64,000 nucleotides of DNA from Sulfolobales archaeon (GCA_026419835.1 JAOAKQ010000004.1:42388-106387), one strand, 5' to 3'; shown: positions 1 to 64,000, counted from the stretch's first letter. Notes: generated by a model not told the origin, from the letters alone. A program made the numbers and translations.

Positions 1-468
1 CGGGGTTGAGTAGATACCCTCTGGGACTGTCCTCACGAACTCCGCTATTAGGTTCTCCATAGCTCTGTAGTCTAGCTCCGAGACGTAGACGTCGTAGAAG
101 CGGTCTATTTTCTGCTTGAGTAGTTCGTAGTCGTCAACGCATGGAGAACCTCTGTAGTAGCTAAAGCCCATAGCCTCCACTATATCTTCAGATACGTTGG
201 CACCCGTTGAAACGAGAACGTCGACGAACCCCTCGTCGATGAGCCACCTAACGACCTTCCACATACCCCCAGGACCCATAGAGCCGGCTAAGCCCATGAA
301 GACGGTTACCTTCGGGTCTTCGAAAACTCTCAGCAGTATTTCGTAGACCTCACCGAGTTTTCTTCCCTGGTAGGCCGTTCTCGACATCTGTCGAAGTAGT
401 TCACCCACTTTCCTAGGTCTTACCTCGATAGACTCGAGCTTATCTTTAAGATACGGGCTTCTCTCCAT
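1..468 (-). CDS. dys: deoxyhypusine synthase, N-terminal part (gene continues beyond the left edge)
   Basis: My minus-strand translation from the ATG at 468 reads MERSPYLKDKLESIEV...GRKLGEVYEILLRVFEDPKVTVFMGLAGSMGPGGMWKVVRWLIDEGFVDVLVSTGANVSEDIVEAMG, typical of DHS. It is absent from the ORF track because it is truncated by the window edge. Confidence 0.8.
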   Translation of the reverse strand, partial: MERSPYLKDKLESIEVRPRKVGELLRQMSRTAYQGRKLGEVYEILLRVFEDPKVTVFMGLAGSMGPGGMWKVVRWLIDEGFVDVLVSTGANVSEDIVEAMGFSYYRGSPCVDDYELLKQKIDRFYDVYVSELDYRAMENLIAEFVRTVPEGIYSTP

Positions 469-526
469 TTTTTATCACTACGACTAGTAATCAGTAGTTT
501 TAAGCACCTACCTAGCTGATCTATAG

Positions 527-1066
527 GTGAAAACGTTGAGCTGTAGAAGTGAAGATATAGTGGAGTTTCTACTCACGAGGAGAAGTATAAGACAGTTCAA
601 GCCGGAGCCGGTTCCAGACGACGTCATACTGAAGATACTCAACATATCTAGATACGCTCCAAGCGCAGGCAATAGACAGCCCTGGATCTTCGTAGTAGTT
701 AAGGACGGTGCAATGAGGGAGAAGCTATCCAGTATTCACCCAGGGTCGGCACCACTTCTAAGAGCTCCCGTTGGAATCGTAGTTGCCTGCGACAAGAACT
801 CCTCCCCTATTTCATACCAAGTTGACTGCGCTAACGCAGCAATGTACATTATGCTCGCAGCACACGCTCTAGGTCTAGGCACTGTCTGGCTTCAGACTCT
901 CAGAAACGTTGAGGATATTCAGAAGGTTCTGGAGCTCCCGGAGAACTACGTTCCCATAGCTATACTAGCCATAGGCTACCCAGCGGAGAAGCCCCAGCCT
1001 AAGCCAAGGAAGCCCCTGGAGGAGATGGTCTACTTGAACAAGTACGGAAATAGGTACTCTACTTAA
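527..1066 (+). CDS. nitroreductase family protein
   Basis: LLTRRSIRQF...RYAPSAGNRQPW...GLGTVW motifs; length 179 aa. Confidence 0.75.
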   Translation: MKTLSCRSEDIVEFLLTRRSIRQFKPEPVPDDVILKILNISRYAPSAGNRQPWIFVVVKDGAMREKLSSIHPGSAPLLRAPVGIVVACDKNSSPISYQVDCANAAMYIMLAAHALGLGTVWLQTLRNVEDIQKVLELPENYVPIAILAIGYPAEKPQPKPRKPLEEMVYLNKYGNRYST

Positions 1067-1085
1067 GTCCGAACTCCGCCTCAGC

Positions 1086-1406
1086 TTACCTAGAGATAGC
1101 GCTCTCTATACTCCTAATCGAAGCACTCACATCGTTTTCCTTACTGATATTACCCATAGAGTCTAAGATAGGCTTAGTTAGCACCTTAAATATCTCACCG
1201 GAGTCCAGCTCAGCGAGTATCTGAGGTACCCAGGCCATTCCGTACTCGTCGGTATCTCCGTACTGTATCAGGAAGAGGTAGTCCTCAACTCTAATCTCTA
1301 GTGGAACCCCGTACCTCCTACTCAACTCCTCAGCTATCTCCTTGAAGTACTTGTGGAGTGGGTGGTGGTCCGCCGTTACCAGTATTAGCCTAGCTAGTCT
1401 ACCCAT
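1086..1406 (-). CDS. hypothetical protein
   Basis: Clean 106-aa ORF filling the gap between flanking genes. No recognisable motif. Confidence 0.4.
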   Translation of the reverse strand: MGRLARLILVTADHHPLHKYFKEIAEELSRRYGVPLEIRVEDYLFLIQYGDTDEYGMAWVPQILAELDSGEIFKVLTKPILDSMGNISKENDVSASIRSIESAISR

Positions 1407-1538
1407 ACAGAGCGCACCAAGAGATGTAGCTAGGTAGGAATATATGTGACTGAAGAAGCTTGCTTCCGGCTCTAGGTAGCGGAATCTACTTTCGATTCTA
1501 TCGTTTAGGTTCTTCCATCGTCTGCGGGCTTATAAGTT

Positions 1539-2219
1539 CTATCTTGGGAAGTGTCTGAGAGCTTTAGCGCACATTTCAGCTACCTGCCTAGGGCTTCGGG
1601 ACCTGGTGATAGCTCCTCCAACAACAACAATCTGGGCTCCAGCGTCTAGAAGTACCGGTATATCTTCTGGTTTAATTCCACCGCTCACAGATAGAATTAA
1701 CTCGCTCACCTCCTTCGAGAGAATTCTCACCGTATCTCGTAAACCAGCGGCTGTGAATCCAAGAGACCTCTGCACATCTATACCTACGTGAACGTTCACA
1801 GCCTCCACACCGATCTCAGCTAGTTCTCTCGCTCTAGTCACTACATCACCTCTGAACCCGATAAAGTCAGCAACAACGTCCCCGCCCAAGCTTCTCGAAG
1901 TTCTAACGGCGGACTCTACGACTACGTTATCAGCTAGCGCCAGGACCGTCATGAAATCCGCTCCGCTCCTAATAGCTAGCTCAGCCTCTAGAGCGCCGGC
2001 ATCGACTGTCTTAGTATCAGCTAGAACCGGGGTTCTCTCGACGAAGTTCCTTATCTCCGATACGGATTTCATCCCCTCGGACTTAATGAGGGGTGTCCCG
2101 ACTTCAACTATTCCGAGGTCTAGGTCGCGTATCTCGGATAGGATCCGCAGGGCCTGCTCTACGGACGTGAAGTCGAGTGCGACTTGGAGCGCGGGGAGCT
2201 TTAGGTCCCTTATCTTCAT
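1539..2219 (-). CDS. 3-hexulose-6-phosphate synthase-like (OMP decarboxylase superfamily)
   Basis: LQVALD...EVGTPLIKSEG...LADTKTVDAGALE...HVGIDVQ pattern matches HPS/KGPDC rather than PyrF. Confidence 0.7.
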   Translation of the reverse strand: MKIRDLKLPALQVALDFTSVEQALRILSEIRDLDLGIVEVGTPLIKSEGMKSVSEIRNFVERTPVLADTKTVDAGALEAELAIRSGADFMTVLALADNVVVESAVRTSRSLGGDVVADFIGFRGDVVTRARELAEIGVEAVNVHVGIDVQRSLGFTAAGLRDTVRILSKEVSELILSVSGGIKPEDIPVLLDAGAQIVVVGGAITRSRSPRQVAEMCAKALRHFPR

Positions 2220-2263
2220 CTAAAAACACTGCTTAGCTTTTAAAGTCGGGGGATTCGCGGGTG

Positions 2264-2557
2264 CTACTTTCTTGCTAGCACTATCTCGATGGTAGATACT
2301 CTAGACTGCCTTCCTTCACCGGTGCTCAGTACCTGGCTCCCGATTCTTATGTCCTTAACCTCTACTCTGTCCGGTAGGAACCTGCTTCTCACTATCTCCA
2401 CAGCGTCAACGGCCTTGCTGATGGCTCTTCCTCTAGCTTTTATAACTATCTCCGGCACTCCCTGGTGTAGTAGGGTTAGGGTAGCCATTACGTAGTTCAT
2501 TACCGGCTTCTTACCCACTAGGATTACGTTTGTAGCTGCGGGTGCTGGACCGCCCAT
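2264..2557 (-). CDS. albA: chromatin protein Alba (Sso10b family)
   Basis: [53 protein letters not shown]...[13 protein letters not shown] is near-colinear with Sulfolobus Alba. Confidence 0.95.
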
Positions 2558-2724
2558 CTATACCACCTGCTCTTATTTCACATGATAAGGTAGGATTGCC
2601 TTATAAGCTTTTCTACAGCTTCCAGCGGCTCGGTGTCGGTGGGTACTTACCTAACTTGAGGTGGGTGCGCAGCTCTATATTACTTACTGCTTTAAAGCAC
2701 TTGCGCTCTAAAGTAGCTTGTTCG

Positions 2725-3072
2725 GTGCTGAATCTGGACTACGTGTCTACATTAGTGCTGGTACTACTAGCGGTACTAGTGGCTGCTGCGGGTCTTGGTA
2801 GGTCTTTACCTATTAGATTACTTAAAGCAGCCGGAAGACCCGGCTACAGCTCGAAGTCTCTGAAGCACGGTGAGGTTTTATCCGATGTACTAACTCGCAG
2901 TGTTGTCAGGAAAGTTAAGGTCAGTAAGGTAGGTAACTACCTAATACTAACGGTAGTTCTGAGGACATCCGTAGATTCGGACGCTGAAGTCGAGATCGAA
3001 GAACCTCTGGTGCTACTTAGTGATGGGGAGATAATAGCGAGAAACGCGAGTGCGGAAGAGTTAGGTAGTTAA
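2725..3072 (+). CDS. hypothetical small membrane-anchored protein (start uncertain)
   Basis: The track ORF 2542..3072 overlaps the alba start. An internal GTG at 2725 follows a TTTAAAG TATA-like box at about 2691 and opens on the hydrophobic segment LVLVLLAVLVAAAGLG. Confidence 0.3.
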   Translation: MLNLDYVSTLVLVLLAVLVAAAGLGRSLPIRLLKAAGRPGYSSKSLKHGEVLSDVLTRSVVRKVKVSKVGNYLILTVVLRTSVDSDAEVEIEEPLVLLSDGEIIARNASAEELGS

Positions 3073-3089
3073 ATTACAGCGCGCATGAT

Positions 3090-4748
3090 TTGGTGGTAAA
3101 CGAGTTGGGGCCATCGCTAGAAGTGCGAGTGTGTAGATGGCTATCTGAAGAAGAATTCGGGGAGATACTGAAGTACGCTGACTACGTTGGCCGCATTGGG
3201 AGGTGCTCAATATTTAAGTTGAACCCGGCTAGAATCGCGCGTGAGGATGTGGACGTGGAGGACCTAGTAGCTTTTCTAACCGATATAGAGGCTGAGTTCG
3301 ATGAGGACCGCTTGAGAAGCCTTCTTCGAAGAGAAGAGAGGGTCGCTGAACTGACCTACCGCTCGAACTACGTATACGTTAAATTCAACTTCTTTCTAGG
3401 TGATGAACTTAGAGACTCTCTCTCGGAGTTTAAGCCTAGGTACGTGCGTGGTGAGAGCGCCTTCCTAGTACACCCCATGCACTACGCTAGCTTCGTGGAG
3501 ATGCTTAGGAGGCGGGGCATTGCGGTTGTAGATAGAACGGGTTTTCTAAGTAGAGCTAAGCTCGACGCCTCCGTGGAGCTGAAGATCTCTCTCAGGGACT
3601 ACCAGAGAGAAGCTCTGGAGAGGTGGGTGAAGAACGGTTGTAGAGGCATCGTGGCTCTCCCAACGGGCTCCGGCAAGACCCTGATAGCTATAGCGGCTAT
3701 TGCGGAAACTGGGGAGAGAGCGCTGATAGTTGTTATAACTAAGGACCACGTGAGGCAGTGGTACGATGAAATAGCTAAGTCTTCAACAATACCTCTAGAG
3801 CTAGTAGGTTTCTACTACTCCGAGCAGAAGAGAGTGGCGCCTATTACTATAGCAACATACCAATCCGCCTTTAGATACATAGGTAGACTAGCACCACACT
3901 TCAGTCTCCTAATAATAGATGAAGTCCACCACCTACCGGCAGATAAGTTCAAGCGCATAGCACTCGGCTCGCCAGCACCTAAGAGACTAGGACTTTCCGC
4001 AACTCCGTATAGAGAAGACGGGAGACACGCGGAGCTGTTCCCTCTAATGGGGGGTGTGGTCTACTACAGATCACCCGCAGAACTCGCTGAGGCGGGCTTC
4101 CTAGCTCGGTACGAAATAGTGACAGTTAAAGTCGGTCTAAAACCGGATGAGAAGAAGAAGTACTTAGAGCTCAAGAAGAAGTTTAAGAACCTAGTCGGTG
4201 AAGCTAAGTTCGATGATATTCTCGAAGCGGCTAGGAGAGGAGATGAGAAGGCTGTTGAAGCCCTCAAGCTGGTTACCGAGATGAGGAAGATCTTTCAGAT
4301 GAGCAGGTCTAAGGTAGAGAAAGTTAGGGAGGTAGTCGAGAAGGAGCGCGGTTCTAAGATCATAGTCTTCGCACACTACGTAGAGCTAGCTAAAGAAATA
4401 GCTAGAGAAGTCGGCGGTCTACTCCTAACTGGCGAGACTGAGACATCTAAGAGAGAGGAAGTACTGAGGACATTTAGGGAGAGTAAGGAGGGAATTCTAG
4501 TGGTTACCACGGTCGGAGATGAAGGACTCGACATACCTGACGCCAGTGTAGGTATTCTAGTTGCTGGTACCTCATCACCTAGGCAGTTCGCGCAGAGACT
4601 CGGCCGCCTACTAAGACCCGGTCCGGGTAAGGTCGCCAAGCTCTACGAAGTAATTACCAGGGGAACGGCTGAAGAACTTCACTCGAAGAGAAGGAGAGAC
4701 TTCTCGGTAGTTAGCGAGCTAGAGACTGGGTCAGAGAAGAGTAGTTAG
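3090..4748 (+). CDS. xpb: XPB/Rad25-type SF2 DNA helicase
   Basis: Walker A LPTGSGKT, DEVHH, SATPYREDG (RED motif), a long helical insert, and C-terminal motifs TTVGDEGLDIP and QRLGR. Confidence 0.85.
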   Translation: MVVNELGPSLEVRVCRWLSEEEFGEILKYADYVGRIGRCSIFKLNPARIAREDVDVEDLVAFLTDIEAEFDEDRLRSLLRREERVAELTYRSNYVYVKFNFFLGDELRDSLSEFKPRYVRGESAFLVHPMHYASFVEMLRRRGIAVVDRTGFLSRAKLDASVELKISLRDYQREALERWVKNGCRGIVALPTGSGKTLIAIAAIAETGERALIVVITKDHVRQWYDEIAKSSTIPLELVGFYYSEQKRVAPITIATYQSAFRYIGRLAPHFSLLIIDEVHHLPADKFKRIALGSPAPKRLGLSATPYREDGRHAELFPLMGGVVYYRSPAELAEAGFLARYEIVTVKVGLKPDEKKKYLELKKKFKNLVGEAKFDDILEAARRGDEKAVEALKLVTEMRKIFQMSRSKVEKVREVVEKERGSKIIVFAHYVELAKEIAREVGGLLLTGETETSKREEVLRTFRESKEGILVVTTVGDEGLDIPDASVGILVAGTSSPRQFAQRLGRLLRPGPGKVAKLYEVITRGTAEELHSKRRRDFSVVSELETGSEKSS

Positions 4749-4770
4749 CTGAGAGACGATCTCCGGGTAG

Positions 4771-5604
4771 CTACGCTCTGAGTGCGGAGAGGATCTTCAG
4801 CGCATCTTCCTCTAGGTTGGGTGACTCCGATATTATAACGCCCTCGACCTTGAATTCCTTCACAGCTTCCACAGCCGCTAGCCAGTTAAATCTCGACTCA
4901 TCGAAGTTTAGGTGAGCCCTCTCACCTCTCTCACCGTACTCTATTCCGGACATGTGTATGTGGGAGTTCTTCAGCGCGTCGGAACCAAGTCTCTTCTCAA
5001 CCTCTTCAAGCACCTTCCTGAAGCTCTCTAAGTCGTTAGCTCTACCGATGCTCCTAGCGTGTATGTGTGCGAAGTCGACTGCCGGTAGGGCCATGTCTAT
5101 TCCTTCAACAATGGAGAGCACCTCCTCGAGAGAACCTACCTCAGCTAAACCACCCATGGTCTCCGGTCTAACCCAGATCTTCACGTTCATGTCCTCCAGA
5201 ACTTTAACTACCTGCTTCAAAGTCTCTCTAACTACTCTCACAGCTTCCTCGGACCCGTACCTTCCGTAGTACCCGGAGTGGAAGACCACGGAGCGCGCTC
5301 CAGCTATGTAGGCTATCTTAGCCGACTCCACGATCCTCTCCGCGGACGCCCTCCTAACGTCGTTCCTATCGGACAGTAGGTTGATGAAGTAAGGTGCGTG
5401 AGCCGTTAGAGCTACACTCAGGTCCTTCGCAACTTCGCGGACTCTAATAGCGGCCTCGCTACTCAGGTTTATACCTCTAACGAACTCTAGCTCCATAGCG
5501 CTGAGGCCCAGCTCAGCAACTCTCTTAATACCCTCCACAGTATTCTTGCGCTTCGTTGAGTTGGGGATCCCGGCGGTACCTACGAAAACTCCGCGAATGC
5601 TCAA
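4771..5604 (-). CDS. nfo: endonuclease IV (xylose isomerase-like TIM barrel)
   Basis: HAPYFINL, VFHSGYY, ETMGG, FAHIHA, HIHMSGIEYG metal-ligand pattern. TTG start. Confidence 0.8.
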   Translation of the reverse strand: MSIRGVFVGTAGIPNSTKRKNTVEGIKRVAELGLSAMELEFVRGINLSSEAAIRVREVAKDLSVALTAHAPYFINLLSDRNDVRRASAERIVESAKIAYIAGARSVVFHSGYYGRYGSEEAVRVVRETLKQVVKVLEDMNVKIWVRPETMGGLAEVGSLEEVLSIVEGIDMALPAVDFAHIHARSIGRANDLESFRKVLEEVEKRLGSDALKNSHIHMSGIEYGERGERAHLNFDESRFNWLAAVEAVKEFKVEGVIISESPNLEEDALKILSALRA

Positions 5605-5633
5605 GTCATTACCCGAAAACCACTGGCTACCTG

Positions 5634-5643
5634 AATATAAAAG
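5634..5643 (-). promoter_or_regulatory. TATA-like box upstream of nfo
   Basis: The minus strand reads CTTTTATATT, centred about 34 nt upstream of the TTG start at 5604. Confidence 0.4.
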
Positions 5644-5690
5644 TGAGCGGAGAAGGCACTCGCTGAGCGCTAGCTTAAGGTACTCAGACC

Positions 5691-5720
5691 CCGGTATCCA
5701 AGTAACCGGTATCCAAGTAA
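5691..5720. repeat. perfect 15-nt tandem duplication (CCGGTATCCAAGTAA x2)
   Basis: Read directly from the sequence. It abuts the stop codon at 5721-5723 of the eIF-2B-family gene. Confidence 0.9.
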
Positions 5721-6710
5721 CTACTCTAAGTCCACCGCGTGCGCTAGGTGTTCTGTAGAGGTCGGCGCTACTCCGTATTCTTCTACTAGTATGAGCATTG
5801 CTGATTGCGGAGGTATAACGCCCTTCTCAGTAATAATGGCGTCCACGTACTCCGGTGGTGTTGCGTCGAAGACCGGGTTGAAGACCTCTACCCCGGGGTT
5901 CTCCGCTAGCCAGGCGAAGTCGACGATCTCAGTTGGCTCCCTCACTTCTATCGGTACGAGCTCTCCGATTATCGTGTAGGGACTGAACTTGTACGTCTCG
6001 CTAGCTACGTACACTCTAGCTCTAGCTTCTTTAGCCGCTAGAGCCACTAGGGACGTCCCGATCTTGTTTATTACGGCTCCATTAGCCGCTACAGCGTCGG
6101 CTCCAACAACTACCTTATCTACTCTCTTCATGTAGTACCTAACCGCGGAGTCCGGTATGAGAACTACTTCAACACCTTCTCTAGCCAGCTCAGCGGCGGT
6201 TATAAGACCTTGAAGAGCTGGCCTTGTCTCCTTAACGTAGACTCTCCCGACCTTCCCCTGCCTGTGGGCTGTGATGATGACCTCAACGGAGGCTCTGCTA
6301 TGGCAGTGAGTCATTAGGGTATCCCCCCTCTCGATCCTCTTAGCACCGAGCTGAGCTATCACCTTAACGGCGTTCTCCGAGTAGGCTATGAACTCTCTAG
6401 CCGCTCTAGTAACCACCTCGACGGCTTCTTCAACCGACGAGGGGCGGCCCTTCTCCAGTCTACTCATAACGTAGGATATCGAGTTGGGTAGAGACACCGC
6501 CGTTGGTCTCGCGGACTTAACGTAGTCAGCGACAGCCTTCAAGTACTTCTTGAAGTCCTCGAGGTCCTTACCTGAGTACTTCTCAGCGGCTATAGCTATT
6601 GCCTGAGCTCCGTGCCTAGCTATGTTGCCGGCACCCCGGATCTTCATCGTCTTTATGTCCTCCCTTATTCTAACAACCTCCAGCGGCACTCTGTAGCCGG
6701 CTATCTCCAT
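5721..6710 (-). CDS. eIF-2B alpha/beta/delta family protein (ribose-1,5-bisphosphate isomerase-like)
   Basis: MKIRGAGNIARHGA...THCHS...VYVKETRPALQG...VVVGADAVAANGAVINKIGTS. I prefer the ATG at 6710 (MEIAGYR) over the track start at 6764 because it overlaps the upstream stop by only 10 nt. Confidence 0.75.
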   Translation of the reverse strand: MEIAGYRVPLEVVRIREDIKTMKIRGAGNIARHGAQAIAIAAEKYSGKDLEDFKKYLKAVADYVKSARPTAVSLPNSISYVMSRLEKGRPSSVEEAVEVVTRAAREFIAYSENAVKVIAQLGAKRIERGDTLMTHCHSRASVEVIITAHRQGKVGRVYVKETRPALQGLITAAELAREGVEVVLIPDSAVRYYMKRVDKVVVGADAVAANGAVINKIGTSLVALAAKEARARVYVASETYKFSPYTIIGELVPIEVREPTEIVDFAWLAENPGVEVFNPVFDATPPEYVDAIITEKGVIPPQSAMLILVEEYGVAPTSTEHLAHAVDLE

Positions 6711-7717
6711 AGGGACACCAGCTCCGAAATGGTTGATTCGAGAGTCTTCCGCTCCTTGGGCCACCCCATGAGTTCTCGAGCTAGGTATATAGCTAGTTGA
6801 GGAGCTACCAGCCCCCTCTCAGTTATAATGGCATCTACGTACTCGGGCGGTGTTACGTCGTAGAGAGGAGTTCTCACATGGAGGTTCCTACCTAGGTATG
6901 GAGCTAGCTCACTCATCCTCTCGGAAGGCACCACGAGCTCCGGGTTCTCCGCCTCCTCTATAGCGACCAGGTCCCCGAATACTGTCTCGGTTCCGAACTT
7001 GTACAGTCCGGAAACCACGTAGACTCTGACCCTAGCTTCCTTAGCCGCTAGAGCTATGGCTGAAGTCCCGACCTTGTTTACAACGGCACCGTTAGCGGCT
7101 ATAGCTTCAGCACTTACGAAAACCTTGTCAACGCTCTTCATTACGTACCTAACTGCGGAATCTACAATTAGGGTTGTCTTAATACCTACTCTCCGTAGAT
7201 AAGATGCGGTTAGCTTTCCCTCACCACCAGGTCTGGACTCAGTTGCGTATACTGAGATGTTTAAGCCTCTCTCGGGTGCTTTAGTTAGAAGCCTCAGAAC
7301 GGTGGTACTGTAGGAGTGTGTTAGTATTGTGTCCCCATTCTCAATTCTCTTAAGAGCTAGTTCGGAAGCTGCTTCCCTGGCGCTCAGCACATAGTTCTCT
7401 ACTTCTCTAACTACGCTACCCGTGTCTAAGTTTAAAGAAGCCTTAGCTACTCTTTGTTGTGAGATCCTATCACACGATTTCTCTATGAACATCTGGAGAA
7501 GGTTGCGAACGGCTTGAGAAGTAGGTCTAGCCTCCACAGCGGCTCTAACTAAGCCATCTATTCCCATAGGTAGGTCCTGCTGGCAGTTTCCAACTACCTC
7601 AGCAAACGCCTTAACTATGCTTAAAGCTGCTTCGGTAGACCCCAGTATTCTGAAGTCTCTAGCATCACTCAGAACTCTATGATATAACGATAGGACCTCC
7701 GCGCACTTCATCACCAC
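6701..7717 (-). CDS. eIF-2B alpha/beta/delta family protein, tandem paralog
   Basis: THSYS...VYATESRPGGEG...VFVSAEAIAANGAVVNKVGTS...YDVTPPEYVDAIITE parallels the downstream paralog. Confidence 0.7.
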   Translation of the reverse strand: MVMKCAEVLSLYHRVLSDARDFRILGSTEAALSIVKAFAEVVGNCQQDLPMGIDGLVRAAVEARPTSQAVRNLLQMFIEKSCDRISQQRVAKASLNLDTGSVVREVENYVLSAREAASELALKRIENGDTILTHSYSTTVLRLLTKAPERGLNISVYATESRPGGEGKLTASYLRRVGIKTTLIVDSAVRYVMKSVDKVFVSAEAIAANGAVVNKVGTSAIALAAKEARVRVYVVSGLYKFGTETVFGDLVAIEEAENPELVVPSERMSELAPYLGRNLHVRTPLYDVTPPEYVDAIITERGLVAPQLAIYLARELMGWPKERKTLESTISELVSLWR

Positions 7718-8033
7718 AACTTCGGGTCCGGAGCCTTATAATTTCAATTCTATCGCCTAGAATCCGCGCCCAGTCCCTCCGATCGCTCAGGTTTCTCCGC
7801 GCCTCTGTCGCTCGCGGGTTCGCAGGCTCTTATCTCAGGAGTAAACCGGCGGCCACCCAAATCTCTATTTGTAGTTATGGCAAGTCACCGTACCTCTGAG
7901 ATGCGTTTAGAAGAAATCAGTATTAACGCTGTGAGCAGCCTCCAGAAGATTACTAGCGGAGCTTGAGCGCTAGTTTAGGTTAGTTACTAAGTGCTTTTAA
8001 GCCGGAGCCCCCACTCCTTTAAGGTGAGGAGTC

Positions 8034-8354
8034 TTGCCGTTGATAGAGGTTGGGAGGATCTGCGTTAAGGTAGCCGGTAGAGAAGCCGGTAGGAAGGCTG
8101 TTATCGTCGATGTAGTGGACGATAACTTCATCGTCGTAACGGGTCCTAAGGACCTCACGGGAGTTAAGAGAAGGAGGGTGAACGTTAAGCACGTTGAGAT
8201 AGTGGATAGGAAGATTGAGATACCTAGAGGTGCCAGCGACGAGGAGGTAATTAGAGCTCTGGAAGCCGCCGGCTTGCTGGAGTTTATGAAGGAGAGAGCT
8301 AGAGTAGGTAGGAGGGAGGTCCTGGCGGCAGCCACCCTAATCCCCAGAGAGTAG
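8034..8354 (+). CDS. rpl14e: 50S ribosomal protein L14e
   Basis: [50 protein letters not shown] is almost colinear with Sulfolobus L14e. TTG start, GGTGAGGAG just upstream, TTTTAAG box at about 7995. Confidence 0.9.
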
Positions 8355-8472
8355 AGGCCGGCTGTGAGCTCTACTTCGCAGCAACCTATTACTTTTCTCA
8401 AACTACCTACCTCGGTGTGAGACTCTGGAGGAGGTATTCAAGTTCATCGCAGAGCTAGATAGGTTCGCCGGC

Positions 8473-9470
8473 GTGGAGAGGAGGTACTTGGTGAAGAAGG
8501 AAGGCACTACGGACCCGAACTACGGGAAGCCACCGACATCTAGGACCGTGGAGGAGCTCCTGAGGTACGGCGTCGTCAACCTAGACAAACCCCCAGGTCC
8601 GACCAGCCACGAAGTGGTTGCCTGGGTCAAGAAGCTCCTGAACGTTCCTAGGGCAGGGCACGGGGGTACCCTAGAGCCCTCCTAGGGTGGGGATACCCCA
8701 AGGTCTCCGGCGTCCTGCCGGTAGCTCTAGATAGAGCTACGAAGCTCATAGGCCTGATATCGCACTCAAGTAAGGAGTACGTAGCTCTAGCCCAGCTGCA
8801 CTCGGAAGTACCTAGGGAGAGATTCGAGGAGGTCGTCAGGGAGTTCGCCGGTAGGATATACCAGAAGCCCCCGGTTAGGTCTTCCGTTAAGAGGGTCCTC
8901 AGGGTTAAGGAGGTCTACGAGATCGAGGTGCTGGAGTACGAAGACCTGTACGCACTGATGAGGATCTCCTGCCAGCACGGAACCTACGTGAGGAAGCTAA
9001 TACACGACATAGGCGAAGTCCTCGGGGTCGGAGCCCACATGAGGGAGCTTAGGCGAACTAGGACCGGGCCTTTTAGAGAGGAGAGGAGTGTGAGAATGCA
9101 GGAGCTCTCCGAAGCCGTCTACGTCTACAGAGAGATGGGCCGCGACGATAGGCTGAAGTCGGCGATCCTCCCCCAGGAGTACATAGCGTCCCACCTACCG
9201 AAGGTCCTAGTTCTCGACGGCGCCGCTGCGGCCATATCTCACGGCGCCGACCTAGCGGTTCCGGGGATCTCGGTAATATCGGAGGGAATTAAGAGGGGGG
9301 ACGTAGTGGCGCTATTCACGCTCAAGGGTGAGTTAGTTGCGCTAGCTAAAGCCCTGATGTCTACGGAGGAGGTGCTGTCGAGCGATAGGGGGGTGGCCTT
9401 CAAAACGACTAGAGTAGTACTCGAGAGGGGGGTCTACCCGAGAACTTGGAGAAAAAAGACGTCTACCTAG
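8473..9470 (+). CDS. cbf5: H/ACA RNP pseudouridine synthase Cbf5, interrupted by a 20-nt intron (join 8473..8675, 8696..9470)
   Basis: Exon 1 ends at ...[32 protein letters not shown]. The next frame continues [17 protein letters not shown]... through a PUA-like C-terminus. Removing 8676-8695 restores GHGGTLDPKVSG, which contains the catalytic Asp. Confidence 0.9.
8676..8695 (+). other. predicted archaeal pre-mRNA intron in cbf5 (boundary could equally be 8675..8694)
   Basis: There is an in-frame stop at 8683-8685 and a frame change. Excising 20 nt recreates codon GAC (Asp). The site lies within the nested inverted repeats GGGGTA(8663-8668)/TACCCC(8694-8699) and CCCTAG(8669-8674)/CTAGGG(8682-8687). 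Confidence 0.7.
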
Positions 9471-9491
9471 CTAGGCACTTCCTCCGGTTCC

Positions 9492-10187
9492 CTAGACTCC
9501 GGCAGCTCTCCTCAGGAACGCTCTAGCCATTTCTGCGTGCTCCGGAGAGCCCTCCTTGTGGCACATCCACCAGTCGTAGCACGTGTACCGCTTCAGCCTC
9601 TCGCTAGCTTCATCAACGGTTCTCGCCGGCGGCACTATGACTCTATCGCCAACCAGTTCGTTATTGGGCCAGTTAGCCGGTATGGCGGCCTCCAGCTTGT
9701 CGCTCGCTTGTAGAGCCACTATTATCCTCAAGATCTCGTCGACGTTTCTCCCGAGCTCCTGCGGGTAGTAGAGTATGGTCCTGATATCGCCATTGGGGTC
9801 CACTACGAATACGGCTCTCACGGTGTGAGTAGCGCTTTGAGCGTGTAGAAGTCCCAGCTTCCTCGCTACTTCGGCGCCCGGGTCGGCTATGATCGGGAAC
9901 GGTATCTTAACGCCCAGGTTCTTCTCGATCCACTCAACCCACTTAATGTGGCTGAACGTGCTGTCGACGCTGTGACCGAGGAGCTCCGCGTTGAGCTTCT
10001 TGAAGTCCTCGTACCTCTTAGCGAAGGCCACGAACTCGGTGGTGCAGACCGGTGTGAAGTCAGCTGGGTGGCTGAAGAGCACTAGCCACCTACCCGCGTA
10101 GTCATCAGGCAGCTTCCTAACTCCGTGAGACGTCATAACAGTCATTTCGGGAAACTTCTCGCCTATGAGCGGTATTTGACCGGGCAC
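9492..10187 (-). CDS. peroxiredoxin (archaeal Prx/thioredoxin peroxidase type)
   Basis: [14 protein letters not shown] peroxidatic Cys motif, HIKWVEWI, and C-terminal Cys pair CYDWWMC. GTG start with TTTATATA about 34 nt upstream (10218-10225). Confidence 0.9.
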
Positions 10188-10255
10188 ACGCTCACCGTTA
10201 AATATCTAACTCTTAGGTATATAAACTTTCTGTTAGCACTCGGAAACCGAATCGC

Positions 10256-10939
10256 TCAGGTAGATTTTCTAACTCTTCTTTCCTCGACGTACCTACCCCT
10301 CATTCTAATTTCGGCTACCTTCTCCAGGACCTTCCCAGCTACTTCGCTACCGACTACGCTGCGGTAGCCCCTCATGAAGCACTTCATCAGATCCTCCTTG
10401 GCGGAGTGGTGGGAGCTTTCGAGGACTCTGATCAGTAGGTGTACATCTACCGCCAGGTCCTCTACGTCCTCTACGTGCTTTGAGAGTCCTAGGTCTAGGA
10501 TGTAGACAGATCCGTCGGGTCTCAGTACGGCGTTTGACGTAGTTACATCTCCGTGGGAAACACCGAGTTTGTGCATCTTTCCAACTTCCCTGCCGAGTTC
10601 CACCATAGCTCGGCAGGCTTCCTCTCTCCCTAGAGCTTCTAGAGCGTTTCTGAGAACGGCTCCCTCCACTTTCTCCATAATTATCAGACCCTGCAGGGGG
10701 TCTACGAAGAGAACCCTGGGAACGCTCACACCGTACTGCTTCAGCATCAGCATGGTTCTAGCTTCGGCCGCAGTTCTCCTACTCACGATCTCCCGGTCTA
10801 GCTCCGGGGCCCTGTAGGGCTTTCTAAGTCTCAGCTTGAAGACAGCTCCGTACCCGAGGAACTCGCCTTCAGCTACGAGTGCTTCGGCACCTAGGTATAT
10901 GACTCTGCGCACTCTACCAATAGATATCGACTGAGTCAA
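10256..10939 (-). CDS. bud32: Kae1-associated kinase Bud32 (KEOPS subunit)
   Basis: Small RIO-like kinase with HGDVTTSN and ILDLGLS. It lies immediately after kae1. An alternative GTG start at 10912 would remove the 26-nt overlap. Confidence 0.8.
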   Translation of the reverse strand: MTQSISIGRVRRVIYLGAEALVAEGEFLGYGAVFKLRLRKPYRAPELDREIVSRRTAAEARTMLMLKQYGVSVPRVLFVDPLQGLIIMEKVEGAVLRNALEALGREEACRAMVELGREVGKMHKLGVSHGDVTTSNAVLRPDGSVYILDLGLSKHVEDVEDLAVDVHLLIRVLESSHHSAKEDLMKCFMRGYRSVVGSEVAGKVLEKVAEIRMRGRYVEERRVRKST

Positions 10940-11903
10940 GCCTCCACCTCTGCTTCACGGAGGCGTTTTCCGGCTCTACGGTAACTCCGTGCTTAAACAT
11001 CAGCAAACCCGTCCAGGCAATCATAACTCCGTTGTCTACTGCGTACTTCGGTGGCACTACGTACAGCTTCACACCCCTGTACTCAGCTAGAGCTCTGAAC
11101 TTCTCTACTAGGTACCTACTAGCGGCCACGCCGCCGACGAGTAGTATCTCCGACTTCCCCAGCTGAGCTAGGCCCCTCTCAGCTACTTCAACTAGAGATG
11201 AGTAGGCTACCTCCCTAGCACTAAAGCAAACATCCTCAACCCTCACACCACTCCTATAAGCTCTGAGAGCCGCCGTGAGGAGACCCGAGTAGGAGGTGTC
11301 CTGACCTTTAACAACGTACGGTAGCTCTACGTACTTACCTCCCTCAGCGCACCTATCGAGAGCGTGAACCCCGCCTACGACGTAGGGCGGCGCTAGGCCG
11401 AGCTCCCTAACTAGGGTATCCATGAAGTTCCCTAGAGCTATGTCTAGAGTCTCTCCGAAGACTCTGTACCTACCTCCATACCTAGCGGTAATCACTGTGT
11501 TGCCCCCGGATATGTAGACGACTAGAGGGTCTCCAGCTCCAGTCAGCATTCTACCTATCTCTACGTGAGCTACTGCGTGGTTCACTGGCACCAGGGGCTT
11601 ACCGTAGTACGTGGAGAGAGCTCTAGCGATAGTCGCACCGACCCTCAGGCAGGGACCTAGCCCAGGACCTAGAGCTACAGCCACCGCATCTACGGAGTCT
11701 ATAGCTACCTTAGCTTGAGACAGAGCTTCCCTGAGAACGCTGGGCGCGTTCTTAATGAAGCTATCGGCAGCTTCTCTAGGGTGTATACCGCCCTTAGAGG
11801 GTACGTAGCTAAATCTTGAGTCAGCTAGGATTCTAGGTTCATCAGAAACTATACCAACGCCGAAGGTGTGGGCCGTGGACTCGATACCGAGAACTAGAAC
11901 CAC
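10914..11903 (-). CDS. kae1: tRNA N6-adenosine threonylcarbamoyltransferase Kae1 (KEOPS)
   Basis: LGIESTAHTFGVGIV, HVEIG, YISGGNT, LVGGVAA motifs. I moved the start to the GTG at 11903 because the track N-terminus (to 11957) overlaps the rps27ae gene found at 11912-12091. Confidence 0.9.
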   Translation of the reverse strand: MVLVLGIESTAHTFGVGIVSDEPRILADSRFSYVPSKGGIHPREAADSFIKNAPSVLREALSQAKVAIDSVDAVAVALGPGLGPCLRVGATIARALSTYYGKPLVPVNHAVAHVEIGRMLTGAGDPLVVYISGGNTVITARYGGRYRVFGETLDIALGNFMDTLVRELGLAPPYVVGGVHALDRCAEGGKYVELPYVVKGQDTSYSGLLTAALRAYRSGVRVEDVCFSAREVAYSSLVEVAERGLAQLGKSEILLVGGVAASRYLVEKFRALAEYRGVKLYVVPPKYAVDNGVMIAWTGLLMFKHGVTVEPENASVKQRWRLDSVDIYW

Positions 11904-11911
11904 TAAACCAC

Positions 11912-12091
11912 CTAGAGCCTCGCAACCTCCGTATAGCTGCAGTAGCCGCAGTGCCACCTAGGCGCGGGGCTTCTGTGGAGGGCCATAACCCTACCGCACT
12001 TAGGGCACACCCTGTTCTTGAGTCTAGCTACCCCCCTCCTAGGGTCTATCTCGTAGAGACGGCTTCTGAAGGCCTTACCCTCCCTACTCAA
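11912..12091 (-). CDS. rps27ae: 30S ribosomal protein S27ae (59 aa, below the ORF-track cutoff)
   Basis: My translation reads (TTG)MSREGKAFRSRLYEIDPRRGVARLKNRVCPKCGRVMALHRSPAPRWHCGYCSYTEVARL*. It has the CPxCG...HCGxC zinc ribbon and sits 3 nt after the rps24e stop, the conserved S24e-S27ae pairing. Confidence 0.85.
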   Translation of the reverse strand: MSREGKAFRSRLYEIDPRRGVARLKNRVCPKCGRVMALHRSPAPRWHCGYCSYTEVARL

Positions 12092-12094
12092 TCG

Positions 12095-12424
12095 CTACAC
12101 CCCGGCACCGTGCCTCTTCAAAATGTGCTCGGGCTCGAAGCTCTTCAACCTATCTAAGTCTTCGTATACGTGAGCGTAGACCTTCGTCACACCAACACCG
12201 TACTCCGTCTCAACCCTCCTAACGACAACTAGCTCAACACTCCTCGCGTAGATTCTACTCAGCGCCTCAGCTAGAGCTCTTCTACTCGGAGTCGGCTGAC
12301 CTTGGTGACTTACAACAGCTTCAACCTCCACTCTACGAACGAGCTTATTGTACTTCTCGGAAACTACCCTCATCTCCCCACTACCTACTCTAGCTACCTT
12401 CTCCCGGTCTCTACTCACCTTCAA
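12095..12424 (-). CDS. rps24e: 30S ribosomal protein S24e
   Basis: ...RRVEVEAVVSHQGQPTPSRRALAEALSRIYARSVELVVVRRVETEYGVGVTKVYAHVYED...; TATA-like AAAGTATTTAAG upstream. Confidence 0.9.
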   Translation of the reverse strand: MKVSRDREKVARVGSGEMRVVSEKYNKLVRRVEVEAVVSHQGQPTPSRRALAEALSRIYARSVELVVVRRVETEYGVGVTKVYAHVYEDLDRLKSFEPEHILKRHGAGV

Positions 12425-12480
12425 CCGACCGTAGATGTCTGAAGCGGATTGACTTAAATACTTTAACTAGGTTCTAGTCA

Positions 12481-13596
12481 TCATAGAGAACTACCGCCTC
12501 TTAGGAAGTTCTTGACTAGCTTCGATACGTGGATTACGTCTTCTTCTCTAAGACCTGGGTGCAGTGGGAGGGATAGTACGTGCTTCGACGCCTTTTCGGA
12601 GGCTTCGCAGCAGTTCCGCGCCTTCTTGGCGTTGGCTAGCGCTGGCTGTCTGTGTAGGGGGGTTGGGTAGTGAATGGCCGTCTCGACGTTGTTTCTCCTC
12701 AGGAACTCAGCTAGTTTATCGCGAACGCCCTCCCCCTCAACCCGGATAGTGAAGAGGTTGTAGACGTGCTTAGCCCACGACTTCTCTACTGGTAGTCTGA
12801 GCTGTGGGAGAGCGCTCAGCTCCTCTAGGTAGATTCTAGCTAGCTTCCTCCTCCTCTCGTTCATCTCCTCGACCCTCCTCAACTGTGAGAGTCCTAGCGC
12901 CGCCTCTATGTTGCTCATCCTCATGTTCCACCCAAGCTCTACGTGGTAGTAGCGAGATCTCTGGCCGTGGTTTCTCAGTAGTCTAACTAAGTCCGCAGCG
13001 CTATCCATATCGGTCGCAACGGCACCTCCCTCACCAGTAGTTATGCTCTTAGTCGGGTAGAAGCTAAAGGCAGCTGCGTGACCTAGACTACCGACCTTCC
13101 TCCCCCTGAACTCAGCTCCCAGTGCCTGGGCGCAATCCTCCACTACGTAGAGGTTCCTCTCTCTAGCAATCCCGAGCACTGAGTCCATGTCGGCTGGGTG
13201 TCCGTATAGGTGCACCGGGACCACAGCTCTAGTTCTATCGCTTACAGCTTCTTCTAATCGCTCTACGTCTATCGAGTAAGTGTCTAGCTCTATATCCACT
13301 AGCACTGGCACGGCACCGGTGTGGAAGACGGTCGAGGCCGTGGCGAAGAAAGTGAAGTCGGGCACCACGACTTCGTCTCCGGGACCTACTCCGAGGGCTT
13401 TCATAGATAGGTAGAGAGCTACCGTTCCATTAGCTACCGCTACAGCGTGCTTCACACCAAGGTACCTGGCTAGCTCCTTCTCGAACTCCTCCCCGACCCT
13501 ACCGAACGCGAGCGTACCGGAGCGCAGAACTTCCACAACGGCCCTGATGTCGTCATTGGTTATGTGCGGTGCGCTAACTCTTATCAAGCGCATCAA
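12481..13596 (-). CDS. DegT/DnrJ/EryC1/StrS family PLP-dependent sugar aminotransferase
   Basis: FEKELARYLGVKHAVAVANGTVAL...GDEVVVPDFTFFATA...FSFYPTKSITTGEGG pattern. Confidence 0.85.
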   Translation of the reverse strand: MMRLIRVSAPHITNDDIRAVVEVLRSGTLAFGRVGEEFEKELARYLGVKHAVAVANGTVALYLSMKALGVGPGDEVVVPDFTFFATASTVFHTGAVPVLVDIELDTYSIDVERLEEAVSDRTRAVVPVHLYGHPADMDSVLGIARERNLYVVEDCAQALGAEFRGRKVGSLGHAAAFSFYPTKSITTGEGGAVATDMDSAADLVRLLRNHGQRSRYYHVELGWNMRMSNIEAALGLSQLRRVEEMNERRRKLARIYLEELSALPQLRLPVEKSWAKHVYNLFTIRVEGEGVRDKLAEFLRRNNVETAIHYPTPLHRQPALANAKKARNCCEASEKASKHVLSLPLHPGLREEDVIHVSKLVKNFLRGGSSL

Positions 13597-13709
13597 CCAC
13601 GAACCAGTCTACGAGAACCAAATAAGCTCGGTGAAGCGAGGAGGTCCGAACTCGGAGAAGCCCCGTTCGCGTCATCCTTATATCGCACACATAGAATACT
13701 ACTGTAGTA

Positions 13710-14537
13710 GTGATGGGCGTGCTAGTGAAGTTACTAAATAGAGTGTTTAAGAGTCCGCTGAGAACTCTACTCAAGCCCGTGTACAAGCTCTACGAGAAAC
13801 TCCTCTGGGAGGAGGTTAGGTCCGGCCCTTTGCCCAGGCACGTTGCTATAATTCCCGACGGCAACAGGAGGTGGGCTAGGGAGCTCGGGCTAGACCCCAG
13901 CGTAGGTCACGAGTACGGGTACAGGAAAGTCGAGGAGGTTCTGAGAGTTCTGTGGAAGCTCGGAGTTAGAGTAGTGACAATCTACGCTATGTCCTCGGAG
14001 AACTGTGTTAGGAGGGATCCAGCGGAGAGGAAGCACCTCTTCGACTTAATCGAGAGAGCTATTAGAGATATGGAGAGTAGTGAGGAGATTAAGGAGAAGA
14101 GAATTAGGGTGAAGGTGTTCGGTAGGCTGGACCTAGTTCCACCAGAACTAGTATCTAGAATTCGCGAAATAGAAGCTAAGACGGAAAGCTACGACGGCGG
14201 CGTACTGAACGTAGCTCTATGCTACGGCGGTCGCGACGAGATTCTAAGAGCTGTAAGAGAGATAGCTAGAGATTCTGTAGCTGGGAGAGTAAACCCCGAC
14301 GGCATAGATGAGTCGACGTTTAGGTCCTACCTGTACACATCACATCTCGGCGACCTGGGGGACCCGGACTTAGTGATTAGAACGTCCGGGGAAGTACGTA
14401 TAAGCAACTTCCTTTTATGGCAGATCGCCTACAGCGAGCTCTACTTCTGTGAAGTGTACTGGCCGGGGTTTAGAGTGATAGATCTGCTGAGAGCTATTAG
14501 AGACTACCAGAAAAGAGAGAGAAGATTTGGTGCCTAG
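13710..14537 (+). CDS. uppS: cis-prenyltransferase (undecaprenyl/di-trans,poly-cis-polyprenyl diphosphate synthase)
   Basis: HVAIIPDGNRRWA, TIYAMSSEN, IRTSGEVRISNFLLWQIAYSELYF, RRFG. TTATAT box at 13678-13683, about 30 nt upstream. Confidence 0.9.
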   Translation: MMGVLVKLLNRVFKSPLRTLLKPVYKLYEKLLWEEVRSGPLPRHVAIIPDGNRRWARELGLDPSVGHEYGYRKVEEVLRVLWKLGVRVVTIYAMSSENCVRRDPAERKHLFDLIERAIRDMESSEEIKEKRIRVKVFGRLDLVPPELVSRIREIEAKTESYDGGVLNVALCYGGRDEILRAVREIARDSVAGRVNPDGIDESTFRSYLYTSHLGDLGDPDLVIRTSGEVRISNFLLWQIAYSELYFCEVYWPGFRVIDLLRAIRDYQKRERRFGA

Positions 14538-14545
14538 GTCGGTAC

Positions 14546-15409
14546 CTACAGGCAGACCTCGATTAAAACCCCGTCGATTACGTCCTTATACCTGTTTCTA
14601 ATAGTTACTTCGGAAACCTCTGTATCTCTAGCAATTGCTGATTGGGTTTTTCTCGCGTCTAGTAGTATGGAGGCTACGTAGAGAGAGGCGACAGCTACTC
14701 CGTGAGGTCCCTTACTTAGGAGCGTGCCGGAAGCTCTACCAGCTTCTACTACTCTTATAGCTAGCGTAGCTACCTGGCTGTGCAGTCCAGCTCTCTGTGC
14801 GTAAGTTAGTACTAGGGTTCTAGGGTCGTAGCACCTAGACTTAGCTATTCCGAGGTCTCTCTTAATCTTTATTAGGGCGTTCCACACATCGCTCATAGTC
14901 GTGCCGCAGTAATTTAAGACCTTCCTGGCGTCTACCGGGATGTTTAGATTCTCGGCTGCGCATATTATTGAGGCAGCTACGAAAGCTCCGAGCCTCTTAC
15001 GTCCCAGAGCGCCGTTTTTAACTAGTCTTCTAAGTACTAGACCTACTTCCTCCTTAAGTCTAGAGGCTCCCGGCGCGGAGAGCTTGTTGATCACCTCGTT
15101 AGAGAGCTTCAAAGCCTTGGAGAGCTTTCTCTCCCTACCGGAAACAACTCTACTCATACTGTTAAGTTCCGATAGCTTTCTACCGATCAGAGTACTAGTA
15201 TCGATCTCCGTGTGTAGACCCATGTCGTGAACTTTCAGTGTGTTGGGTATCTCACCGCGCTCTCTATTGCTCAGAGCCGAGAACGACCTCCACTCCTTAC
15301 CTACGTCAACCATCCTCTCCTCAATTACTTCACCGGTTTCAGCGCATATGTACTCCCCTCTAAACTCGTCGAAGACCACCATATCCTTCCTGCAGTTCAA
15401 GAAGACCAC
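14546..15409 (-). CDS. tfb: transcription initiation factor B (TFB) paralog with degenerate Zn ribbon
   Basis: B-reader/linker DVGKEWRSFS...KVHDMGLHTEI plus two cyclin repeats. The N-terminus has CRKD...CAET where CxxC...CxxC is expected. Confidence 0.85.
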   Translation of the reverse strand: MVFLNCRKDMVVFDEFRGEYICAETGEVIEERMVDVGKEWRSFSALSNRERGEIPNTLKVHDMGLHTEIDTSTLIGRKLSELNSMSRVVSGRERKLSKALKLSNEVINKLSAPGASRLKEEVGLVLRRLVKNGALGRKRLGAFVAASIICAAENLNIPVDARKVLNYCGTTMSDVWNALIKIKRDLGIAKSRCYDPRTLVLTYAQRAGLHSQVATLAIRVVEAGRASGTLLSKGPHGVAVASLYVASILLDARKTQSAIARDTEVSEVTIRNRYKDVIDGVLIEVCL

Positions 15410-15633
15410 CTAACGAAGAGTTCTTCGTACTTACTCAACTCTAAACCCTGCTTAGATGGCTTTACAATCGCGTACGGAGCCTTAACAGGCCCTATAACAT
15501 CGACTACAACCCCGACTACCTCACTTCTCGAGTTAACGACCTTGGAGCCCAGCCTGGGGGGCTTCGGAGAGCTCAACTTAACTAAGAGTCTACCGGAGGG
15601 GGTTCTATGAAGGAAGTAGCCTAAGCGCTTCAA
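15397..15633 (-). CDS. gar1: H/ACA RNP protein Gar1
   Basis: MKRLGYFLHRTPSGRLLVK...VVGVVVDVIGPVKAPYAIVKP. It overlaps the tfb start by 13 nt; gar1-tfb linkage is common in archaea. Confidence 0.85.
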   Translation of the reverse strand: MKRLGYFLHRTPSGRLLVKLSSPKPPRLGSKVVNSRSEVVGVVVDVIGPVKAPYAIVKPSKQGLELSKYEELFVRWSS

Positions 15634-15977
15634 GGAGTCACCATCTTAAAGTATCTTCAGAGAGGAGTTAAAACAGTTACATGTTTAATACCTAGCTGAA
15701 GACAGCTGGTATTACTCAGACCTAGAGGAGAATTCCGGAGGGGGATTAGAGGTATTACCACACTAATATTAAATTACAGTATTACCGCGACATCACCTAG
15801 CTCGTGTGGGGAGAGAGTGCTTCAGCAGTTTTCAAGACGTACCTCGCAGTTATCGTTCACTGCAGTGACTGCTACGTGATTCGATTTAAGAACGTGCGCG
15901 CATGGTACTCTTCCGGGTAGCGCGCGTTAGCTGTAGGACTACGTTAGTGGGTGTGTTGAATACAGTTCCAGCGGCAC

Positions 15978-16805
15978 TTAACGCTTAACTAGATTCTTGA
16001 GTTGCCCGAGCTTCCTCATTACAACTATAGTCAGTGCCAGCACCAGTGCGAATATCGCTGAAGTAGCTGCTAGGAGAACTAGGGGTAGCGTATCTACCGC
16101 AGCTACTCGAGGTGTTGTTTCAGCACTAGCTCCTATGCTCGTGAGGTTGAGGAAGTTCAGCTTAACTAGTCTTACTCTCATAGTGACGTCGGACCTAGCT
16201 TCTGCGATACCTCCTTGAGTAACTGCGAGTAGCTCTACGAGAACGCCGGTCGGGCAGTCGTAGATTAGCTCAGCTCGCGGTGACGCTACTCTGTACCTAA
16301 CCCCACTCCCGACTACGACGCCGTCTAGCTTAAACTCCTGGCACACTTCACTGCTCGTATTCTCTACGATTTTGTACCACCTTGAGACTGAATTTAGAAA
16401 CAGCGTTACGGCTTCTCTAGGTAGAACTACGTTAACCGTCACGCCCTCAGATGGGGGTACGTAGAGTAGGTTTATGAAGTGCTTGCTCAAGTTGGCTAAG
16501 TAGAGAGTTGCTAGTGCGTGGAGAAAGATTACGTCGCTCGATGTGAATGAGTACGTTACGTCCCCAGCTAGAGCGCTCACTATATAGTGAGTCCTGTTCA
16601 TCTTCTCGATGACTATGTGGAGTGCGTAGGTGTTTAACGCAGTACCTCTCCCAGCGACTGTAGATACGTTTACTGCGTAGACGATCTCGTACATCATGTA
16701 GATCGAGTCACCTCTGAATCTATCTAAAACACTCCAAGCACTAGCGGGTACTGCCACTAGTGACGTGACTAGGAGTACTACTAGAGCGGTAAGTACGGGC
16801 TTCAT
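15978..16805 (-). CDS. hypothetical surface (glyco)protein: signal peptide plus C-terminal TM anchor
   Basis: N-terminal MKPVLTALVVLLVTSLVAVPASA, several N-x-S/T sequons, and a C-terminal hydrophobic helix followed by a basic tail. Confidence 0.5.
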   Translation of the reverse strand: MKPVLTALVVLLVTSLVAVPASAWSVLDRFRGDSIYMMYEIVYAVNVSTVAGRGTALNTYALHIVIEKMNRTHYIVSALAGDVTYSFTSSDVIFLHALATLYLANLSKHFINLLYVPPSEGVTVNVVLPREAVTLFLNSVSRWYKIVENTSSEVCQEFKLDGVVVGSGVRYRVASPRAELIYDCPTGVLVELLAVTQGGIAEARSDVTMRVRLVKLNFLNLTSIGASAETTPRVAAVDTLPLVLLAATSAIFALVLALTIVVMRKLGQLKNLVKR

Positions 16806-16848
16806 ATATTTACCCCACGCACTCTACGTATTGGTAAAATAAGTAGGT

Positions 16849-16897
16849 GTGATGAAGCACGAGCGGGATGATAAGTGATTAGTAGCAAACCGACTGA
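16849..16897 (+). ncRNA. candidate C/D-box sRNA
   Basis: GTGATGA(C) - 12 nt - ATGA(D') - 3 nt - GTGATTA(C') - 12 nt - CTGA(D). ATATATTTA box at 16804-16812, about 40 nt upstream of the C box. It overlaps the first 23 nt of the track ORF 16875. Confidence 0.55.
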
Positions 16898-17930
16898 GCA
16901 CTTCTTAGACCACGACCAAGTGGAAGATCTCGATAGGCGAATCTACGTAGTCGTTGGAAATACCCACCCACCGAACTCAGTCATAGCCTACGTTAAGTAC
17001 GTACCGACCGAACGCAGTACTCTCTGGTGCCGCGGCTCGGTATGCTACGAGAGGGTAATCAGAAGATACGGAGTGGACAGTGTCTTGAGCGTAGCTAAGA
17101 CGCTCCAGGAGGAAGTGTACGAACCATCTCTCGGTGTGTCGGTCCCCGTAGTTAAGCTGAAGGACGTGGCGGCCGTCTACAGACCCCGGGAGAGGTTTGA
17201 GGAGATACTGAGAAGGCCGGCTGATCGGGTGGAGTTGGATGTGCTGATAGCGTTCGATAGAGTGAGAGCGAGTTCCGGAGTGCCTTCGTGGAGAGTAGGT
17301 ATCAGCGGGTCTATAGCTATCGGCATACACAACCCCCTGGTATCGGACGTAGATCTGGTGATATACGGATGCAGAGAAGCGCTAGACGTAGTAGAGTCGG
17401 TGCGCAACTCATTTGATAAAGTACCGGACGAGGTGGAAGCGGTTAGACTAGCCGGAATGTCTAGAACGTACGGACTCCCAATACAAGTAATTCGCTCTAT
17501 TTCAGCTCCATACAAGAGACTCTACATGCGAGACAGGAAGAGGGAAGTAAATTTGATGTTCTCCAGCGACAGACCGGGAAGGTACTGTGAGAGCGTTCTA
17601 GTTCCAGTAGCTCTCGCAGAAGCGGATGTCGTAATCAACTCAGCCGACTGCCACTCCCTGTTCTACCCTGGAGTATCGAGCGTAGATAGAGTGGTAGACC
17701 TAAAGATCTTTAAAATCATTCGGGACGACTACGTGAACTCACTGAAGCGGTCCAAACTAGCTAAGATAGTAACGTACGAATCTCTATACTCCTACCCCCT
17801 CTACAGAGGAGGGGAAATTAGAGTAAGAGGAGTTGTGAGTGTTGAAAAACCTTCTGAAGACCTCGTAATGACTGTCGGAACTAGAGAAGTAGATAGCTAC
17901 GCTATACCGAAAAAACTATCTTCTAGCTAA
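16875..17930 (+). CDS. predicted nucleotidyltransferase (Pol-beta fold); start may be the GTG at 16920
   Basis: GISGSIAIGIHNPLVSDVDLVIYG fits the GS-x(n)-DxD minimal nucleotidyltransferase signature. The rest is unassigned. Confidence 0.5.
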   Translation: MISSKPTEHFLDHDQVEDLDRRIYVVVGNTHPPNSVIAYVKYVPTERSTLWCRGSVCYERVIRRYGVDSVLSVAKTLQEEVYEPSLGVSVPVVKLKDVAAVYRPRERFEEILRRPADRVELDVLIAFDRVRASSGVPSWRVGISGSIAIGIHNPLVSDVDLVIYGCREALDVVESVRNSFDKVPDEVEAVRLAGMSRTYGLPIQVIRSISAPYKRLYMRDRKREVNLMFSSDRPGRYCESVLVPVALAEADVVINSADCHSLFYPGVSSVDRVVDLKIFKIIRDDYVNSLKRSKLAKIVTYESLYSYPLYRGGEIRVRGVVSVEKPSEDLVMTVGTREVDSYAIPKKLSSS

Positions 17931-20900
17931 ACTCCACGCGGATGCGACTAAAGAGATTAACGACATAGCTAGAGCGATAAGAGATGTTAGGTGAACCGAA
18001 TCTAGTTTCGTCAATTCCTCAGATATCTTACTGAAGGACCTCTCAAAAGTCCTGCTGATATCCTCAATCGACGAGTCGACCCTACCTAATTCTCTACTAA
18101 CTTCATCGACTTGACCTCTCACACTAGAAAGCACTCTATCGAGGTCCGCTACCAGTAGGTTAACTCTCGCAGTGCTTTCAGATAGTTCTCTGTACGATCT
18201 CCTAATCTCACCTATCTCTCTATCAAATCTCGCTAACCACGATTCCAAGTTCATAGCTTTTATTCTCGCAAGCTCGCCTTCAGCTAACGTCATTCTGTTT
18301 CCTAGCTCGACGAGCGCCTTACTATGGTCTGCGGTCTGCGTGCTAACTCTCACTATATCTTCAGATAACTTGCTGAGAGACTTCTCAAAGGTCTTGCTGA
18401 GGTCCGCGATTTTCAAGTTAATCACTGCCGTCATTCTATTCTCTAGCTCAGTAAGTGCTTTACTGAGCTCCGCTATTCTCGTGCTGACTCTTACGAGATT
18501 GTTTTCAGTTGTTGTCATTCTGTTTTCCAGTTCGGTAAGTGCCTCGACGAGATCTGTGATTACTGAGTTCACTTTCGCGAGATTGTTTTCAGCTACTCCC
18601 ATTCTATTATCTAATTCAGCGAGTACTTTGCTGAGCTCCGCTACTATTGAATTGACTCTACTTAAACTACGGCCGTGCTCACTTACTACCGCTTCGAGTT
18701 TACTCAGTGCCTGACCAATTGTACCGACTTTCTCCTCTAGCGTATTAACGGTATCGTATAGAAGCCTTACTGAATCCGTGGGCACTACGTTGAGTGACAC
18801 CTGCTTCTTCGTGCAGTTACTCCCATAGCAAGTACCTACTTCAACAAATACAACTCCCCTAGGCGGATAGTCGGTTATGCTAATAGTGAATACTGTAAGT
18901 TTCCTATCTCTTGCCATGCCGATTACGCGGAGTACCGCACTATCCGGGTAGACCTGTCTTAGCGAGACGTTGTAGTCTTCGCTCGGGAGTAGTACCTCTA
19001 TAGTACTAACTTCTCCAACAACGTAGTGACTCTTTATGTTTACTACAACATCCGGTTCTCTTACAACCTCCTTCACTACTTCAATCTTTACTACCGCTGG
19101 AGGCTTAATGAGGACGGTCGTTGATGTGTATGTCAGACCGGAGTATGCGATGAATGGAAGTCTCTTCTCAACATCGACGAACGGCGCTATGAAGACATCG
19201 GACAAAGTTCCTCTAAGATTCGTATACCTAGTGAATAGGATGTTGCTTGCTATGTACGCCGTAACGGGGTCCGCTATCCCAAAACCAGTAACTACTACGT
19301 TAACGATCGATCCGGAGGTCATGACTGTGTTTAGGATCACGGCTGGAGATACGAAAACTAGACTCTCCCCATAGATTCTACCATCTCTCGAAACTAGCAT
19401 GAGGGTATTGCCACCTCCGTGAGTATACGGTAGAGTAACCCCTACACCTCCTGGAAGGTAGGGGCCGGAGTAGAGGTTTACGCCAGAAACGTAGATATCG
19501 ACAAGTCTTCCAGTGGGGATGTTAGCGGTTACCCTAACCTCTCCACCGGGTTGTGCCGTAGCTGGATGCACCGAGAGAAATGCGAGCTCGGTGCGGAGAT
19601 TCATAGATTTCGATATCGCTAAGTAAGATCTCACTCTCCCGTATCCCGCACCCGGATGGTCGAGAGCGACTGCCGTCGCGGTCAGTATGTCGTATACGGA
19701 TTCGACGAGTTTCACACCGCTAAGACCACTCTTCCTCAATTCGCTAGCGATAATTGCGGCGACACCAGCCACTAGAGGCGTAGCTGCGCTAGTACCACTA
19801 CCAATAGCTATGGCGTTCCCCGGATAAGCGCCGGGTACCAAAACCCCGGGAGCTACGATGTCCGGCTTTAAGTACCTCTTCGGATACGATCCCTTAAACG
19901 GCCACTCAGTTGGTGGCGATGGCCACTCTACTTCTTCGTAGCTACTGAAGTAGGCTACTCTATCGTCGAAGTCCGTTGCTCCAACACCTACGACACCCCA
20001 TACGTTGCCGGGGTTAGCACTACTGTGGGGACCCCCATTACCTACAGCGGCTACTACGACTATTCCCAGCTCCAGCAGTTTCTTAATAGCTGTTAGAAGT
20101 ACGTTGCTGTAGTCTCCTAGAGCTCCCAAGCTCATCGATACTACTGAAGGTCTCGGGGCATCTACTCGTCTTCCGTAACAATCGTACGGTTCGATAACCC
20201 ACTCAAGTCCCGCCAGTACTTGAGCGAAAGTTCCGTAACCACCCGGAATAACTGAAGCAACCATTAGCTTCGCGCTAGGTATTACACCGAAGACGCGTGT
20301 CGAGGTATCGCCACCAACAACTATACTGCTAACCCAGGTTCCGTGCCCATCAGCATCTTGCGGCTTAACGCATACGGGTCTACCCTTCCTATCGAACTCA
20401 ATCCAACCCCCGGGGTACCTAGGGTCGCTGGGGTCTACAGTCACTAACTTGCCCACTAGTAGGGGGTGGCTTATGTCGATACCGGTATCTAGAACGGCGA
20501 CGACGATATCTTTTCCCGACGTTCCTAGGTAGTTCCAAACGAGCTCAGCACCAATTCTACTAATAGCCCAAGACCACGCTTCAGTATACCTCCCACTACT
20601 ATTTCCAAGCTCGCTGAGACTACCTACAACTCTCAACTCCACATCAGCTTTCACTACTTCAACGTTCGGAGTGACTCTCCGTAGGCTTAGCCTTTCGATG
20701 GATCTAGGGCACTCGACTAGCGCGATATCAAAGTACTTGAAAACTCTCGTGACCCGACATCCTCTACCGACAAGCATATCTATAATTAGGGGGTCGGCTC
20801 CGTAGTCAACTAGGTACTCACCGATACCGCTACCTACCTGTGAGGCCACCACTAGCTGAGCCGTAGGAAGTGCTAGGACTAGGACTACGAGCAGAACTCG

Positions 20901-20936
20901 CCTAGATATCCCCAACCTCAATATATCACTCCTCAT
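17916..20936 (-). CDS. subtilisin-like serine protease (S8) with coiled-coil stalk and C-terminal membrane anchor
   Basis: Signal peptide; catalytic triad contexts VAVLDTGID / DGHGTWVSS / GSGTSAATPLVAG; about 250 aa of heptad-rich C-terminus with ELENRM repeats; terminal TM helix LIALAMSLISLVASAW. Confidence 0.9.
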   Translation of the reverse strand: MRSDILRLGISRRVLLVVLVLALPTAQLVVASQVGSGIGEYLVDYGADPLIIDMLVGRGCRVTRVFKYFDIALVECPRSIERLSLRRVTPNVEVVKADVELRVVGSLSELGNSSGRYTEAWSWAISRIGAELVWNYLGTSGKDIVVAVLDTGIDISHPLLVGKLVTVDPSDPRYPGGWIEFDRKGRPVCVKPQDADGHGTWVSSIVVGGDTSTRVFGVIPSAKLMVASVIPGGYGTFAQVLAGLEWVIEPYDCYGRRVDAPRPSVVSMSLGALGDYSNVLLTAIKKLLELGIVVVAAVGNGGPHSSANPGNVWGVVGVGATDFDDRVAYFSSYEEVEWPSPPTEWPFKGSYPKRYLKPDIVAPGVLVPGAYPGNAIAIGSGTSAATPLVAGVAAIIASELRKSGLSGVKLVESVYDILTATAVALDHPGAGYGRVRSYLAISKSMNLRTELAFLSVHPATAQPGGEVRVTANIPTGRLVDIYVSGVNLYSGPYLPGGVGVTLPYTHGGGNTLMLVSRDGRIYGESLVFVSPAVILNTVMTSGSIVNVVVTGFGIADPVTAYIASNILFTRYTNLRGTLSDVFIAPFVDVEKRLPFIAYSGLTYTSTTVLIKPPAVVKIEVVKEVVREPDVVVNIKSHYVVGEVSTIEVLLPSEDYNVSLRQVYPDSAVLRVIGMARDRKLTVFTISITDYPPRGVVFVEVGTCYGSNCTKKQVSLNVVPTDSVRLLYDTVNTLEEKVGTIGQALSKLEAVVSEHGRSLSRVNSIVAELSKVLAELDNRMGVAENNLAKVNSVITDLVEALTELENRMTTTENNLVRVSTRIAELSKALTELENRMTAVINLKIADLSKTFEKSLSKLSEDIVRVSTQTADHSKALVELGNRMTLAEGELARIKAMNLESWLARFDREIGEIRRSYRELSESTARVNLLVADLDRVLSSVRGQVDEVSRELGRVDSSIEDISRTFERSFSKISEELTKLDSVHLTSLIALAMSLISLVASAWSLARR
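18432..18683 (-). repeat. three tandem 84-nt (28-aa) repeats encoding the coiled-coil stalk
   Basis: CATTCT (the NRM codons on the minus strand) recurs at 18432, 18516 and 18600. The units encode EL(D/E)NRM..ENNL..V....I..L..ALT. Confidence 0.7.
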
Positions 20937-21139
20937 CTACAATCTATTTTAGCATATATGCTCTATCCTAGCTCTTAAGTAGTGCGCGCACTTCAGATAG
21001 GTGATGGCAGAACTACGGTAGCGGCGCTAAAGGTCCGCGAGTTCCACAGCGAAGCTGGTTAACTACATAGAGATAGGGAGTAGAAGTTGAAACGCTTCGC
21101 ACACACCTACTTGAAGAAGTAACTAAAAAGTTGGTAAAG

Positions 21140-23743
21140 CTAGGAGCGCTTTAAGAGCTTAACTAGTAAGCTGAGTGACGCAGCTATAGCTACTAGAGAT
21201 GCGAGGAGAGCTACGTAGGTCAGCGTGGTTAACCTGCGGATATCTTCTAGCGCTAGAGCGCTAGATTCCTCGAGCTCCGTCAGGGACTCCTCGAATTTCT
21301 CTACTCTATACCTGAGTTCAGCGCTGGTAGCTTCAAGCTTCTCGACTCTGGGGATTTGCCGCTCTACGAACGCCACTCTGCCGCTGAGACCGGCTACGGA
21401 CCTCTCCATATCTAAGATAGCTAGTCTAATGTTGCTTAAGTTGCGAACCAAAGTGCTCACTACGGCGTTTAACTTGCTCACCTCGAGCTCGACCCTACCT
21501 ACTCTCTCTCGCTCACTAGCTAGGGAGGTTCTTAGGTCTTCAATGAGCTTCTCCACGTTCTTGAGCGAGTCTGCGAGTGGTTTTAGGGGGTCTACTAAGG
21601 CTATGTGAAGAGGTTCAATTCCTCTCACGCACCGATCTCTAAGACAGGCAGATACCTCTACGAAAACTACCCCGTGGGGTGGGTAGCTGGTTATGTTTAT
21701 CGTGAATACTGCGAGGTTTCTATAGAGAGATATGTTGAGTACCTTCAGCACCACCTGCTCGGGGTATACCTGTCTTAGAGATACACTGTAGCCTTCCTGA
21801 GGTAGCAGAACCCTTACAGTACCTACCTGCCCAACTACGTAGTAATCTTCAACACCAGCTCTCAGAGCGGGCTCCGGCTCCCTAACGGTTTCCACTCTAG
21901 TTACCGGTGGGCTCACCAAGACCGAGGTAGTTAGGTACACACCGGGCATCGAGTAGTCTTCAGCAACTACTTGAATAGTTCTCGGAGTGGTTACGTACGG
22001 AGCTATGATCTTCGTTCTTAAAGTACCTCTGAGGTTAGCCCCATCTATTAGTAGAGTATTGATCGCGTAAACCACCACGGTATCGCCCGGGCCTAGACCC
22101 GAGATAACTAAGTCATACATCTCTCCGGAGGTTAGGTTTCTATCCAGAGTAATTGCGGGGTCCACAGAGACCAGTGCTTCTCCGTAGGTTCTTCCATCGC
22201 TAGACACCACTACAACGATGTTTCCACCTATGTGGGTGTAGGGTACCTTAAGAGAGATGCCGGCAGGGTGGTACGTTCCGGAGTACACCCTCACACCGGA
22301 GATGTAGATCTCGACAGGAGCTCCAGCTTGAACGCCGGCCGTAATTCTGACACTACCTCCAGGGACTGTCTTAGCGGGCACCGTAGACACGTAGACAGAC
22401 TTCACAGCTGTATCCATAGCTGTGGAAACGGCTAGGTACGACCTAATCCTACCAAAACCAGAACCCGGCTGGTCTAGTTTAGCGGCGGTTCTCGTAAGGA
22501 CGTCGTATACTGCCTCAACGAGTCTAGCTCCACTTAGACCGGTTCTAGAGAGCTCCCTCGAGACCATCGCTGCGACGCCAGCTACTACGGGTGCGGAAGC
22601 ACTAGTACCGCTACCAATAGCTAGGAGGCCTCCCGGAAACGCACCAACAACTCTAACTCCCGGAGCGACTATGTCGGGTTTCGAGTACCTACTCGGGTAG
22701 TGCCCTTTGAAGGGCCATCTAGGCGGCGGTGATGGCCACTCTACTTCTTCGTAGCTACTGAAGTAGGCTACTCTATCGTCGAAGTCCGTTGCTCCAACAC
22801 CTACGACACCCCATACGTTGCCGGGGTTAGCACTACTGTGGGGACCCCCATTACCTACAGCGGCTACAACTACGATACCCGCTTGTATCAGCTTCTCTAC
22901 GGCCGGTAGGAAGATGTTGCTGTAGTTTCCTAGAGCTCCCAAGCTCATGGAGACTACTGCAGGTGTTGGAGTGATTAGATACCTCTTGTAGCAGTCGTAG
23001 GGTCTTAGAACCCACTCTAGGCCGGCGAGTACTTGAGCGAAAGTTCCGTAACCACCCGGTAGAACGCTCGCGACCATCAACATCGCTTCGGGCACTACAC
23101 CGAAGATATACGCTGAGGTATCTCCACCCGCAATTATACTGCTAACCCAGGTTCCGTGCCCATCAGTATCTCTAGGATTCGTACACACGGGCCTACCCTT
23201 CCTATCGAACTCAATCCAGCCACCGGGGTACCTAGGGTCGTTGGGGTCCGCAGTGATCAGCTTACCGAAGAGGAGGGGGTGATCCGGGTCTATACCGGTA
23301 TCTAGAACCGCTACGACCACGCCCCTACCGGACGTTTTGAGATACCTCCAGGTTATGTCAGCACCAACTCTACTCACAGCCCAAGACCACAGCGTAACGT
23401 ACTCGTACTCACCGCTCTGACTTTCAAACTCTCTCAGACTACCGAGAACTCTGAGCTCAGTACCGGCTTTCGCTACCTCAAGGTTCGGTACTGCGAGATT
23501 TCCTAGCTTACCTCCAGCGGATCTGGGGCACTCAACCAGCGCTATACCGAAGATATCGAAGACTCTCACTACGCGGCATCCGTAACCTAGCGCCCGCTCT
23601 AGTGCGAGAGATTCTTCTCCGTAGTTAACCAGGTACTCACTCAACCCGGTACTCGAGTTCGTGAATGCGCTTACTACCTGAACTAGTGGAAGAACTGCGA
23701 GCACGACTATGAGTAGCGATATCTTAAGTACGGAGGACTTCAT
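21140..23743 (-). CDS. subtilisin-like serine protease (S8) paralog with coiled-coil tail and C-terminal membrane anchor
   Basis: VAVLDTGID / DGHGTWVSS / GSGTSASAPVVAG. It has the same domain order as 17916..20936, with a shorter heptad tail and a terminal TM helix. Confidence 0.9.
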   Translation of the reverse strand: MKSSVLKISLLIVVLAVLPLVQVVSAFTNSSTGLSEYLVNYGEESLALERALGYGCRVVRVFDIFGIALVECPRSAGGKLGNLAVPNLEVAKAGTELRVLGSLREFESQSGEYEYVTLWSWAVSRVGADITWRYLKTSGRGVVVAVLDTGIDPDHPLLFGKLITADPNDPRYPGGWIEFDRKGRPVCTNPRDTDGHGTWVSSIIAGGDTSAYIFGVVPEAMLMVASVLPGGYGTFAQVLAGLEWVLRPYDCYKRYLITPTPAVVSMSLGALGNYSNIFLPAVEKLIQAGIVVVAAVGNGGPHSSANPGNVWGVVGVGATDFDDRVAYFSSYEEVEWPSPPPRWPFKGHYPSRYSKPDIVAPGVRVVGAFPGGLLAIGSGTSASAPVVAGVAAMVSRELSRTGLSGARLVEAVYDVLTRTAAKLDQPGSGFGRIRSYLAVSTAMDTAVKSVYVSTVPAKTVPGGSVRITAGVQAGAPVEIYISGVRVYSGTYHPAGISLKVPYTHIGGNIVVVVSSDGRTYGEALVSVDPAITLDRNLTSGEMYDLVISGLGPGDTVVVYAINTLLIDGANLRGTLRTKIIAPYVTTPRTIQVVAEDYSMPGVYLTTSVLVSPPVTRVETVREPEPALRAGVEDYYVVGQVGTVRVLLPQEGYSVSLRQVYPEQVVLKVLNISLYRNLAVFTINITSYPPHGVVFVEVSACLRDRCVRGIEPLHIALVDPLKPLADSLKNVEKLIEDLRTSLASERERVGRVELEVSKLNAVVSTLVRNLSNIRLAILDMERSVAGLSGRVAFVERQIPRVEKLEATSAELRYRVEKFEESLTELEESSALALEDIRRLTTLTYVALLASLVAIAASLSLLVKLLKRS

Positions 23744-23919
23744 CTACCTCACCCTACAGCTTTCTAGCCAATCCTAATAAGTAGGGACCGACACACTAAC
23801 TCTACTCGAGTTCTCTTCCAGCAACCTGCCCTACCGGATTTAGGCTCCGTATATAACTGAGTTTAAGGTATTAGACTAAATCCTTATAACCCTCGGCTAG
23901 TATCTGTCCGTGTGAGAGC

Positions 23920-24162
23920 GTGGAGGAGGAGGTCTACTACGAGCTTTATGGAGAGCACATATCTCTAGGAGAGCTAGCTGTATCGACAGCTATATCAACG
24001 GTCTTCGCCATGCTGTTCTTCCACATAGCTCCGCAGATCGCTCAGCTCACCGGAGTGCAGCCGGGAGGGCTCTCGATAACCCTAGGTGCTATTGGTGCTA
24101 CCGTAGGCTTCGCCATATCATCGCTCATCACTAGAGTTAAGAGAGTTGTTGCTGAGGTGTAG
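23920..24162 (+). CDS. small membrane protein (two hydrophobic helices)
   Basis: 80-aa ORF overlapping the start of the TctA-like gene; possibly a small transporter subunit. Confidence 0.35.
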   Translation: MEEEVYYELYGEHISLGELAVSTAISTVFAMLFFHIAPQIAQLTGVQPGGLSITLGAIGATVGFAISSLITRVKRVVAEV

Positions 24163-25540
24163 AGCTTTGGACCCGATAACGCTAGTACTAGTACTCGCTC
24201 TCTCAGCTCTCTCGACCATACTCTACATATTCATAGGGATCCTCCCGGGGACCGATGAAACAGCTACGATGGCACCTATAGCACTCACACTTCTACTAGC
24301 TGGTGTAGACCCTCTCCTAGTTCTAGCTTGGTTCATGGCTAGCATAGCTGCGTTCAAGATGGCTGACAGTATTCCAGTAGCCCTAGCTGGTATTCCAGGC
24401 GGTGTTATGGCGGTTCCTCAAGTTCCGGACGCTCTGGTAGCTAAGGAGCGAGGTCTAGCCGATACTATACTGAGAAAGGGTATAGCTGCTAGCGTGGTAG
24501 GTCAGGTAGTAGCGCTAGCTGTAACACTATCTCTCTCCTACTACATAATGCCCGCTGGTGAGTGGTTGAGAACTGCGGACGTAGTTCTCGGTGTGAGAGT
24601 AGCTAGGTGGTTCTGGCTAGTTCTGGCGGGACTCATAGTGCTAGCACTTACATCGAGAAGTAAGTTCGTAGCACTAGTCTCGATCCCCTCTCTAGCACTA
24701 CTTATCCAGGGCTTGAGGAGCGTCTACGGGAAACCTATATTCATCAGCCTCTTCCTAGGGATAACCATAGGGCCTATGATATTTGAACTACTCTCGATGC
24801 TCCACAGAGACTTGAGGCAGGCATTCACTCGGAGAGGTATGAAGGAAGTTAAGTTGGTAAAGATCGGTAGGATTAGTCTCAACCCGGTTAAGATACTTAG
24901 TAAGGATGAGCTAGCTCACAGCACTCTGTGGTCTGCCGTAACCTCCGTACTGGCAACGGTGATGTCCCCGGTGGGGCTGACCATACTGATCGGGGACCTA
25001 CTTAGAGAAGGAAGTAGAGATAGAACTAGGGGGGCCGTACTCGCGTATACTGTTAGAGACGCAATTAAGAACGCAACGTACGTTGGCGGCACTCTCGTTC
25101 CACTACTCGTAATAGGAGTTCCAACGGGTCCTATGTCCGCCGGACCGGCAGGACCGTTCTTCCAGAAGTTGGAATCTCTCGGAATGACGCCCCGAGACTA
25201 CATAGTCAAGAACTACGATTACGTAACTATAGCGGCAGCGCTTCTACTAGCTACAGGAATATCCTTCCTCATAGCCTACCCCATCCTAGTTAAGTACTCG
25301 AGGAAGATTACTCTAGCTGTATTCAGGAGGATCCCGGCTGAAGCTCTCTACGGTCTCTTCATAGCTATAGTCCTCATGCTCTCGTACTACGACGCCAGAG
25401 TTCCGGGGATCTTCGGAACTCTAGTAGTGAGCCTGATCTCGGGAGCTCTCTGGAAGCTCGGAGTATCTCTCGGAGTTCTCTTCATGACCTTGGTAGCCGC
25501 TCCAACGCTGGTTAGCTTGCTATCGGCACTACCACTCTAA
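24146..25540 (+). CDS. TctA-family (DUF112) permease
   Basis: Polytopic membrane protein. GILPGTDETATMAPIAL, LAGIPGGVMAV and LVIGVPTGPMSAGP resemble the duplicated TctA motifs G.LPG.G / LNVPG / LGVPGSG. Confidence 0.55.
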   Translation: MLLRCRALDPITLVLVLALSALSTILYIFIGILPGTDETATMAPIALTLLLAGVDPLLVLAWFMASIAAFKMADSIPVALAGIPGGVMAVPQVPDALVAKERGLADTILRKGIAASVVGQVVALAVTLSLSYYIMPAGEWLRTADVVLGVRVARWFWLVLAGLIVLALTSRSKFVALVSIPSLALLIQGLRSVYGKPIFISLFLGITIGPMIFELLSMLHRDLRQAFTRRGMKEVKLVKIGRISLNPVKILSKDELAHSTLWSAVTSVLATVMSPVGLTILIGDLLREGSRDRTRGAVLAYTVRDAIKNATYVGGTLVPLLVIGVPTGPMSAGPAGPFFQKLESLGMTPRDYIVKNYDYVTIAAALLLATGISFLIAYPILVKYSRKITLAVFRRIPAEALYGLFIAIVLMLSYYDARVPGIFGTLVVSLISGALWKLGVSLGVLFMTLVAAPTLVSLLSALPL

Positions 25541-25598
25541 CTACTTTTTACTTAACTACCTCGGCTACCTCGGAGCTGAACTGCGCACCCCACCTGGG

Positions 25599-25946
25599 CT
25601 AGGCCTCCAGGTTATCCACTATCTCTTTAACGAGCCTCTCCCTCAATTCCTGCTTCTTGACTTCTGGAAGTAGAAGAACTCTAGCTAGAACTCCCAGCAG
25701 GCGCTCGATACTCTGCAATCTACTGTCCAGGTTCCTGATGACCGTAGCTATTTCCGAGATGTGGCTATCTAAGTGAGAAAGTGCGTGAACTGCTTCAGCA
25801 AGAAGAGAAGCCGTGTCCACCGGTGCTTCTTCCTCCACGTACTCTTCGCGCTCTTCCTCACCGTGGATTTCTTGAGATATCTTATCTATATCTTTCTCAC
25901 TCCTAGGAATATTCATCCTAATCGGCTTCTTCTCGCTCAACTTCAC
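25599..25946 (-). CDS. hypothetical acidic/helical protein
   Basis: 115-aa ORF, divergent from the LuxE-like operon. No motif recognised. Confidence 0.35.
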   Translation of the reverse strand: MKLSEKKPIRMNIPRSEKDIDKISQEIHGEEEREEYVEEEAPVDTASLLAEAVHALSHLDSHISEIATVIRNLDSRLQSIERLLGVLARVLLLPEVKKQELRERLVKEIVDNLEA

Positions 25947-26051
25947 ACCAGTTGAGTAGTTCTGAAGACGTAAAATATGCTGCGCGATCTAGCCCCAAAT
26001 ACTGGTGATTTAGGCAGTTAATAGAAAGAAATTTATATACGAATCCTTAAA

Positions 26052-27365
26052 GTGACCTGGGTTACTACTGTGGAGAAGAAGACCACTAGGGGTCTCCCAG
26101 ATCTAGGTGAAATCATCGACTACGTAACTAAGAGTAAACTCCTCAGCGAACCACACGTTAGAAAACTCTGGGAGCTATCTAGTGATGCGAGTTTATTTGA
26201 GAAATCCCCTGATTATCTTGCTAAGCTGCGGCGAGACCTTCTTAGAGAGTCTCTCGAGTTCTTCGCTAGGAGAAGCCACTTCTACGCTAACCTACTCGAA
26301 AAACTGGAGGTAGACCCTGGGGCCGCTGAAGCAGATGACTTAGTTAAACTAGCAGTACCGTCCGACCTACTTAGAGGTGAGGGATATAGAAGACTGCTAA
26401 TTGATGATGTTCTCGAAGAGCCGGGGTACGTCTTCTCTTCGAGTGGAACTACTTCTTCAACACCTGTGAGAGTCTACAGAACCTACGTAGAGCTCGCAAT
26501 GATGGTTAAAGCTAACACGTTACTATTTGAGTACGTCTACGGGAGAAGACTAGAGGAGGGAAGGGGTGTAGCTCTCTTCCTAGCCGCTAGAGAACTGAGG
26601 GACCAGCTTAACTTCGTCGCGTTCGTAGACCTCGCACTCCAGGGTAAGAAAATACCCATAATCTACGGGATGGACCTAGTTAGAGAAGCTGGGGCCGGAG
26701 GTTCTCAGTGGACTAAGCTAGTCCCCAATAAGAAGAGAATACTTGGGTTTCTGAGAAGTAGAGAGGAGCCTAAGCTGTTCTTCACAGCCCCCGCCGGAGT
26801 ATACTTCATGTCTAAGCGAATGCTCGAAATGAACTTCATTAGTAAACTAGCCTACAAGCTGATGAGTGGCGCTCCACCAATTGACTTAGGGCGTGGGGGA
26901 GTTGTAGTAACTGGTGGAGGTTCGAAAGGTATGGACATACCCCCGTACGACGAGATCGTGAAGATCTCCAGCAAGGTGTTTAAGTCTAGAAATGAAAGAG
27001 GAGAGCTAGTGGACCCTTCGTTCATGGATGTTCTAGGTATGACTGAAACGCTGACCGCTTTGATAGATAGGCACGGGGTTATGAATAAGATTCCGCACCC
27101 ACTACAGGAGGTATTCCTAGTAGACCCCAAGACCTACAAACCAATTACAACACCGGGAAGAGACGGGATCTTAGGAATATTCGACCCGCTAGCCATTTCC
27201 TGGCTCGAGGTATTTCTCCCAGGAGATATAGTTAGGTTCTACGAGTCTAGCAGGTACTACGGTAGGGAGTTCGTGTACGTTAGAAGATTAACGAAGGAGG
27301 AGGGGTGGGACCTTCAGCGGGCTTGCGGAGGTACTATAGAGGAGATGATGAGGAGAGGTTCTTAG
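26052..27365 (+). CDS. LuxE-like acyl-protein synthetase / adenylate-forming enzyme
   Basis: YVFSSSGTTSSTP (adenylation P-loop-like motif), VVTGGGSKG (compare LuxE GGGWKK), LGMTET, and C-terminal RACGG (compare RGCS). Confidence 0.65.
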   Translation: MTWVTTVEKKTTRGLPDLGEIIDYVTKSKLLSEPHVRKLWELSSDASLFEKSPDYLAKLRRDLLRESLEFFARRSHFYANLLEKLEVDPGAAEADDLVKLAVPSDLLRGEGYRRLLIDDVLEEPGYVFSSSGTTSSTPVRVYRTYVELAMMVKANTLLFEYVYGRRLEEGRGVALFLAARELRDQLNFVAFVDLALQGKKIPIIYGMDLVREAGAGGSQWTKLVPNKKRILGFLRSREEPKLFFTAPAGVYFMSKRMLEMNFISKLAYKLMSGAPPIDLGRGGVVVTGGGSKGMDIPPYDEIVKISSKVFKSRNERGELVDPSFMDVLGMTETLTALIDRHGVMNKIPHPLQEVFLVDPKTYKPITTPGRDGILGIFDPLAISWLEVFLPGDIVRFYESSRYYGREFVYVRRLTKEEGWDLQRACGGTIEEMMRRGS

Positions 27366-27404
27366 GCAGCTGCTAGCCACGCTCAGTGTGTAGTAGGTGA
27401 CGTA

Positions 27405-28823
27405 ATGCCGGGGATCTCGGTTCCGGAGCCTGCGGAAGACTACCTCAGGAGAGTTCTTGAGAGCGGCTGGGACACCGTAGTGGAACTACTGAAAGTAGGA
27501 TTCGATAGGAGAGTTAGAGCTCTGGCTGAAGTAGGTAGGTTGTGGCGCAGCAAGCTACTATCCGGTGAGCTGAGGGACGTTGTCGAAGAGCTAGCTAAGC
27601 TAACGGGCTACAGTATCAAGAACGTGGAGCTAGACCTAGCTCTAGTACCGGAAGTACTAAGCGAGGAATCTCTTAGAAATCTCTTCAACTACGGCCTAGC
27701 GGGAGGTTGGAGAAGCATTGATTCACCAGTTGAAGTATCTGAAGGAGAGCTAGTCTGGAACGCGCCCGCCGGGTCTGTATTCATAATAGCGTCTGGAAAC
27801 AGCATAATACCGCCAGTTCTAGCGGCATCGACATCTTTTTTAGCGGGGAACCTGACTATTCTGAGACCTTCGCAGACGAACTTCGCTGCGGTTAAGAAGG
27901 TCTTCGACCTACTCTCCGAGGTTTCTTCTGGAAGTGCCTACGAAGTTGAAGCGATGAGCAAAGCTATCTACGTACTCTATATGAGTCACGATAGTCCAGC
28001 TCTCAGGTACATCCTCGAGGAAGCACCAGTGTCTGTAGTTAACTACTGGGGTGGGGAGCCGGGTAGAACCAGGGTTCTCTCTATGGCTATGAAGAATCCG
28101 CACAGACCTAGAGTACTCATCAACGGCCCTCTCACCGGGATGGTCTTGGTGGATGAAGAAAGCGCTAACTACGATACTGCGATTAAGCTAGCTAGGGATG
28201 TGGTTCTATACGATCAGCAGCTGTGCAGCTCCCCTACACTCGCCGTTTTAATAGGTTCTCGCAATTCTCTAGTGGTCTTCCTGAAGACGCTGAGCAGGGC
28301 TCTCGATGAAGTCGGAGATAAGTTCCCCGTAGAGCTGAGCGAGGGTTCTTTCTACAGACTACACAGTTTCAGGAAGTCTCTAGAGCTCGATGGCGTGGGC
28401 GTGGTCTACTCCAGGTCGGCGCGCAATCCGTGGACCGTAGTTGTGAGAAACCTCGGTGAACTAGAGCGAGCGCCACTGACTTGGAGTACCTACAGTAGGA
28501 GAGTTCTCGAAGTCATGAGCATCGAGAATCCGTCGGACCTCGGCAAGGTGCTGGAGCTGCAGACGAGGAGGCTAAGAAAGTCGGGAATTGACGGTATTCA
28601 AACCGTTTCCTACGCAGTCAGTAGGTACAGACTTGAGGAGATAGTGAAGACCCTCGCTAAGTTCAACGTGTACCGCGTAGTTCCTCTAGGTGAGTCGTTT
28701 CTGAGAACTCCAGCGGAACCTTACGACGGTGAGTTCATTCCGAAGTACTACACTCGCACGATCTATCTGAGAGTAGCGGAGGCTTTAGGTAGCTTAAGGC
28801 AGAGAGGTGTGTACCTACCTTGA
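27405..28823 (+). CDS. LuxC-like acyl-CoA/acyl-protein reductase (ALDH fold)
   Basis: IIASGNSIIPPVLAASTSFLAGNLTILRPS and YDQQLCSSPTLAV (catalytic Cys context typical of the LuxC family); 472 aa. Confidence 0.65.
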   Translation: MPGISVPEPAEDYLRRVLESGWDTVVELLKVGFDRRVRALAEVGRLWRSKLLSGELRDVVEELAKLTGYSIKNVELDLALVPEVLSEESLRNLFNYGLAGGWRSIDSPVEVSEGELVWNAPAGSVFIIASGNSIIPPVLAASTSFLAGNLTILRPSQTNFAAVKKVFDLLSEVSSGSAYEVEAMSKAIYVLYMSHDSPALRYILEEAPVSVVNYWGGEPGRTRVLSMAMKNPHRPRVLINGPLTGMVLVDEESANYDTAIKLARDVVLYDQQLCSSPTLAVLIGSRNSLVVFLKTLSRALDEVGDKFPVELSEGSFYRLHSFRKSLELDGVGVVYSRSARNPWTVVVRNLGELERAPLTWSTYSRRVLEVMSIENPSDLGKVLELQTRRLRKSGIDGIQTVSYAVSRYRLEEIVKTLAKFNVYRVVPLGESFLRTPAEPYDGEFIPKYYTRTIYLRVAEALGSLRQRGVYLP

Positions 28824-29821
28824 AGGTACTGGTAACCGGCGCTTCCGGGTTCCTCGGTTCCTACGTCGTTCGCTCTCTTCTAGAGAGAGGATACGATGTT
28901 GTTGGAACCTACAGAACCCCCGGAAAAGATAGGGTCCTCCTAGAGCTGGGTGTGAAAACCGCCGTCAGGATGGACTTACTGGACCCGCAGTCCGTTAGGC
29001 AGGCCGTTAGAGGTGTAGACGCCGTTATTCACCTAGCTGCCTACTACACGTTCGTGGGGAGGAAGGATATGTACCGCAAGGTAAACGTTGAAGGAACGAA
29101 GCTACTGGCTGAAGCGGCTTTAAAGTCCGGTGCCGGTAGGTTCATATACTGCAGCAGTACCGAAGCTATGGGCCCCGTCGATAATCCGCCGGCTGACGAA
29201 TCAACACCTCCCAATCCCCAGTTCGAGTACGGAAGGTCGAAGCTTGAGGCGGAGCGCGTGGTGGCCTCCATGGGGAGCGCCGGCTTGAAGTACACTATTA
29301 TCAGACCGAGCGGACTGTACGGTCCCGGGAACCTAGACGACATTTCGTACTGGTTTATAACGAGTTTTGCTAGGGGTGGGATATATTCGAAGTTCATGGT
29401 TGGTGGGGGCCTCAACCTAATACAGTTCGTTCACGCTAGAGATGCCGCTCGAGGATTTCTTCTAGCTCTCGAGAAGTCCGACGTGTCTACCGGTCAGACC
29501 TACATAGTATCTGAAGATAGAGCGTACACCTACGTTGAAGTCTACAGGATCCTCCGTGAGCTAATCGGTAGAGACCCGCCTAAGCACTCCATTCCGCCGT
29601 GGTTAGCGAAGACTCTGCTCACGTTCGCAGAGATCTACGATAGGCTTAGAGGAGGTGAGAACTTTCTGTACCGTAGGGTCGTGGTTGACGCAGTAACTAA
29701 GCATAGAGCCTACAGCATTAGGAAAGCTATGAGAGAACTCAACTACTACCCAACCTACGACCTAAGGTCGGGACTGCGAGAAACTATCGAGTGGTATAGG
29801 TCGATAGGTGAGATCCCGTAG
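28820..29821 (+). CDS. NAD(P)-dependent extended SDR (epimerase/dehydratase/aldehyde-reductase type)
   Basis: VLVTGASGFLGSYVV, CSSTEAMG, YGRSKLEAE (YxxxK). TTG start overlaps the upstream TGA (TTGA). Confidence 0.85.
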   Translation: MKVLVTGASGFLGSYVVRSLLERGYDVVGTYRTPGKDRVLLELGVKTAVRMDLLDPQSVRQAVRGVDAVIHLAAYYTFVGRKDMYRKVNVEGTKLLAEAALKSGAGRFIYCSSTEAMGPVDNPPADESTPPNPQFEYGRSKLEAERVVASMGSAGLKYTIIRPSGLYGPGNLDDISYWFITSFARGGIYSKFMVGGGLNLIQFVHARDAARGFLLALEKSDVSTGQTYIVSEDRAYTYVEVYRILRELIGRDPPKHSIPPWLAKTLLTFAEIYDRLRGGENFLYRRVVVDAVTKHRAYSIRKAMRELNYYPTYDLRSGLRETIEWYRSIGEIP

Positions 29822-30053
29822 GCATGTCCTCGAAGTCACGCTACTGCGTAGCCGGCGCCGAAGCTCTAACTCGAAAGTATAGCGGCTCTCGAATAGACCG
29901 CGAAGAAGGCGTGAGTGTCGGTGACTGTGCTTCGATAGTAGTGTGCCGTGCGTGCTTTACTCACTAAGCACGTATAAGTAGTTAGTACTTTCACTAAGTC
30001 GTAGGCGGAAGACTTATGTTTATTTCGTAGTTGACTAGTGTGTGGTGGACTGA

Positions 30054-31283
30054 TTGAGTGGCGGAAGTATCGGCGGGCTGAGGCGTAGGTCGAGTAGGCT
30101 TCGAAGTAGGCGCGGCTTGATTCTAGCTACGCTACTAGCTTCGTACAGCTTAGTGTACTTCCACAGAACTATGACGGGGGTTATGGAGGCTGAGATAGCC
30201 GCGATCTCCAGGCAGTACGGGTATAGCCCCGAGTTCTTTCTATCGGTACTCGCATCCGCCTACTTCTACGCGTACTCCCTCTCGCAGTTCGCCGTGGGGT
30301 CTCTCATAGACTACTACGGCATTAAGAGGGTCGGGTCGTTCCTCCTCCTTCTACTCGCCCTAGGAACTGCGCTCATAGTACCGCAAGACCCTATCGTCAT
30401 GGTTTTCGGGAGAGCTGTCATTGGGTTTACATCGGTTGCGGCGTTCCTATCCTACCAGAGGTCCCTATCTCTATACTTCAAACCTGAGGAACAGGCTAGA
30501 GCCACGGCACTAGCACTCGCCGCAGGTAGCTTTACAGCTATGGTAGCTACGTACCCTCTGAGGCAGGCTCTCGATGCGGTAGGTCTTAGCGGAACTGTGG
30601 TAGCTCTAACCGCTGTTACGCTAGCTATCGCAGTATCCGTATACCTAGCTTCAACGGATACTAGAGCCAGTGGAGATGTACGTGAGTACTTCGCGAAGAC
30701 CAGAGCGAACTTAAGGGACGTTCTGCTCGATAAGCACGGCTGGGGGGTGAGCATAGGCGCTCTAGCAACGTACGGAACTGGGCTATCCTTCCAGTCCTCC
30801 TGGGGCCAGATCCTCCTATCTAGAGCGTTCTGTATGGGTAGGGTTGAGGTAAGCCTATACCTACTCCTACTAGCGGCTACCTTCATGGCTACGTGTCCAG
30901 CGGCTGGTTACTTGAGTGACAGGGTTCTTAGAAAGAGAAAGCCTCTACTACTAGCCTCATCGATTTCCATGGCCTTCTCGTGGTCCCTACTGCTAGTTTC
31001 ATCGATCACCGCCAACCTAGCTCTACTGCTGATATCGCTTCTATCTCTCGGAATATCTCTGGGACCCCACATAGTCATATCTGTGATGATGAGGGAAGCT
31101 CACGGACCGGCTAGGGCAGCTACGTCAGTAGCCTTCATGAACACAGTGCTATTCCTCGGAGTAGCTGTACTCAACAGCACACTACCGCAGCTCGGATACT
31201 GCGAAGCTACCGGGATCAGCATAGCTTTAGCGGCCGCAGGGTCTGCCGCAGTATACTTCCTCACTAGGGAAACGTATTCGTAG
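30054..31283 (+). CDS. MFS transporter
   Basis: About 12 hydrophobic segments and a motif-A-like GSLIDYYGIKRVG. Confidence 0.6.
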   Translation: MSGGSIGGLRRRSSRLRSRRGLILATLLASYSLVYFHRTMTGVMEAEIAAISRQYGYSPEFFLSVLASAYFYAYSLSQFAVGSLIDYYGIKRVGSFLLLLLALGTALIVPQDPIVMVFGRAVIGFTSVAAFLSYQRSLSLYFKPEEQARATALALAAGSFTAMVATYPLRQALDAVGLSGTVVALTAVTLAIAVSVYLASTDTRASGDVREYFAKTRANLRDVLLDKHGWGVSIGALATYGTGLSFQSSWGQILLSRAFCMGRVEVSLYLLLLAATFMATCPAAGYLSDRVLRKRKPLLLASSISMAFSWSLLLVSSITANLALLLISLLSLGISLGPHIVISVMMREAHGPARAATSVAFMNTVLFLGVAVLNSTLPQLGYCEATGISIALAAAGSAAVYFLTRETYS

Positions 31284-31321
31284 CGCGGCTCACTAACCGC
31301 TCCGTCTTCTAGAGATCGAAT

Positions 31322-32026
31322 TCACCTAGAGGACTCCTTAACGACTACCCTCCCACACCACTTCCAGTTAGCTGAAGATAGTAGTTCGTATACTCTCCTA
31401 ACGGCCTCAGCAACTCTAGCTCTATCAACACCTGGAACTCCGGCACCTAGAACGAAGACCTCGGTCGTGCTATCTCGAATAGCCGTTTCAACACAGTCTC
31501 TGTGTGGATATAGGTGCATGACCACTCCCCCACTATCTGCGAGAATAGGTACTCCTCTCGGTAGAACCTCACTCCCACCTCCTATTGGGTTGAACACCTC
31601 CCCTCCCCTACTAAGCGTTAGCGTGTACGGCGGTGACGACGCACTCATATCGTACAGACCTATTGGAACTCCGGTGGTGGCTGATGCTATGTTACCCGCA
31701 TCCACGACGGCGCTCACTCTAGGGAAGGAGTTCCTCAAGCACCTCCTAACGAGAGCTTCACTCGAAGGTCTGGTCTTAGTGGGGTCTATACCCATTCTCC
31801 AGAAGAAATCTCTGTATGCCCTGAAGACCGGGTCGTTCTTCACTGACTCGAGAGTGTAGCGGGACTTTACGTACTTCACCAACTCCTCGATCTCCTCCTC
31901 GAACTCAACTCTACGTATCTCCTCAGTCCAGATAGCCGTGTACGCTACGAAGACTCCTAGATGCGATAAGCTCCTATCCAAGTTCAGCAGGTTCTCTAGC
32001 TCGCCGCAGTACTTCAAGCCGCGCAC
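31322..32026 (-). CDS. B3/B4 tRNA-binding domain protein (PheT B3/B4-like)
   Basis: DPVFRAYRDFFWRMGIDPTKTRPSSEALVRR...VVDAGNIASATTGVPIGLYD. Confidence 0.7.
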   Translation of the reverse strand: MRGLKYCGELENLLNLDRSLSHLGVFVAYTAIWTEEIRRVEFEEEIEELVKYVKSRYTLESVKNDPVFRAYRDFFWRMGIDPTKTRPSSEALVRRCLRNSFPRVSAVVDAGNIASATTGVPIGLYDMSASSPPYTLTLSRGGEVFNPIGGGSEVLPRGVPILADSGGVVMHLYPHRDCVETAIRDSTTEVFVLGAGVPGVDRARVAEAVRRVYELLSSANWKWCGRVVVKESSR

Positions 32027-32143
32027 CGCCAGACTTCTAGCTCAGCGGAATAAAACGGTTCCCCAAGGCTCGTCTCAATAGCACTAGGTAGAGACCTGAA
32101 GTACGTAGTGTAGAGCTATTAACTAGGAGAACGTGGAGAGGTA

Positions 32144-32893
32144 TTGGTGGAGGTTACGCTCGAGCTGAGAAACGTTAGCGTAGCCGTTGGTTCGAGAGTA
32201 GTACTGTCGAGTGTTAACATGAAGATCGGCTACAGAGAGCTCCACGTATTAGTAGGTCCTAACGGATCCGGTAAAACTTCTCTTCTAAACGCCGTAGTCG
32301 GGATCAAGCCGTACGAAGTAGTTAGCGGGCAGGTGCTACTCATGGGTGAGGACGTAACTAGAGAACCACCAAACGTTAAAGCTAGAAAGGGCTTGGTGCT
32401 CGCTCACCAGCTACCTCCGGTAGTTAAGGGAGTTGTCGTGGGGAAGTTTGTTGAGGAACTAGCTAGGAGATTCGATGTGAAGAAGAGCTACGTAGACATG
32501 CTCTCGGAGATTCTCGAGGTGGGGTACCTAATGGATAGGTATCTGTTCGATAAGATGAGCGGTGGTGAGAGGAAGAGGCTCGAGACATTTCTAACGCTAC
32601 TCACAAGACCTAGAGTAGCACTACTCGATGAACCCGATAGCGGTGTCGATATCGACAGCCTCAACACTATCAGTAACGCTCTAAGAGCGGCCCTTAACCT
32701 AGGAACGTCCCTACTCCTAGTAACTCACTCACTACACATGATCAAGCTCTTGAGGGAGTACGTAAACACTATTCACGTAGTGTACGGAGGCGCTCTCCTA
32801 ATGTCGGGTCTGTACGACGAGGTGGTACCACTAGTAGAAAAACACGGTTTCTCCGGCCTAGCTCTGAGGTTTTCCAGAGGTGGTTTTCCGTGA
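32144..32893 (+). CDS. sufC: Fe-S cluster assembly ATPase SufC
   Basis: GPNGSGKTSL, MSGGERKR, LLDEPDSGVDIDS, VTHS. Confidence 0.85.
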   Translation: MVEVTLELRNVSVAVGSRVVLSSVNMKIGYRELHVLVGPNGSGKTSLLNAVVGIKPYEVVSGQVLLMGEDVTREPPNVKARKGLVLAHQLPPVVKGVVVGKFVEELARRFDVKKSYVDMLSEILEVGYLMDRYLFDKMSGGERKRLETFLTLLTRPRVALLDEPDSGVDIDSLNTISNALRAALNLGTSLLLVTHSLHMIKLLREYVNTIHVVYGGALLMSGLYDEVVPLVEKHGFSGLALRFSRGGFP

Positions 32894-34098
32894 GCAGAGA
32901 CGAGGTGCTGAAAGCTCTCAGCAAGCCATCACCCTACGGACCGGACGTGGACCTAGGTAGGTTCAGCGTGAGCGATGAGGAGACACCCTCTTCCGATGTA
33001 TCGGCAGCTGAGAAAATAGCGGATAGACTCGGTATTGGTAGTTGGGTACTTAGAAAAGCCGACTACCTGCAGGTCAACGAGTCCGTTGTAGCTAGAGCTA
33101 TGAGTGAGAAGCTCGCGAAGTACGGTGCGGTAGTGCTACCAACGCGTGAAGCTCTAAGAAAGCTCAGCTGGGCGCCTGATTATGCCTGGAAGCTCGTCGA
33201 GCCAACTCTAGATAAGTACGTAGCCGCTACGTACCTCTACGGTAGGGAGGCGGGCTTCTTCATCTACGTACCGCCCGACGCGAAGGTCAGAGAGCCGATA
33301 TACACTTGCCTATTCATAACCAGGAGAAGCTACGCTCAGCTACTGCACAACATAGTCGTAGTAGACGACGGTGCAGAGCTCAACCTAATTACAGGCTGCG
33401 GAGTTCCCGACCAGCCGGTAGGTTCTCTCCACGTAGGTATCTCCGAATACTATGTAGGTAGGAAAGCTAAGCTAACGTACACCATGATTCACGCGTGGGC
33501 TCCCGACATGGTCGTTAGACCTAGGACTGTCGCCGAGGTTCGCGAAGGTGGTGAGTACGTTAGCTACTACGTCATATACTCACCGGTAGAGTCTCTGCAG
33601 ACGTTTCCGCGGGTTATTCTTCGGGAGAACGCCAGGGCAACACTGAACTCCGTGGTTGTAGGTGGAGGTAGGGGGGTCTACGACGTTGGGTCATCGGTAG
33701 TTCTCAGCGGTGCGGGTTCCTCGGGGGAGATACTGTCCAGGAATCTCGGTAGGGGGAGCTCCGCGATATACGCTAGGTCCAGGATTAGAAGTACTGCCGG
33801 ACCTTCTAAAGGCCACATAGAGTGTCTAGGCCTTATCGAGGGTTCCGAAGCACTGATCGAGTCGCTACCTGAGATAAGCTCGTCGTCACCAGATGCCGTT
33901 CTAACGCACGAAGCGGCTATCGGGAAGATAGGTGAGGAGCTGATCAGCTACCTCATGAGTAAAGGATTCGCCGAGGACGAAGCGCGCTCAGTCATAATTA
34001 AAGGCTTTCTAAGTATTGAAGAACCTAAGCTACCACCGCAAATCATGGATGTTGTGAGGAGAACCATCGAGTACATAGCTTCGAGAGCTACCGGTTGA
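32890..34098 (+). CDS. SufB/SufD family Fe-S assembly protein
   Basis: C-terminal HEAAIGKIGEELISYLMSKGFAEDEARSVIIKGF; 4-nt overlap with sufC. Confidence 0.8.
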   Translation: MSRDEVLKALSKPSPYGPDVDLGRFSVSDEETPSSDVSAAEKIADRLGIGSWVLRKADYLQVNESVVARAMSEKLAKYGAVVLPTREALRKLSWAPDYAWKLVEPTLDKYVAATYLYGREAGFFIYVPPDAKVREPIYTCLFITRRSYAQLLHNIVVVDDGAELNLITGCGVPDQPVGSLHVGISEYYVGRKAKLTYTMIHAWAPDMVVRPRTVAEVREGGEYVSYYVIYSPVESLQTFPRVILRENARATLNSVVVGGGRGVYDVGSSVVLSGAGSSGEILSRNLGRGSSAIYARSRIRSTAGPSKGHIECLGLIEGSEALIESLPEISSSSPDAVLTHEAAIGKIGEELISYLMSKGFAEDEARSVIIKGFLSIEEPKLPPQIMDVVRRTIEYIASRATG

Positions 34099-34145
34099 GC
34101 GGTGTCTTCAAGCAGTTATTAGCTTTGAGAATAGCGAAGTAGTGG

Positions 34146-34195
34146 CTGATGAAGTCCTCGATCGCTGAGAGATGACGAGAGCAGGGTTTATCTGA
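34146..34195 (+). ncRNA. candidate C/D-box sRNA
   Basis: CTGATGA(C) - 12 nt - CTGA(D') - 3 nt - ATGACGA(C') - 13 nt - CTGA(D), 48 nt after the sufBD stop. Confidence 0.55.
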
Positions 34196-34481
34196 AGGCT
34201 TCTCGGTCTCAGCGCGCGCCTCGAACTAAACTCATCGAACGCCACCGCACTCGCAGCTGTGCTAGTTATCTGTGGCGGTAACACTGCGATGGCTACCGCC
34301 AACTTCAGCGGGCTATGTGAAAGATAAGCTACTCTGGCCCTAGCCGCTGGACGCGTATACGATAGCGCCGTGGTTCAGCGCCACCGGTAGCGCGAAGGCC
34401 GTGATTCAACAACATGTGGAGCTACGTTCTTCGATTGTAGTTGGACCTTAACTCCACCATCAGTTGGTACCTAGAGAGCGC

Positions 34482-35177
34482 TCAGAGGAACCTAATCACC
34501 AGGATTCTTACGTTACCTAGCTCCAGGAGCTGTCGCTTCACCGTGCTGAGGTTACCGAGTAGTTGCGGTACGTTCTTAATGGAGATCAGGTCTTCCTCAG
34601 ATAGAAGCGAGACTCTGTGAATTACGGTAGCGCAGAGGGGGCTCACCACGGCCGATGCGTATAGTCCCTCCATAAACCTAATCACCGCTGTACTCAGGTC
34701 CCTCTCGGATGGGGAACAGTCTAGTGGGTGGGTATGGGCTTCGAGCACCACACCCTCTGCGTAGGGTAGGGAGATCCTTCCTAAACTGCCCTCAGCTACG
34801 TACACCTCACCACTCTTCAACACCAGTAGGCTGTACTCTACTCCCGTTTGAAGAGTTATGTGTACGTACTGCCTCAATTCACTTAGTACTTCGAGCGCGT
34901 AGGTTAGAGCTTGTTCAAGAAGCTCTCTACTAGACCTACCGCCAGAGCCCTCAATGAAGCGGACTTCCACACCCCTCCTCAACAACTCCTCTAACTCGAA
35001 GATATTGCTACCTATAGAGCAGTTTCTGTAGTATACGTACACAACTTCGCCGGATACCTCTCCAGATACCTCGCAGCCGTACTCTGCGCATAGAGAGCTC
35101 AATCCATCAGCTAGTAGTACTAGAGTAGTTAACTTCTCGGAGCGGCTCGTTCGGAAGAGCTCCTCGTACTTCCGCAT
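34482..35177 (-). CDS. JAB/MPN-like putative metalloprotease domain protein
   Basis: C-terminal EAHTHPLDCSPSERD resembles the JAMM HxHx(7)Sx2D motif but is one residue short. The N-terminal half is unassigned. Confidence 0.45.
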   Translation of the reverse strand: MRKYEELFRTSRSEKLTTLVLLADGLSSLCAEYGCEVSGEVSGEVVYVYYRNCSIGSNIFELEELLRRGVEVRFIEGSGGRSSRELLEQALTYALEVLSELRQYVHITLQTGVEYSLLVLKSGEVYVAEGSLGRISLPYAEGVVLEAHTHPLDCSPSERDLSTAVIRFMEGLYASAVVSPLCATVIHRVSLLSEEDLISIKNVPQLLGNLSTVKRQLLELGNVRILVIRFL

Positions 35178-35196
35178 ACTAAATCAGCACTCGTAG

Positions 35197-35982
35197 CTAG
35201 AGAGACCTGAGGCGACCGCCGTCAACGGGTACGACCGCTCCAGATACGTAGGAAGATAGCGGACTTAGTAGGAAAGCTACGACGTACCCCACCTCCCTGG
35301 GTGCCCCCAGCCTTCTTAATGGCACCTCACTTGACCACTCGCTGAGCACCTCCTCAATACTCCTTCCAGTTCTAGCCGATACATCTCTCGCTAACTGAAT
35401 AGTTCTATCCGTGACCACGTAGCCCGGCGCAACTGCGTTGACTCTAATACCCTTAGGCCCAAGCTCTCTCGAGAGAGTCTTAACTAGACCGTGCACTGAG
35501 GTTCTGAGGACGTTTGAGAGTGCTAGGTTGGGTATTGGTTCCTTAACTGCGGTGCTAGTTACGTAGACTAGGGAACCTATCCCGGATTTCTCGATGAAGA
35601 GTAGGGCCTTCCGGGTTACCCATATAGCGCTCATTACGAGCAGTCTCGCGCCGAACTCCCAATCAGCGAGGTCGAGCTCCAAGAACGTTCCAGGCCTGGG
35701 AGGTCCAGTCACGTAAACTAGCCCATCTAGACCCCCTAAGTAGTCGCATGCCTTCTCGACTAGTTCCTCGGCCTGTTCTCTAACCGTAATATCGGCCGGG
35801 TGTCCGTAGACTTCGCCGAGGGGTTTGAGCTCAGCTAGGGTCTTCTCAACGGACTCCCTACTTCTTCCATTTATGAATACTCGAGCTCCTTCTTCGAGCA
35901 GGACCTCCGCTACCCCCCTACCGATACCGCGAGTCGATGCTGTCACCAGCACTCTAAAGCCTTCGAGTCCGAATCTCCCCAT
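35197..35982 (-). CDS. classical short-chain dehydrogenase/reductase (FabG-like)
   Basis: VLVTASTRGIGRGVA, NAVAPGYV. Confidence 0.85.
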   Translation of the reverse strand: MGRFGLEGFRVLVTASTRGIGRGVAEVLLEEGARVFINGRSRESVEKTLAELKPLGEVYGHPADITVREQAEELVEKACDYLGGLDGLVYVTGPPRPGTFLELDLADWEFGARLLVMSAIWVTRKALLFIEKSGIGSLVYVTSTAVKEPIPNLALSNVLRTSVHGLVKTLSRELGPKGIRVNAVAPGYVVTDRTIQLARDVSARTGRSIEEVLSEWSSEVPLRRLGAPREVGYVVAFLLSPLSSYVSGAVVPVDGGRLRSL

Positions 35983-36060
35983 TCAACACCCTGGAGCTAT
36001 TGGAGGAGCCTATTAATAGTGGATTTAAACTACTTCAATATTGGATTAGATGTGTGAGGT

Positions 36061-36771
36061 ATGAGGTACTTAGTCATAGCTGAGGATAGGTCCATCTCGG
36101 TACTAATCGGAGCGGTTAGGAAGTACGATAGTAGAGCTTACGTAGTGCTAGTAGCTCTAAGTAGAGACTTACTCAATCCTCAGGTTACTTCTCTAGTTAG
36201 TGAGTTCTCGGAGAGCGCGGAGTCCCTGAATAAGGTGGACCTCAAGCTTATCGATGTAGCCGTAGTGAACTCCGAGTCTCGAGATAGGCTCTGCGAGCTA
36301 GGTAGAGAACTTAGAAGAAGCGGAGTTCCGCTCACAATAGCCTACACGCTGTACGTCGGTGACTTTAGAGACTACAGAAACTGCGGATTCGATTTTCTCG
36401 TATCAGTAAGCTCTCTTGTAGATGGAGCTGTGGGAGCTATCGTAGGTTTAGATAGGTGGGTTGAAATACCCGTAAGTATGTTCGCAGATGTAAGCATAGC
36501 GGTACACAGAGTTTTTAGAAGAGCTAGACTGGGAGTATCACTACGAGACCTGACTAGTGAAGTTACTGGTACTAGAGGTCTAGTAGCACTCTACGATAAA
36601 GAGCACCACTACGTTACTTCCGGTAGCTACGCTCTTACTGAAGGAGATTTACTGGTAGTCGCAGCACCCACGGAGAGAGACTCCCAGGTAGTGATTGAGA
36701 AACTGAACAAGCTTTTTATGCTAGCTGAAAGAGTTTATACAGCACTAGAGTCAAGAAGACCTCCCGGGTGA
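36061..36771 (+). CDS. hypothetical protein with possible RCK/TrkA-C-like C-terminus
   Basis: The ALTEGDLLVVAAPTE segment is TrkA-C-like. The stop lies 1 nt before the MscS-like start. Confidence 0.35.
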   Translation: MRYLVIAEDRSISVLIGAVRKYDSRAYVVLVALSRDLLNPQVTSLVSEFSESAESLNKVDLKLIDVAVVNSESRDRLCELGRELRRSGVPLTIAYTLYVGDFRDYRNCGFDFLVSVSSLVDGAVGAIVGLDRWVEIPVSMFADVSIAVHRVFRRARLGVSLRDLTSEVTGTRGLVALYDKEHHYVTSGSYALTEGDLLVVAAPTERDSQVVIEKLNKLFMLAERVYTALESRRPPG

Positions 36772-36772
36772 G

Positions 36773-37543
36773 GTGTTGCTGAGCGTAGATTGGGGAGCGG
36801 TAGTTGGCTTGTTTGGAGGCTACATAGTTAGAGTTGTTCAAGCAGCTATAGTGGTGCTAGTAGCTTACGTAGTAGTTAAGTACGTTGGTAAAGCCGTTTC
36901 ACTTATCTTTAAAGTCGAGGAGCACGAGTTTCTCGAGAGGTTCGTGATGTTCTTTAAAGCCGTGGTATACGCGATAGCTATACTAATGGCTATAAGCTTC
37001 ATAGCCGCAGAGCCCCAGGTTTTCGTAGCACTTCTTCTAGTAGTTGGATTGGGGGTCGTAGCAATGTTCTCAGACGTTCTGAGGAACGTAGGGTCAGAGC
37101 TCTACGTAAGAAACATGAGGATATTTAAAGAAGGCGACTGGGTGGAAATCGACGGTATTCAGGGGAGGGTATCTAGAATGAATTCTCTCGGGGTAGTTCT
37201 AGAAACACTTAGAAGAGAGAGAGTTTACGTACCGTACACTAAGATATCTCACACAACGGTCGTAAATAGAATGAGTACCTACGGGTTATCGCTGAGACTC
37301 AGAGTTAAGGTTCCGAAAACCTACGACATAGCTAAAGCTCGGGAGCTAGTCGCATCATCTCTTCTGAGCGTAAGAGAGGACCTGATCGCGGAGCCCTCGG
37401 TAAGTCTGAGATCCATAACCGAATCTTCGTACGTGTTCGACGTTGTTGTAGACATCATGAACGTAGGTAAGGTCGAGAAGGTCTGCGAGAAGGTGGTTGC
37501 TGAGCTTAAAGCTAGAGACCCGGGTATTGACGTAGAGTTCTAG
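36773..37543 (+). CDS. MscS-family mechanosensitive channel
   Basis: TM helices followed by FKEGDWVEIDGIQGRVSRMNSLGVVLETLRRERVYVPYTKISHTTVVNR. Confidence 0.75.
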   Translation: MLLSVDWGAVVGLFGGYIVRVVQAAIVVLVAYVVVKYVGKAVSLIFKVEEHEFLERFVMFFKAVVYAIAILMAISFIAAEPQVFVALLLVVGLGVVAMFSDVLRNVGSELYVRNMRIFKEGDWVEIDGIQGRVSRMNSLGVVLETLRRERVYVPYTKISHTTVVNRMSTYGLSLRLRVKVPKTYDIAKARELVASSLLSVREDLIAEPSVSLRSITESSYVFDVVVDIMNVGKVEKVCEKVVAELKARDPGIDVEF

Positions 37544-37562
37544 CCCATCGGTGTTCTGCTAG

Positions 37563-38783
37563 TTGTTAACCGAGAGAGAAAGAGCTAGGGTTTTGAGTAT
37601 CTGGAAAGCTGAGTCAGCTACCTACAGCTTCTCAGTGAACATCTCGGTTACTATGTCTCAAGCGTACGCAATTAAACTACTCAACTTCGACCTAGACCTA
37701 CTCGGAACCATGGTCCTCATTCACTTGAGTTCCGTTGGCTTCGGCTTCTTTCTTGGCTCTATCCTAGTCCCAGCCTATAGGACTAGGAGGATCCTGTTCT
37801 GGAAGGTCTTCGGTATTTCGAATAGGTGCCTGTGGCCCCTGCTCGGCTTCTCCCACCTACTGCCGGATCGGTACAGGGTTAGTGCTTTTCTAGCTGGTAT
37901 TGCCGTCGCTCAGCTCTCGGGGTCTATAGCTGGTGTTGCTTCTGGTGATGTAGGTGCCGATCTCGTCGGTAGGGAGGGGGCTGTGAAGTTCTTTAGCTCG
38001 ATCAACTCTCTAAATATGGTTGCTAACGCTCTCGGACTAGCCGCAGCTACAGCTTTCTTCAGCTTTCTACCCGAGAGAGAAAGCTACGCAGCTTCCTACT
38101 TAGTGGCTCTGAGCTCATCAACCGCGTCCTCAGTTCTTCTACTAATGCTTAAAGACCTAAGTCCCTCGGTACCTAGTAGGTCTCCGAGGGAGATAGTCGC
38201 AGATTTCTCCAGTGTAGTTAGGAGTGGTGAGTACTCTTCGTACATTGCGGTCGTAACCGTCTTCACCTTCATAGTCAACCTACCCGGCGCGCTGTGGAAC
38301 TACTACCTACTGAACTTTCTAGGTGGTGATGAGAGGTGGATAGCTATCAAGGCTGTTACCGCTAATCTAAGTCAGTCCCTAGGTTTTAGAGTTTGGAGTA
38401 TGTTGTCGAGGAAGGTCGGGTTGAAGAAAACTCTGTACCTAGGTATGGCACTCACATCGCCAATACCTACGGCATTCACACTACTACCAAGTCTGGTAGG
38501 TCAGGTGCTTCTAGAGATGTACTCGGGTTTCGTCTGGGCTGCGTACAACTTAGCTAACAACATATACACTCTCTACTTACCGAGGAGAGCTTCCAGAGCT
38601 TACTTCATAGCTTTAATAAACCTCTCATCCAATGTACTGGCTTCAGCTGCTTCTAGAGCTGGAGCTTCAGCGGCCTCCGTAAGCTTAGCGATAATGAATA
38701 TCGTATTCTACGCTTCAACTATAGGTAGGGTAGTGGCGGCTTTCGCAGCGAAGAAACTAGCTCAAGAAGTACCCGTAGTCTAA
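37563..38783 (+). CDS. polytopic membrane protein, MFS-like
   Basis: About 10-12 hydrophobic segments. No firm motif. Confidence 0.4.
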   Translation: MLTERERARVLSIWKAESATYSFSVNISVTMSQAYAIKLLNFDLDLLGTMVLIHLSSVGFGFFLGSILVPAYRTRRILFWKVFGISNRCLWPLLGFSHLLPDRYRVSAFLAGIAVAQLSGSIAGVASGDVGADLVGREGAVKFFSSINSLNMVANALGLAAATAFFSFLPERESYAASYLVALSSSTASSVLLLMLKDLSPSVPSRSPREIVADFSSVVRSGEYSSYIAVVTVFTFIVNLPGALWNYYLLNFLGGDERWIAIKAVTANLSQSLGFRVWSMLSRKVGLKKTLYLGMALTSPIPTAFTLLPSLVGQVLLEMYSGFVWAAYNLANNIYTLYLPRRASRAYFIALINLSSNVLASAASRAGASAASVSLAIMNIVFYASTIGRVVAAFAAKKLAQEVPVV

Positions 38784-38905
38784 GCAACTCTACGGGTAGG
38801 TTACCTTCAATACATAATACTCACAGATACCGCACGGTGTTCTAGGAGTTTACGATTTAAATACCCCACACTACACGATCTACTTGAAGACGGGTTCGAC
38901 AACCC

Positions 38906-39397
38906 ATGGGTAGGAAGTCGGATAAGTTCGCATTCGTAAACTTCGGGTCCATCTGCTCGAACTGTTCTGAAAACTGCTGCCGCCGGTTCTACGCAGTCCT
39001 CCTCCCGGAGGAAGAGGAGGACTTCAGAGAGCGCAGTTTCGAACTTAAAACGGAGCTTGGGTGTGTAAGAGCTATAGGTGCGAGAAGTGGGGCTCCGTGC
39101 CCCTACCTAGATGAGGCAGGGATGTGCTCCATATACCCGAAGAGACCTCTAGACTGCAGACTGTGGCCAGTAATGGTGTACTACGACTTCGAAACGGGAG
39201 ATAGAGTCGTGTACCTGGACCTAGACTGCCCAGCCGTCTCTTCAGGAAGAATACCTCGAGATCTGATAGAAAGCATAGTCAGTAAGATCAGGGAGCTAGA
39301 TACAGATGAGGAGTGGTTAAAGAAGTACACTCTAGCCCCCTGGCCCAACCACCTCATCGAGATAGTGAGACTTAGAAACAGCGGCGCGGTCCATTAG
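38906..39397 (+). CDS. YkgJ/UPF0153 cysteine-cluster protein (CxxCxxCC)
   Basis: CSNCSENCCRRF plus downstream CPYL...C...DCRLWP. Confidence 0.6.
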   Translation: MGRKSDKFAFVNFGSICSNCSENCCRRFYAVLLPEEEEDFRERSFELKTELGCVRAIGARSGAPCPYLDEAGMCSIYPKRPLDCRLWPVMVYYDFETGDRVVYLDLDCPAVSSGRIPRDLIESIVSKIRELDTDEEWLKKYTLAPWPNHLIEIVRLRNSGAVH

Positions 39398-39733
39398 GAA
39401 CTGCGGTAACTTGACTGGGGAGTTCCAAGCACCAGCGTAGATCGCCGAGTTTAGCTGCAGAATCGGTGATGGATGCGGTGGTGCCAACTCTCACTGAGGA
39501 ACTAGTCTCTCCGCGCGCAACACTGCGACTGCGGGAAGGTAGTTAGAGTTTTTCGTTATCAGATACCTAAGCTTTCAAATAAGCGCGGAGATCGACTCCG
39601 AGAGCTACCTAGTATACCTAGTGCTGAAACGTGAGGTTTGGTAGGAATGTAGAACTCCATACAGAATCTCTGCTTACGCTAAATAGTGGACCGCTGGCCT
39701 AGCTAGTGGTGGTGAACGGATCTGAATGCTAGG

Positions 39734-40600
39734 TTGGCGGATGCTATTGAGCGAGCCGCGGTGGAAGCTATTAGGAGAGCCGTTATATACCTACCTCCGG
39801 ACGTTAAGATGGCCTTGATCAAGGCGTATGAAAGAGAGGAGAATGACGTAGCTAGAGCTCAGCTTAAGTCCATACTAGACAATATAGAGCTAGCTGAAAA
39901 GATGGCGCGGCCGATGTGTCAGGATACCGGGATGATCACCTTCTACGTAGATGTAGGTTACGATTTCCCGGGTGCGCGGTACGTTAGAGATTCCCTCGTA
40001 AACTCCGCTAGGGTGGCGACACAGAGCGTTCCCCTAAGACCCAACAGCGTCCACCCCTTCAAAAACGTCAATACTGGAGATAACACGGGGAGGTACTCCC
40101 CTCAGATTCACTGGGAGTTGGTCCCCGGAGACAGCCTCAAGTTCACGGTAGTACCCAGAGGGGGTGGCTCAGAGTATCCGACAGCTCTACACATGGTGCC
40201 CCCTGGGAGAGGTCTCGACGTACTTAGGGAGGTGGTCCTCGAGTCCGTGCTTCGGGCGGGTGCTATGCCCTGTCCACCTACGATTGTTGGTGTAGGTGTT
40301 GGTGGAAGTGTTGAGACAGCGGTTTTTATCGCAAAGAAGGCAGCTGCACTGAGAAAGGTAGGTACGCTAAACGAGGATCCGGAGCTAGCGGTACTGGAGA
40401 GAGAGCTTACTGAGGCTATCAACGAGTTAGGTATAGGGGTAATGGGCCTTGGCGGGAAGACTACGGTTCTAGCCGTTCACATAGACTACGCTCACAGACA
40501 TCCAGCGACATACCCAGTGGCTGTAGTGTTTCAGTGCTGGGCCGCTAGACGCGCTACAGCTATAGTAGAGCCTGGTGGGGACTTCCAAATACTTCAGTAG
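39734..40600 (+). CDS. class I (Fe-S) fumarate hydratase, alpha subunit
   Basis: PMCQDTGM, VPRGGGSE, GVGVGGS. Confidence 0.9.
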   Translation: MADAIERAAVEAIRRAVIYLPPDVKMALIKAYEREENDVARAQLKSILDNIELAEKMARPMCQDTGMITFYVDVGYDFPGARYVRDSLVNSARVATQSVPLRPNSVHPFKNVNTGDNTGRYSPQIHWELVPGDSLKFTVVPRGGGSEYPTALHMVPPGRGLDVLREVVLESVLRAGAMPCPPTIVGVGVGGSVETAVFIAKKAAALRKVGTLNEDPELAVLERELTEAINELGIGVMGLGGKTTVLAVHIDYAHRHPATYPVAVVFQCWAARRATAIVEPGGDFQILQ

Positions 40601-40608
40601 GGTGGTCC

Positions 40609-41211
40609 ATGGCTGCGTACAATTTCAGAACCCCCCTGAGAGAAGAAGACGTGAGAACTCTAAGAGTTGGTGACATAATCTACCTAAGTGGAATTATCGT
40701 GACGGCTAGAGACGCAGCTCATAGAAGAATTGTTGAGTATCTGAGAGCTGGCAAGCCGCTGCCCGTAGATCTCAAGGGAGGCGCTATATACCACTGCGGA
40801 CCGGTCGTAGTAAGAAGGGGTGATGCGTGGAAAGTGCTCTCAGCTGGACCTACAACAAGTACTCGACTAGAACTATACGAACCTGAGGTAATAGAGAAAA
40901 CTGGCTTGAGGTTAATTGTAGGTAAGGGCGGGATGGGTCCTAAAACGGCTGAGGCGTGCTCTAAGTACGGAGCTATCTACGCGGTATATACGGGAGGGGC
41001 CGCCGTACTTGCCGCTCAAGCGGTTAGGGAGGTTGTTGGAGTAGAGTGGCTAGATCTCGGAATACCGGAAGCTCTGTGGATCCTCGAAGTAGAGAACTTC
41101 GGACCCTTAGTAGTTACTATAGATACGGCGGGAAGAAACTACATAGAGGAGGTAGTAAAGAAAGCTGAAGAGAAACTGAAGTCTCTTAAAGCATCTCTCA
41201 GTCGGCAGTAG
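40609..41211 (+). CDS. class I fumarate hydratase, beta subunit
   Basis: GIIVTARDAAHRR, YHCGP, GKGGMG. Confidence 0.9.
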   Translation: MAAYNFRTPLREEDVRTLRVGDIIYLSGIIVTARDAAHRRIVEYLRAGKPLPVDLKGGAIYHCGPVVVRRGDAWKVLSAGPTTSTRLELYEPEVIEKTGLRLIVGKGGMGPKTAEACSKYGAIYAVYTGGAAVLAAQAVREVVGVEWLDLGIPEALWILEVENFGPLVVTIDTAGRNYIEEVVKKAEEKLKSLKASLSRQ

Positions 41212-41425
41212 ACTACTTCAGTCTTTTTCTACTGATCCAGATGCGTATCAGAGTCCGCACTATTTGAGTTCTAAGCTCTAGTATGGACGGTCTACACTAG
41301 CCTAGACACACTAACTAGCGTAGAGTCATTCACACAGCACTTAACTGCTTGAGAGAACGAGCTGACGAGCTTCCCTAGGTTTTCAAAACTTCAATTAACC
41401 GTTTTTCACTTCTAGACAGTAAGTC

Positions 41426-42781
41426 TTGGTGAGATCTGTGAGCAAAGAGAAGAGCGTAAACTGGTTTGAGATCTCGCTAGACCTCCACCTCAAGTATGGG
41501 GGGAAGATCGAGGTCATGCCTAAAATTCCTGTAACGCGATTAGAGGACTTCTCCGTTTGGTACACTCCCGGTGTTGCCGCTCCATCTAGGAGGATATACG
41601 AGGGCGGTAGGGATCTTTCGTTCGACTACACCCTCAGGTGGAACTACGCCGCTGTGATTAGCGACGGTACTAGAGTTCTAGGTCTAGGGAGCGTGGGTCC
41701 TGAAGCGGCCATCCCGGTTATGGAGGGCAAGTCCCTGCTCTTCAAGTACTTGGGTGGTGTGGACGCTATTCCGCTAGTGGTCGGTGAGCGCGATCCCGAT
41801 AAGTTCATCTACGTAGTGAAAGCCCTAGAACCGAGCTTCGGGGCGATCAACCTGGAGGACATCGAGTCGCCGAAGTGCTTCTACATACTGGAGAGACTGC
41901 AGGAGATTCTCGAAATACCGGTATGGCACGACGACCAGCAGGGTACGGCTCTAGTTAATGTAGCCGCCCTCGTTAACGCGCTGAAGCTAGTGGGTAAGAG
42001 GGTAGGTGATGTCAAGATAGTTCTCGTGGGTGCTGGAGCGGCTAACATAGCTCTATACAAGTACTTGAAGGTGATCGGCGCTAGACCTGGGAACGTAGTT
42101 GTCGTCGACAGTAAGGGGGTGCTGCACAGGGGTAGACCTGACTTAGATAGGATGAGGACTGAGAACCCCTGGAAGTACTCGATAGCTATTGAGAGCAACG
42201 CGGAGGGGGTCACCGGGGGCATTAGGGAGGCTATGAGGGGCTCCGACGTAGTCGTAGCCGCATCAACACCCGGCCCCGGTATTATAAAGAAGGAGTGGGT
42301 CTCGGAGATGAACGAGGGCGCCGTAGTCTTCGCTGAGGCCAACCCGGTACCGGAGATATGGCCTTGGGAAGCCAAGGAGGGTGGTGCTAGGATAGTAGCT
42401 ACGGGGAGGTCCGACTTCCCCAATCAGATAAACAACAGCCTAGGCTTCCCAGCCGTGTTCAGGGGCGTGCTAACGGTTAGAGCTAGGAAGATGGTTGACG
42501 AGATGTTCGTTGCCGCTGCCTACGCGCTGGCATCCTACGCGGAGGAGAGGGGTATTCACGAAGAGTACATAGTTCCCAGAATGGATGAGGAAGAAGCGTA
42601 CGTGAGGGAAGCGGTGGCCGTAGCTGAGAAAGCTATGGAGCTAGGTCTAGCTCGCAGAACTATGAGTAGAAGTGAGCTAGAAGGAGAGGTTCGGGAACTC
42701 ATAGAGCGTCCGAAGAAGTTTATGAGGTTAGCACTAGGTAGTGGGTTAATTAAGGTGCACCCGCCTTTCGGGCAGTGGTAG
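41426..42781 (+). CDS. NAD(P)-dependent malic enzyme
   Basis: WYTPGVA, VISDGTRVLGLG, PVMEGKSLLFK, INLEDI, HDDQQGTA, GAGAA. Confidence 0.9.
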   Translation: MVRSVSKEKSVNWFEISLDLHLKYGGKIEVMPKIPVTRLEDFSVWYTPGVAAPSRRIYEGGRDLSFDYTLRWNYAAVISDGTRVLGLGSVGPEAAIPVMEGKSLLFKYLGGVDAIPLVVGERDPDKFIYVVKALEPSFGAINLEDIESPKCFYILERLQEILEIPVWHDDQQGTALVNVAALVNALKLVGKRVGDVKIVLVGAGAANIALYKYLKVIGARPGNVVVVDSKGVLHRGRPDLDRMRTENPWKYSIAIESNAEGVTGGIREAMRGSDVVVAASTPGPGIIKKEWVSEMNEGAVVFAEANPVPEIWPWEAKEGGARIVATGRSDFPNQINNSLGFPAVFRGVLTVRARKMVDEMFVAAAYALASYAEERGIHEEYIVPRMDEEEAYVREAVAVAEKAMELGLARRTMSRSELEGEVRELIERPKKFMRLALGSGLIKVHPPFGQW

Positions 42782-42953
42782 AATGAGGCATAGGCCTATA
42801 TACTAGGTGCTTTTTCTCTACGCATGGACCCTCCTTCTACTACGCTCGGCGGTACTGCCTAGCTCGGGCTAGTCTCGGCCTTCTTTTAGATATCGGTGGT
42901 GGACGCCCTGATCGCTGATATACTCTCTTGAATATGACTATGCGGGTGGTTAC

Positions 42954-44300
42954 GTGAGTGAGCACGGCTCAGTGTGTCCTCTAGACTGGAGATACGGCTC
43001 GGAAGAGATGAGGAAGCTCTTCAGAGTAGATAGCTTAGTCAGAAGGTACGTCGAGGTCGAGGTAGCTATTATGGCCGGTTTGGAGAAGGCCGGTCTTGCA
43101 CCTAGTGGGTGTGCCGAAGTTCTGCGAAAGTGCTCCGAGGACTTGGCGGCGGGCGAGGTCTACAGCGGAGAAGCTGTTTTAGGTCACGATATAGCGGCTC
43201 TAGCGTACGCGCTCGGGGAGAGATGCGGTGAGTGCGGTAGGTACGTCCATCTAGGAGCCACTAGCTACGACGTCGTCGATACTGCGTGGGCTCTCACGAT
43301 TAGAGACGCGCTGGATCTAGTTAAGAAGAAGTTGAGGACAGTCATCGAGGGTCTATCTAAGCTAGCGGTAGAGCACAGGGATACTCTAATGGCTGGGAGG
43401 ACCCACGGACAGCACGCACTACCGATAACCGCCGGGTTTAAGTTCGCTAACTACGTCTACGAGCTTTCGAGAAGCTACGAGAGGCTCTGCGAGCTGGAGA
43501 AGAGGGTCGTGAAGTCCAAGATCTCCGGTGCTGTGGGCACTATGGCTGGGTGGCTCGGTAGGGGGCTGGTAGTTCAGGGAGCTGCCTCCGAGTACCTGAA
43601 GCTGGAGCCCCACCCGATAACTACTCAGGTAGCTCCTAGAGATGGGTTCGCCGAGCTAGTGCTAGACCTAGCTATACTGGCCTCCCAGCTGGATAGGTTC
43701 GCACTGGAGATCCGGGAGCTTTCGAGAAATGAGATCGGGGAGATGTACGAAGCCGCGGCTAGGGTGGGCAGTAGCGCCATGCCCCACAAGAGAAACCCGG
43801 TTACCGCTGAGAGGATCTCGGGGTTAGCTAAGGTGGTTAGGTCTCTAACAATAGCCCCGCTCGAGAACGTACCCCTCATGCACGAGAGGGACCTAACGAA
43901 CAGCAGCAGTGAAAGAGTAGTCCTACCGCACGCACTCCTAGTCGTAGACCAGATGCTGGAGGATACTCTGAGACTTCTAAGAGTTCTCGCCGTAGATAGA
44001 GAAGCTATGAGGAGAAACATCGAGCTCTCGAAGGAGGAGATGCTGACTGAAGCTATGGTAGTGAAGCTAACTCTCAAGGGAGTACCGAGGCACGAAGCTC
44101 ACAGAGTGCTGGTTGAGCTAGTCAGATCTAGAAGACCCGGCGAGAGCCTCGTGGACTTAGTACTGGAGCACGAGCTACTATCGAAGTACTTAACGCTCGA
44201 GGAAATCTCGGAGGTCCTGGACCCAGCTAAGTACCTCGGAAACTACTCCGAGCTAATAGATAGAGCGCTAGAGTACGCTAAGAACGCCACTAAGTGCTAA
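42954..44300 (+). CDS. purB: adenylosuccinate lyase
   Basis: HLGATSYDVVDTA, GRTHGQHA, GSSAMPHKRNP. Confidence 0.9.
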   Translation: MSEHGSVCPLDWRYGSEEMRKLFRVDSLVRRYVEVEVAIMAGLEKAGLAPSGCAEVLRKCSEDLAAGEVYSGEAVLGHDIAALAYALGERCGECGRYVHLGATSYDVVDTAWALTIRDALDLVKKKLRTVIEGLSKLAVEHRDTLMAGRTHGQHALPITAGFKFANYVYELSRSYERLCELEKRVVKSKISGAVGTMAGWLGRGLVVQGAASEYLKLEPHPITTQVAPRDGFAELVLDLAILASQLDRFALEIRELSRNEIGEMYEAAARVGSSAMPHKRNPVTAERISGLAKVVRSLTIAPLENVPLMHERDLTNSSSERVVLPHALLVVDQMLEDTLRLLRVLAVDREAMRRNIELSKEEMLTEAMVVKLTLKGVPRHEAHRVLVELVRSRRPGESLVDLVLEHELLSKYLTLEEISEVLDPAKYLGNYSELIDRALEYAKNATKC

Positions 44301-44353
44301 GCGCGGCCGCACCGCTAGCTTAAGGCACTGAAAGCCAGTGCTGGCATTACGTG

Positions 44354-44375
44354 AGGTTTAGACAAGTCTAAACCT
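44354..44375. promoter_or_regulatory. perfect 22-bp palindrome (AGGTTTAGAC AA GTCTAAACCT) abutting a TTATTTT box upstream of feoB
   Basis: 10-bp arms read directly from the sequence. The half-site resembles the DtxR/IdeR box half TTAGGTTAG. It could also be a purB terminator hairpin. Confidence 0.4.
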
Positions 44376-44478
44376 TATTTTCCCGGGAAAGCACCTAGAG
44401 TGGTGGGCAAGCTCGCGCGGCCACCGCCACTCGCTCCCGGAGAGCGCTAGAGACCGGTGCGATATTACCGTAGCTGTC

Positions 44479-46542
44479 GTGGGTCAGCCGTCCACTGGTA
44501 AGTCTACTTTCTTTACCTACATCACCGGTAAGGTCGAGCGAGTGGCTAGCTGGCCGGGGACTACGGTTGAGCGGAGAGTGGCTAGCGTAGAGTACGGTGA
44601 TGCGAGGATTTGCTTAGTCGACCTCCCGGGTATCTACGGACTTACCGCGAGCTCTCCGGAGGAGTTAGTTACTAAGAAGTTCCTCCTGAGCGGTTCCTAC
44701 GACCTGGTCCTAGCACTGGTGGATCCTCTCGTAATAGAGAGGTCGATCTACCTACCTCTTCAGCTAGTTGAGATGGGTGTTAAGCTAGTTGTAGCTGTCA
44801 CTAAGTGGGATGTAGTCCACAAGTCTGGCCTGCACGTAGACGTAGGTAAGGCATCCAGCAGACTCGGCGTGCCGGTAGTTCCGATATCCTCCATATCTGG
44901 TGAGGGCATCGACACGCTACTCTCAACAATAGTTGAAGAATCGAAGAGGAGGAGTAGTGCCGCGCCGGGTCGGTTCGTAGAGTACGGACCTCTAGAAGCC
45001 TACGTAGAGAAGCTGGCTTCCAGAACCCGGTCCTTTAAGAACCCCTTGCTACCGCACCGCTGGGTAGCCCTCAGACTACTGGAGGGAGACGAAGACGTTG
45101 CTGAGCTCCTAGAAGAGCGCGATGCGGTTGAGTACGCGAAGAACTTGAGGGAGGAGTTCAGGAAGGTCTACGGGGTCTACCCGGAGGACCTAGCGGTATA
45201 CGCTAGGTATAGAAAGGCTTCGGAAGTTCTGGAGAGTGCCGTCGTTAGGGTTTCTATAGGAAGGCGGGGTAAGTTCGTAGAGCGTTTTGACAGGATCTTC
45301 GTGAGCCCAGCGCTAGGACCTATCGCTTCACTACTCACACTGTTCTCGATATTCCTAGTGGCGTTCACAGTAAACACGGGCTTCCCGCTGAACCTAGTCC
45401 TGAGGACCGCCGGGCTGGACTCGGCGGCCGCCCTACTGGAGGAGTACAGCCTCTCGGGACTTCTGGGGCTCGCGTTCACGACCCTGGGGAGCGCCGTCGA
45501 GGAGTTCCTGAGTAGCTACAGCACGGTACTAGCGGCAGTCGTAGCGGATGGTGTTATAGCTAGCGTGGGCTTCGTACTGAGCTTCGCACCCCTAATACTG
45601 GTAGTTTCACTACTGATCTCAGTACTTGAAGATAGCGGTATCGGTCCTAGAATGGCTCACTCGCTCCACAGATTCCTCTCGACCTTCGGTCTCTCCGGTA
45701 GGTCCCTGTACCCGCTAGTACTAGGCTTCGGCTGCAGTGTGCCGGCCGTAATGCAGAGTAGGGTGGCTCTAGATAGATACGAAAGACTTCAGGTAATTGC
45801 TTCAGCTCCCTACGTAATCTGCCAGGCGAGGCTGGCCGTCTTGATGTACTTCACTCAGTACGTCTTCCCGGGTCGGCCACTACTTCAATCCGCTCTAATG
45901 CTGTCTCTGTACGTAGTATCCGTAGTCCTATTCCTAGCGACATCGAGCGTACTCAGGTCTCTAGTGTTCAAAGTTAGGGAGAGACCCGAGTTCTTAATGG
46001 AGATACCGCCCCTTCACAGGCCTAGCGCTAGGGTTGTCTGGTGGAACTCCTGGATCAGGGTCGGCCACTTCCTAGCTAAAGCTGGGACGACAATATTCGC
46101 TATGGTCTTAGCGAGCTGGCTGCTGGTCAGCCTAGGTCCCGAAGGATTCGTAGAAGATACTTCGAAGTCCTACGCAGCTACAGTAGGCACGGCATTCGGG
46201 AGATTCGCTGAGGTGGCTTACGGGGTAGACCCTTCTTCTTCGTGGAAGGTTGGGTACGCGATCTTCTACGGAGCTCTCGCTAAGGAGGGACTCATAACCT
46301 CGATCGCCATGCTATCAGCCGTTGAGGAAGCTGAAGCTCTCGAAGTTCTGAACCTCTCACTACCTCAAGCCGTGAGCTTGCTGTTCTTCTTCATGTTCTA
46401 CATACCGTGCCTCCCAACTATCGGAGTCATCTACCAGGAAAGTGGTAGTGCTAGATACGCTCTAGCACTATCGATGTACTTCATAGTGGTGTCTCTAGCG
46501 ATCTCGGTACTTATCTACTACACTCTAACAGCACTCGCGTAG
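44479..46542 (+). CDS. feoB: ferrous iron transporter FeoB (true start probably upstream of 44479)
   Basis: GQPSTGKST (G1), DLPG, TKWD, followed by a polytopic permease domain. The in-frame upstream codons encode DITVAVV, the expected beta-1 strand. Confidence 0.85.
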   Translation: MGQPSTGKSTFFTYITGKVERVASWPGTTVERRVASVEYGDARICLVDLPGIYGLTASSPEELVTKKFLLSGSYDLVLALVDPLVIERSIYLPLQLVEMGVKLVVAVTKWDVVHKSGLHVDVGKASSRLGVPVVPISSISGEGIDTLLSTIVEESKRRSSAAPGRFVEYGPLEAYVEKLASRTRSFKNPLLPHRWVALRLLEGDEDVAELLEERDAVEYAKNLREEFRKVYGVYPEDLAVYARYRKASEVLESAVVRVSIGRRGKFVERFDRIFVSPALGPIASLLTLFSIFLVAFTVNTGFPLNLVLRTAGLDSAAALLEEYSLSGLLGLAFTTLGSAVEEFLSSYSTVLAAVVADGVIASVGFVLSFAPLILVVSLLISVLEDSGIGPRMAHSLHRFLSTFGLSGRSLYPLVLGFGCSVPAVMQSRVALDRYERLQVIASAPYVICQARLAVLMYFTQYVFPGRPLLQSALMLSLYVVSVVLFLATSSVLRSLVFKVRERPEFLMEIPPLHRPSARVVWWNSWIRVGHFLAKAGTTIFAMVLASWLLVSLGPEGFVEDTSKSYAATVGTAFGRFAEVAYGVDPSSSWKVGYAIFYGALAKEGLITSIAMLSAVEEAEALEVLNLSLPQAVSLLFFFMFYIPCLPTIGVIYQESGSARYALALSMYFIVVSLAISVLIYYTLTALA

Positions 46543-46578
46543 CAAGCGCAGCGGGAGCTGCGCGTGGGTTCTAGAACT

Positions 46579-46627
46579 TCAGACTATCAACCCGTCTTCA
46601 CGAGTCCGACTACGTCGGCTTCATCAC
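46579..46627 (-). ncRNA. candidate C/D-box sRNA (best architecture of the four)
   Basis: The minus strand reads GTGATGA(C) - 12 nt - CGGA(D') - 3 nt - GTGAAGA(C') - 12 nt - CTGA(D). A flanking 6-bp terminal stem is TTCTAG/CTAGAA (46631-46636 / 46570-46576 region). Confidence 0.65.
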
Positions 46628-46672
46628 CACCTAGAAAGAGTTTAACTACTTAAAAACAACTGCAGTGGCTGT

Positions 46673-46725
46673 TGATGAGGCGTGGAAGAACTGAGCGCGT
46701 GATGTAGAAGTAGGGAACTCACTGA
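46673..46725 (+). ncRNA. candidate C/D-box sRNA (non-canonical second spacer)
   Basis: TGATGA(C) - 12 nt - CTGA(D') - 5 nt - TGATGT(C') - 16 nt - CTGA(D), with a GCTG/CAGC terminal stem (46668-46671 / 46728-46731). Confidence 0.45.
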
Positions 46726-46773
46726 CTCAGCGCAGACCTCACTCCAAGGCTCGAGACCGGTGTCGATGTGCTA

Positions 46774-48105
46774 CTACATGTACTGCTCTACTACTTGAAC
46801 CACTCTCTGAGGTATGTACGCGGGGGTTACAGCTATAACTCTAACACCGCTGGACCTCAGTCTTTTAACACTGTCCAGGTCTTCCCTAAGTACTTCGTAG
46901 AGCTTGAGTTGGTAGAGCTTCTGAGCCCAGCCAGGCATATCGGCCATTTCGTATTTAACTACTATAGGCGTTACTAGAAAGAACACGTGCCCCCTCGCTC
47001 TAAGAGCGTTCGAGAACTGGTTTATGGAGCGCTCTCTCACCTCACCAGTAGGTCTGGAGAAGAGAAAGACGAGCGCTCTCTCTCTAGGTAGGAGAGCCAC
47101 GACCTTCTCGAGAACCCCACCGTAGACTTCGCTCACTTCCCGTCGGCGCCCCTCCTCGCTCTCTACGTACTCCACATCTGAAAGTACTCTGTAGGTCGCT
47201 CTCACACCTTTGAGACCTCCGAAGGGCTTACCCGAGGAGGAGATCTTCCTCTCGTTGAAGACTACCGTAGATACGCTGTACCCTCTAGAGCAGAGGTAGT
47301 AGGCTATTGAAGCAACTACTCTGGAGAAGTGCTCCACTGGTGTCTGCCTCACAGGCCCTACCCACATATCTCTCGTTGAGTCTACGATGAACATTACGTA
47401 CTGGTACGACTCCTTCTCCATCTCCTTAACGGCGATCACACCCCTGGAAGCGAAGACTCTCCACACTACGTACCTGAGCTCATCTCCCGGTCTGTAGTCT
47501 CTGATATCATATATCTCAACACCCTCCCCCGGTAGCTTGGTCTTGACCAAACCGGATTTTCTCGTAGTAACCCACAGTTTTCTAACTACAGCGTACTCAA
47601 CTCTCGGAAGTACTTTCACCTCCACTTCTCCGCGAACTTCGAGCTCCTTACTTCTGAAGAGACCCAGTGGGTCTCTCACTAGGACTCTCAGAGGACCCAC
47701 TCTATACGTACCCGCACGCCCGGAGAATCTGAACGCTAGTCTAGCCGCACCTAGAGGTGGTAGAACTAGAATTCCAGCTCTGGGAGTATCGGAAATTCTA
47801 AGTAGGGAGCTGTACTGAAGACTGTACTCCCCCAAGACGACCGGGATCCTCGTGGTGTTCCTGATCTCGAACTCCACGACTACGTCCTCAGACTCAGTCT
47901 TGGCGTCCACGCGTACTGAGGTAGTGGACCTAGCTATAGATACCGCTGAGAGGTGTGCGTAGTGCTTCATTACTACAGCTACGGAGGTGAGGACCACTGA
48001 GAGAGCTAGGGCTGTCGTATCGTAGAAAATCCCGATGAGAAAGAAGGTGGCGCAGAGGAATAGGTACGGAGCTAGTCTGTGGGTTCCCTCAACTGGAGAC
48101 TCCAC
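46774..48105 (-). CDS. DUF58 family protein (MoxR-associated, VWA-like)
   Basis: Two N-terminal TM helices and DIRDYRPGDELRYVVWRVFASRG (DUF58 signature Y.pGD..R.I.W...AR). Confidence 0.7.
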   Translation of the reverse strand: MESPVEGTHRLAPYLFLCATFFLIGIFYDTTALALSVVLTSVAVVMKHYAHLSAVSIARSTTSVRVDAKTESEDVVVEFEIRNTTRIPVVLGEYSLQYSSLLRISDTPRAGILVLPPLGAARLAFRFSGRAGTYRVGPLRVLVRDPLGLFRSKELEVRGEVEVKVLPRVEYAVVRKLWVTTRKSGLVKTKLPGEGVEIYDIRDYRPGDELRYVVWRVFASRGVIAVKEMEKESYQYVMFIVDSTRDMWVGPVRQTPVEHFSRVVASIAYYLCSRGYSVSTVVFNERKISSSGKPFGGLKGVRATYRVLSDVEYVESEEGRRREVSEVYGGVLEKVVALLPRERALVFLFSRPTGEVRERSINQFSNALRARGHVFFLVTPIVVKYEMADMPGWAQKLYQLKLYEVLREDLDSVKRLRSSGVRVIAVTPAYIPQRVVQVVEQYM

Positions 48106-49582
48106 GAGAACCCCCGTAAGTCACTAGACGCTCTAAGCCTGCTGAAGCTAGGAGAGACTCGCCCAGAGCGTTCAAGATCTCCTCACTCTCATCTAGTGCT
48201 TTAACAATCGAGCGCTTCCACGCAACCACTGGAGGCCATAAGGTGCGGTGCACTGCCTTCCGGTACAGTCTATTCATCTTCTTCCAGTACTCGAAGGCCT
48301 TCTTCTCGCCTACGTACCTACTGAGAATCTTCGGAAAAAGCTCGTCGGATAGCTTAACACCTACAGCGGCCGCGGTTACTAGGTTGACCATATCGTACAA
48401 GTTCGCGAAGTCCTCACTACCTAGCTTAACGGCACCACTAAGTACGGACTTCCTCAACTCGGTGGCTATGAAGATATCTCTCTCCTGCTGCTCTTCCATA
48501 GGTCTGTCCCTAGCTGAACCCTCTTCTCGAAATAGTAGTCGGGATACGAAGAAAGCTAGTACCGGGAGGAATGCGTAGAATATAGGGGAGTAGATATAGG
48601 TGAAAACGAGATCGCTCACTACCTTGTAGAGAGGCGGTAGCCAGAACGCTGGGTGGGCTAGAGCCATAGCCAGTGCTATCGATGTGTACAACAAATCCCT
48701 GAGCTCAGCCGTAGGGTAGTCCCCCGAAGCTGCCCTCCTTAAAGACACTAGTGGGTCCGCTGATTCGTAGTGGCGTGCGTCGAAGACTACTAAGCAGTCA
48801 CTCACACCACCGCACAGGTAGTCGAGTACGTCTTCAGCGAACTTCCTGTACGCAGATACGTTCGAATTCAGTACTTGATTTACGAATACGGAGCCATCGC
48901 CTAGTACGTAGACGTGAACACCGCCCACTACCTCTTCAGAAGCTATAGATACTGAAGAACGCACCTCCGCGAGCTCACCGCTACCGTAGCTGCGAGATGG
49001 GGTAACCACGACCGGGCCGGCTACGTAGCCGGAAGCTCTACCTCCAACAACCTCGGAAGCCATGTCGAGAACTATCCTATACGTCTCCCGCCCTAAGACT
49101 ACGGTAGCTTCCGGGTAGTAGAGCGGTCGGTCTCCAACTACCACCCCAACCCTGTTCCCGAGCACTCTTATAGACGAGTTCAGCTGTTCGAGTAGTCTAT
49201 TTGAAGTGGATTCTTCATCAGCTACTAGCACTGCGATACTAGAGCACGAACCTCTGGTCAATTCCAGTAGCTTTAGAGCGTAGTCTCTCTCTATAGGCTT
49301 CGAGGGCGAGATAACTACGTAGACACACCTACTCGACCTAACTCTAAGAATCTCCTCAGGATCCAGCAGCACTATAGCTTCGTACCTAGACCGGGATGCT
49401 TCATAGAAGCTGAGGGTTCCGTATGAGAGGGGGCTCAGCGGTGAAGACCCCGATGGAATTGCTGGAACTACGGGACCCTTCTCTACGAGCCCGATCAGCC
49501 CGATCGCTACCAGCGCTACGACTACTCCGAGACCCACTAGTCTAGCTTCTCGAACCGCCTTCAGCTTCAACTCCGTAGGCAT
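48089..49582 (-). CDS. membrane-anchored protein, DUF4350-like
   Basis: N-terminal TM. VHVYVLGDGSVFVNQVLNSNVSAYRKFAEDVLDYL resembles the GldG/DUF4350 motif. Mid-protein TM cluster and helical C-terminus. Confidence 0.4.
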   Translation of the reverse strand: MPTELKLKAVREARLVGLGVVVALVAIGLIGLVEKGPVVPAIPSGSSPLSPLSYGTLSFYEASRSRYEAIVLLDPEEILRVRSSRCVYVVISPSKPIERDYALKLLELTRGSCSSIAVLVADEESTSNRLLEQLNSSIRVLGNRVGVVVGDRPLYYPEATVVLGRETYRIVLDMASEVVGGRASGYVAGPVVVTPSRSYGSGELAEVRSSVSIASEEVVGGVHVYVLGDGSVFVNQVLNSNVSAYRKFAEDVLDYLCGGVSDCLVVFDARHYESADPLVSLRRAASGDYPTAELRDLLYTSIALAMALAHPAFWLPPLYKVVSDLVFTYIYSPIFYAFLPVLAFFVSRLLFREEGSARDRPMEEQQERDIFIATELRKSVLSGAVKLGSEDFANLYDMVNLVTAAAVGVKLSDELFPKILSRYVGEKKAFEYWKKMNRLYRKAVHRTLWPPVVAWKRSIVKALDESEEILNALGESLLASAGLERLVTYGGSRGVSS

Positions 49583-49784
49583 ATGCGGCCAGCCTCAATA
49601 TGTATAGAGAAGCTGAGAGAAGTGAGAAGCCGACCAACCCGCTGATGAGGGCTGTAGCAACCATGGCTCTCTCCATGTACGCTACGGACCACATCAAAAC
49701 TACGATAGCTACAGCTAGTACAGCTACACCTAGTGCTAGAAGCGGTAGGAAGCCTCTTACTTTAGGTATCCTGAACCTACTCAC
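49542..49784 (-). CDS. small two-TM membrane protein
   Basis: 80-aa ORF whose stop and start overlap those of its operon neighbours. Confidence 0.35.
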   Translation of the reverse strand: MSRFRIPKVRGFLPLLALGVAVLAVAIVVLMWSVAYMERAMVATALISGLVGFSLLSASLYILRLAAYAYGVEAEGGSRS

Positions 49785-50956
49785 GGTGCCACACCTAGAA
49801 ATCTAGTTAGAGACTCTATAAAGGTGAGTAGGTAGTAGGCGTAGTTTGAGTAGGTCTTCTCCAAGATCTTCACCAATCCGGCGAAGTCTGGTTCGACTAA
49901 GGACTTCAGCAAGCTCTCCCCACGAAGTAAGCTCAACTTAACGGAACTTGCGTAAACTAGGATTAGCGCAGCTACTGCGCAAATAACTCTCCTCCTACTC
50001 GGGCCGCTAACGATCTTCCTATCTACTATGCCGTACGCAATGAGTGAGGTTACTAGTAGTGAAGCTACGTTCTCGAAAACTCGGAGGACTAGCTCCAGTC
50101 CTGCGGGTGCTAGTGTGGGAAGCTCTACCAGTACGTCGAATAGAATTACGTGAATAGCTGGGTAGAAAAGCACTGCGGCTAGTCCGAGAACTGTGCCGAG
50201 TAGGGGTGGTGTGAAAACTCGGTCTAAGTTCTTCTTCTCTAGAAGAAAGCTTAGGGAGATCTTTCTCGATGGAGCTAGGAACGGAATTAAGGTATCTACA
50301 GACGAATCTACTAGCCTTATCAGTACGTAGAGCAGTACCGCAGCTACCACTACGTGAGTTACTGGTGATATAGTTAATACCCGCAGAAACTCAGCGCTAA
50401 CTTTTTGGGAGGACTCTCTAAGAAGCTCCAATAAAGAGGTGTAGTATATTCCCAGAGCTACAGACGCAGATACGAAGGGAACTAGAACGGTGAGGAAGGC
50501 CGTGAACGCCTTCAGAACTTCTCGAAGATTCGTACTTACTTCGCGCTTTCTATGTCTATAGGCAGTTGAGTAAGCATCGAAAGCTAGGACTAGGAATAAA
50601 CCGGCAATACCCGCTATAGGAACTCTGATACCGCCTAGGTAATCCAGCTCAACCGGCTCGAGATAGCCGGTTCTCAGTGCTAGAGAGCGGTGAGCCGCGC
50701 TTTGAAGTGAGATGGGTAGTTCTGAGACGACGAGCAAGGCGAGAGTGACGGAGTAGATTGCTGGACTTCCAGTAGCTATTGATAGAACGGCTAAAAACCC
50801 GGAAGCAGCTACTAGAAAGAGCTCAGCGCTCAGTGCTGTTGGACCAGCTGATAGCAGTTCTGGCGCTATTGACAGTGCGCGCACGGCGATATCGATAAAG
50901 ACGAGACCCGGGACCGCTCGCTGAAGCAGTGCTAGAGCGTACCTTAAGTTAACCAA
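49781..50956 (-). CDS. polytopic integral membrane protein
   Basis: 391 aa, at least 8 hydrophobic segments, embedded in the MoxR operon. Confidence 0.5.
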   Translation of the reverse strand: MVNLRYALALLQRAVPGLVFIDIAVRALSIAPELLSAGPTALSAELFLVAASGFLAVLSIATGSPAIYSVTLALLVVSELPISLQSAAHRSLALRTGYLEPVELDYLGGIRVPIAGIAGLFLVLAFDAYSTAYRHRKREVSTNLREVLKAFTAFLTVLVPFVSASVALGIYYTSLLELLRESSQKVSAEFLRVLTISPVTHVVVAAVLLYVLIRLVDSSVDTLIPFLAPSRKISLSFLLEKKNLDRVFTPPLLGTVLGLAAVLFYPAIHVILFDVLVELPTLAPAGLELVLRVFENVASLLVTSLIAYGIVDRKIVSGPSRRRVICAVAALILVYASSVKLSLLRGESLLKSLVEPDFAGLVKILEKTYSNYAYYLLTFIESLTRFLGVAP

Positions 50957-51992
50957 GAGACCTCACCAAATTCGCGAACATCTCTCGAGCCCTACGCGAT
51001 GCCGTACTACCGTTCTCTGCGTAGCTAAATCTAGATATCTCGTATATCTCGGTTATCTCTTTAAAGCAACTCACAGCACGCTCCAACCCGCTCCTACTTT
51101 GAGCGATGCCTTCAACTAGGCTTAGGAACTCTCTATGTGTTTGGTGATCAGCTTTCTTAATTCCGAGCTTTCTCTCTACCAACTCCACGGACTTCCAGTA
51201 GGTAGATATAGCGTCGTTCGCTGAACTACCTACATCGGCCCTGGAGATTTTAGTGGCTACTAGCTTCGCAACTACTTTCTCTAGAGCTCTCCACCGAGCT
51301 ACTAGGAGGAGCGCAATTGAAGAGACGGTAGCTAGTGAAATAGCGTATAGTAGGGAACTAGGTACGCTCACCTGAGGTACTGGTGGCGAGAACGCTATCT
51401 GTTTCGGTAGCTTCACGAACTCGCTCGGCACACTGCTTCGCTCAACTATCTCCACGACCTCTACAGCGCTCTGAGCGGCGCTGGGCTTGGGGTACAGTAT
51501 CTCGAGTAGGTTCCTCATTACACTAGCTGAGAGCTGTGCTGGAACCTCCAGGTTCAGTCTTCTGAAGCCCTCCGCGACGACTCTAGCTAAAACTACGAAG
51601 CTGTGCGGGTCCAGCTTGCCCAACCGCTCCAGCTCTAGGAGCTTCTTCGCTATCTCTTCGAGTTCCTCCGGTATCAGCACTTCTTCCTCGAGAACTCTCG
51701 CTAGCTCGCTCTGGAGCTCGGGGTCTAGCTGGGAGAGCTTCTCGGTGTCGTAATGCGCCAGTCTCAGCGCTTCGCTCGAGTCTATAACTCCTCTCTCAAC
51801 TAACTCCTCCAGGTACTGCTCGTAGTTCTGGTCTAGACTAGCTAGCTTGCTGAGTAGGTCCAATACTTCTCGATCTCTCACTACCACACCGTGCGGGAAG
51901 TTGGGTGTGTGCCTGGGTAGCTCGGCTAGAGCTGGTAGTGGTACGAGGAGCAGCGCTACCGTTAGCGTAGCTACCGCTAGCACCGTTCTCAA
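50949..51992 (-). CDS. signal-anchored protein with DUF4129-like C-terminal domain
   Basis: Signal peptide, acidic helical region, TM, then ...HQTHREFLSLVEG...EIYEISRFSYAENGS (DUF4129-like T.rE...Y..aRY). TTG start overlaps the moxR TGA. Confidence 0.45.
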   Translation of the reverse strand: MRTVLAVATLTVALLLVPLPALAELPRHTPNFPHGVVVRDREVLDLLSKLASLDQNYEQYLEELVERGVIDSSEALRLAHYDTEKLSQLDPELQSELARVLEEEVLIPEELEEIAKKLLELERLGKLDPHSFVVLARVVAEGFRRLNLEVPAQLSASVMRNLLEILYPKPSAAQSAVEVVEIVERSSVPSEFVKLPKQIAFSPPVPQVSVPSSLLYAISLATVSSIALLLVARWRALEKVVAKLVATKISRADVGSSANDAISTYWKSVELVERKLGIKKADHQTHREFLSLVEGIAQSRSGLERAVSCFKEITEIYEISRFSYAENGSTASRRAREMFANLVRSLG

Positions 51993-52924
51993 GGTCTCGG
52001 CACCGGTACCTTGGTTAGCACGTCGCTAACTACCTTCTCGGTTGTTACTCCCTGCAGCTCGTACTCGGGCTTCAGTATTATTCTGTGGATTAGAGCTGGT
52101 TTAGCAACTACCTTAACGTCGTCCGGTATTACGTAGTTTCTTCCGTCTAGGTACGCCCATGCTTTAGCTAGCTTTAGGATAGCTATTCCAGCTCTAGGAG
52201 ACCCCCCTAGCTTAACCGCTGGGTGGTTCCTGGTTTCCTCCACTACGGAGGCTATGTAGTCCAGTACTGAGTCTTCCACCCTAACACCAGCCGACCTAGA
52301 TATCTCCTCTAGTACCGCGCTTCTGGGTATCACAGGCTTGAGGTTCTCAATAGCTGCCTCTATTTCGTAAACTCTCTTCAGAATCTCTACGAAGCCTCTG
52401 TGCGATGTGTAGCCAGTCACTATCTTAGCTAGGAACCTATCTACCTGAGCCTCCGGAAGAGGGAAAACACCCTCCATCTCGATGGGGTTCTGGGTAGCCA
52501 GGACTACGAAGGGCTCCTCGAGCTTGAACGTCTGACCCTCGATAGTTGCCTGCCTCTCCTGCATAGCCTCCAGGAGAGCTGACTGAGTCCTGGGAGAGGC
52601 CCTGTTGATCTCGTCCGCGAGAAGTATGTTAGTGAATATAGGGCCCTTCTTAAGCCTGAACTCACCGGTCCTCTGGTCAAACACGTAGTACCCAACGATA
52701 TCCGAAGGAAGTAGGTCGGGAGTCATCTGAACCCTCCTGAAGTCCAGGTCCAGAAGCCTAGCAATAGACTTAGCGGTGTAGGTCTTAGCAACCCCCGGAA
52801 CACCCTCAATTAGCGCGTGACCTCTAGCAAGAAGACAAGCCACAACCATGTAAACCTCCCACTCCTTCTCGATAAGAACACCGCCATCGATCAAAACCCT
52901 CTTAACATCTTTAATAAAGCTCAA
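51989..52924 (-). CDS. MoxR-family AAA+ ATPase
   Basis: EGVPGVAKT Walker A, LLADEINRASP Walker B, ATQNP, SPRA. Confidence 0.9.
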   Translation of the reverse strand: MSFIKDVKRVLIDGGVLIEKEWEVYMVVACLLARGHALIEGVPGVAKTYTAKSIARLLDLDFRRVQMTPDLLPSDIVGYYVFDQRTGEFRLKKGPIFTNILLADEINRASPRTQSALLEAMQERQATIEGQTFKLEEPFVVLATQNPIEMEGVFPLPEAQVDRFLAKIVTGYTSHRGFVEILKRVYEIEAAIENLKPVIPRSAVLEEISRSAGVRVEDSVLDYIASVVEETRNHPAVKLGGSPRAGIAILKLAKAWAYLDGRNYVIPDDVKVVAKPALIHRIILKPEYELQGVTTEKVVSDVLTKVPVPRP

Positions 52925-52975
52925 ACCACCTAACCTAGTATACTAACCATCCACAGAATAAAAATTAGATCACAA

Positions 52976-53127
52976 TTCTATTGTTTAGATTCAGAGCTTG
53001 CGTATGGTTCTACCTGGGGCACATCAAGACTTTCAGTTCTATTGTCTAGGTTCTTCCGCGTTTCATTGTTTATGGGTTCATAAGTTCTAGCGCAGGTTAC
53101 TCTAAGTTCTGTTTTAAATAGGTTCAA
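52976..53127. repeat. array of about 5 degenerate direct repeats (GTTCT-N8-12-GGTTC) in a divergent promoter region
   Basis: TTCTATTGTTTAGATTC (52976-52992) and TTCTATTGTCTAGGTTC (53037-53053) match at 15 of 17 positions. Related copies lie at 53062-53079, 53084-53098 and 53106-53124. TATA-like boxes TAATTTTTATT (minus strand, about 52957-52967) and TTTTAAATA (53112-53120). Confidence 0.4.
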
Positions 53128-53192
53128 CTAGTTCGTCTCAGTAGCTCTCTACGTAGAATTCCCATGGCTACCGCGGGGAAAGCTCCCGGAGA

Positions 53193-54476
53193 GTGCTGAC
53201 CACCATCAGCTTCTCGATTCTATGCCGATTTCTAGCTTTTCTTCAGTTAATGCTGTGTCTTGCGTACCTGGTTACATGGTTCGGTCTTCTTTACCTGTGG
53301 ACGAGCTCTTGGCTGGGGTTTTGCTTGGGTCTGGTGGTTCTGGGTGTGGATAGGTTCCTATCTGAAGGTCTCTACAGAGGTCTCGCCGGTCGGAGAATTG
53401 CTGTTCTGTGTAATCAGAGCTCCCTAACTTCTCAGCTAACCTGCGGTGTCTGCGAGCTCAGGGGTAGGGGTCTCAACGTCGAGTACGTTCTAGTGCCTGA
53501 GCACGGGTTCTGGGGTCTTGGGGATGCTGGTGAGCCCGTTCCCAGTTACTACGACCCGGTTCTGAGAGTGCCAGTTAGAAGTGTTTACCCGGGTGTGGAG
53601 GGTTTCGATGTTCTCGATGAGGTGGACGCTGTCTTAGTGGATATTCAGGACGTCGGCATTAGGTTCTACACCTACGTCTCAGCCGCACTCCAAGTACTCG
53701 AGGAAACGTCCCGCCGCGGTGTATCTGAAGTACTCGTGCTCGATAGACCGAACCCCCTCAGCGGCTCGGTGCTTGAGGGTCCCGTATTGAGAAGTGACTT
53801 CAGGTCCTACGTAGGGTACTGCGAGATACCCCTCAGGTACGGGCTCACACTGGGTGAGCTATCTCTCTACTACAACTCGGAGAGACGCCTCGGACTAGAC
53901 CTACGCGCTATCCCAATGCTCAACTACTCGAGGTCTCTAGACGTGCTAGACCTGGATACCCACTGGGTACCTCCATCACCGGCCATCCCAGATAGGGAAA
54001 CCGTCTTCACCTACCCATCGCTAGCACTACTAGAAGGAACTAACGTTAGCGAGGGTAGAGGTACCTACACTCCCTTCAAGATCTTCGGAGCCCCCTTCGT
54101 AGAACCAGAGAAGCTGTGCGGCAGGTTGAACTCCATGAAGATCCCGGAAGTGCTCTTCCGACCAACCTACTTCAAACCAAGATACTCGAAGTACTCCAAC
54201 TCCGTGTGCGGTGGTGCGTTCGTGCACGTAATCAATAGGAAGGTCGTTGAGGTCGTTAAGCTCGGCCTGGGAGTGCTTAAAGCTCTCTACGAGCTGTACT
54301 CCGATAAACTAGAGTTCGCCAAAACAAGCGGTAGGTTCTACGTAGACCTCCTCCTAGGTACGCCGAACTGGAGAAGTGCGGTAATGAGCGGAGACCTGGA
54401 GGAGTTCGTATCGGCAGCTAGGGAGGAGGCTGGGAGGTTTAGGGAGAGCGCTAAACCGTTTATTCTGTACAGCTAG
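53193..54476 (+). CDS. DUF1343 family protein (NamZ-type exo-glycosidase-like) with N-terminal membrane anchor
   Basis: VVLGVDRFL...RRIAVLCNQSS, VDIQDVGIRFYTYVS (the hallmark DxQDVGxRxYTY), LDRPNP, EGTNVSEGRGT. Confidence 0.6.
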   Translation: MLTTISFSILCRFLAFLQLMLCLAYLVTWFGLLYLWTSSWLGFCLGLVVLGVDRFLSEGLYRGLAGRRIAVLCNQSSLTSQLTCGVCELRGRGLNVEYVLVPEHGFWGLGDAGEPVPSYYDPVLRVPVRSVYPGVEGFDVLDEVDAVLVDIQDVGIRFYTYVSAALQVLEETSRRGVSEVLVLDRPNPLSGSVLEGPVLRSDFRSYVGYCEIPLRYGLTLGELSLYYNSERRLGLDLRAIPMLNYSRSLDVLDLDTHWVPPSPAIPDRETVFTYPSLALLEGTNVSEGRGTYTPFKIFGAPFVEPEKLCGRLNSMKIPEVLFRPTYFKPRYSKYSNSVCGGAFVHVINRKVVEVVKLGLGVLKALYELYSDKLEFAKTSGRFYVDLLLGTPNWRSAVMSGDLEEFVSAAREEAGRFRESAKPFILYS

Positions 54477-54487
54477 TTTGTGAGGGA

Positions 54488-55738
54488 GTGAGCACATTGA
54501 TCGGGGTCACAGGTCCCTATCTCTACATCGGGTCGCTGAGAGCTGAGAAAATAGCCGAGGAGTTCGGAACTCCCGTCTACGTGTACGACGCGGAGCTCGT
54601 TGAGGAGAACTACCTCAGGCTGAGGAGGTCCTTTAGATACGGGAATCTGGAGGTAATGTACGCCTGCAAAGCGAACAACAGCGTGGAGATACTCAAGCAT
54701 CTCAGAGACCTCGGAGCCGGTTTAGACGCCGTATCACCGTGGGAGGTAGCCCTCGGGGTTAGGGTTGGGTTCAGGAGGGAGAAGATACTCTTCACCGGAA
54801 CTAGCGTAACCGTCGAGGAGATGAAGTTCGTCCGGGGGGAGCTAGGCGTTCTAGTTAACGTGGACTCAATACCACAGCTCAGGAGGTATGGAAAGACGTT
54901 CCCGGAGACCGAGGTGTCCGTAAGAATAAACCCGGGTATCGGGGCCGGACACCACGAGTACGCAGTTACCGGCGGTGTCACGAAGTTCGGTATCTACATA
55001 AACCAGCTCGATAAGGTGGAGGAGGTCTTGAGGGAGTACAGGCTGAGGCTCGTCGGTCTGCACGCTCACATAGGGTCCGGGATCCTCAGACCGGAGCCAT
55101 TCGTAGAGACGGCCGAGAGGTTGCTGAAGGTAGCCCAGCTCTTCAGAGACCTGGAGTTCGTAGATATCGGTGGGGGGTTCGGGATCCCCTACAGACCCGG
55201 CGAGAGACCTCTGGACCTGGACTACCTGGGCAGTAGGCTGAGCTCCCTCTTCGAGGAGTTCAGCTCGAAGTACGGTAGTGTGAAGCTCAGAGTGGAGCCC
55301 GGAAGGTTCATTGTCGGAAGCGCTGGAGTGCTCCTCGTTAGAGTAGTGGACATCAAGGAGGTTGAGGTGGGCGGCACTAGGAAGGTCTTCGTCGGGGTGG
55401 ACTCCGGTATGAACCACCTGATCAGACCGGCGCTCTACGGAGCCTACCACGAGGTAGTCGCGGTATCCAAAGCTGATAGACCCAGAGTGCTGACGGCCGA
55501 CGTGGTAGGGAACGTATGCGAGAGCGGCGACGTTCTAGCGGTAAACGCTCAGCTACCCGAGCTCGAGGAGGGAGACGTACTAGCCATCATGAACGCCGGC
55601 GCCTACGGGTACTCCATGAGCTCGAACTACAACATGAGGCCCAGACCCCCAGAGGTGGTCGTGCGCGGGGCTTCAGCTAAGCTCACTAGGAGGAGGGAGG
55701 TACTCGAAGACCTACTGAGAGTCTTCGTAGAGCTCTAG
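54488..55738 (+). CDS. Orn/DAP/Arg decarboxylase family 2 enzyme (diaminopimelate decarboxylase-like)
   Basis: YACKANN (PLP Lys), HAHIGS, DIGGGFGIPY, EPGRFIVG, CESGD. Confidence 0.8.
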   Translation: MSTLIGVTGPYLYIGSLRAEKIAEEFGTPVYVYDAELVEENYLRLRRSFRYGNLEVMYACKANNSVEILKHLRDLGAGLDAVSPWEVALGVRVGFRREKILFTGTSVTVEEMKFVRGELGVLVNVDSIPQLRRYGKTFPETEVSVRINPGIGAGHHEYAVTGGVTKFGIYINQLDKVEEVLREYRLRLVGLHAHIGSGILRPEPFVETAERLLKVAQLFRDLEFVDIGGGFGIPYRPGERPLDLDYLGSRLSSLFEEFSSKYGSVKLRVEPGRFIVGSAGVLLVRVVDIKEVEVGGTRKVFVGVDSGMNHLIRPALYGAYHEVVAVSKADRPRVLTADVVGNVCESGDVLAVNAQLPELEEGDVLAIMNAGAYGYSMSSNYNMRPRPPEVVVRGASAKLTRRREVLEDLLRVFVEL

Positions 55739-55790
55739 AAAGCCGCGCGGCCTCGCTAGCTGAGTCACTCAGTGTGCGAGCGCGTAGGCT

Positions 55791-56633
55791 CTAGGTAGTC
55801 CTGGGTTTGAGAGCTGTGAATCCCTTAGCTCTATCCACCCACCTCACGTCTACGAAGCCGGCCAGCTCCAGCCTGGACTTAACGCCCTTCAAGAAGCTCA
55901 CTCTACTGTGCTTCCCGGGCTCTCCCACGTAGTGGAAGACCCTGCGCCCGGGCTTTAGAACTCTGTAGAGCTCTCTGTAGAAGTCGAGGCCGTAGAGCTC
56001 CCCGGCAATACTTATCCTAGGCGGGTCGTGCAGTACCGCGTCAAACCTCTCGGACTCCAGCTCCTCGACGTACTCCGTGGCGTCTTCAAGCACGACCTCT
56101 ACGCGCGGGTCCTCCAGCTTCCTGGACCAGGGGTTGTGCTGAGCCATCTTCAGTACGTTCGGGTCCACCTCGACAGTCACAACTCTCTCAGCACCCCTCG
56201 CTACCTCAGCTATAGCCGTGTACCCGAGCCCTGCGCACACGTCCAGTACCTCTGCCCCCCTTAAACTACCCAGCGAGGACACCTTGAGTAGGGTATCGGT
56301 CCACGGGTCTACGCCGGTGGTTCTGTGCATCTGGATACCGCTGATCTCCAGTGTGGGAGCGCTGCGCGGTGCCGTGGGCTTGAGCTTGTAGTACCTACCG
56401 CTATCGTACATATCTAGTCTAACTAGCCTACCGCTCACCAGCTTGTAAGCGTACCCCTCCTCAACCTCCGCCAGTTCATCGATACCTACCGAGGCGTCCT
56501 CGCCCAGGTACACGACGCTCCCGGAGATCCTGGCCACTACGGGCGTCAGCCCCATGTCGACGGAGACCACTACTTCGCTCAGTCCGGTAGAGCGAGCCCT
56601 CACTATCTCAGAGACATCCCAGGCAGTCAGCAC
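55791..56633 (-). CDS. SAM-dependent methyltransferase (archaeal COG2521-like)
   Basis: VLDVCAGLGYTAI (motif I), LHDPPR (motif IV). Confidence 0.7.
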   Translation of the reverse strand: MLTAWDVSEIVRARSTGLSEVVVSVDMGLTPVVARISGSVVYLGEDASVGIDELAEVEEGYAYKLVSGRLVRLDMYDSGRYYKLKPTAPRSAPTLEISGIQMHRTTGVDPWTDTLLKVSSLGSLRGAEVLDVCAGLGYTAIAEVARGAERVVTVEVDPNVLKMAQHNPWSRKLEDPRVEVVLEDATEYVEELESERFDAVLHDPPRISIAGELYGLDFYRELYRVLKPGRRVFHYVGEPGKHSRVSFLKGVKSRLELAGFVDVRWVDRAKGFTALKPRTT

Positions 56634-56762
56634 GTAGCCGGGGATGTAGGAGTAGCTGAACCTCGTCGAGGACCCCCTACAGAACTGCTTAGAGCGTTTT
56701 TACCTTGAGTACGGGTTGACACATCTCCAGCCTAGAGAGCCTGTGCCCGCGGATCTCCTCGA

Positions 56763-57740
56763 CTACTCAATTCTACCTACTAGGTTAGCACCGTACTTGA
56801 TTAGCGCTGGGATTAGCTGGGGGATTGTTGAAGCCGTTGTCACTAGTCTGTAGAGAATTATGGCTGATAGAGCTGAGCTGGCGTTTAGGTCTAGAGATGC
56901 TGAAGCTAGTAGCTGAGCTACCTCCACCTGCCCTACACCAGCTGGAGTAACTACTGGGAGAAGCCAGAACGTAACTAGCAGGATGTCGAAGATTATGAGT
57001 GAGTGGACTAGGGACGCTGACCTATCTAAGTGGGAGAGAATTAGGTAACCGCTCACAACGGACGCAGCCTTCTCGAGTCCGATAGCTAGGAGGATTGTGC
57101 TGAAGGTTTTTCTCGCAGGAATGCCGATATCCGCAGGTTCCACTTCTCGATAGCCGAGCTTAGATGCGTACTTCAGGAGAGGCTTGGAGAACCTGGGGAA
57201 CCTCGTTGAGGCTACGGCCGCTAAGTTGAGAGCGTTTACTACAGCAGTAGCTGTAAGAAGCCATAGAAATAGCCCGTCGATTTTCCTAGCGAGTAGTGCT
57301 AGGAGTGCTAGTTCTACAGCTACGAAGACTGAGTGCGCTAGTCTGTGGAGGAACGTTATCTTCACGGCGCTACTAAGTGGAACGCCTTCGTGAGCTAGAA
57401 ACGCTACTTTCCCTACCTCAGTCGCACCACCCACGGGAACTACGTACTCGAGTGCTAGTGCGCTGTACATCCCGAGCAGTACTCTCCTAAACCCCAGGTC
57501 GTACCCGTGGGACCTAACGACTACGTAGAACTGGGCAGAGTGCAGTAGCGGTCCGAGGGACCTAGCGGCTAGAGATAGTGCCAGTAGGTGCGCAGGAACC
57601 TCGGAAGCGTAGCTAAGCGCCTGAGCTAGGTCTACGGATAGAGCGTACTTCGAGATAGCTACTAGAGCGGCTACAGCGAGAGAAGTAGCTACCGCTATTT
57701 TCACAGCACTTCTCGCTCTACTCGTCTTCATCGAACTCAC
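56763..57740 (-). CDS. polytopic membrane protein, possibly flippase-like (UPF0104/LPG-synthase TM type)
   Basis: About 8 TM segments, 325 aa. The family call is tentative. Confidence 0.4.
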   Translation of the reverse strand: MSSMKTSRARSAVKIAVATSLAVAALVAISKYALSVDLAQALSYASEVPAHLLALSLAARSLGPLLHSAQFYVVVRSHGYDLGFRRVLLGMYSALALEYVVPVGGATEVGKVAFLAHEGVPLSSAVKITFLHRLAHSVFVAVELALLALLARKIDGLFLWLLTATAVVNALNLAAVASTRFPRFSKPLLKYASKLGYREVEPADIGIPARKTFSTILLAIGLEKAASVVSGYLILSHLDRSASLVHSLIIFDILLVTFWLLPVVTPAGVGQVEVAQLLASASLDLNASSALSAIILYRLVTTASTIPQLIPALIKYGANLVGRIE

Positions 57741-57776
57741 TGAGCGCAGCTAACCCACCTAGCTATGCGGACTCGA

Positions 57777-58067
57777 CTACAGCTCCACTCCCGTACGAGC
57801 GTCAACTACAAAGACTTCCTTAAAACCTACTCCACGCAGTGAATCCTTGATCCTCTCAATGACGGTTTTCATTAGAGTGTGGTTTATGAACCTGCAGAAA
57901 GCGCAGCTAGGGTCCGAGCCCGTGAAGTCGATGAAGACGGCTATCTTACTACCGTCCCTGGAGACCCTGACCTTAGTTACCAAGCCAGCTGAAACCACAT
58001 CGATATCGAAACCAGGAACCTCAGTCTTGCTGAGAGCTCTCCAAACCCTACTGATATCCAAACACAT
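57777..58067 (-). CDS. DUF59/MIP18-like Fe-S assembly domain protein
   Basis: VPGFDIDVVSAGLVTKVRVSRDGSKIAVFIDFTGSDPSCAFC. ATATATA box at 58092-58098 upstream. Confidence 0.5.
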   Translation of the reverse strand: MCLDISRVWRALSKTEVPGFDIDVVSAGLVTKVRVSRDGSKIAVFIDFTGSDPSCAFCRFINHTLMKTVIERIKDSLRGVGFKEVFVVDARTGVEL

Positions 58068-58207
58068 TCCCAGACCGCACTATCTGGAAGCTATATATCT
58101 CTCAAAGAAATTAAAGCGCACGGTTCGCTCTACACGTTCTTTATTTCTCGTCATTCTACCTTCGGTAAGGCAACTAGAGAAGACTGAGAGAACTTCACGT
58201 CGCGGTC

Positions 58208-58382
58208 TTCGCGGAGGTTTCTTCAGGAACCTCCGCGAACTACCGAGCTACTAGCTTCGCAGTAGCGGATCGCTCCGGTGCGGTAGGTATCCCCCACACT
58301 CCACGCTGAGTCTAGCTCGGTAGAGCCGGGACCTGAGTTCGATGAGCACCCGCTGCGACTAGTAGCGGCTCAGGAGGTCGGC
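58208..58382. other. helix-dense ORF-free segment (candidate structured RNA or regulatory DNA)
   Basis: 12-bp perfect hairpin 58208-58219/58228-58239. 11-bp perfect stem 58240-58250/58313-58323. Composite hairpin GCCG/CGGC, CCTGAG/CTCAGG, CCGCT/AGCGG at 58325-58382. Confidence 0.4.
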
Positions 58383-58580
58383 ACGTTCGGAGGTGGTGAG
58401 TACGGTAGCGAGCTGGTAGCGAGTAATTCCCGAGACCCCAGCTTCTACGCTCTCGCGAGAGATCATGAGCTACTACTTCATCACGTAGCTAGTTCATGTG
58501 TACGCGTAGTAGTGAGAACCCCTAGCCTACGGTTACGGCTTCGAGAACTCCGGCAAGCTGTGAGAATGAGTTGTCTGGAA

Positions 58581-58829
58581 CTACGCACCGCGCGATTCCG
58601 AGCTCTTTCTACGGTAAAGAGTCTTCAGTTCATCTAGTCTCACTAGTTCTGCGTACAGAGCCACCCACCGCTCGATCTCTCTCTTCACGTCGTCGGACTC
58701 GGTCATGAGGTTTCTAGCGGTTTGCCGCTCGCTGGTGAGTCTAGAACTTCTCATCGAGTACTTCTCCTCGAACTCTAGGAGGTGTCTTAGGATTTGCCTT
58801 ATGCGCTCATCCACTCTTGAGGAATCCAT
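58581..58829 (-). CDS. hypothetical small helical protein
   Basis: 82-aa charged, helical ORF with no competing ORF on the other strand for most of its length. Confidence 0.3.
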   Translation of the reverse strand: MDSSRVDERIRQILRHLLEFEEKYSMRSSRLTSERQTARNLMTESDDVKREIERWVALYAELVRLDELKTLYRRKSSESRGA

Positions 58830-58978
58830 AACTTATTCCGCGAAGTTCGGGTATTCGGAGTTTTTCAGTACTGCGATACGTAATACAGCGCCGTGTATTA
58901 TGGCTGGAGAAAGCTCTGGCTACGCAGCTTAAGAGGACCCTATTGAAAGCGCTGAGGTGAACTCTAATAAGCGGTGAC

Positions 58979-60097
58979 ATGATGTTGAAACTGATAAGGA
59001 TGAACTCTTTGAGTTTGAGGAGGTGGTGCGGTAATCCTCTAATCAAGCCGAGACCCGGAAACTTCTGGGAAGTAGGCGGTACCTTCAATCCAGCGGCTTT
59101 CACCCTGGGGGATAGGGTCTTCCTGCTGTATAGGCAGGTATCTAGAAGTTGCGTCTCTACGCTGGGTCTCGCAGTAGTTAGTGGAGGTTTTGAAGTTGTT
59201 GAGAGACTGGATGAGCCGGTGTACGTACCGAGAGAAGCTTTCGAAGTAAACCCGCAGCTGGTTAGCAAGCTCGAAGGTCTAGAATTGGTTGAAGACGTGG
59301 GTAGGCTTAGGAGTAGAGTATCCAGCTCCTCTGGAGGTAGCTGCTTCGGAGTTGAAGACCCCAGAGTCTCTCTCGTTAACGATACTGTGTACCTAACCTA
59401 CGTAGCTTACAACGGAGTAGACCCTCCGAGAGGTGCTATGAGCTGGATAAGCCTGCAGGACTTCCTAAACTACCGCTGGGAGAGGTGGAGTAGGCCGATG
59501 CTGATAACGCACCCATCCATAACCGATAAGAGCATAGTCATGCTGCCCAGAAGGATTAGGGGTAGGTGGACCTTCTTCCACAGGATATTCCCCCACATAT
59601 GGATCGATGAGGTTGACGAGCTCTCGCAGTTTAAGTACGGAAAGTACCTCTGGGGGCGGTCAGCGATTAGAACGAGGCCGAAGTACTGGGATAGTAGGAA
59701 GGTAGGTGCCGGCGCTGTCGTGGAGTGGAGGAAGTTCTGGCTACTCGTATACTACGGAGTAACTGGGTGGGATGACTACTACTACTCTGAAGGTCTTCGA
59801 CCGGAGGACTTCGCTCTCTCAGATGGGTACCGGTACAAGATCGGGCTGATGCTTCTAGACTTAAACGATCCTTCCAAAGTGCTCTACAGACCGGATAGAC
59901 CGCTGAGCGAACCGGAGTTGTGGTACGAGGTGTACCCGAAGGCTAAGCCCAACGTCATGTACCCAACTGGAGCCACCATTCTCGACGGCAAACTTCTCGT
60001 ATACTACGGAGCCTCGGACTACTTCGTTGCGCTAGGTGAGGTAGCTCTCGAAGATGTTGAGGAGGTCGTTTCTCGTACTCTACAGCATCTCCTCTAG
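58979..60097 (+). CDS. GH130 family glycoside phosphorylase/hydrolase (DUF377)
   Basis: GNPLIKPRP...FNPAAF...LLYR, VEDPRV, LTYVAYN, DKSIVMLPRRIRGRWTFFHR, YKIGLMLLD, LVYYGASDYFVAL. The start may be the ATG at about 59000. Confidence 0.75.
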   Translation: MMLKLIRMNSLSLRRWCGNPLIKPRPGNFWEVGGTFNPAAFTLGDRVFLLYRQVSRSCVSTLGLAVVSGGFEVVERLDEPVYVPREAFEVNPQLVSKLEGLELVEDVGRLRSRVSSSSGGSCFGVEDPRVSLVNDTVYLTYVAYNGVDPPRGAMSWISLQDFLNYRWERWSRPMLITHPSITDKSIVMLPRRIRGRWTFFHRIFPHIWIDEVDELSQFKYGKYLWGRSAIRTRPKYWDSRKVGAGAVVEWRKFWLLVYYGVTGWDDYYYSEGLRPEDFALSDGYRYKIGLMLLDLNDPSKVLYRPDRPLSEPELWYEVYPKAKPNVMYPTGATILDGKLLVYYGASDYFVALGEVALEDVEEVVSRTLQHLL

Positions 60098-60158
60098 AGA
60101 AGTAAGTACGTATTACCTTAAAAGTACATAAACTATAGATAGCCACTGGGTTTGCGAG

Positions 60159-61133
60159 TTGTTACTTAGAAGATACGTGGATAACCCAGTGCTGTTTCCA
60201 GACCCGCGCCGCTGGCTCGAGGCTGACGCGGTCTTCAACCCCGCCGCGACTTTCTTCTCCAGTAAGGTCGTCATGCTCTACAGAGCTCTATCTAAACCAA
60301 TCCCCAGGTCTCCGTATGAGAGCATAAGAATATCTACAATATTCTACGCTGAATCTGAGGACGGCTATAGGTTTAGAGCTCGCCGCATGTTTCTAGGCCC
60401 TGAGTACCCGTGGGAATCCTACTCGACCGAGGACCCCAGGGTCACCTCTCTAAACGGGACCTACTACATCACCTACACGGCCGTCTCGTCAATGCCTCCT
60501 CGACCTGATACCGTGCACCTAGCTCTAGCGGTAACTAAGGACTTCACTAGAGTAGTTAAGGTGGGTGTTGTGTGCCCCTACAACTCCAAGGCCGGCTTCA
60601 TCTTCCCGAAGAAGTACGAGGGTAGGTACCTGCTTGCGGTAACTATAAACCCCGACGTGCCTCCGTCTAGAGCGGTGCTAGTAGAATTCGATAGACTTGA
60701 GCACCTCACAGACTCGGAGTACTGGAGTTCTGCGCTAGCTGAAGCAAAACCCCTCCTTCAAGGTACCGCCGACAAGCCCTTCGTCGAGCTCGGAACTCCT
60801 CCAGTAGAGCTCGATGAGTACTGGCTACTTCTAGTACCGGACATAGTCTACGAGAACGGGCATTTCAGGGAGTTTAGAGTGAGTGCGATGCTCTTAGATA
60901 AGAGCGACCCGTCGAGAATTGTTGCCGTATCCAGAAAGCCGCTCCTATACCCAACCGTGGAGTACGAACTAACGTACTCTGAGCCTCTCAGGGGGATCGC
61001 GTTTCCGACGGGAGCTCTCAAGTTCGACGATAGCGGTAAGTTGCTGCTGTACTACGGCGCGGCTGATAGGTTCGTAGCTATAGCGGAAGCCGATGTGGAC
61101 CGGCTAGTGAGGTCGGTTCTCAGGGGTGACTAG
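60159..61133 (+). CDS. GH130 family paralog
   Basis: DNPVLFPD...FNPAA...MLYRA, TEDPRV, ITYTA, SAMLLDKSDPSRI, LLYYGAADRFVAI. Confidence 0.75.
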   Translation: MLLRRYVDNPVLFPDPRRWLEADAVFNPAATFFSSKVVMLYRALSKPIPRSPYESIRISTIFYAESEDGYRFRARRMFLGPEYPWESYSTEDPRVTSLNGTYYITYTAVSSMPPRPDTVHLALAVTKDFTRVVKVGVVCPYNSKAGFIFPKKYEGRYLLAVTINPDVPPSRAVLVEFDRLEHLTDSEYWSSALAEAKPLLQGTADKPFVELGTPPVELDEYWLLLVPDIVYENGHFREFRVSAMLLDKSDPSRIVAVSRKPLLYPTVEYELTYSEPLRGIAFPTGALKFDDSGKLLLYYGAADRFVAIAEADVDRLVRSVLRGD

Positions 61134-62103
61134 GTTGATTAAGCTCAAGAGGTACGAGCGCAACCCGGTACTGAAGCCGGAGCCCGCGAGGAGGTTCATG
61201 GAGTTCGCCGCGTTTAACCCAACGGCGCTTCTCCTCGACGGCAAGGTCTACATACTCTTTAGAGCTCAATCATACGACCTGGAGTCTACGATAGGGCTCG
61301 CAGTATCGTCGGACGGACTTTCAGTAGACTTCGTTCTCGATGAGCCGATATACGTACCTAGAGAGATCTTCGAGAAGAGAGTTGCCTACGAAGTAGGTCC
61401 GGTGGGCTGTGAAGACCCTAGAGCTACTCCAATCGATGGGAGGATCTACATGCTCTACACAGCTGTGAGTGATGCTTACGACTACGTTAGGGTGGCCCTC
61501 ACCAGTATCGACGTCTCCAGCTTTGCTGGAGGTAGGTGGAGTAAGTGGTCTAAGCCGATTGCTATATCACCCCCAGGGGTTTGGGATAAGAACGCAGCGC
61601 TACTCCCGAAGAGAGTTAGAGGTAAGTACGTGATCTTCCATAGATTCTTCCCGAATATATGGGTAGACTTCGTGGAGAGCCTGGATTTCGAGGGCTACTG
61701 GCTTAGGGGTCTCGAATTCTTCAGAGTAAGGCCCGGTATGTGGGATAGCGATAAGGTCGGTATTGCCGGAGTTCCCATAGAGGTAAGTGAGGGGTGGGTT
61801 ATGATATACCACGCGAGGTCCTCCCTCGACGGAGCCTACAGACTCGGCGCAGCACTACTGGATAGGGAAGACCCTACCTCGGTCACATCTAGACTGAGCT
61901 ACCCAATACTGGAGCCCCGGGAGTGGTACGAAACTGAGGAAATGAACGTAGTGTTCTCGTGCGGTCACGTAGTTCTAGACGGCAAGCTCTTTGTGTACTA
62001 CGGAGCGTCAGATAAGTACGTAGCGGTAGCATACGCAGACTTCGATGAGTTGGTGGGTGAGTTATTGAAGAACTCTAACTCTAGAGAGACCGCCAGCCCC
62101 TAG
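61126..62103 (+). CDS. GH130 family paralog
   Basis: RNPVLKPEP...FNPTA...ILFRA, CEDPRA, MLYTA, WDKNAALLPKRVRGKYVIFHR, GWVMIYHA, LGAALLDREDP, FVYYGASDKYVAVA. Confidence 0.8.
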   Translation: MTRLIKLKRYERNPVLKPEPARRFMEFAAFNPTALLLDGKVYILFRAQSYDLESTIGLAVSSDGLSVDFVLDEPIYVPREIFEKRVAYEVGPVGCEDPRATPIDGRIYMLYTAVSDAYDYVRVALTSIDVSSFAGGRWSKWSKPIAISPPGVWDKNAALLPKRVRGKYVIFHRFFPNIWVDFVESLDFEGYWLRGLEFFRVRPGMWDSDKVGIAGVPIEVSEGWVMIYHARSSLDGAYRLGAALLDREDPTSVTSRLSYPILEPREWYETEEMNVVFSCGHVVLDGKLFVYYGASDKYVAVAYADFDELVGELLKNSNSRETASP

Positions 62104-62179
62104 ATAGCCACTGCCGACCGCCTATATACGCCGTCAGCGCGAGTGCTCTCGCTTCACGGCGGGAATGCTTTACGAGTAG

Positions 62180-62254
62180 CGGGCCCGCCGGGATTTGAAC
62201 CCGGGACCTCCGGCTCCGCAGGCCGGCGCCCTATCCTGGCTAGGCCACGGGCCC
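62180..62254 (-). tRNA. tRNA-Arg (anticodon GCG), no intron, CCA not encoded
   Basis: The minus strand reads GGGCCCGTGGCCTAGCCAGGATAGGGCGCCGGCCTGCGGAGCCGGAGGTCCCGGGTTCAAATCCCGGCGGGCCCG. It has a 7-bp acceptor stem, a 5-bp anticodon stem CCGGC/GCCGG, loop CU-GCG-GA, and T arm CCGGG-TTCAAAT-CCCGG. Confidence 0.95.
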
Positions 62255-62274
62255 CAGCTATACGCTATGTAGGA

Positions 62275-62283
62275 GTTTTTATC
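62275..62283 (-). promoter_or_regulatory. TATA-like box for tRNA-Arg
   Basis: The minus strand reads GATAAAAAC, centred about 25 nt upstream of the tRNA 5' end. Confidence 0.4.
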
Positions 62284-62368
62284 GTGTGTTCACTAGTTCT
62301 CAGACACTCACCGAGGTCTACGCAATCGACCTCGGTGGCTCGCCCGTGGGTTAGCAACTCGCGCACTG

Positions 62369-62818
62369 CTAGCGGTAAGCTACTCGCAGTCTCTGCAGAA
62401 ATCTCTCAACTATCTTGATACCCACTCTCTCATAGTGAGCTACGGCTTCAACGGCTTCTTCGCTCGGTACCTCGTCTACGTACTTACTTAGAGCTGTGAG
62501 TATCTCCTCCTCACCTATAACTACTACGTCCTCTACCGGCGCTCTCCACCTCTCAGCTCTATCAGCTCTTAGAAGAGCTTCGAGTACTTCCTCGTTTGAA
62601 GCACCTTCACTAACCACCAGTGCGTAGTAGTGGTTATCTACGTAGTGAGCTATGATCTCGCCAACTACCCTGGACTCCCTCGTAATCACCCAGTAGCCGA
62701 CCTCGGAGCTATCTTCGAGAACTGCGTGAGGTCCCTCGGTGATGGTGTAGCCTAGGTCTGCGACGTACTTCAGCAGCTTGTTCAGGTCCCTAACCTCTAG
62801 TCTAATCAATGCCGGCAC
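62369..62818 (-). CDS. hypothetical protein
   Basis: 149-aa ORF overlapping the radical SAM stop by 13 nt. No motif recognised. Confidence 0.4.
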   Translation of the reverse strand: MPALIRLEVRDLNKLLKYVADLGYTITEGPHAVLEDSSEVGYWVITRESRVVGEIIAHYVDNHYYALVVSEGASNEEVLEALLRADRAERWRAPVEDVVVIGEEEILTALSKYVDEVPSEEAVEAVAHYERVGIKIVERFLQRLRVAYR

Positions 62819-63777
62819 CAGGAGTACTCGTTGAGTACGCGCCTGGGGGTTGTTGGAAGAGCCTCTACGACGGTTCCGAAACCTAGAACTTCAGCTAGCC
62901 TCAGAGGCGCTAGGTACCTATCTCCTAAGCGAACCACGGCTCCCGCCAACCACACATCCCTCAGATCCACTCCCCCGACCTCAACCCACCTAACTACACC
63001 TCCATCAACTACCTCGAAGAACCTCCTAGTCGATAGAGCTCTCCGCGCGAGTCTCCTAGGGTACTGGTACGCGTCTTTGTATACCGCTGGGCAGTAGTGA
63101 ACCGATATACCCAGCCCACTCTCCTCGACCCACTCAATGAGCTTTACAGCGACGTCTCTAGACCCCTCAACGGACCTCCCGGAGCTGGATGGTCTCAGCC
63201 CGCGGAGTACTAGGGAGTCTAGGTTGGACTCGCTGACCTCTAGCTCGTTGAGATTTACGTACCTAACACCCATGGAGTCGAGCCTCTTCACTAGAGATTT
63301 GAGGAACTCTTCGCGACCGGGTATCGCCGGGTTCTCGACGACTACGTCTACCGGGTACTCTAGAGCTACTCCAACAGCATCTAGCGACCTACTGGAGACT
63401 ACGTGTACTCTTAGCTCATCGAGTCCGGCACTCACCAGTCTCTCCAAGCTACCTCTACTGAGAGCGGTGCCAGTAGTGTAGAGGTGTACGTGGAAGCGCG
63501 AACCGAATACTTCCTTGAGCAGCTTAACGTACTCCTCAACTCTCTCTAGAGTGAGCAGCGGGTCGCCCCCCGTAATCCCCACACCCTCAGACATTGAGGC
63601 AGCCACCTCTTCGACAACGTCCTTCGGGTCGCCCACCGGGACTTCATTTACGTACACCACATCCCTACCTCTTCTATCTCTAGATACGGGACAGTAGAAG
63701 CAGTTATCTCGGCAGACCCCCGTTACGAACAGCACAGACTTAGCGCCGGCCATGCAGAGTCCGCAGCCAGTCGGCAA
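62806..63777 (-). CDS. radical SAM protein (PFL-activase-related, COG2108-like)
   Basis: CRDNCFYCP (CxxxCxxC), ITGGDPLL. Confidence 0.75.
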   Translation of the reverse strand: MPTGCGLCMAGAKSVLFVTGVCRDNCFYCPVSRDRRGRDVVYVNEVPVGDPKDVVEEVAASMSEGVGITGGDPLLTLERVEEYVKLLKEVFGSRFHVHLYTTGTALSRGSLERLVSAGLDELRVHVVSSRSLDAVGVALEYPVDVVVENPAIPGREEFLKSLVKRLDSMGVRYVNLNELEVSESNLDSLVLRGLRPSSSGRSVEGSRDVAVKLIEWVEESGLGISVHYCPAVYKDAYQYPRRLARRALSTRRFFEVVDGGVVRWVEVGGVDLRDVWLAGAVVRLGDRYLAPLRLAEVLGFGTVVEALPTTPRRVLNEYSWCRH

Positions 63778-64000
63778 CTCCCCCGTCCAGTACCCGAGCT
63801 CCTCACTGCCTCTTATCTAGCCGCACCTCTAGAGACATGGTTCGGGAACTTATTAGCGTTGAAGCGCCCTATACCGCGGCCCCGCTACCACACATCGCCT
63901 CAAAGAGCTCGCTCTGAGCTATGAAGATGGTGGGCGATCAGTCTAGCGGGGTACAGAGCTCCTCACCACATTCTTAACCACATCTACGGCTACATCTAGA

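Follow-up and report, generated by a model that had tools for sequence, protein, structure and literature searches.

A predicted LuxE/LuxC-type carboxylic acid reductase operon with a putative aldehyde reductase in a Sulfolobales archaeon

Genes and signals at the locus

The genes described here lie in a stretch of 64,000 nucleotides from a Sulfolobales archaeon (GCA_026419835.1, JAOAKQ010000004.1:42388-106387), analysed as a whole and referred to below as the window. Three co-directional genes, here called g1, g2 and g3, are followed by a gene encoding an MFS transporter, and all four ORFs are found on the plus strand where a first-pass annotation, made by a model from the sequence, had placed them (Table 1). 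The spacings given there are also correct, with 39 nt between g1 and g2, a TTGA shared by the end of g2 and the start of g3 (positions 28820-28823) and 232 nt between g3 and the MFS gene. The motifs it described are present as well: SSGTTS (residues 130-135), GGGSKG (288-293) and RACGG (423-427) in g1, DQQLCSSP (270-277) in g2, and GASGFLG and YGRSK in g3.

Table 1. Coordinates of genes, predicted functional residues and candidate signals in the window
Feature	Position	Strand	Remarks
TctA-family organic-anion transporter subunit, upstream lineage-specific neighbour	24146..25540	+	Pfam TctA 66 bits
TTTATATA box, candidate archaeal TATA element of the operon	26032..26039	+	Read in the sequence
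g1 (LuxE-like)	26052..27365, start alternatively 26070	+	ORF at this position
g1 SSGT (residues 130-133), ANL phosphate-binding motif	26439..26450	+	Invariant in 40 family members
g1 TGGGSKG (residues 287-293)	26910..26930	+	Aligned to 7xc6_E and PF04443 members
g1 R411/R412	27282..27287	+	Aligned with LuxE Arg354/Arg355; both invariant in 40 sequences
g1 Cys425 in QRACGG, predicted acyl-carrying cysteine (LuxE Cys364)	27324..27326	+	Pairs with the Cys of RGCA in PF04443 proteins
GGTGA, Shine-Dalgarno-like box	27396..27400	+	Read in the sequence; 4 nt 5' of the g2 ATG, inside the g1-g2 gap
g2 (LuxC-type)	27405..28823	+	472 aa
g2 YDQQLCSSP (residues 269-277); Cys274 predicted catalytic (LuxC Cys296)	28209..28235	+	Aligned with YDQQACFS of 7xc6_A
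g3 (extended SDR)	28820..29821	+	333 aa
MFS transporter, neighbour outside the conserved module	30054..31283	+	Pfam MFS_1 98 bits

The GGTGA box ahead of g2 would suit the translation of a gene inside an operon, and the TTTATATA box is a candidate for the operon promoter. The distance from the latter to GTG 26052 is only 13-20 nt. Starting at this codon g1 encodes 437 aa, and the public annotation gives a protein of 431 aa, matching GTG 26070. On these grounds GTG 26070 is the more likely start. The spacer ahead of the MFS gene contains an AT-rich box of its own.

Relationship of g1 and g2 to LuxE and LuxC

From its sequence, g2 is clearly predicted to encode a LuxC-type acyl-thioester reductase. 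The protein matches the Pfam LuxC model PF05893 with 108.1 bits (cut-off 21) over profile positions 12-392 of 401, and the sequence of the solved LuxC 7xc6_A in the PDB with an E value of 1.5e-9. Against the LuxC equivalog NF052251 of NCBIfam it scores only 50.7 bits, the cut-off being 750. A Foldseek search with an AF2 model of g2 (pLDDT 90.8) returned 7xc6_A as the top match (E 6.9e-22, TM 0.75), followed by aldehyde dehydrogenases (ALDHs; E about 1e-17 to 2e-17, TM 0.62-0.70). The possibility raised in advance, that g2 would prove closer to ordinary ALDHs and lack the conserved LuxC-type cysteine, was thus not borne out by the structure ranking, nor by the alignment, where Cys274 is invariant and pairs with the catalytic Cys of the solved LuxC. 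Around this residue 35 sequences show no change at Y269, Q271, Q272, L273, C274, S276 and P277, and Q271 and CSSPT (C274-T278) are also invariant in an alignment that includes one Theionarchaea-like relative and four from bacteria.

Several relatives are named 'aldehyde dehydrogenase family protein' by NCBI and some have a secondary Pfam Aldedh match. This would suit an oxidative direction, in which g2 is an ordinary aldehyde dehydrogenase and g3 an alcohol dehydrogenase of a catabolic alcohol-to-acid pathway, with g1 activating the acid product. We regard such a pathway as very improbable, since LuxC precedes all ALDHs as a match of g2 and since LuxC-type enzymes, according to the literature, keep only the Cys and lack the thioester-hydrolysing residues of ALDHs. 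Furthermore, it has no role for the invariant acyl-Cys of g1, and the cofactor site of g3 is of the NADP type.

The g1 protein alone has no match in Pfam, NCBIfam or the PDB sequences. The search with the Pfam LuxE model (PF04443) that had been suggested for it leaves g1 undetected, even at E up to 10, and a precomputed PF04443 match is found in only four of the 120 relatives listed. A comparison by hhalign of the g1 family with PF04443 proteins, represented by five verified members, gave a probability of 99.8 % (E 9.6e-28) over 348 columns, end to end, with residues 33-424 of g1 against 10-371 of LuxE. The best PDB match of the g1 family profile is likewise LuxE (7xc6_E, E 2.7e-4), and PaaK is matched only at E 0.27, over the N-terminal 90 residues. 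These sequence comparisons support g1 as a putative LuxE-like acyl-protein synthetase, belonging to a distinct family that is without a Pfam model.

The AF2 model of g1 (pLDDT 88) shows a PaaK/ANL-type fold, and its closest solved structures are PaaK-type ligases (2y27, 4r1m, 6tm4; TM about 0.6). The objection that PaaK might be the best match of g1 therefore holds for structure but not for the profiles, where LuxE is ahead, and neither Pfam nor NCBIfam has a model that would place g1 within PaaK. PaaK1 is also the structure that was superimposed on the LuxE model in the LuxC-LuxE study (PMC9157457).

Mutagenesis of LuxE demonstrated the roles of Lys238, Arg354/Arg355 and Cys364, and the K238A mutant was inactive (PMC9157457). 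These four experimentally critical residues are all matched in g1, by K292 (aligned with Lys238), R411/R412 and C425, and all are invariant in 40 sequences. Cys425 is located 12 residues before the C-terminus, in a short C-terminal tail, and is retained in 76 of 81 sequences, also in divergent archaeal and bacterial branches. Of the five sequences without it, three are truncated at a contig end, one is frameshifted and one is decayed.

Because the nearest solved folds of g1 are PaaK-type CoA ligases, a CoA-dependent route has to be considered. In such a route g1, as an acyl-CoA ligase of the PaaK type, would release acyl-CoA, and g2 would reduce this free acyl-CoA, without any transfer from protein to protein. 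This fits the name 'phenylacetate-CoA ligase' given to relatives by JGI, and the observation that LuxC accepts acyl-CoA as a donor (PMC9157457). We nevertheless consider it unlikely. The C-terminal Cys of g1 is kept in remote branches and lost only in damaged or incomplete copies, LuxE and not PaaK is what its family profile matches from end to end, and Pfam detects neither an AMP-binding nor a PaaK C-terminal domain in g1. Moreover, a natural fusion exists: the metagenomic protein P0225 consists of a g1-like protein joined to LuxC.

Conservation of the gene trio and the role of g3

Of 80 related genome loci, 70 have g2 immediately downstream of g1, and in 65 g3 then follows. Most of the loci missing g2 or g3 are contig ends, and with these counts the linkage of the trio is not a matter of chance. 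The co-conservation on which the first-pass annotation had made its reading depend is thereby seen, with the gene order kept in about 65-70 of the 80 archaeal loci. The stop and start codons of the trio genes overlap or abut, and the pairwise identities of the g1, g2 and g3 proteins correlate (r = 0.85-0.90). Functional coupling is also supported by the most decayed g1 copy (L077), in which 14 invariant sites are altered, C425 to Ser among them, and which lacks g2 and g3. Exceptions include loci with g1-g2 without g3 (L033 and L044) and others with g1 alone within 10 kb (L005, L007 and L092).

The module is spread over about ten archaeal lineages, many anaerobic ones among them, and a divergent bacterial branch also exists, so that its earlier framing within Thermoprotei/Crenarchaeota was too narrow. 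The MFS transporter, included in the title of the first-pass annotation, has a homologue in only two of the 80 loci, those of the two closest relatives, and shows weak matches to galactonate and phosphoglycerate transporter subfamilies. A TctA homologue is similarly restricted to two of 80 related loci. Both transporters are lineage-specific neighbours and not components of the module, and the clues to the substrate offered by the gene context disagree. In Methanomassiliicoccales g3 is followed by a gene for a UbiA prenyltransferase.

The sequence of g3 predicts an intact extended SDR with a GxxGxxG Rossmann motif and a Ser/Tyr/Lys triad, matching Pfam Epimerase (164 bits), 3Beta_HSD (107) and NAD_binding_4 (73). 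Across 65 orthologues conservation is 95 % or higher at G7/G10/G13, S112, Y137 and K141, and R32 is invariant. An invariant Arg at this position is typical of NADP(H) users, and we predict g3 to be of the NADP(H)-preferring type and to act as an NADPH-dependent aldehyde reductase. Its best solved relative, 3wj7, is a 'putative oxidoreductase'. The nearest NCBIfam models, HpnA (TIGR03466; 173 bits, cut-off 367.65), OleD (NF042422; 129 bits, cut-off 580) and SdmB, are all far below cut-off, and no named aldehyde reductase is among them.

That HpnA, OleD and SdmB are the best models, along with Pfam Epimerase and 3Beta_HSD, leaves room for another role of g3, as a 3-beta-HSD/HpnA/sugar-nucleotide epimerase/dehydratase-like enzyme that does not reduce the aldehyde. 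The module would then serve to tailor a lipid or a glycan, with the aldehyde either as its end product or handed to a further enzyme. Bacterial luxC/luxE pairs are known from within flagellin glycosylation islands (PMC7874193), the UbiA gene of Methanomassiliicoccales would suit such a role, and so would the loci with g1-g2 without g3. Such a role appears doubtful given the low NCBIfam scores, the invariant Arg32, which suits a reductive NADPH enzyme, and the lack of a recurring glycosyltransferase or sugar-nucleotide gene beside the trio. In addition, the position of g3 is occupied in bacterial relatives, namely in three actinobacterial-type loci, by a Zn-dependent alcohol dehydrogenase. One Methanomethylicia locus has an extra Zn-ADH after g3.

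Proposed reaction and comparison with known systems

The trio probably forms one operon, encoding a carboxylic acid reductase of the LuxE/LuxC type and an aldehyde reductase coupled to it. The core of this reading, an acid-to-aldehyde-to-alcohol route by a LuxE-like protein, a LuxC-like protein and an aldehyde-reducing dehydrogenase, had been put forward in the first-pass annotation, which named fermentative alcohols and a modified lipid among the possible roles. It is supported by homology, conservation of catalytic residues and linkage, as well as by the natural fusion and the swap of the third enzyme in bacteria. The reaction direction, cofactors and acyl hand-over that we infer are as follows. 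Using ATP, g1 would adenylate a free carboxylic acid and move the acyl group onto its own Cys425, from where the flexible C-terminal tail would hand it to Cys274 of g2. The thioester would then be reduced to a free aldehyde by g2 with NADPH, and the aldehyde to a primary alcohol by g3, also with NADPH. We found no publication on this archaeal LuxE/LuxC/SDR module.

The LuxC-LuxE system of Photobacterium phosphoreum (PDB 7xc6) likewise combines an adenylating enzyme carrying a C-terminal acyl-Cys with an ALDH-fold reductase having one catalytic Cys, and its LuxE Lys238, Arg354/355 and Cys364 and LuxC Cys296 are all matched in g1 and g2. However, g1 exceeds LuxE in length by about 60 aa and is missed by PF04443, and the catalytic Cys of g2 is followed by Ser instead of the Phe297 required for LuxC activity. 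The archaeal trio also differs in adding a dedicated reductase gene and in having anaerobic archaea as hosts. The LuxD and LuxAB of the luminous lux operon are lacking in its vicinity, as is a fatty-acid synthase. As had been claimed, domains of LuxD, LuxAB, ketoacyl synthase and ACP were not detected in the window among ORFs of 150 aa or more; Bac_luciferase and Acyl_transf_2 domains are absent from these ORFs and from the annotated recurrent neighbours.

Carboxylic acids are reduced to aldehydes with ATP and NADPH, via an enzyme-bound thioester, by carboxylic acid reductases (CAR) and by the alpha-aminoadipate reductase Lys2, which are built of adenylation, carrier and reductase domains. The net chemistry of the route proposed for the trio would be the same, but here the thioester would be carried on protein cysteines, no phosphopantetheine carrier (Pfam PP-binding) domain is found in g1, g2 or g3, and the predicted reductase has an ALDH fold rather than an SDR-type R domain.

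With the PaaK-type and aryl-acid ligases named above g1 shares the ANL-type adenylating fold, but its similarity to PaaK by profile is marginal, and it differs in having a LuxC partner and a C-terminal tail of the LuxE type, which bears the predicted acyl-Cys. The g3 protein resembles HpnA, OleD and 3-beta-HSD-type SDRs over the full length and shares the Rossmann motif and the S/Y/K triad with them. Yet it stays well short of the equivalog cut-offs for HpnA and OleD, and there are no hopanoid or olefin genes nearby.

LuxC/LuxE homologues outside bioluminescence are also represented by the luxC/luxE pairs in the flagellin islands of Aeromonas, which are known from annotation alone (PMC7874193). 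Those pairs lie beside genes for ACP, 3-oxoacyl-ACP reductase and glycosyltransferases (PMC7874193), whereas nothing comparable recurs near the trio. In those pairs LuxE is an ordinary member of PF04443, whereas g1 constitutes a separate family.

The three-gene locus and its distribution

Four co-directional genes had been claimed in the first-pass annotation, and the ORF listing agrees: a LuxE-like gene (g1), a gene for a LuxC-type reductase (g2), a gene for an extended SDR (g3) and an MFS transporter gene. The 39-nt gap between g1 and g2, which contains GGTGA 4 nt ahead of the g2 ATG, the TTGA overlap between g2 and g3 and the 232-nt spacer ahead of the MFS gene were all recovered, as were the quoted motifs at their expected residues. 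The ORF of g1 stands, but its start at 26052 probably requires a minor correction. The identical public protein P0001, from a Sulfolobales archaeon MAG, is annotated from the GTG at 26070 and has 431 aa, and the candidate TATA element TTTATATA suits this GTG better. When the remaining ORFs of 150 aa or more in the window were scanned with Pfam, neither LuxD or LuxAB nor a ketoacyl synthase or ACP came up, and an Rfam search revealed no RNA element at the locus. The spacer that precedes the MFS gene contains two copies of the octamer TCACTAAG, 30 nt apart; the octamer may be a regulator-binding site.

Features at the locus and elsewhere in the window
Feature	Position	Strand	Remark
Peptidase_S8 protein, first	17916-20936	-	1006 aa
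Peptidase_S8 protein, second	21140-23743	-	867 aa
TTTATATA box	26032-26039		near g1 start
g1	26052-27365	+	437 aa, ORF listing
g2	27405-28823	+	472 aa, ORF listing
g3	28820-29821	+	333 aa, ORF listing
TCACTAAG, first copy	29961-29968		candidate regulator-binding site
TCACTAAG, second copy	29991-29998		candidate regulator-binding site
MFS gene	30054-31283	+	ORF listing
B3/B4-domain protein	31322-32026	-	convergent with MFS gene
C4-acid gene cluster	39734-44300	+	about 10 kb downstream of the trio
NamZ-family protein	53193-54476	+	domains at 187 and 143 bits
Three GH130 paralogues	58979-62103	+	in tandem

A survey in which each species was represented by a single genome yielded 80 loci, every one archaeal: Methanomassiliicoccales (about 30), Nitrososphaeria-type (12), Methanomethylicia (10), Sulfolobales/Desulfurococcaceae-type (9), Thermofilaceae and Odinarchaeia (3 each), Archaeoglobales, Brockarchaeota, Bathyarchaeota and Methanofastidiosia (1 each), and unclassified archaea, Thermoproteota, Crenarchaeota or Methanobacteriota (9). 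The three genes are co-conserved, g2 following directly after g1 in 70 of the 80 loci and g3 coming next in 65, and the loci without the full order are mostly contig ends. The MFS transporter, also put forward as a component, was rejected; together with TctA and the other neighbours in the window it recurs only in the two closest relatives.

Across the same genome pairs the median identity is 61% for g1, 54% for g3 and 43.5% for g2, and the pairwise identities of the three correlate (r = 0.85–0.90). The value for g1 spans phyla, and 93 of its positions are invariant. The most decayed copy of g1, from Ca. Methanomethylicus oleisabuli (L077, 9977-11248), is altered at 14 positions that are otherwise invariant, one of the substitutions being C425S, and looks like a decaying gene; g2 and g3 are lost from this locus. 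In L075 (9989-11182) the C-terminus of g1 is frameshifted and a 407-nt gap precedes g2. An intact g1 stands alone in two Sulfolobales/Zestosphaera-type MAGs (L005, 9989-11278; L007, 3129-4418), flanked by a glycoside-hydrolase-like gene and a DUF58/MoxR pair. The LuxC homolog P0138 may lie on the 178,926-bp contig of L005, more than 10 kb from g1.

A divergent bacterial branch of g1-like genes is found in Pseudonocardia sediminis and on metagenomic contigs. In three loci of this branch a LuxC-like gene with QQ(L/M)CSSPT comes after the g1-like gene, and next to it a zinc-dependent alcohol dehydrogenase replaces the SDR. This arrangement, the joint absence of g2 and g3 beside the decayed g1 of L077 and the g1-LuxC fusion protein P0225 described below all link the genes with one another. 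On a Theionarchaea-like metagenome contig (L086, 240-5064) the end of a radical-SAM/SPASM gene reaches 10 nt into the g1-like gene, and an arginase-family gene lies convergent beyond the LuxC-like gene.

Relationship of the three proteins to known families

Sequence and model together identify g2 unambiguously as a predicted LuxC-type reductase. It scores 108 bits on Pfam PF05893 (cut-off 21) and matches by sequence the LuxC chain of the solved LuxC-LuxE complex from Photobacterium phosphoreum (7xc6_A), with YDQQLCSS aligned to YDQQACFS. The AlphaFold model (pLDDT 90.8) has the same chain as its top structural match (E 6.9e-22, TM 0.75), and all ordinary aldehyde dehydrogenases rank below it. 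Cys274 and the surrounding motif are invariant among 35 relatives. In LuxC the catalytic Cys is followed by a Phe required for activity, whereas g2 has a conserved Ser at this position. When the LuxC substrate cleft is mapped onto g2, the N-terminal helix alone can be aligned, the C-terminal cleft element falling outside the alignment; within this helix Leu107 and Trp111 of LuxC correspond to Leu76 and Leu80, both of them conserved, and the position that matches Met114 is variable. An assignment of g2 as an orthologue of the luminescence enzyme was rejected (NCBIfam equivalog, 50.7 vs 750).

Searched as a single sequence, g1 matched no entry of Pfam, NCBIfam or the PDB at E values up to 10, and matches were obtained with profiles only. 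The best PDB match of a family profile built from 40 sequences is the LuxE of 7xc6 (E 2.7e-4), against 0.27 for PaaK, the phenylacetate-CoA ligase family. A profile-profile comparison with five verified proteins of the Pfam LuxE family PF04443 aligned the two end to end (99.8%, E 9.6e-28, 348 columns). The functional residues of LuxE described in the cryo-EM study of LuxC-LuxE, Lys238, Arg354/Arg355 and the C-terminal Cys364 (PMC9157457), have their aligned counterparts in K292, R411/R412 and C425 of g1, which are all invariant in the family. The model of g1 (pLDDT 88) adopts a PaaK-like ANL fold, and PaaK1 is the structure that was superimposed on the LuxE model in the same study (PMC9157457). 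By fold search LuxE was not separable from PaaK, and the LuxE chain 7xc6_E was absent from the top 50 matches, an absence probably due to its incomplete model (118 of 373 residues).

An exhaustive search of 1.84 billion representative proteins with the g1-family profile gave only 75 matches at E ≤ 1e-3. These comprise one 50%-identity cluster into which the archaeal family falls in its entirety, some ten full-length proteins that are divergent, and fragments, and a gap separates the family from ordinary LuxE proteins at 35–50 bits. The narrow set of matches and this gap mark the g1 family as a sharply delimited sister of PF04443. Current domain libraries have no model for it, which explains the annotation "hypothetical protein" in most genomes; JGI uses "phenylacetate-CoA ligase", while a few members go under "LuxE domain-containing" in UniRef.

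Judged from its sequence, g3 is an intact extended SDR, with the Rossmann motif and a Ser112/Tyr137/Lys141 triad. Arg32 is invariant and an acidic residue after the second strand is absent, the typical pattern of NADP(H)-dependent SDRs. The closest models are HpnA, OleD and SdmB, every score being far under the cut-off, and the closest solved structure is an uncharacterised "putative oxidoreductase".

Proposed reaction, substrate and novelty

Homology, catalytic residues and linkage are observed for the trio, and from these we infer the reaction direction, the cofactors and the acyl hand-over. The best-supported mechanism is a LuxE/LuxC relay followed by aldehyde reduction. An acid and ATP would give an acyl-AMP, the acyl group would be transferred to Cys425 of g1 and passed on to Cys274 of g2, reduction by NADPH would free the aldehyde, and g3 would convert this to the alcohol. 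A CoA-dependent route with g1 as the ligase is less likely, given that the g1 Cys is invariant and that a g1-like domain is fused to a LuxC domain in the metagenomic protein P0225 (884 aa), with the Cys tail at the junction. That the third step reduces an aldehyde to an alcohol is best supported, among the evidence available, by the unrelated alcohol dehydrogenase in the g3 position of the bacterial relatives, which also makes another tailoring role for g3 less likely. Operation of the trio in the oxidative direction is also less likely, since the LuxC-type active site keeps the Cys alone (literature including PMC9157457).

The clues to the substrate conflict. A hydrophobic acid is hinted at by the nearest families of g3, which act on lipids, by the two LuxC cleft residues that are conserved leucines in g2, and by the genes after g3 in Methanomassiliicoccales (UbiA in 18 loci, radical SAM in 14). 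A small polar acid is hinted at by the organic-anion transporters TctA and MFS that flank the trio in the window, the ComB-type 2-phospho-acid phosphatase that comes after g3 in seven loci of Nitrososphaeria or Brockarchaeota type, the malate synthase and glyoxalase genes adjoining bacterial relatives, and the conserved Ser of g2 where LuxC has its required Phe. The MFS gene has weak similarity to galactonate and phosphoglycerate transporters. Synteny within a single lineage is weak evidence, and no shared fourth gene points to the substrate: the tightly linked extras vary by lineage (UbiA and radical SAM, ComB-type phosphatase, glutaredoxin and FTR-like protein, Zn-ADH, M20 peptidase, GrpB, biotin carboxylase) without a consistent picture. 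A recurrent "ABC ATPase" cluster was dropped as a mixture of unrelated ABC proteins, including the SufC of the window.

The UbiA-family prenyltransferase of Methanomassiliicoccales (motif NDYYDHKSG) lies 35–187 nt downstream of g3 on the same strand and is followed by a convergent radical-SAM gene (L035, 5286-6239 (+) and 6193-7149 (-); L081, 13772-15696; about 16 other loci). GrpB is often encoded just upstream of g1 in this order. The ComB-family gene, for a 2-phosphosulfolactate phosphatase (PF04029, 186 bits), lies 21–80 nt after g3 (L019, 13776-14468 (+); L018, L042, L047, L048, L050 and L069), and this neighbour hints at a 2-hydroxy-acid connection. In Methanosuratincola (L084) the trio lies among thiol-redox genes, with two thioredoxin-like genes upstream and a glutaredoxin and a ferredoxin-thioredoxin-reductase/rubredoxin fusion downstream (9346-9881 and 13807-14666).

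An ancient archaeal pathway dedicated to one specific aldehyde or alcohol that is so far missing from the archaeal metabolic map is, in our view, an unlikely reading of the trio. If this reading held, the strong conservation of g1 would reflect one fixed substrate common to all carriers, and the candidate product would be a reduced isoprenoid or fatty acid for membrane or prenylated compounds (the UbiA link) or, alternatively, a diol or polyol from a hydroxy acid (the phosphatase and transporter links).

ATP-driven reduction of free carboxylic acids to aldehydes is rare in biology, and to our knowledge the biochemistry of the LuxC/LuxE solution comes from luminous bacteria only. About ten lineages of anaerobic archaea conserve the LuxC/LuxE machinery as a unit with a built-in predicted aldehyde reductase. 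Its hosts include methanogens (Methanomassiliicoccales, Methanomethylicia), Asgard archaea (Odinarchaeia) and hyperthermophiles, and we know of none that requires fatty aldehydes. LuxC/LuxE homologs beyond luminous bacteria are known as annotations, e.g. in flagellin glycosylation islands of Aeromonas (PMC7874193). A literature search (LuxC/LuxE in archaea, archaeal fatty acid reductases, Methanosuratincola transcriptomes) found no publication on the trio and none tying such homologs to archaea. The enzymology is familiar, and what appears new is the distinct, highly conserved LuxE-like family, overlooked by domain libraries and sharply delimited, the fixed three-gene architecture and the unexpected host range. 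Identification of the substrate would extend archaeal metabolism by one pathway, and the trio could provide thermostable, carrier-protein-free carboxylic acid reductases for biocatalysis.

Other genes in the window

The two very large subtilisin-type proteins are encoded in tandem. In the second, the N-terminus carries a signal-like segment, and the C-terminal part a long coiled-coil-like region and a hydrophobic anchor. The NamZ-family protein, with exo-beta-N-acetylmuramidase domains, is unexpected in an archaeon, an organism without murein. The GH130 paralogues belong to the mannoside phosphorylase family. The C4-acid cluster, so far only a positional neighbour of the trio, encodes class I fumarase alpha and beta subunits, malic enzyme and a Lyase_1/adenylosuccinate-lyase-type protein. 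The B3/B4 domain, found in the beta subunit of phenylalanyl-tRNA synthetase, is here a stand-alone protein, with conservation of its gene confined to the two closest relatives.
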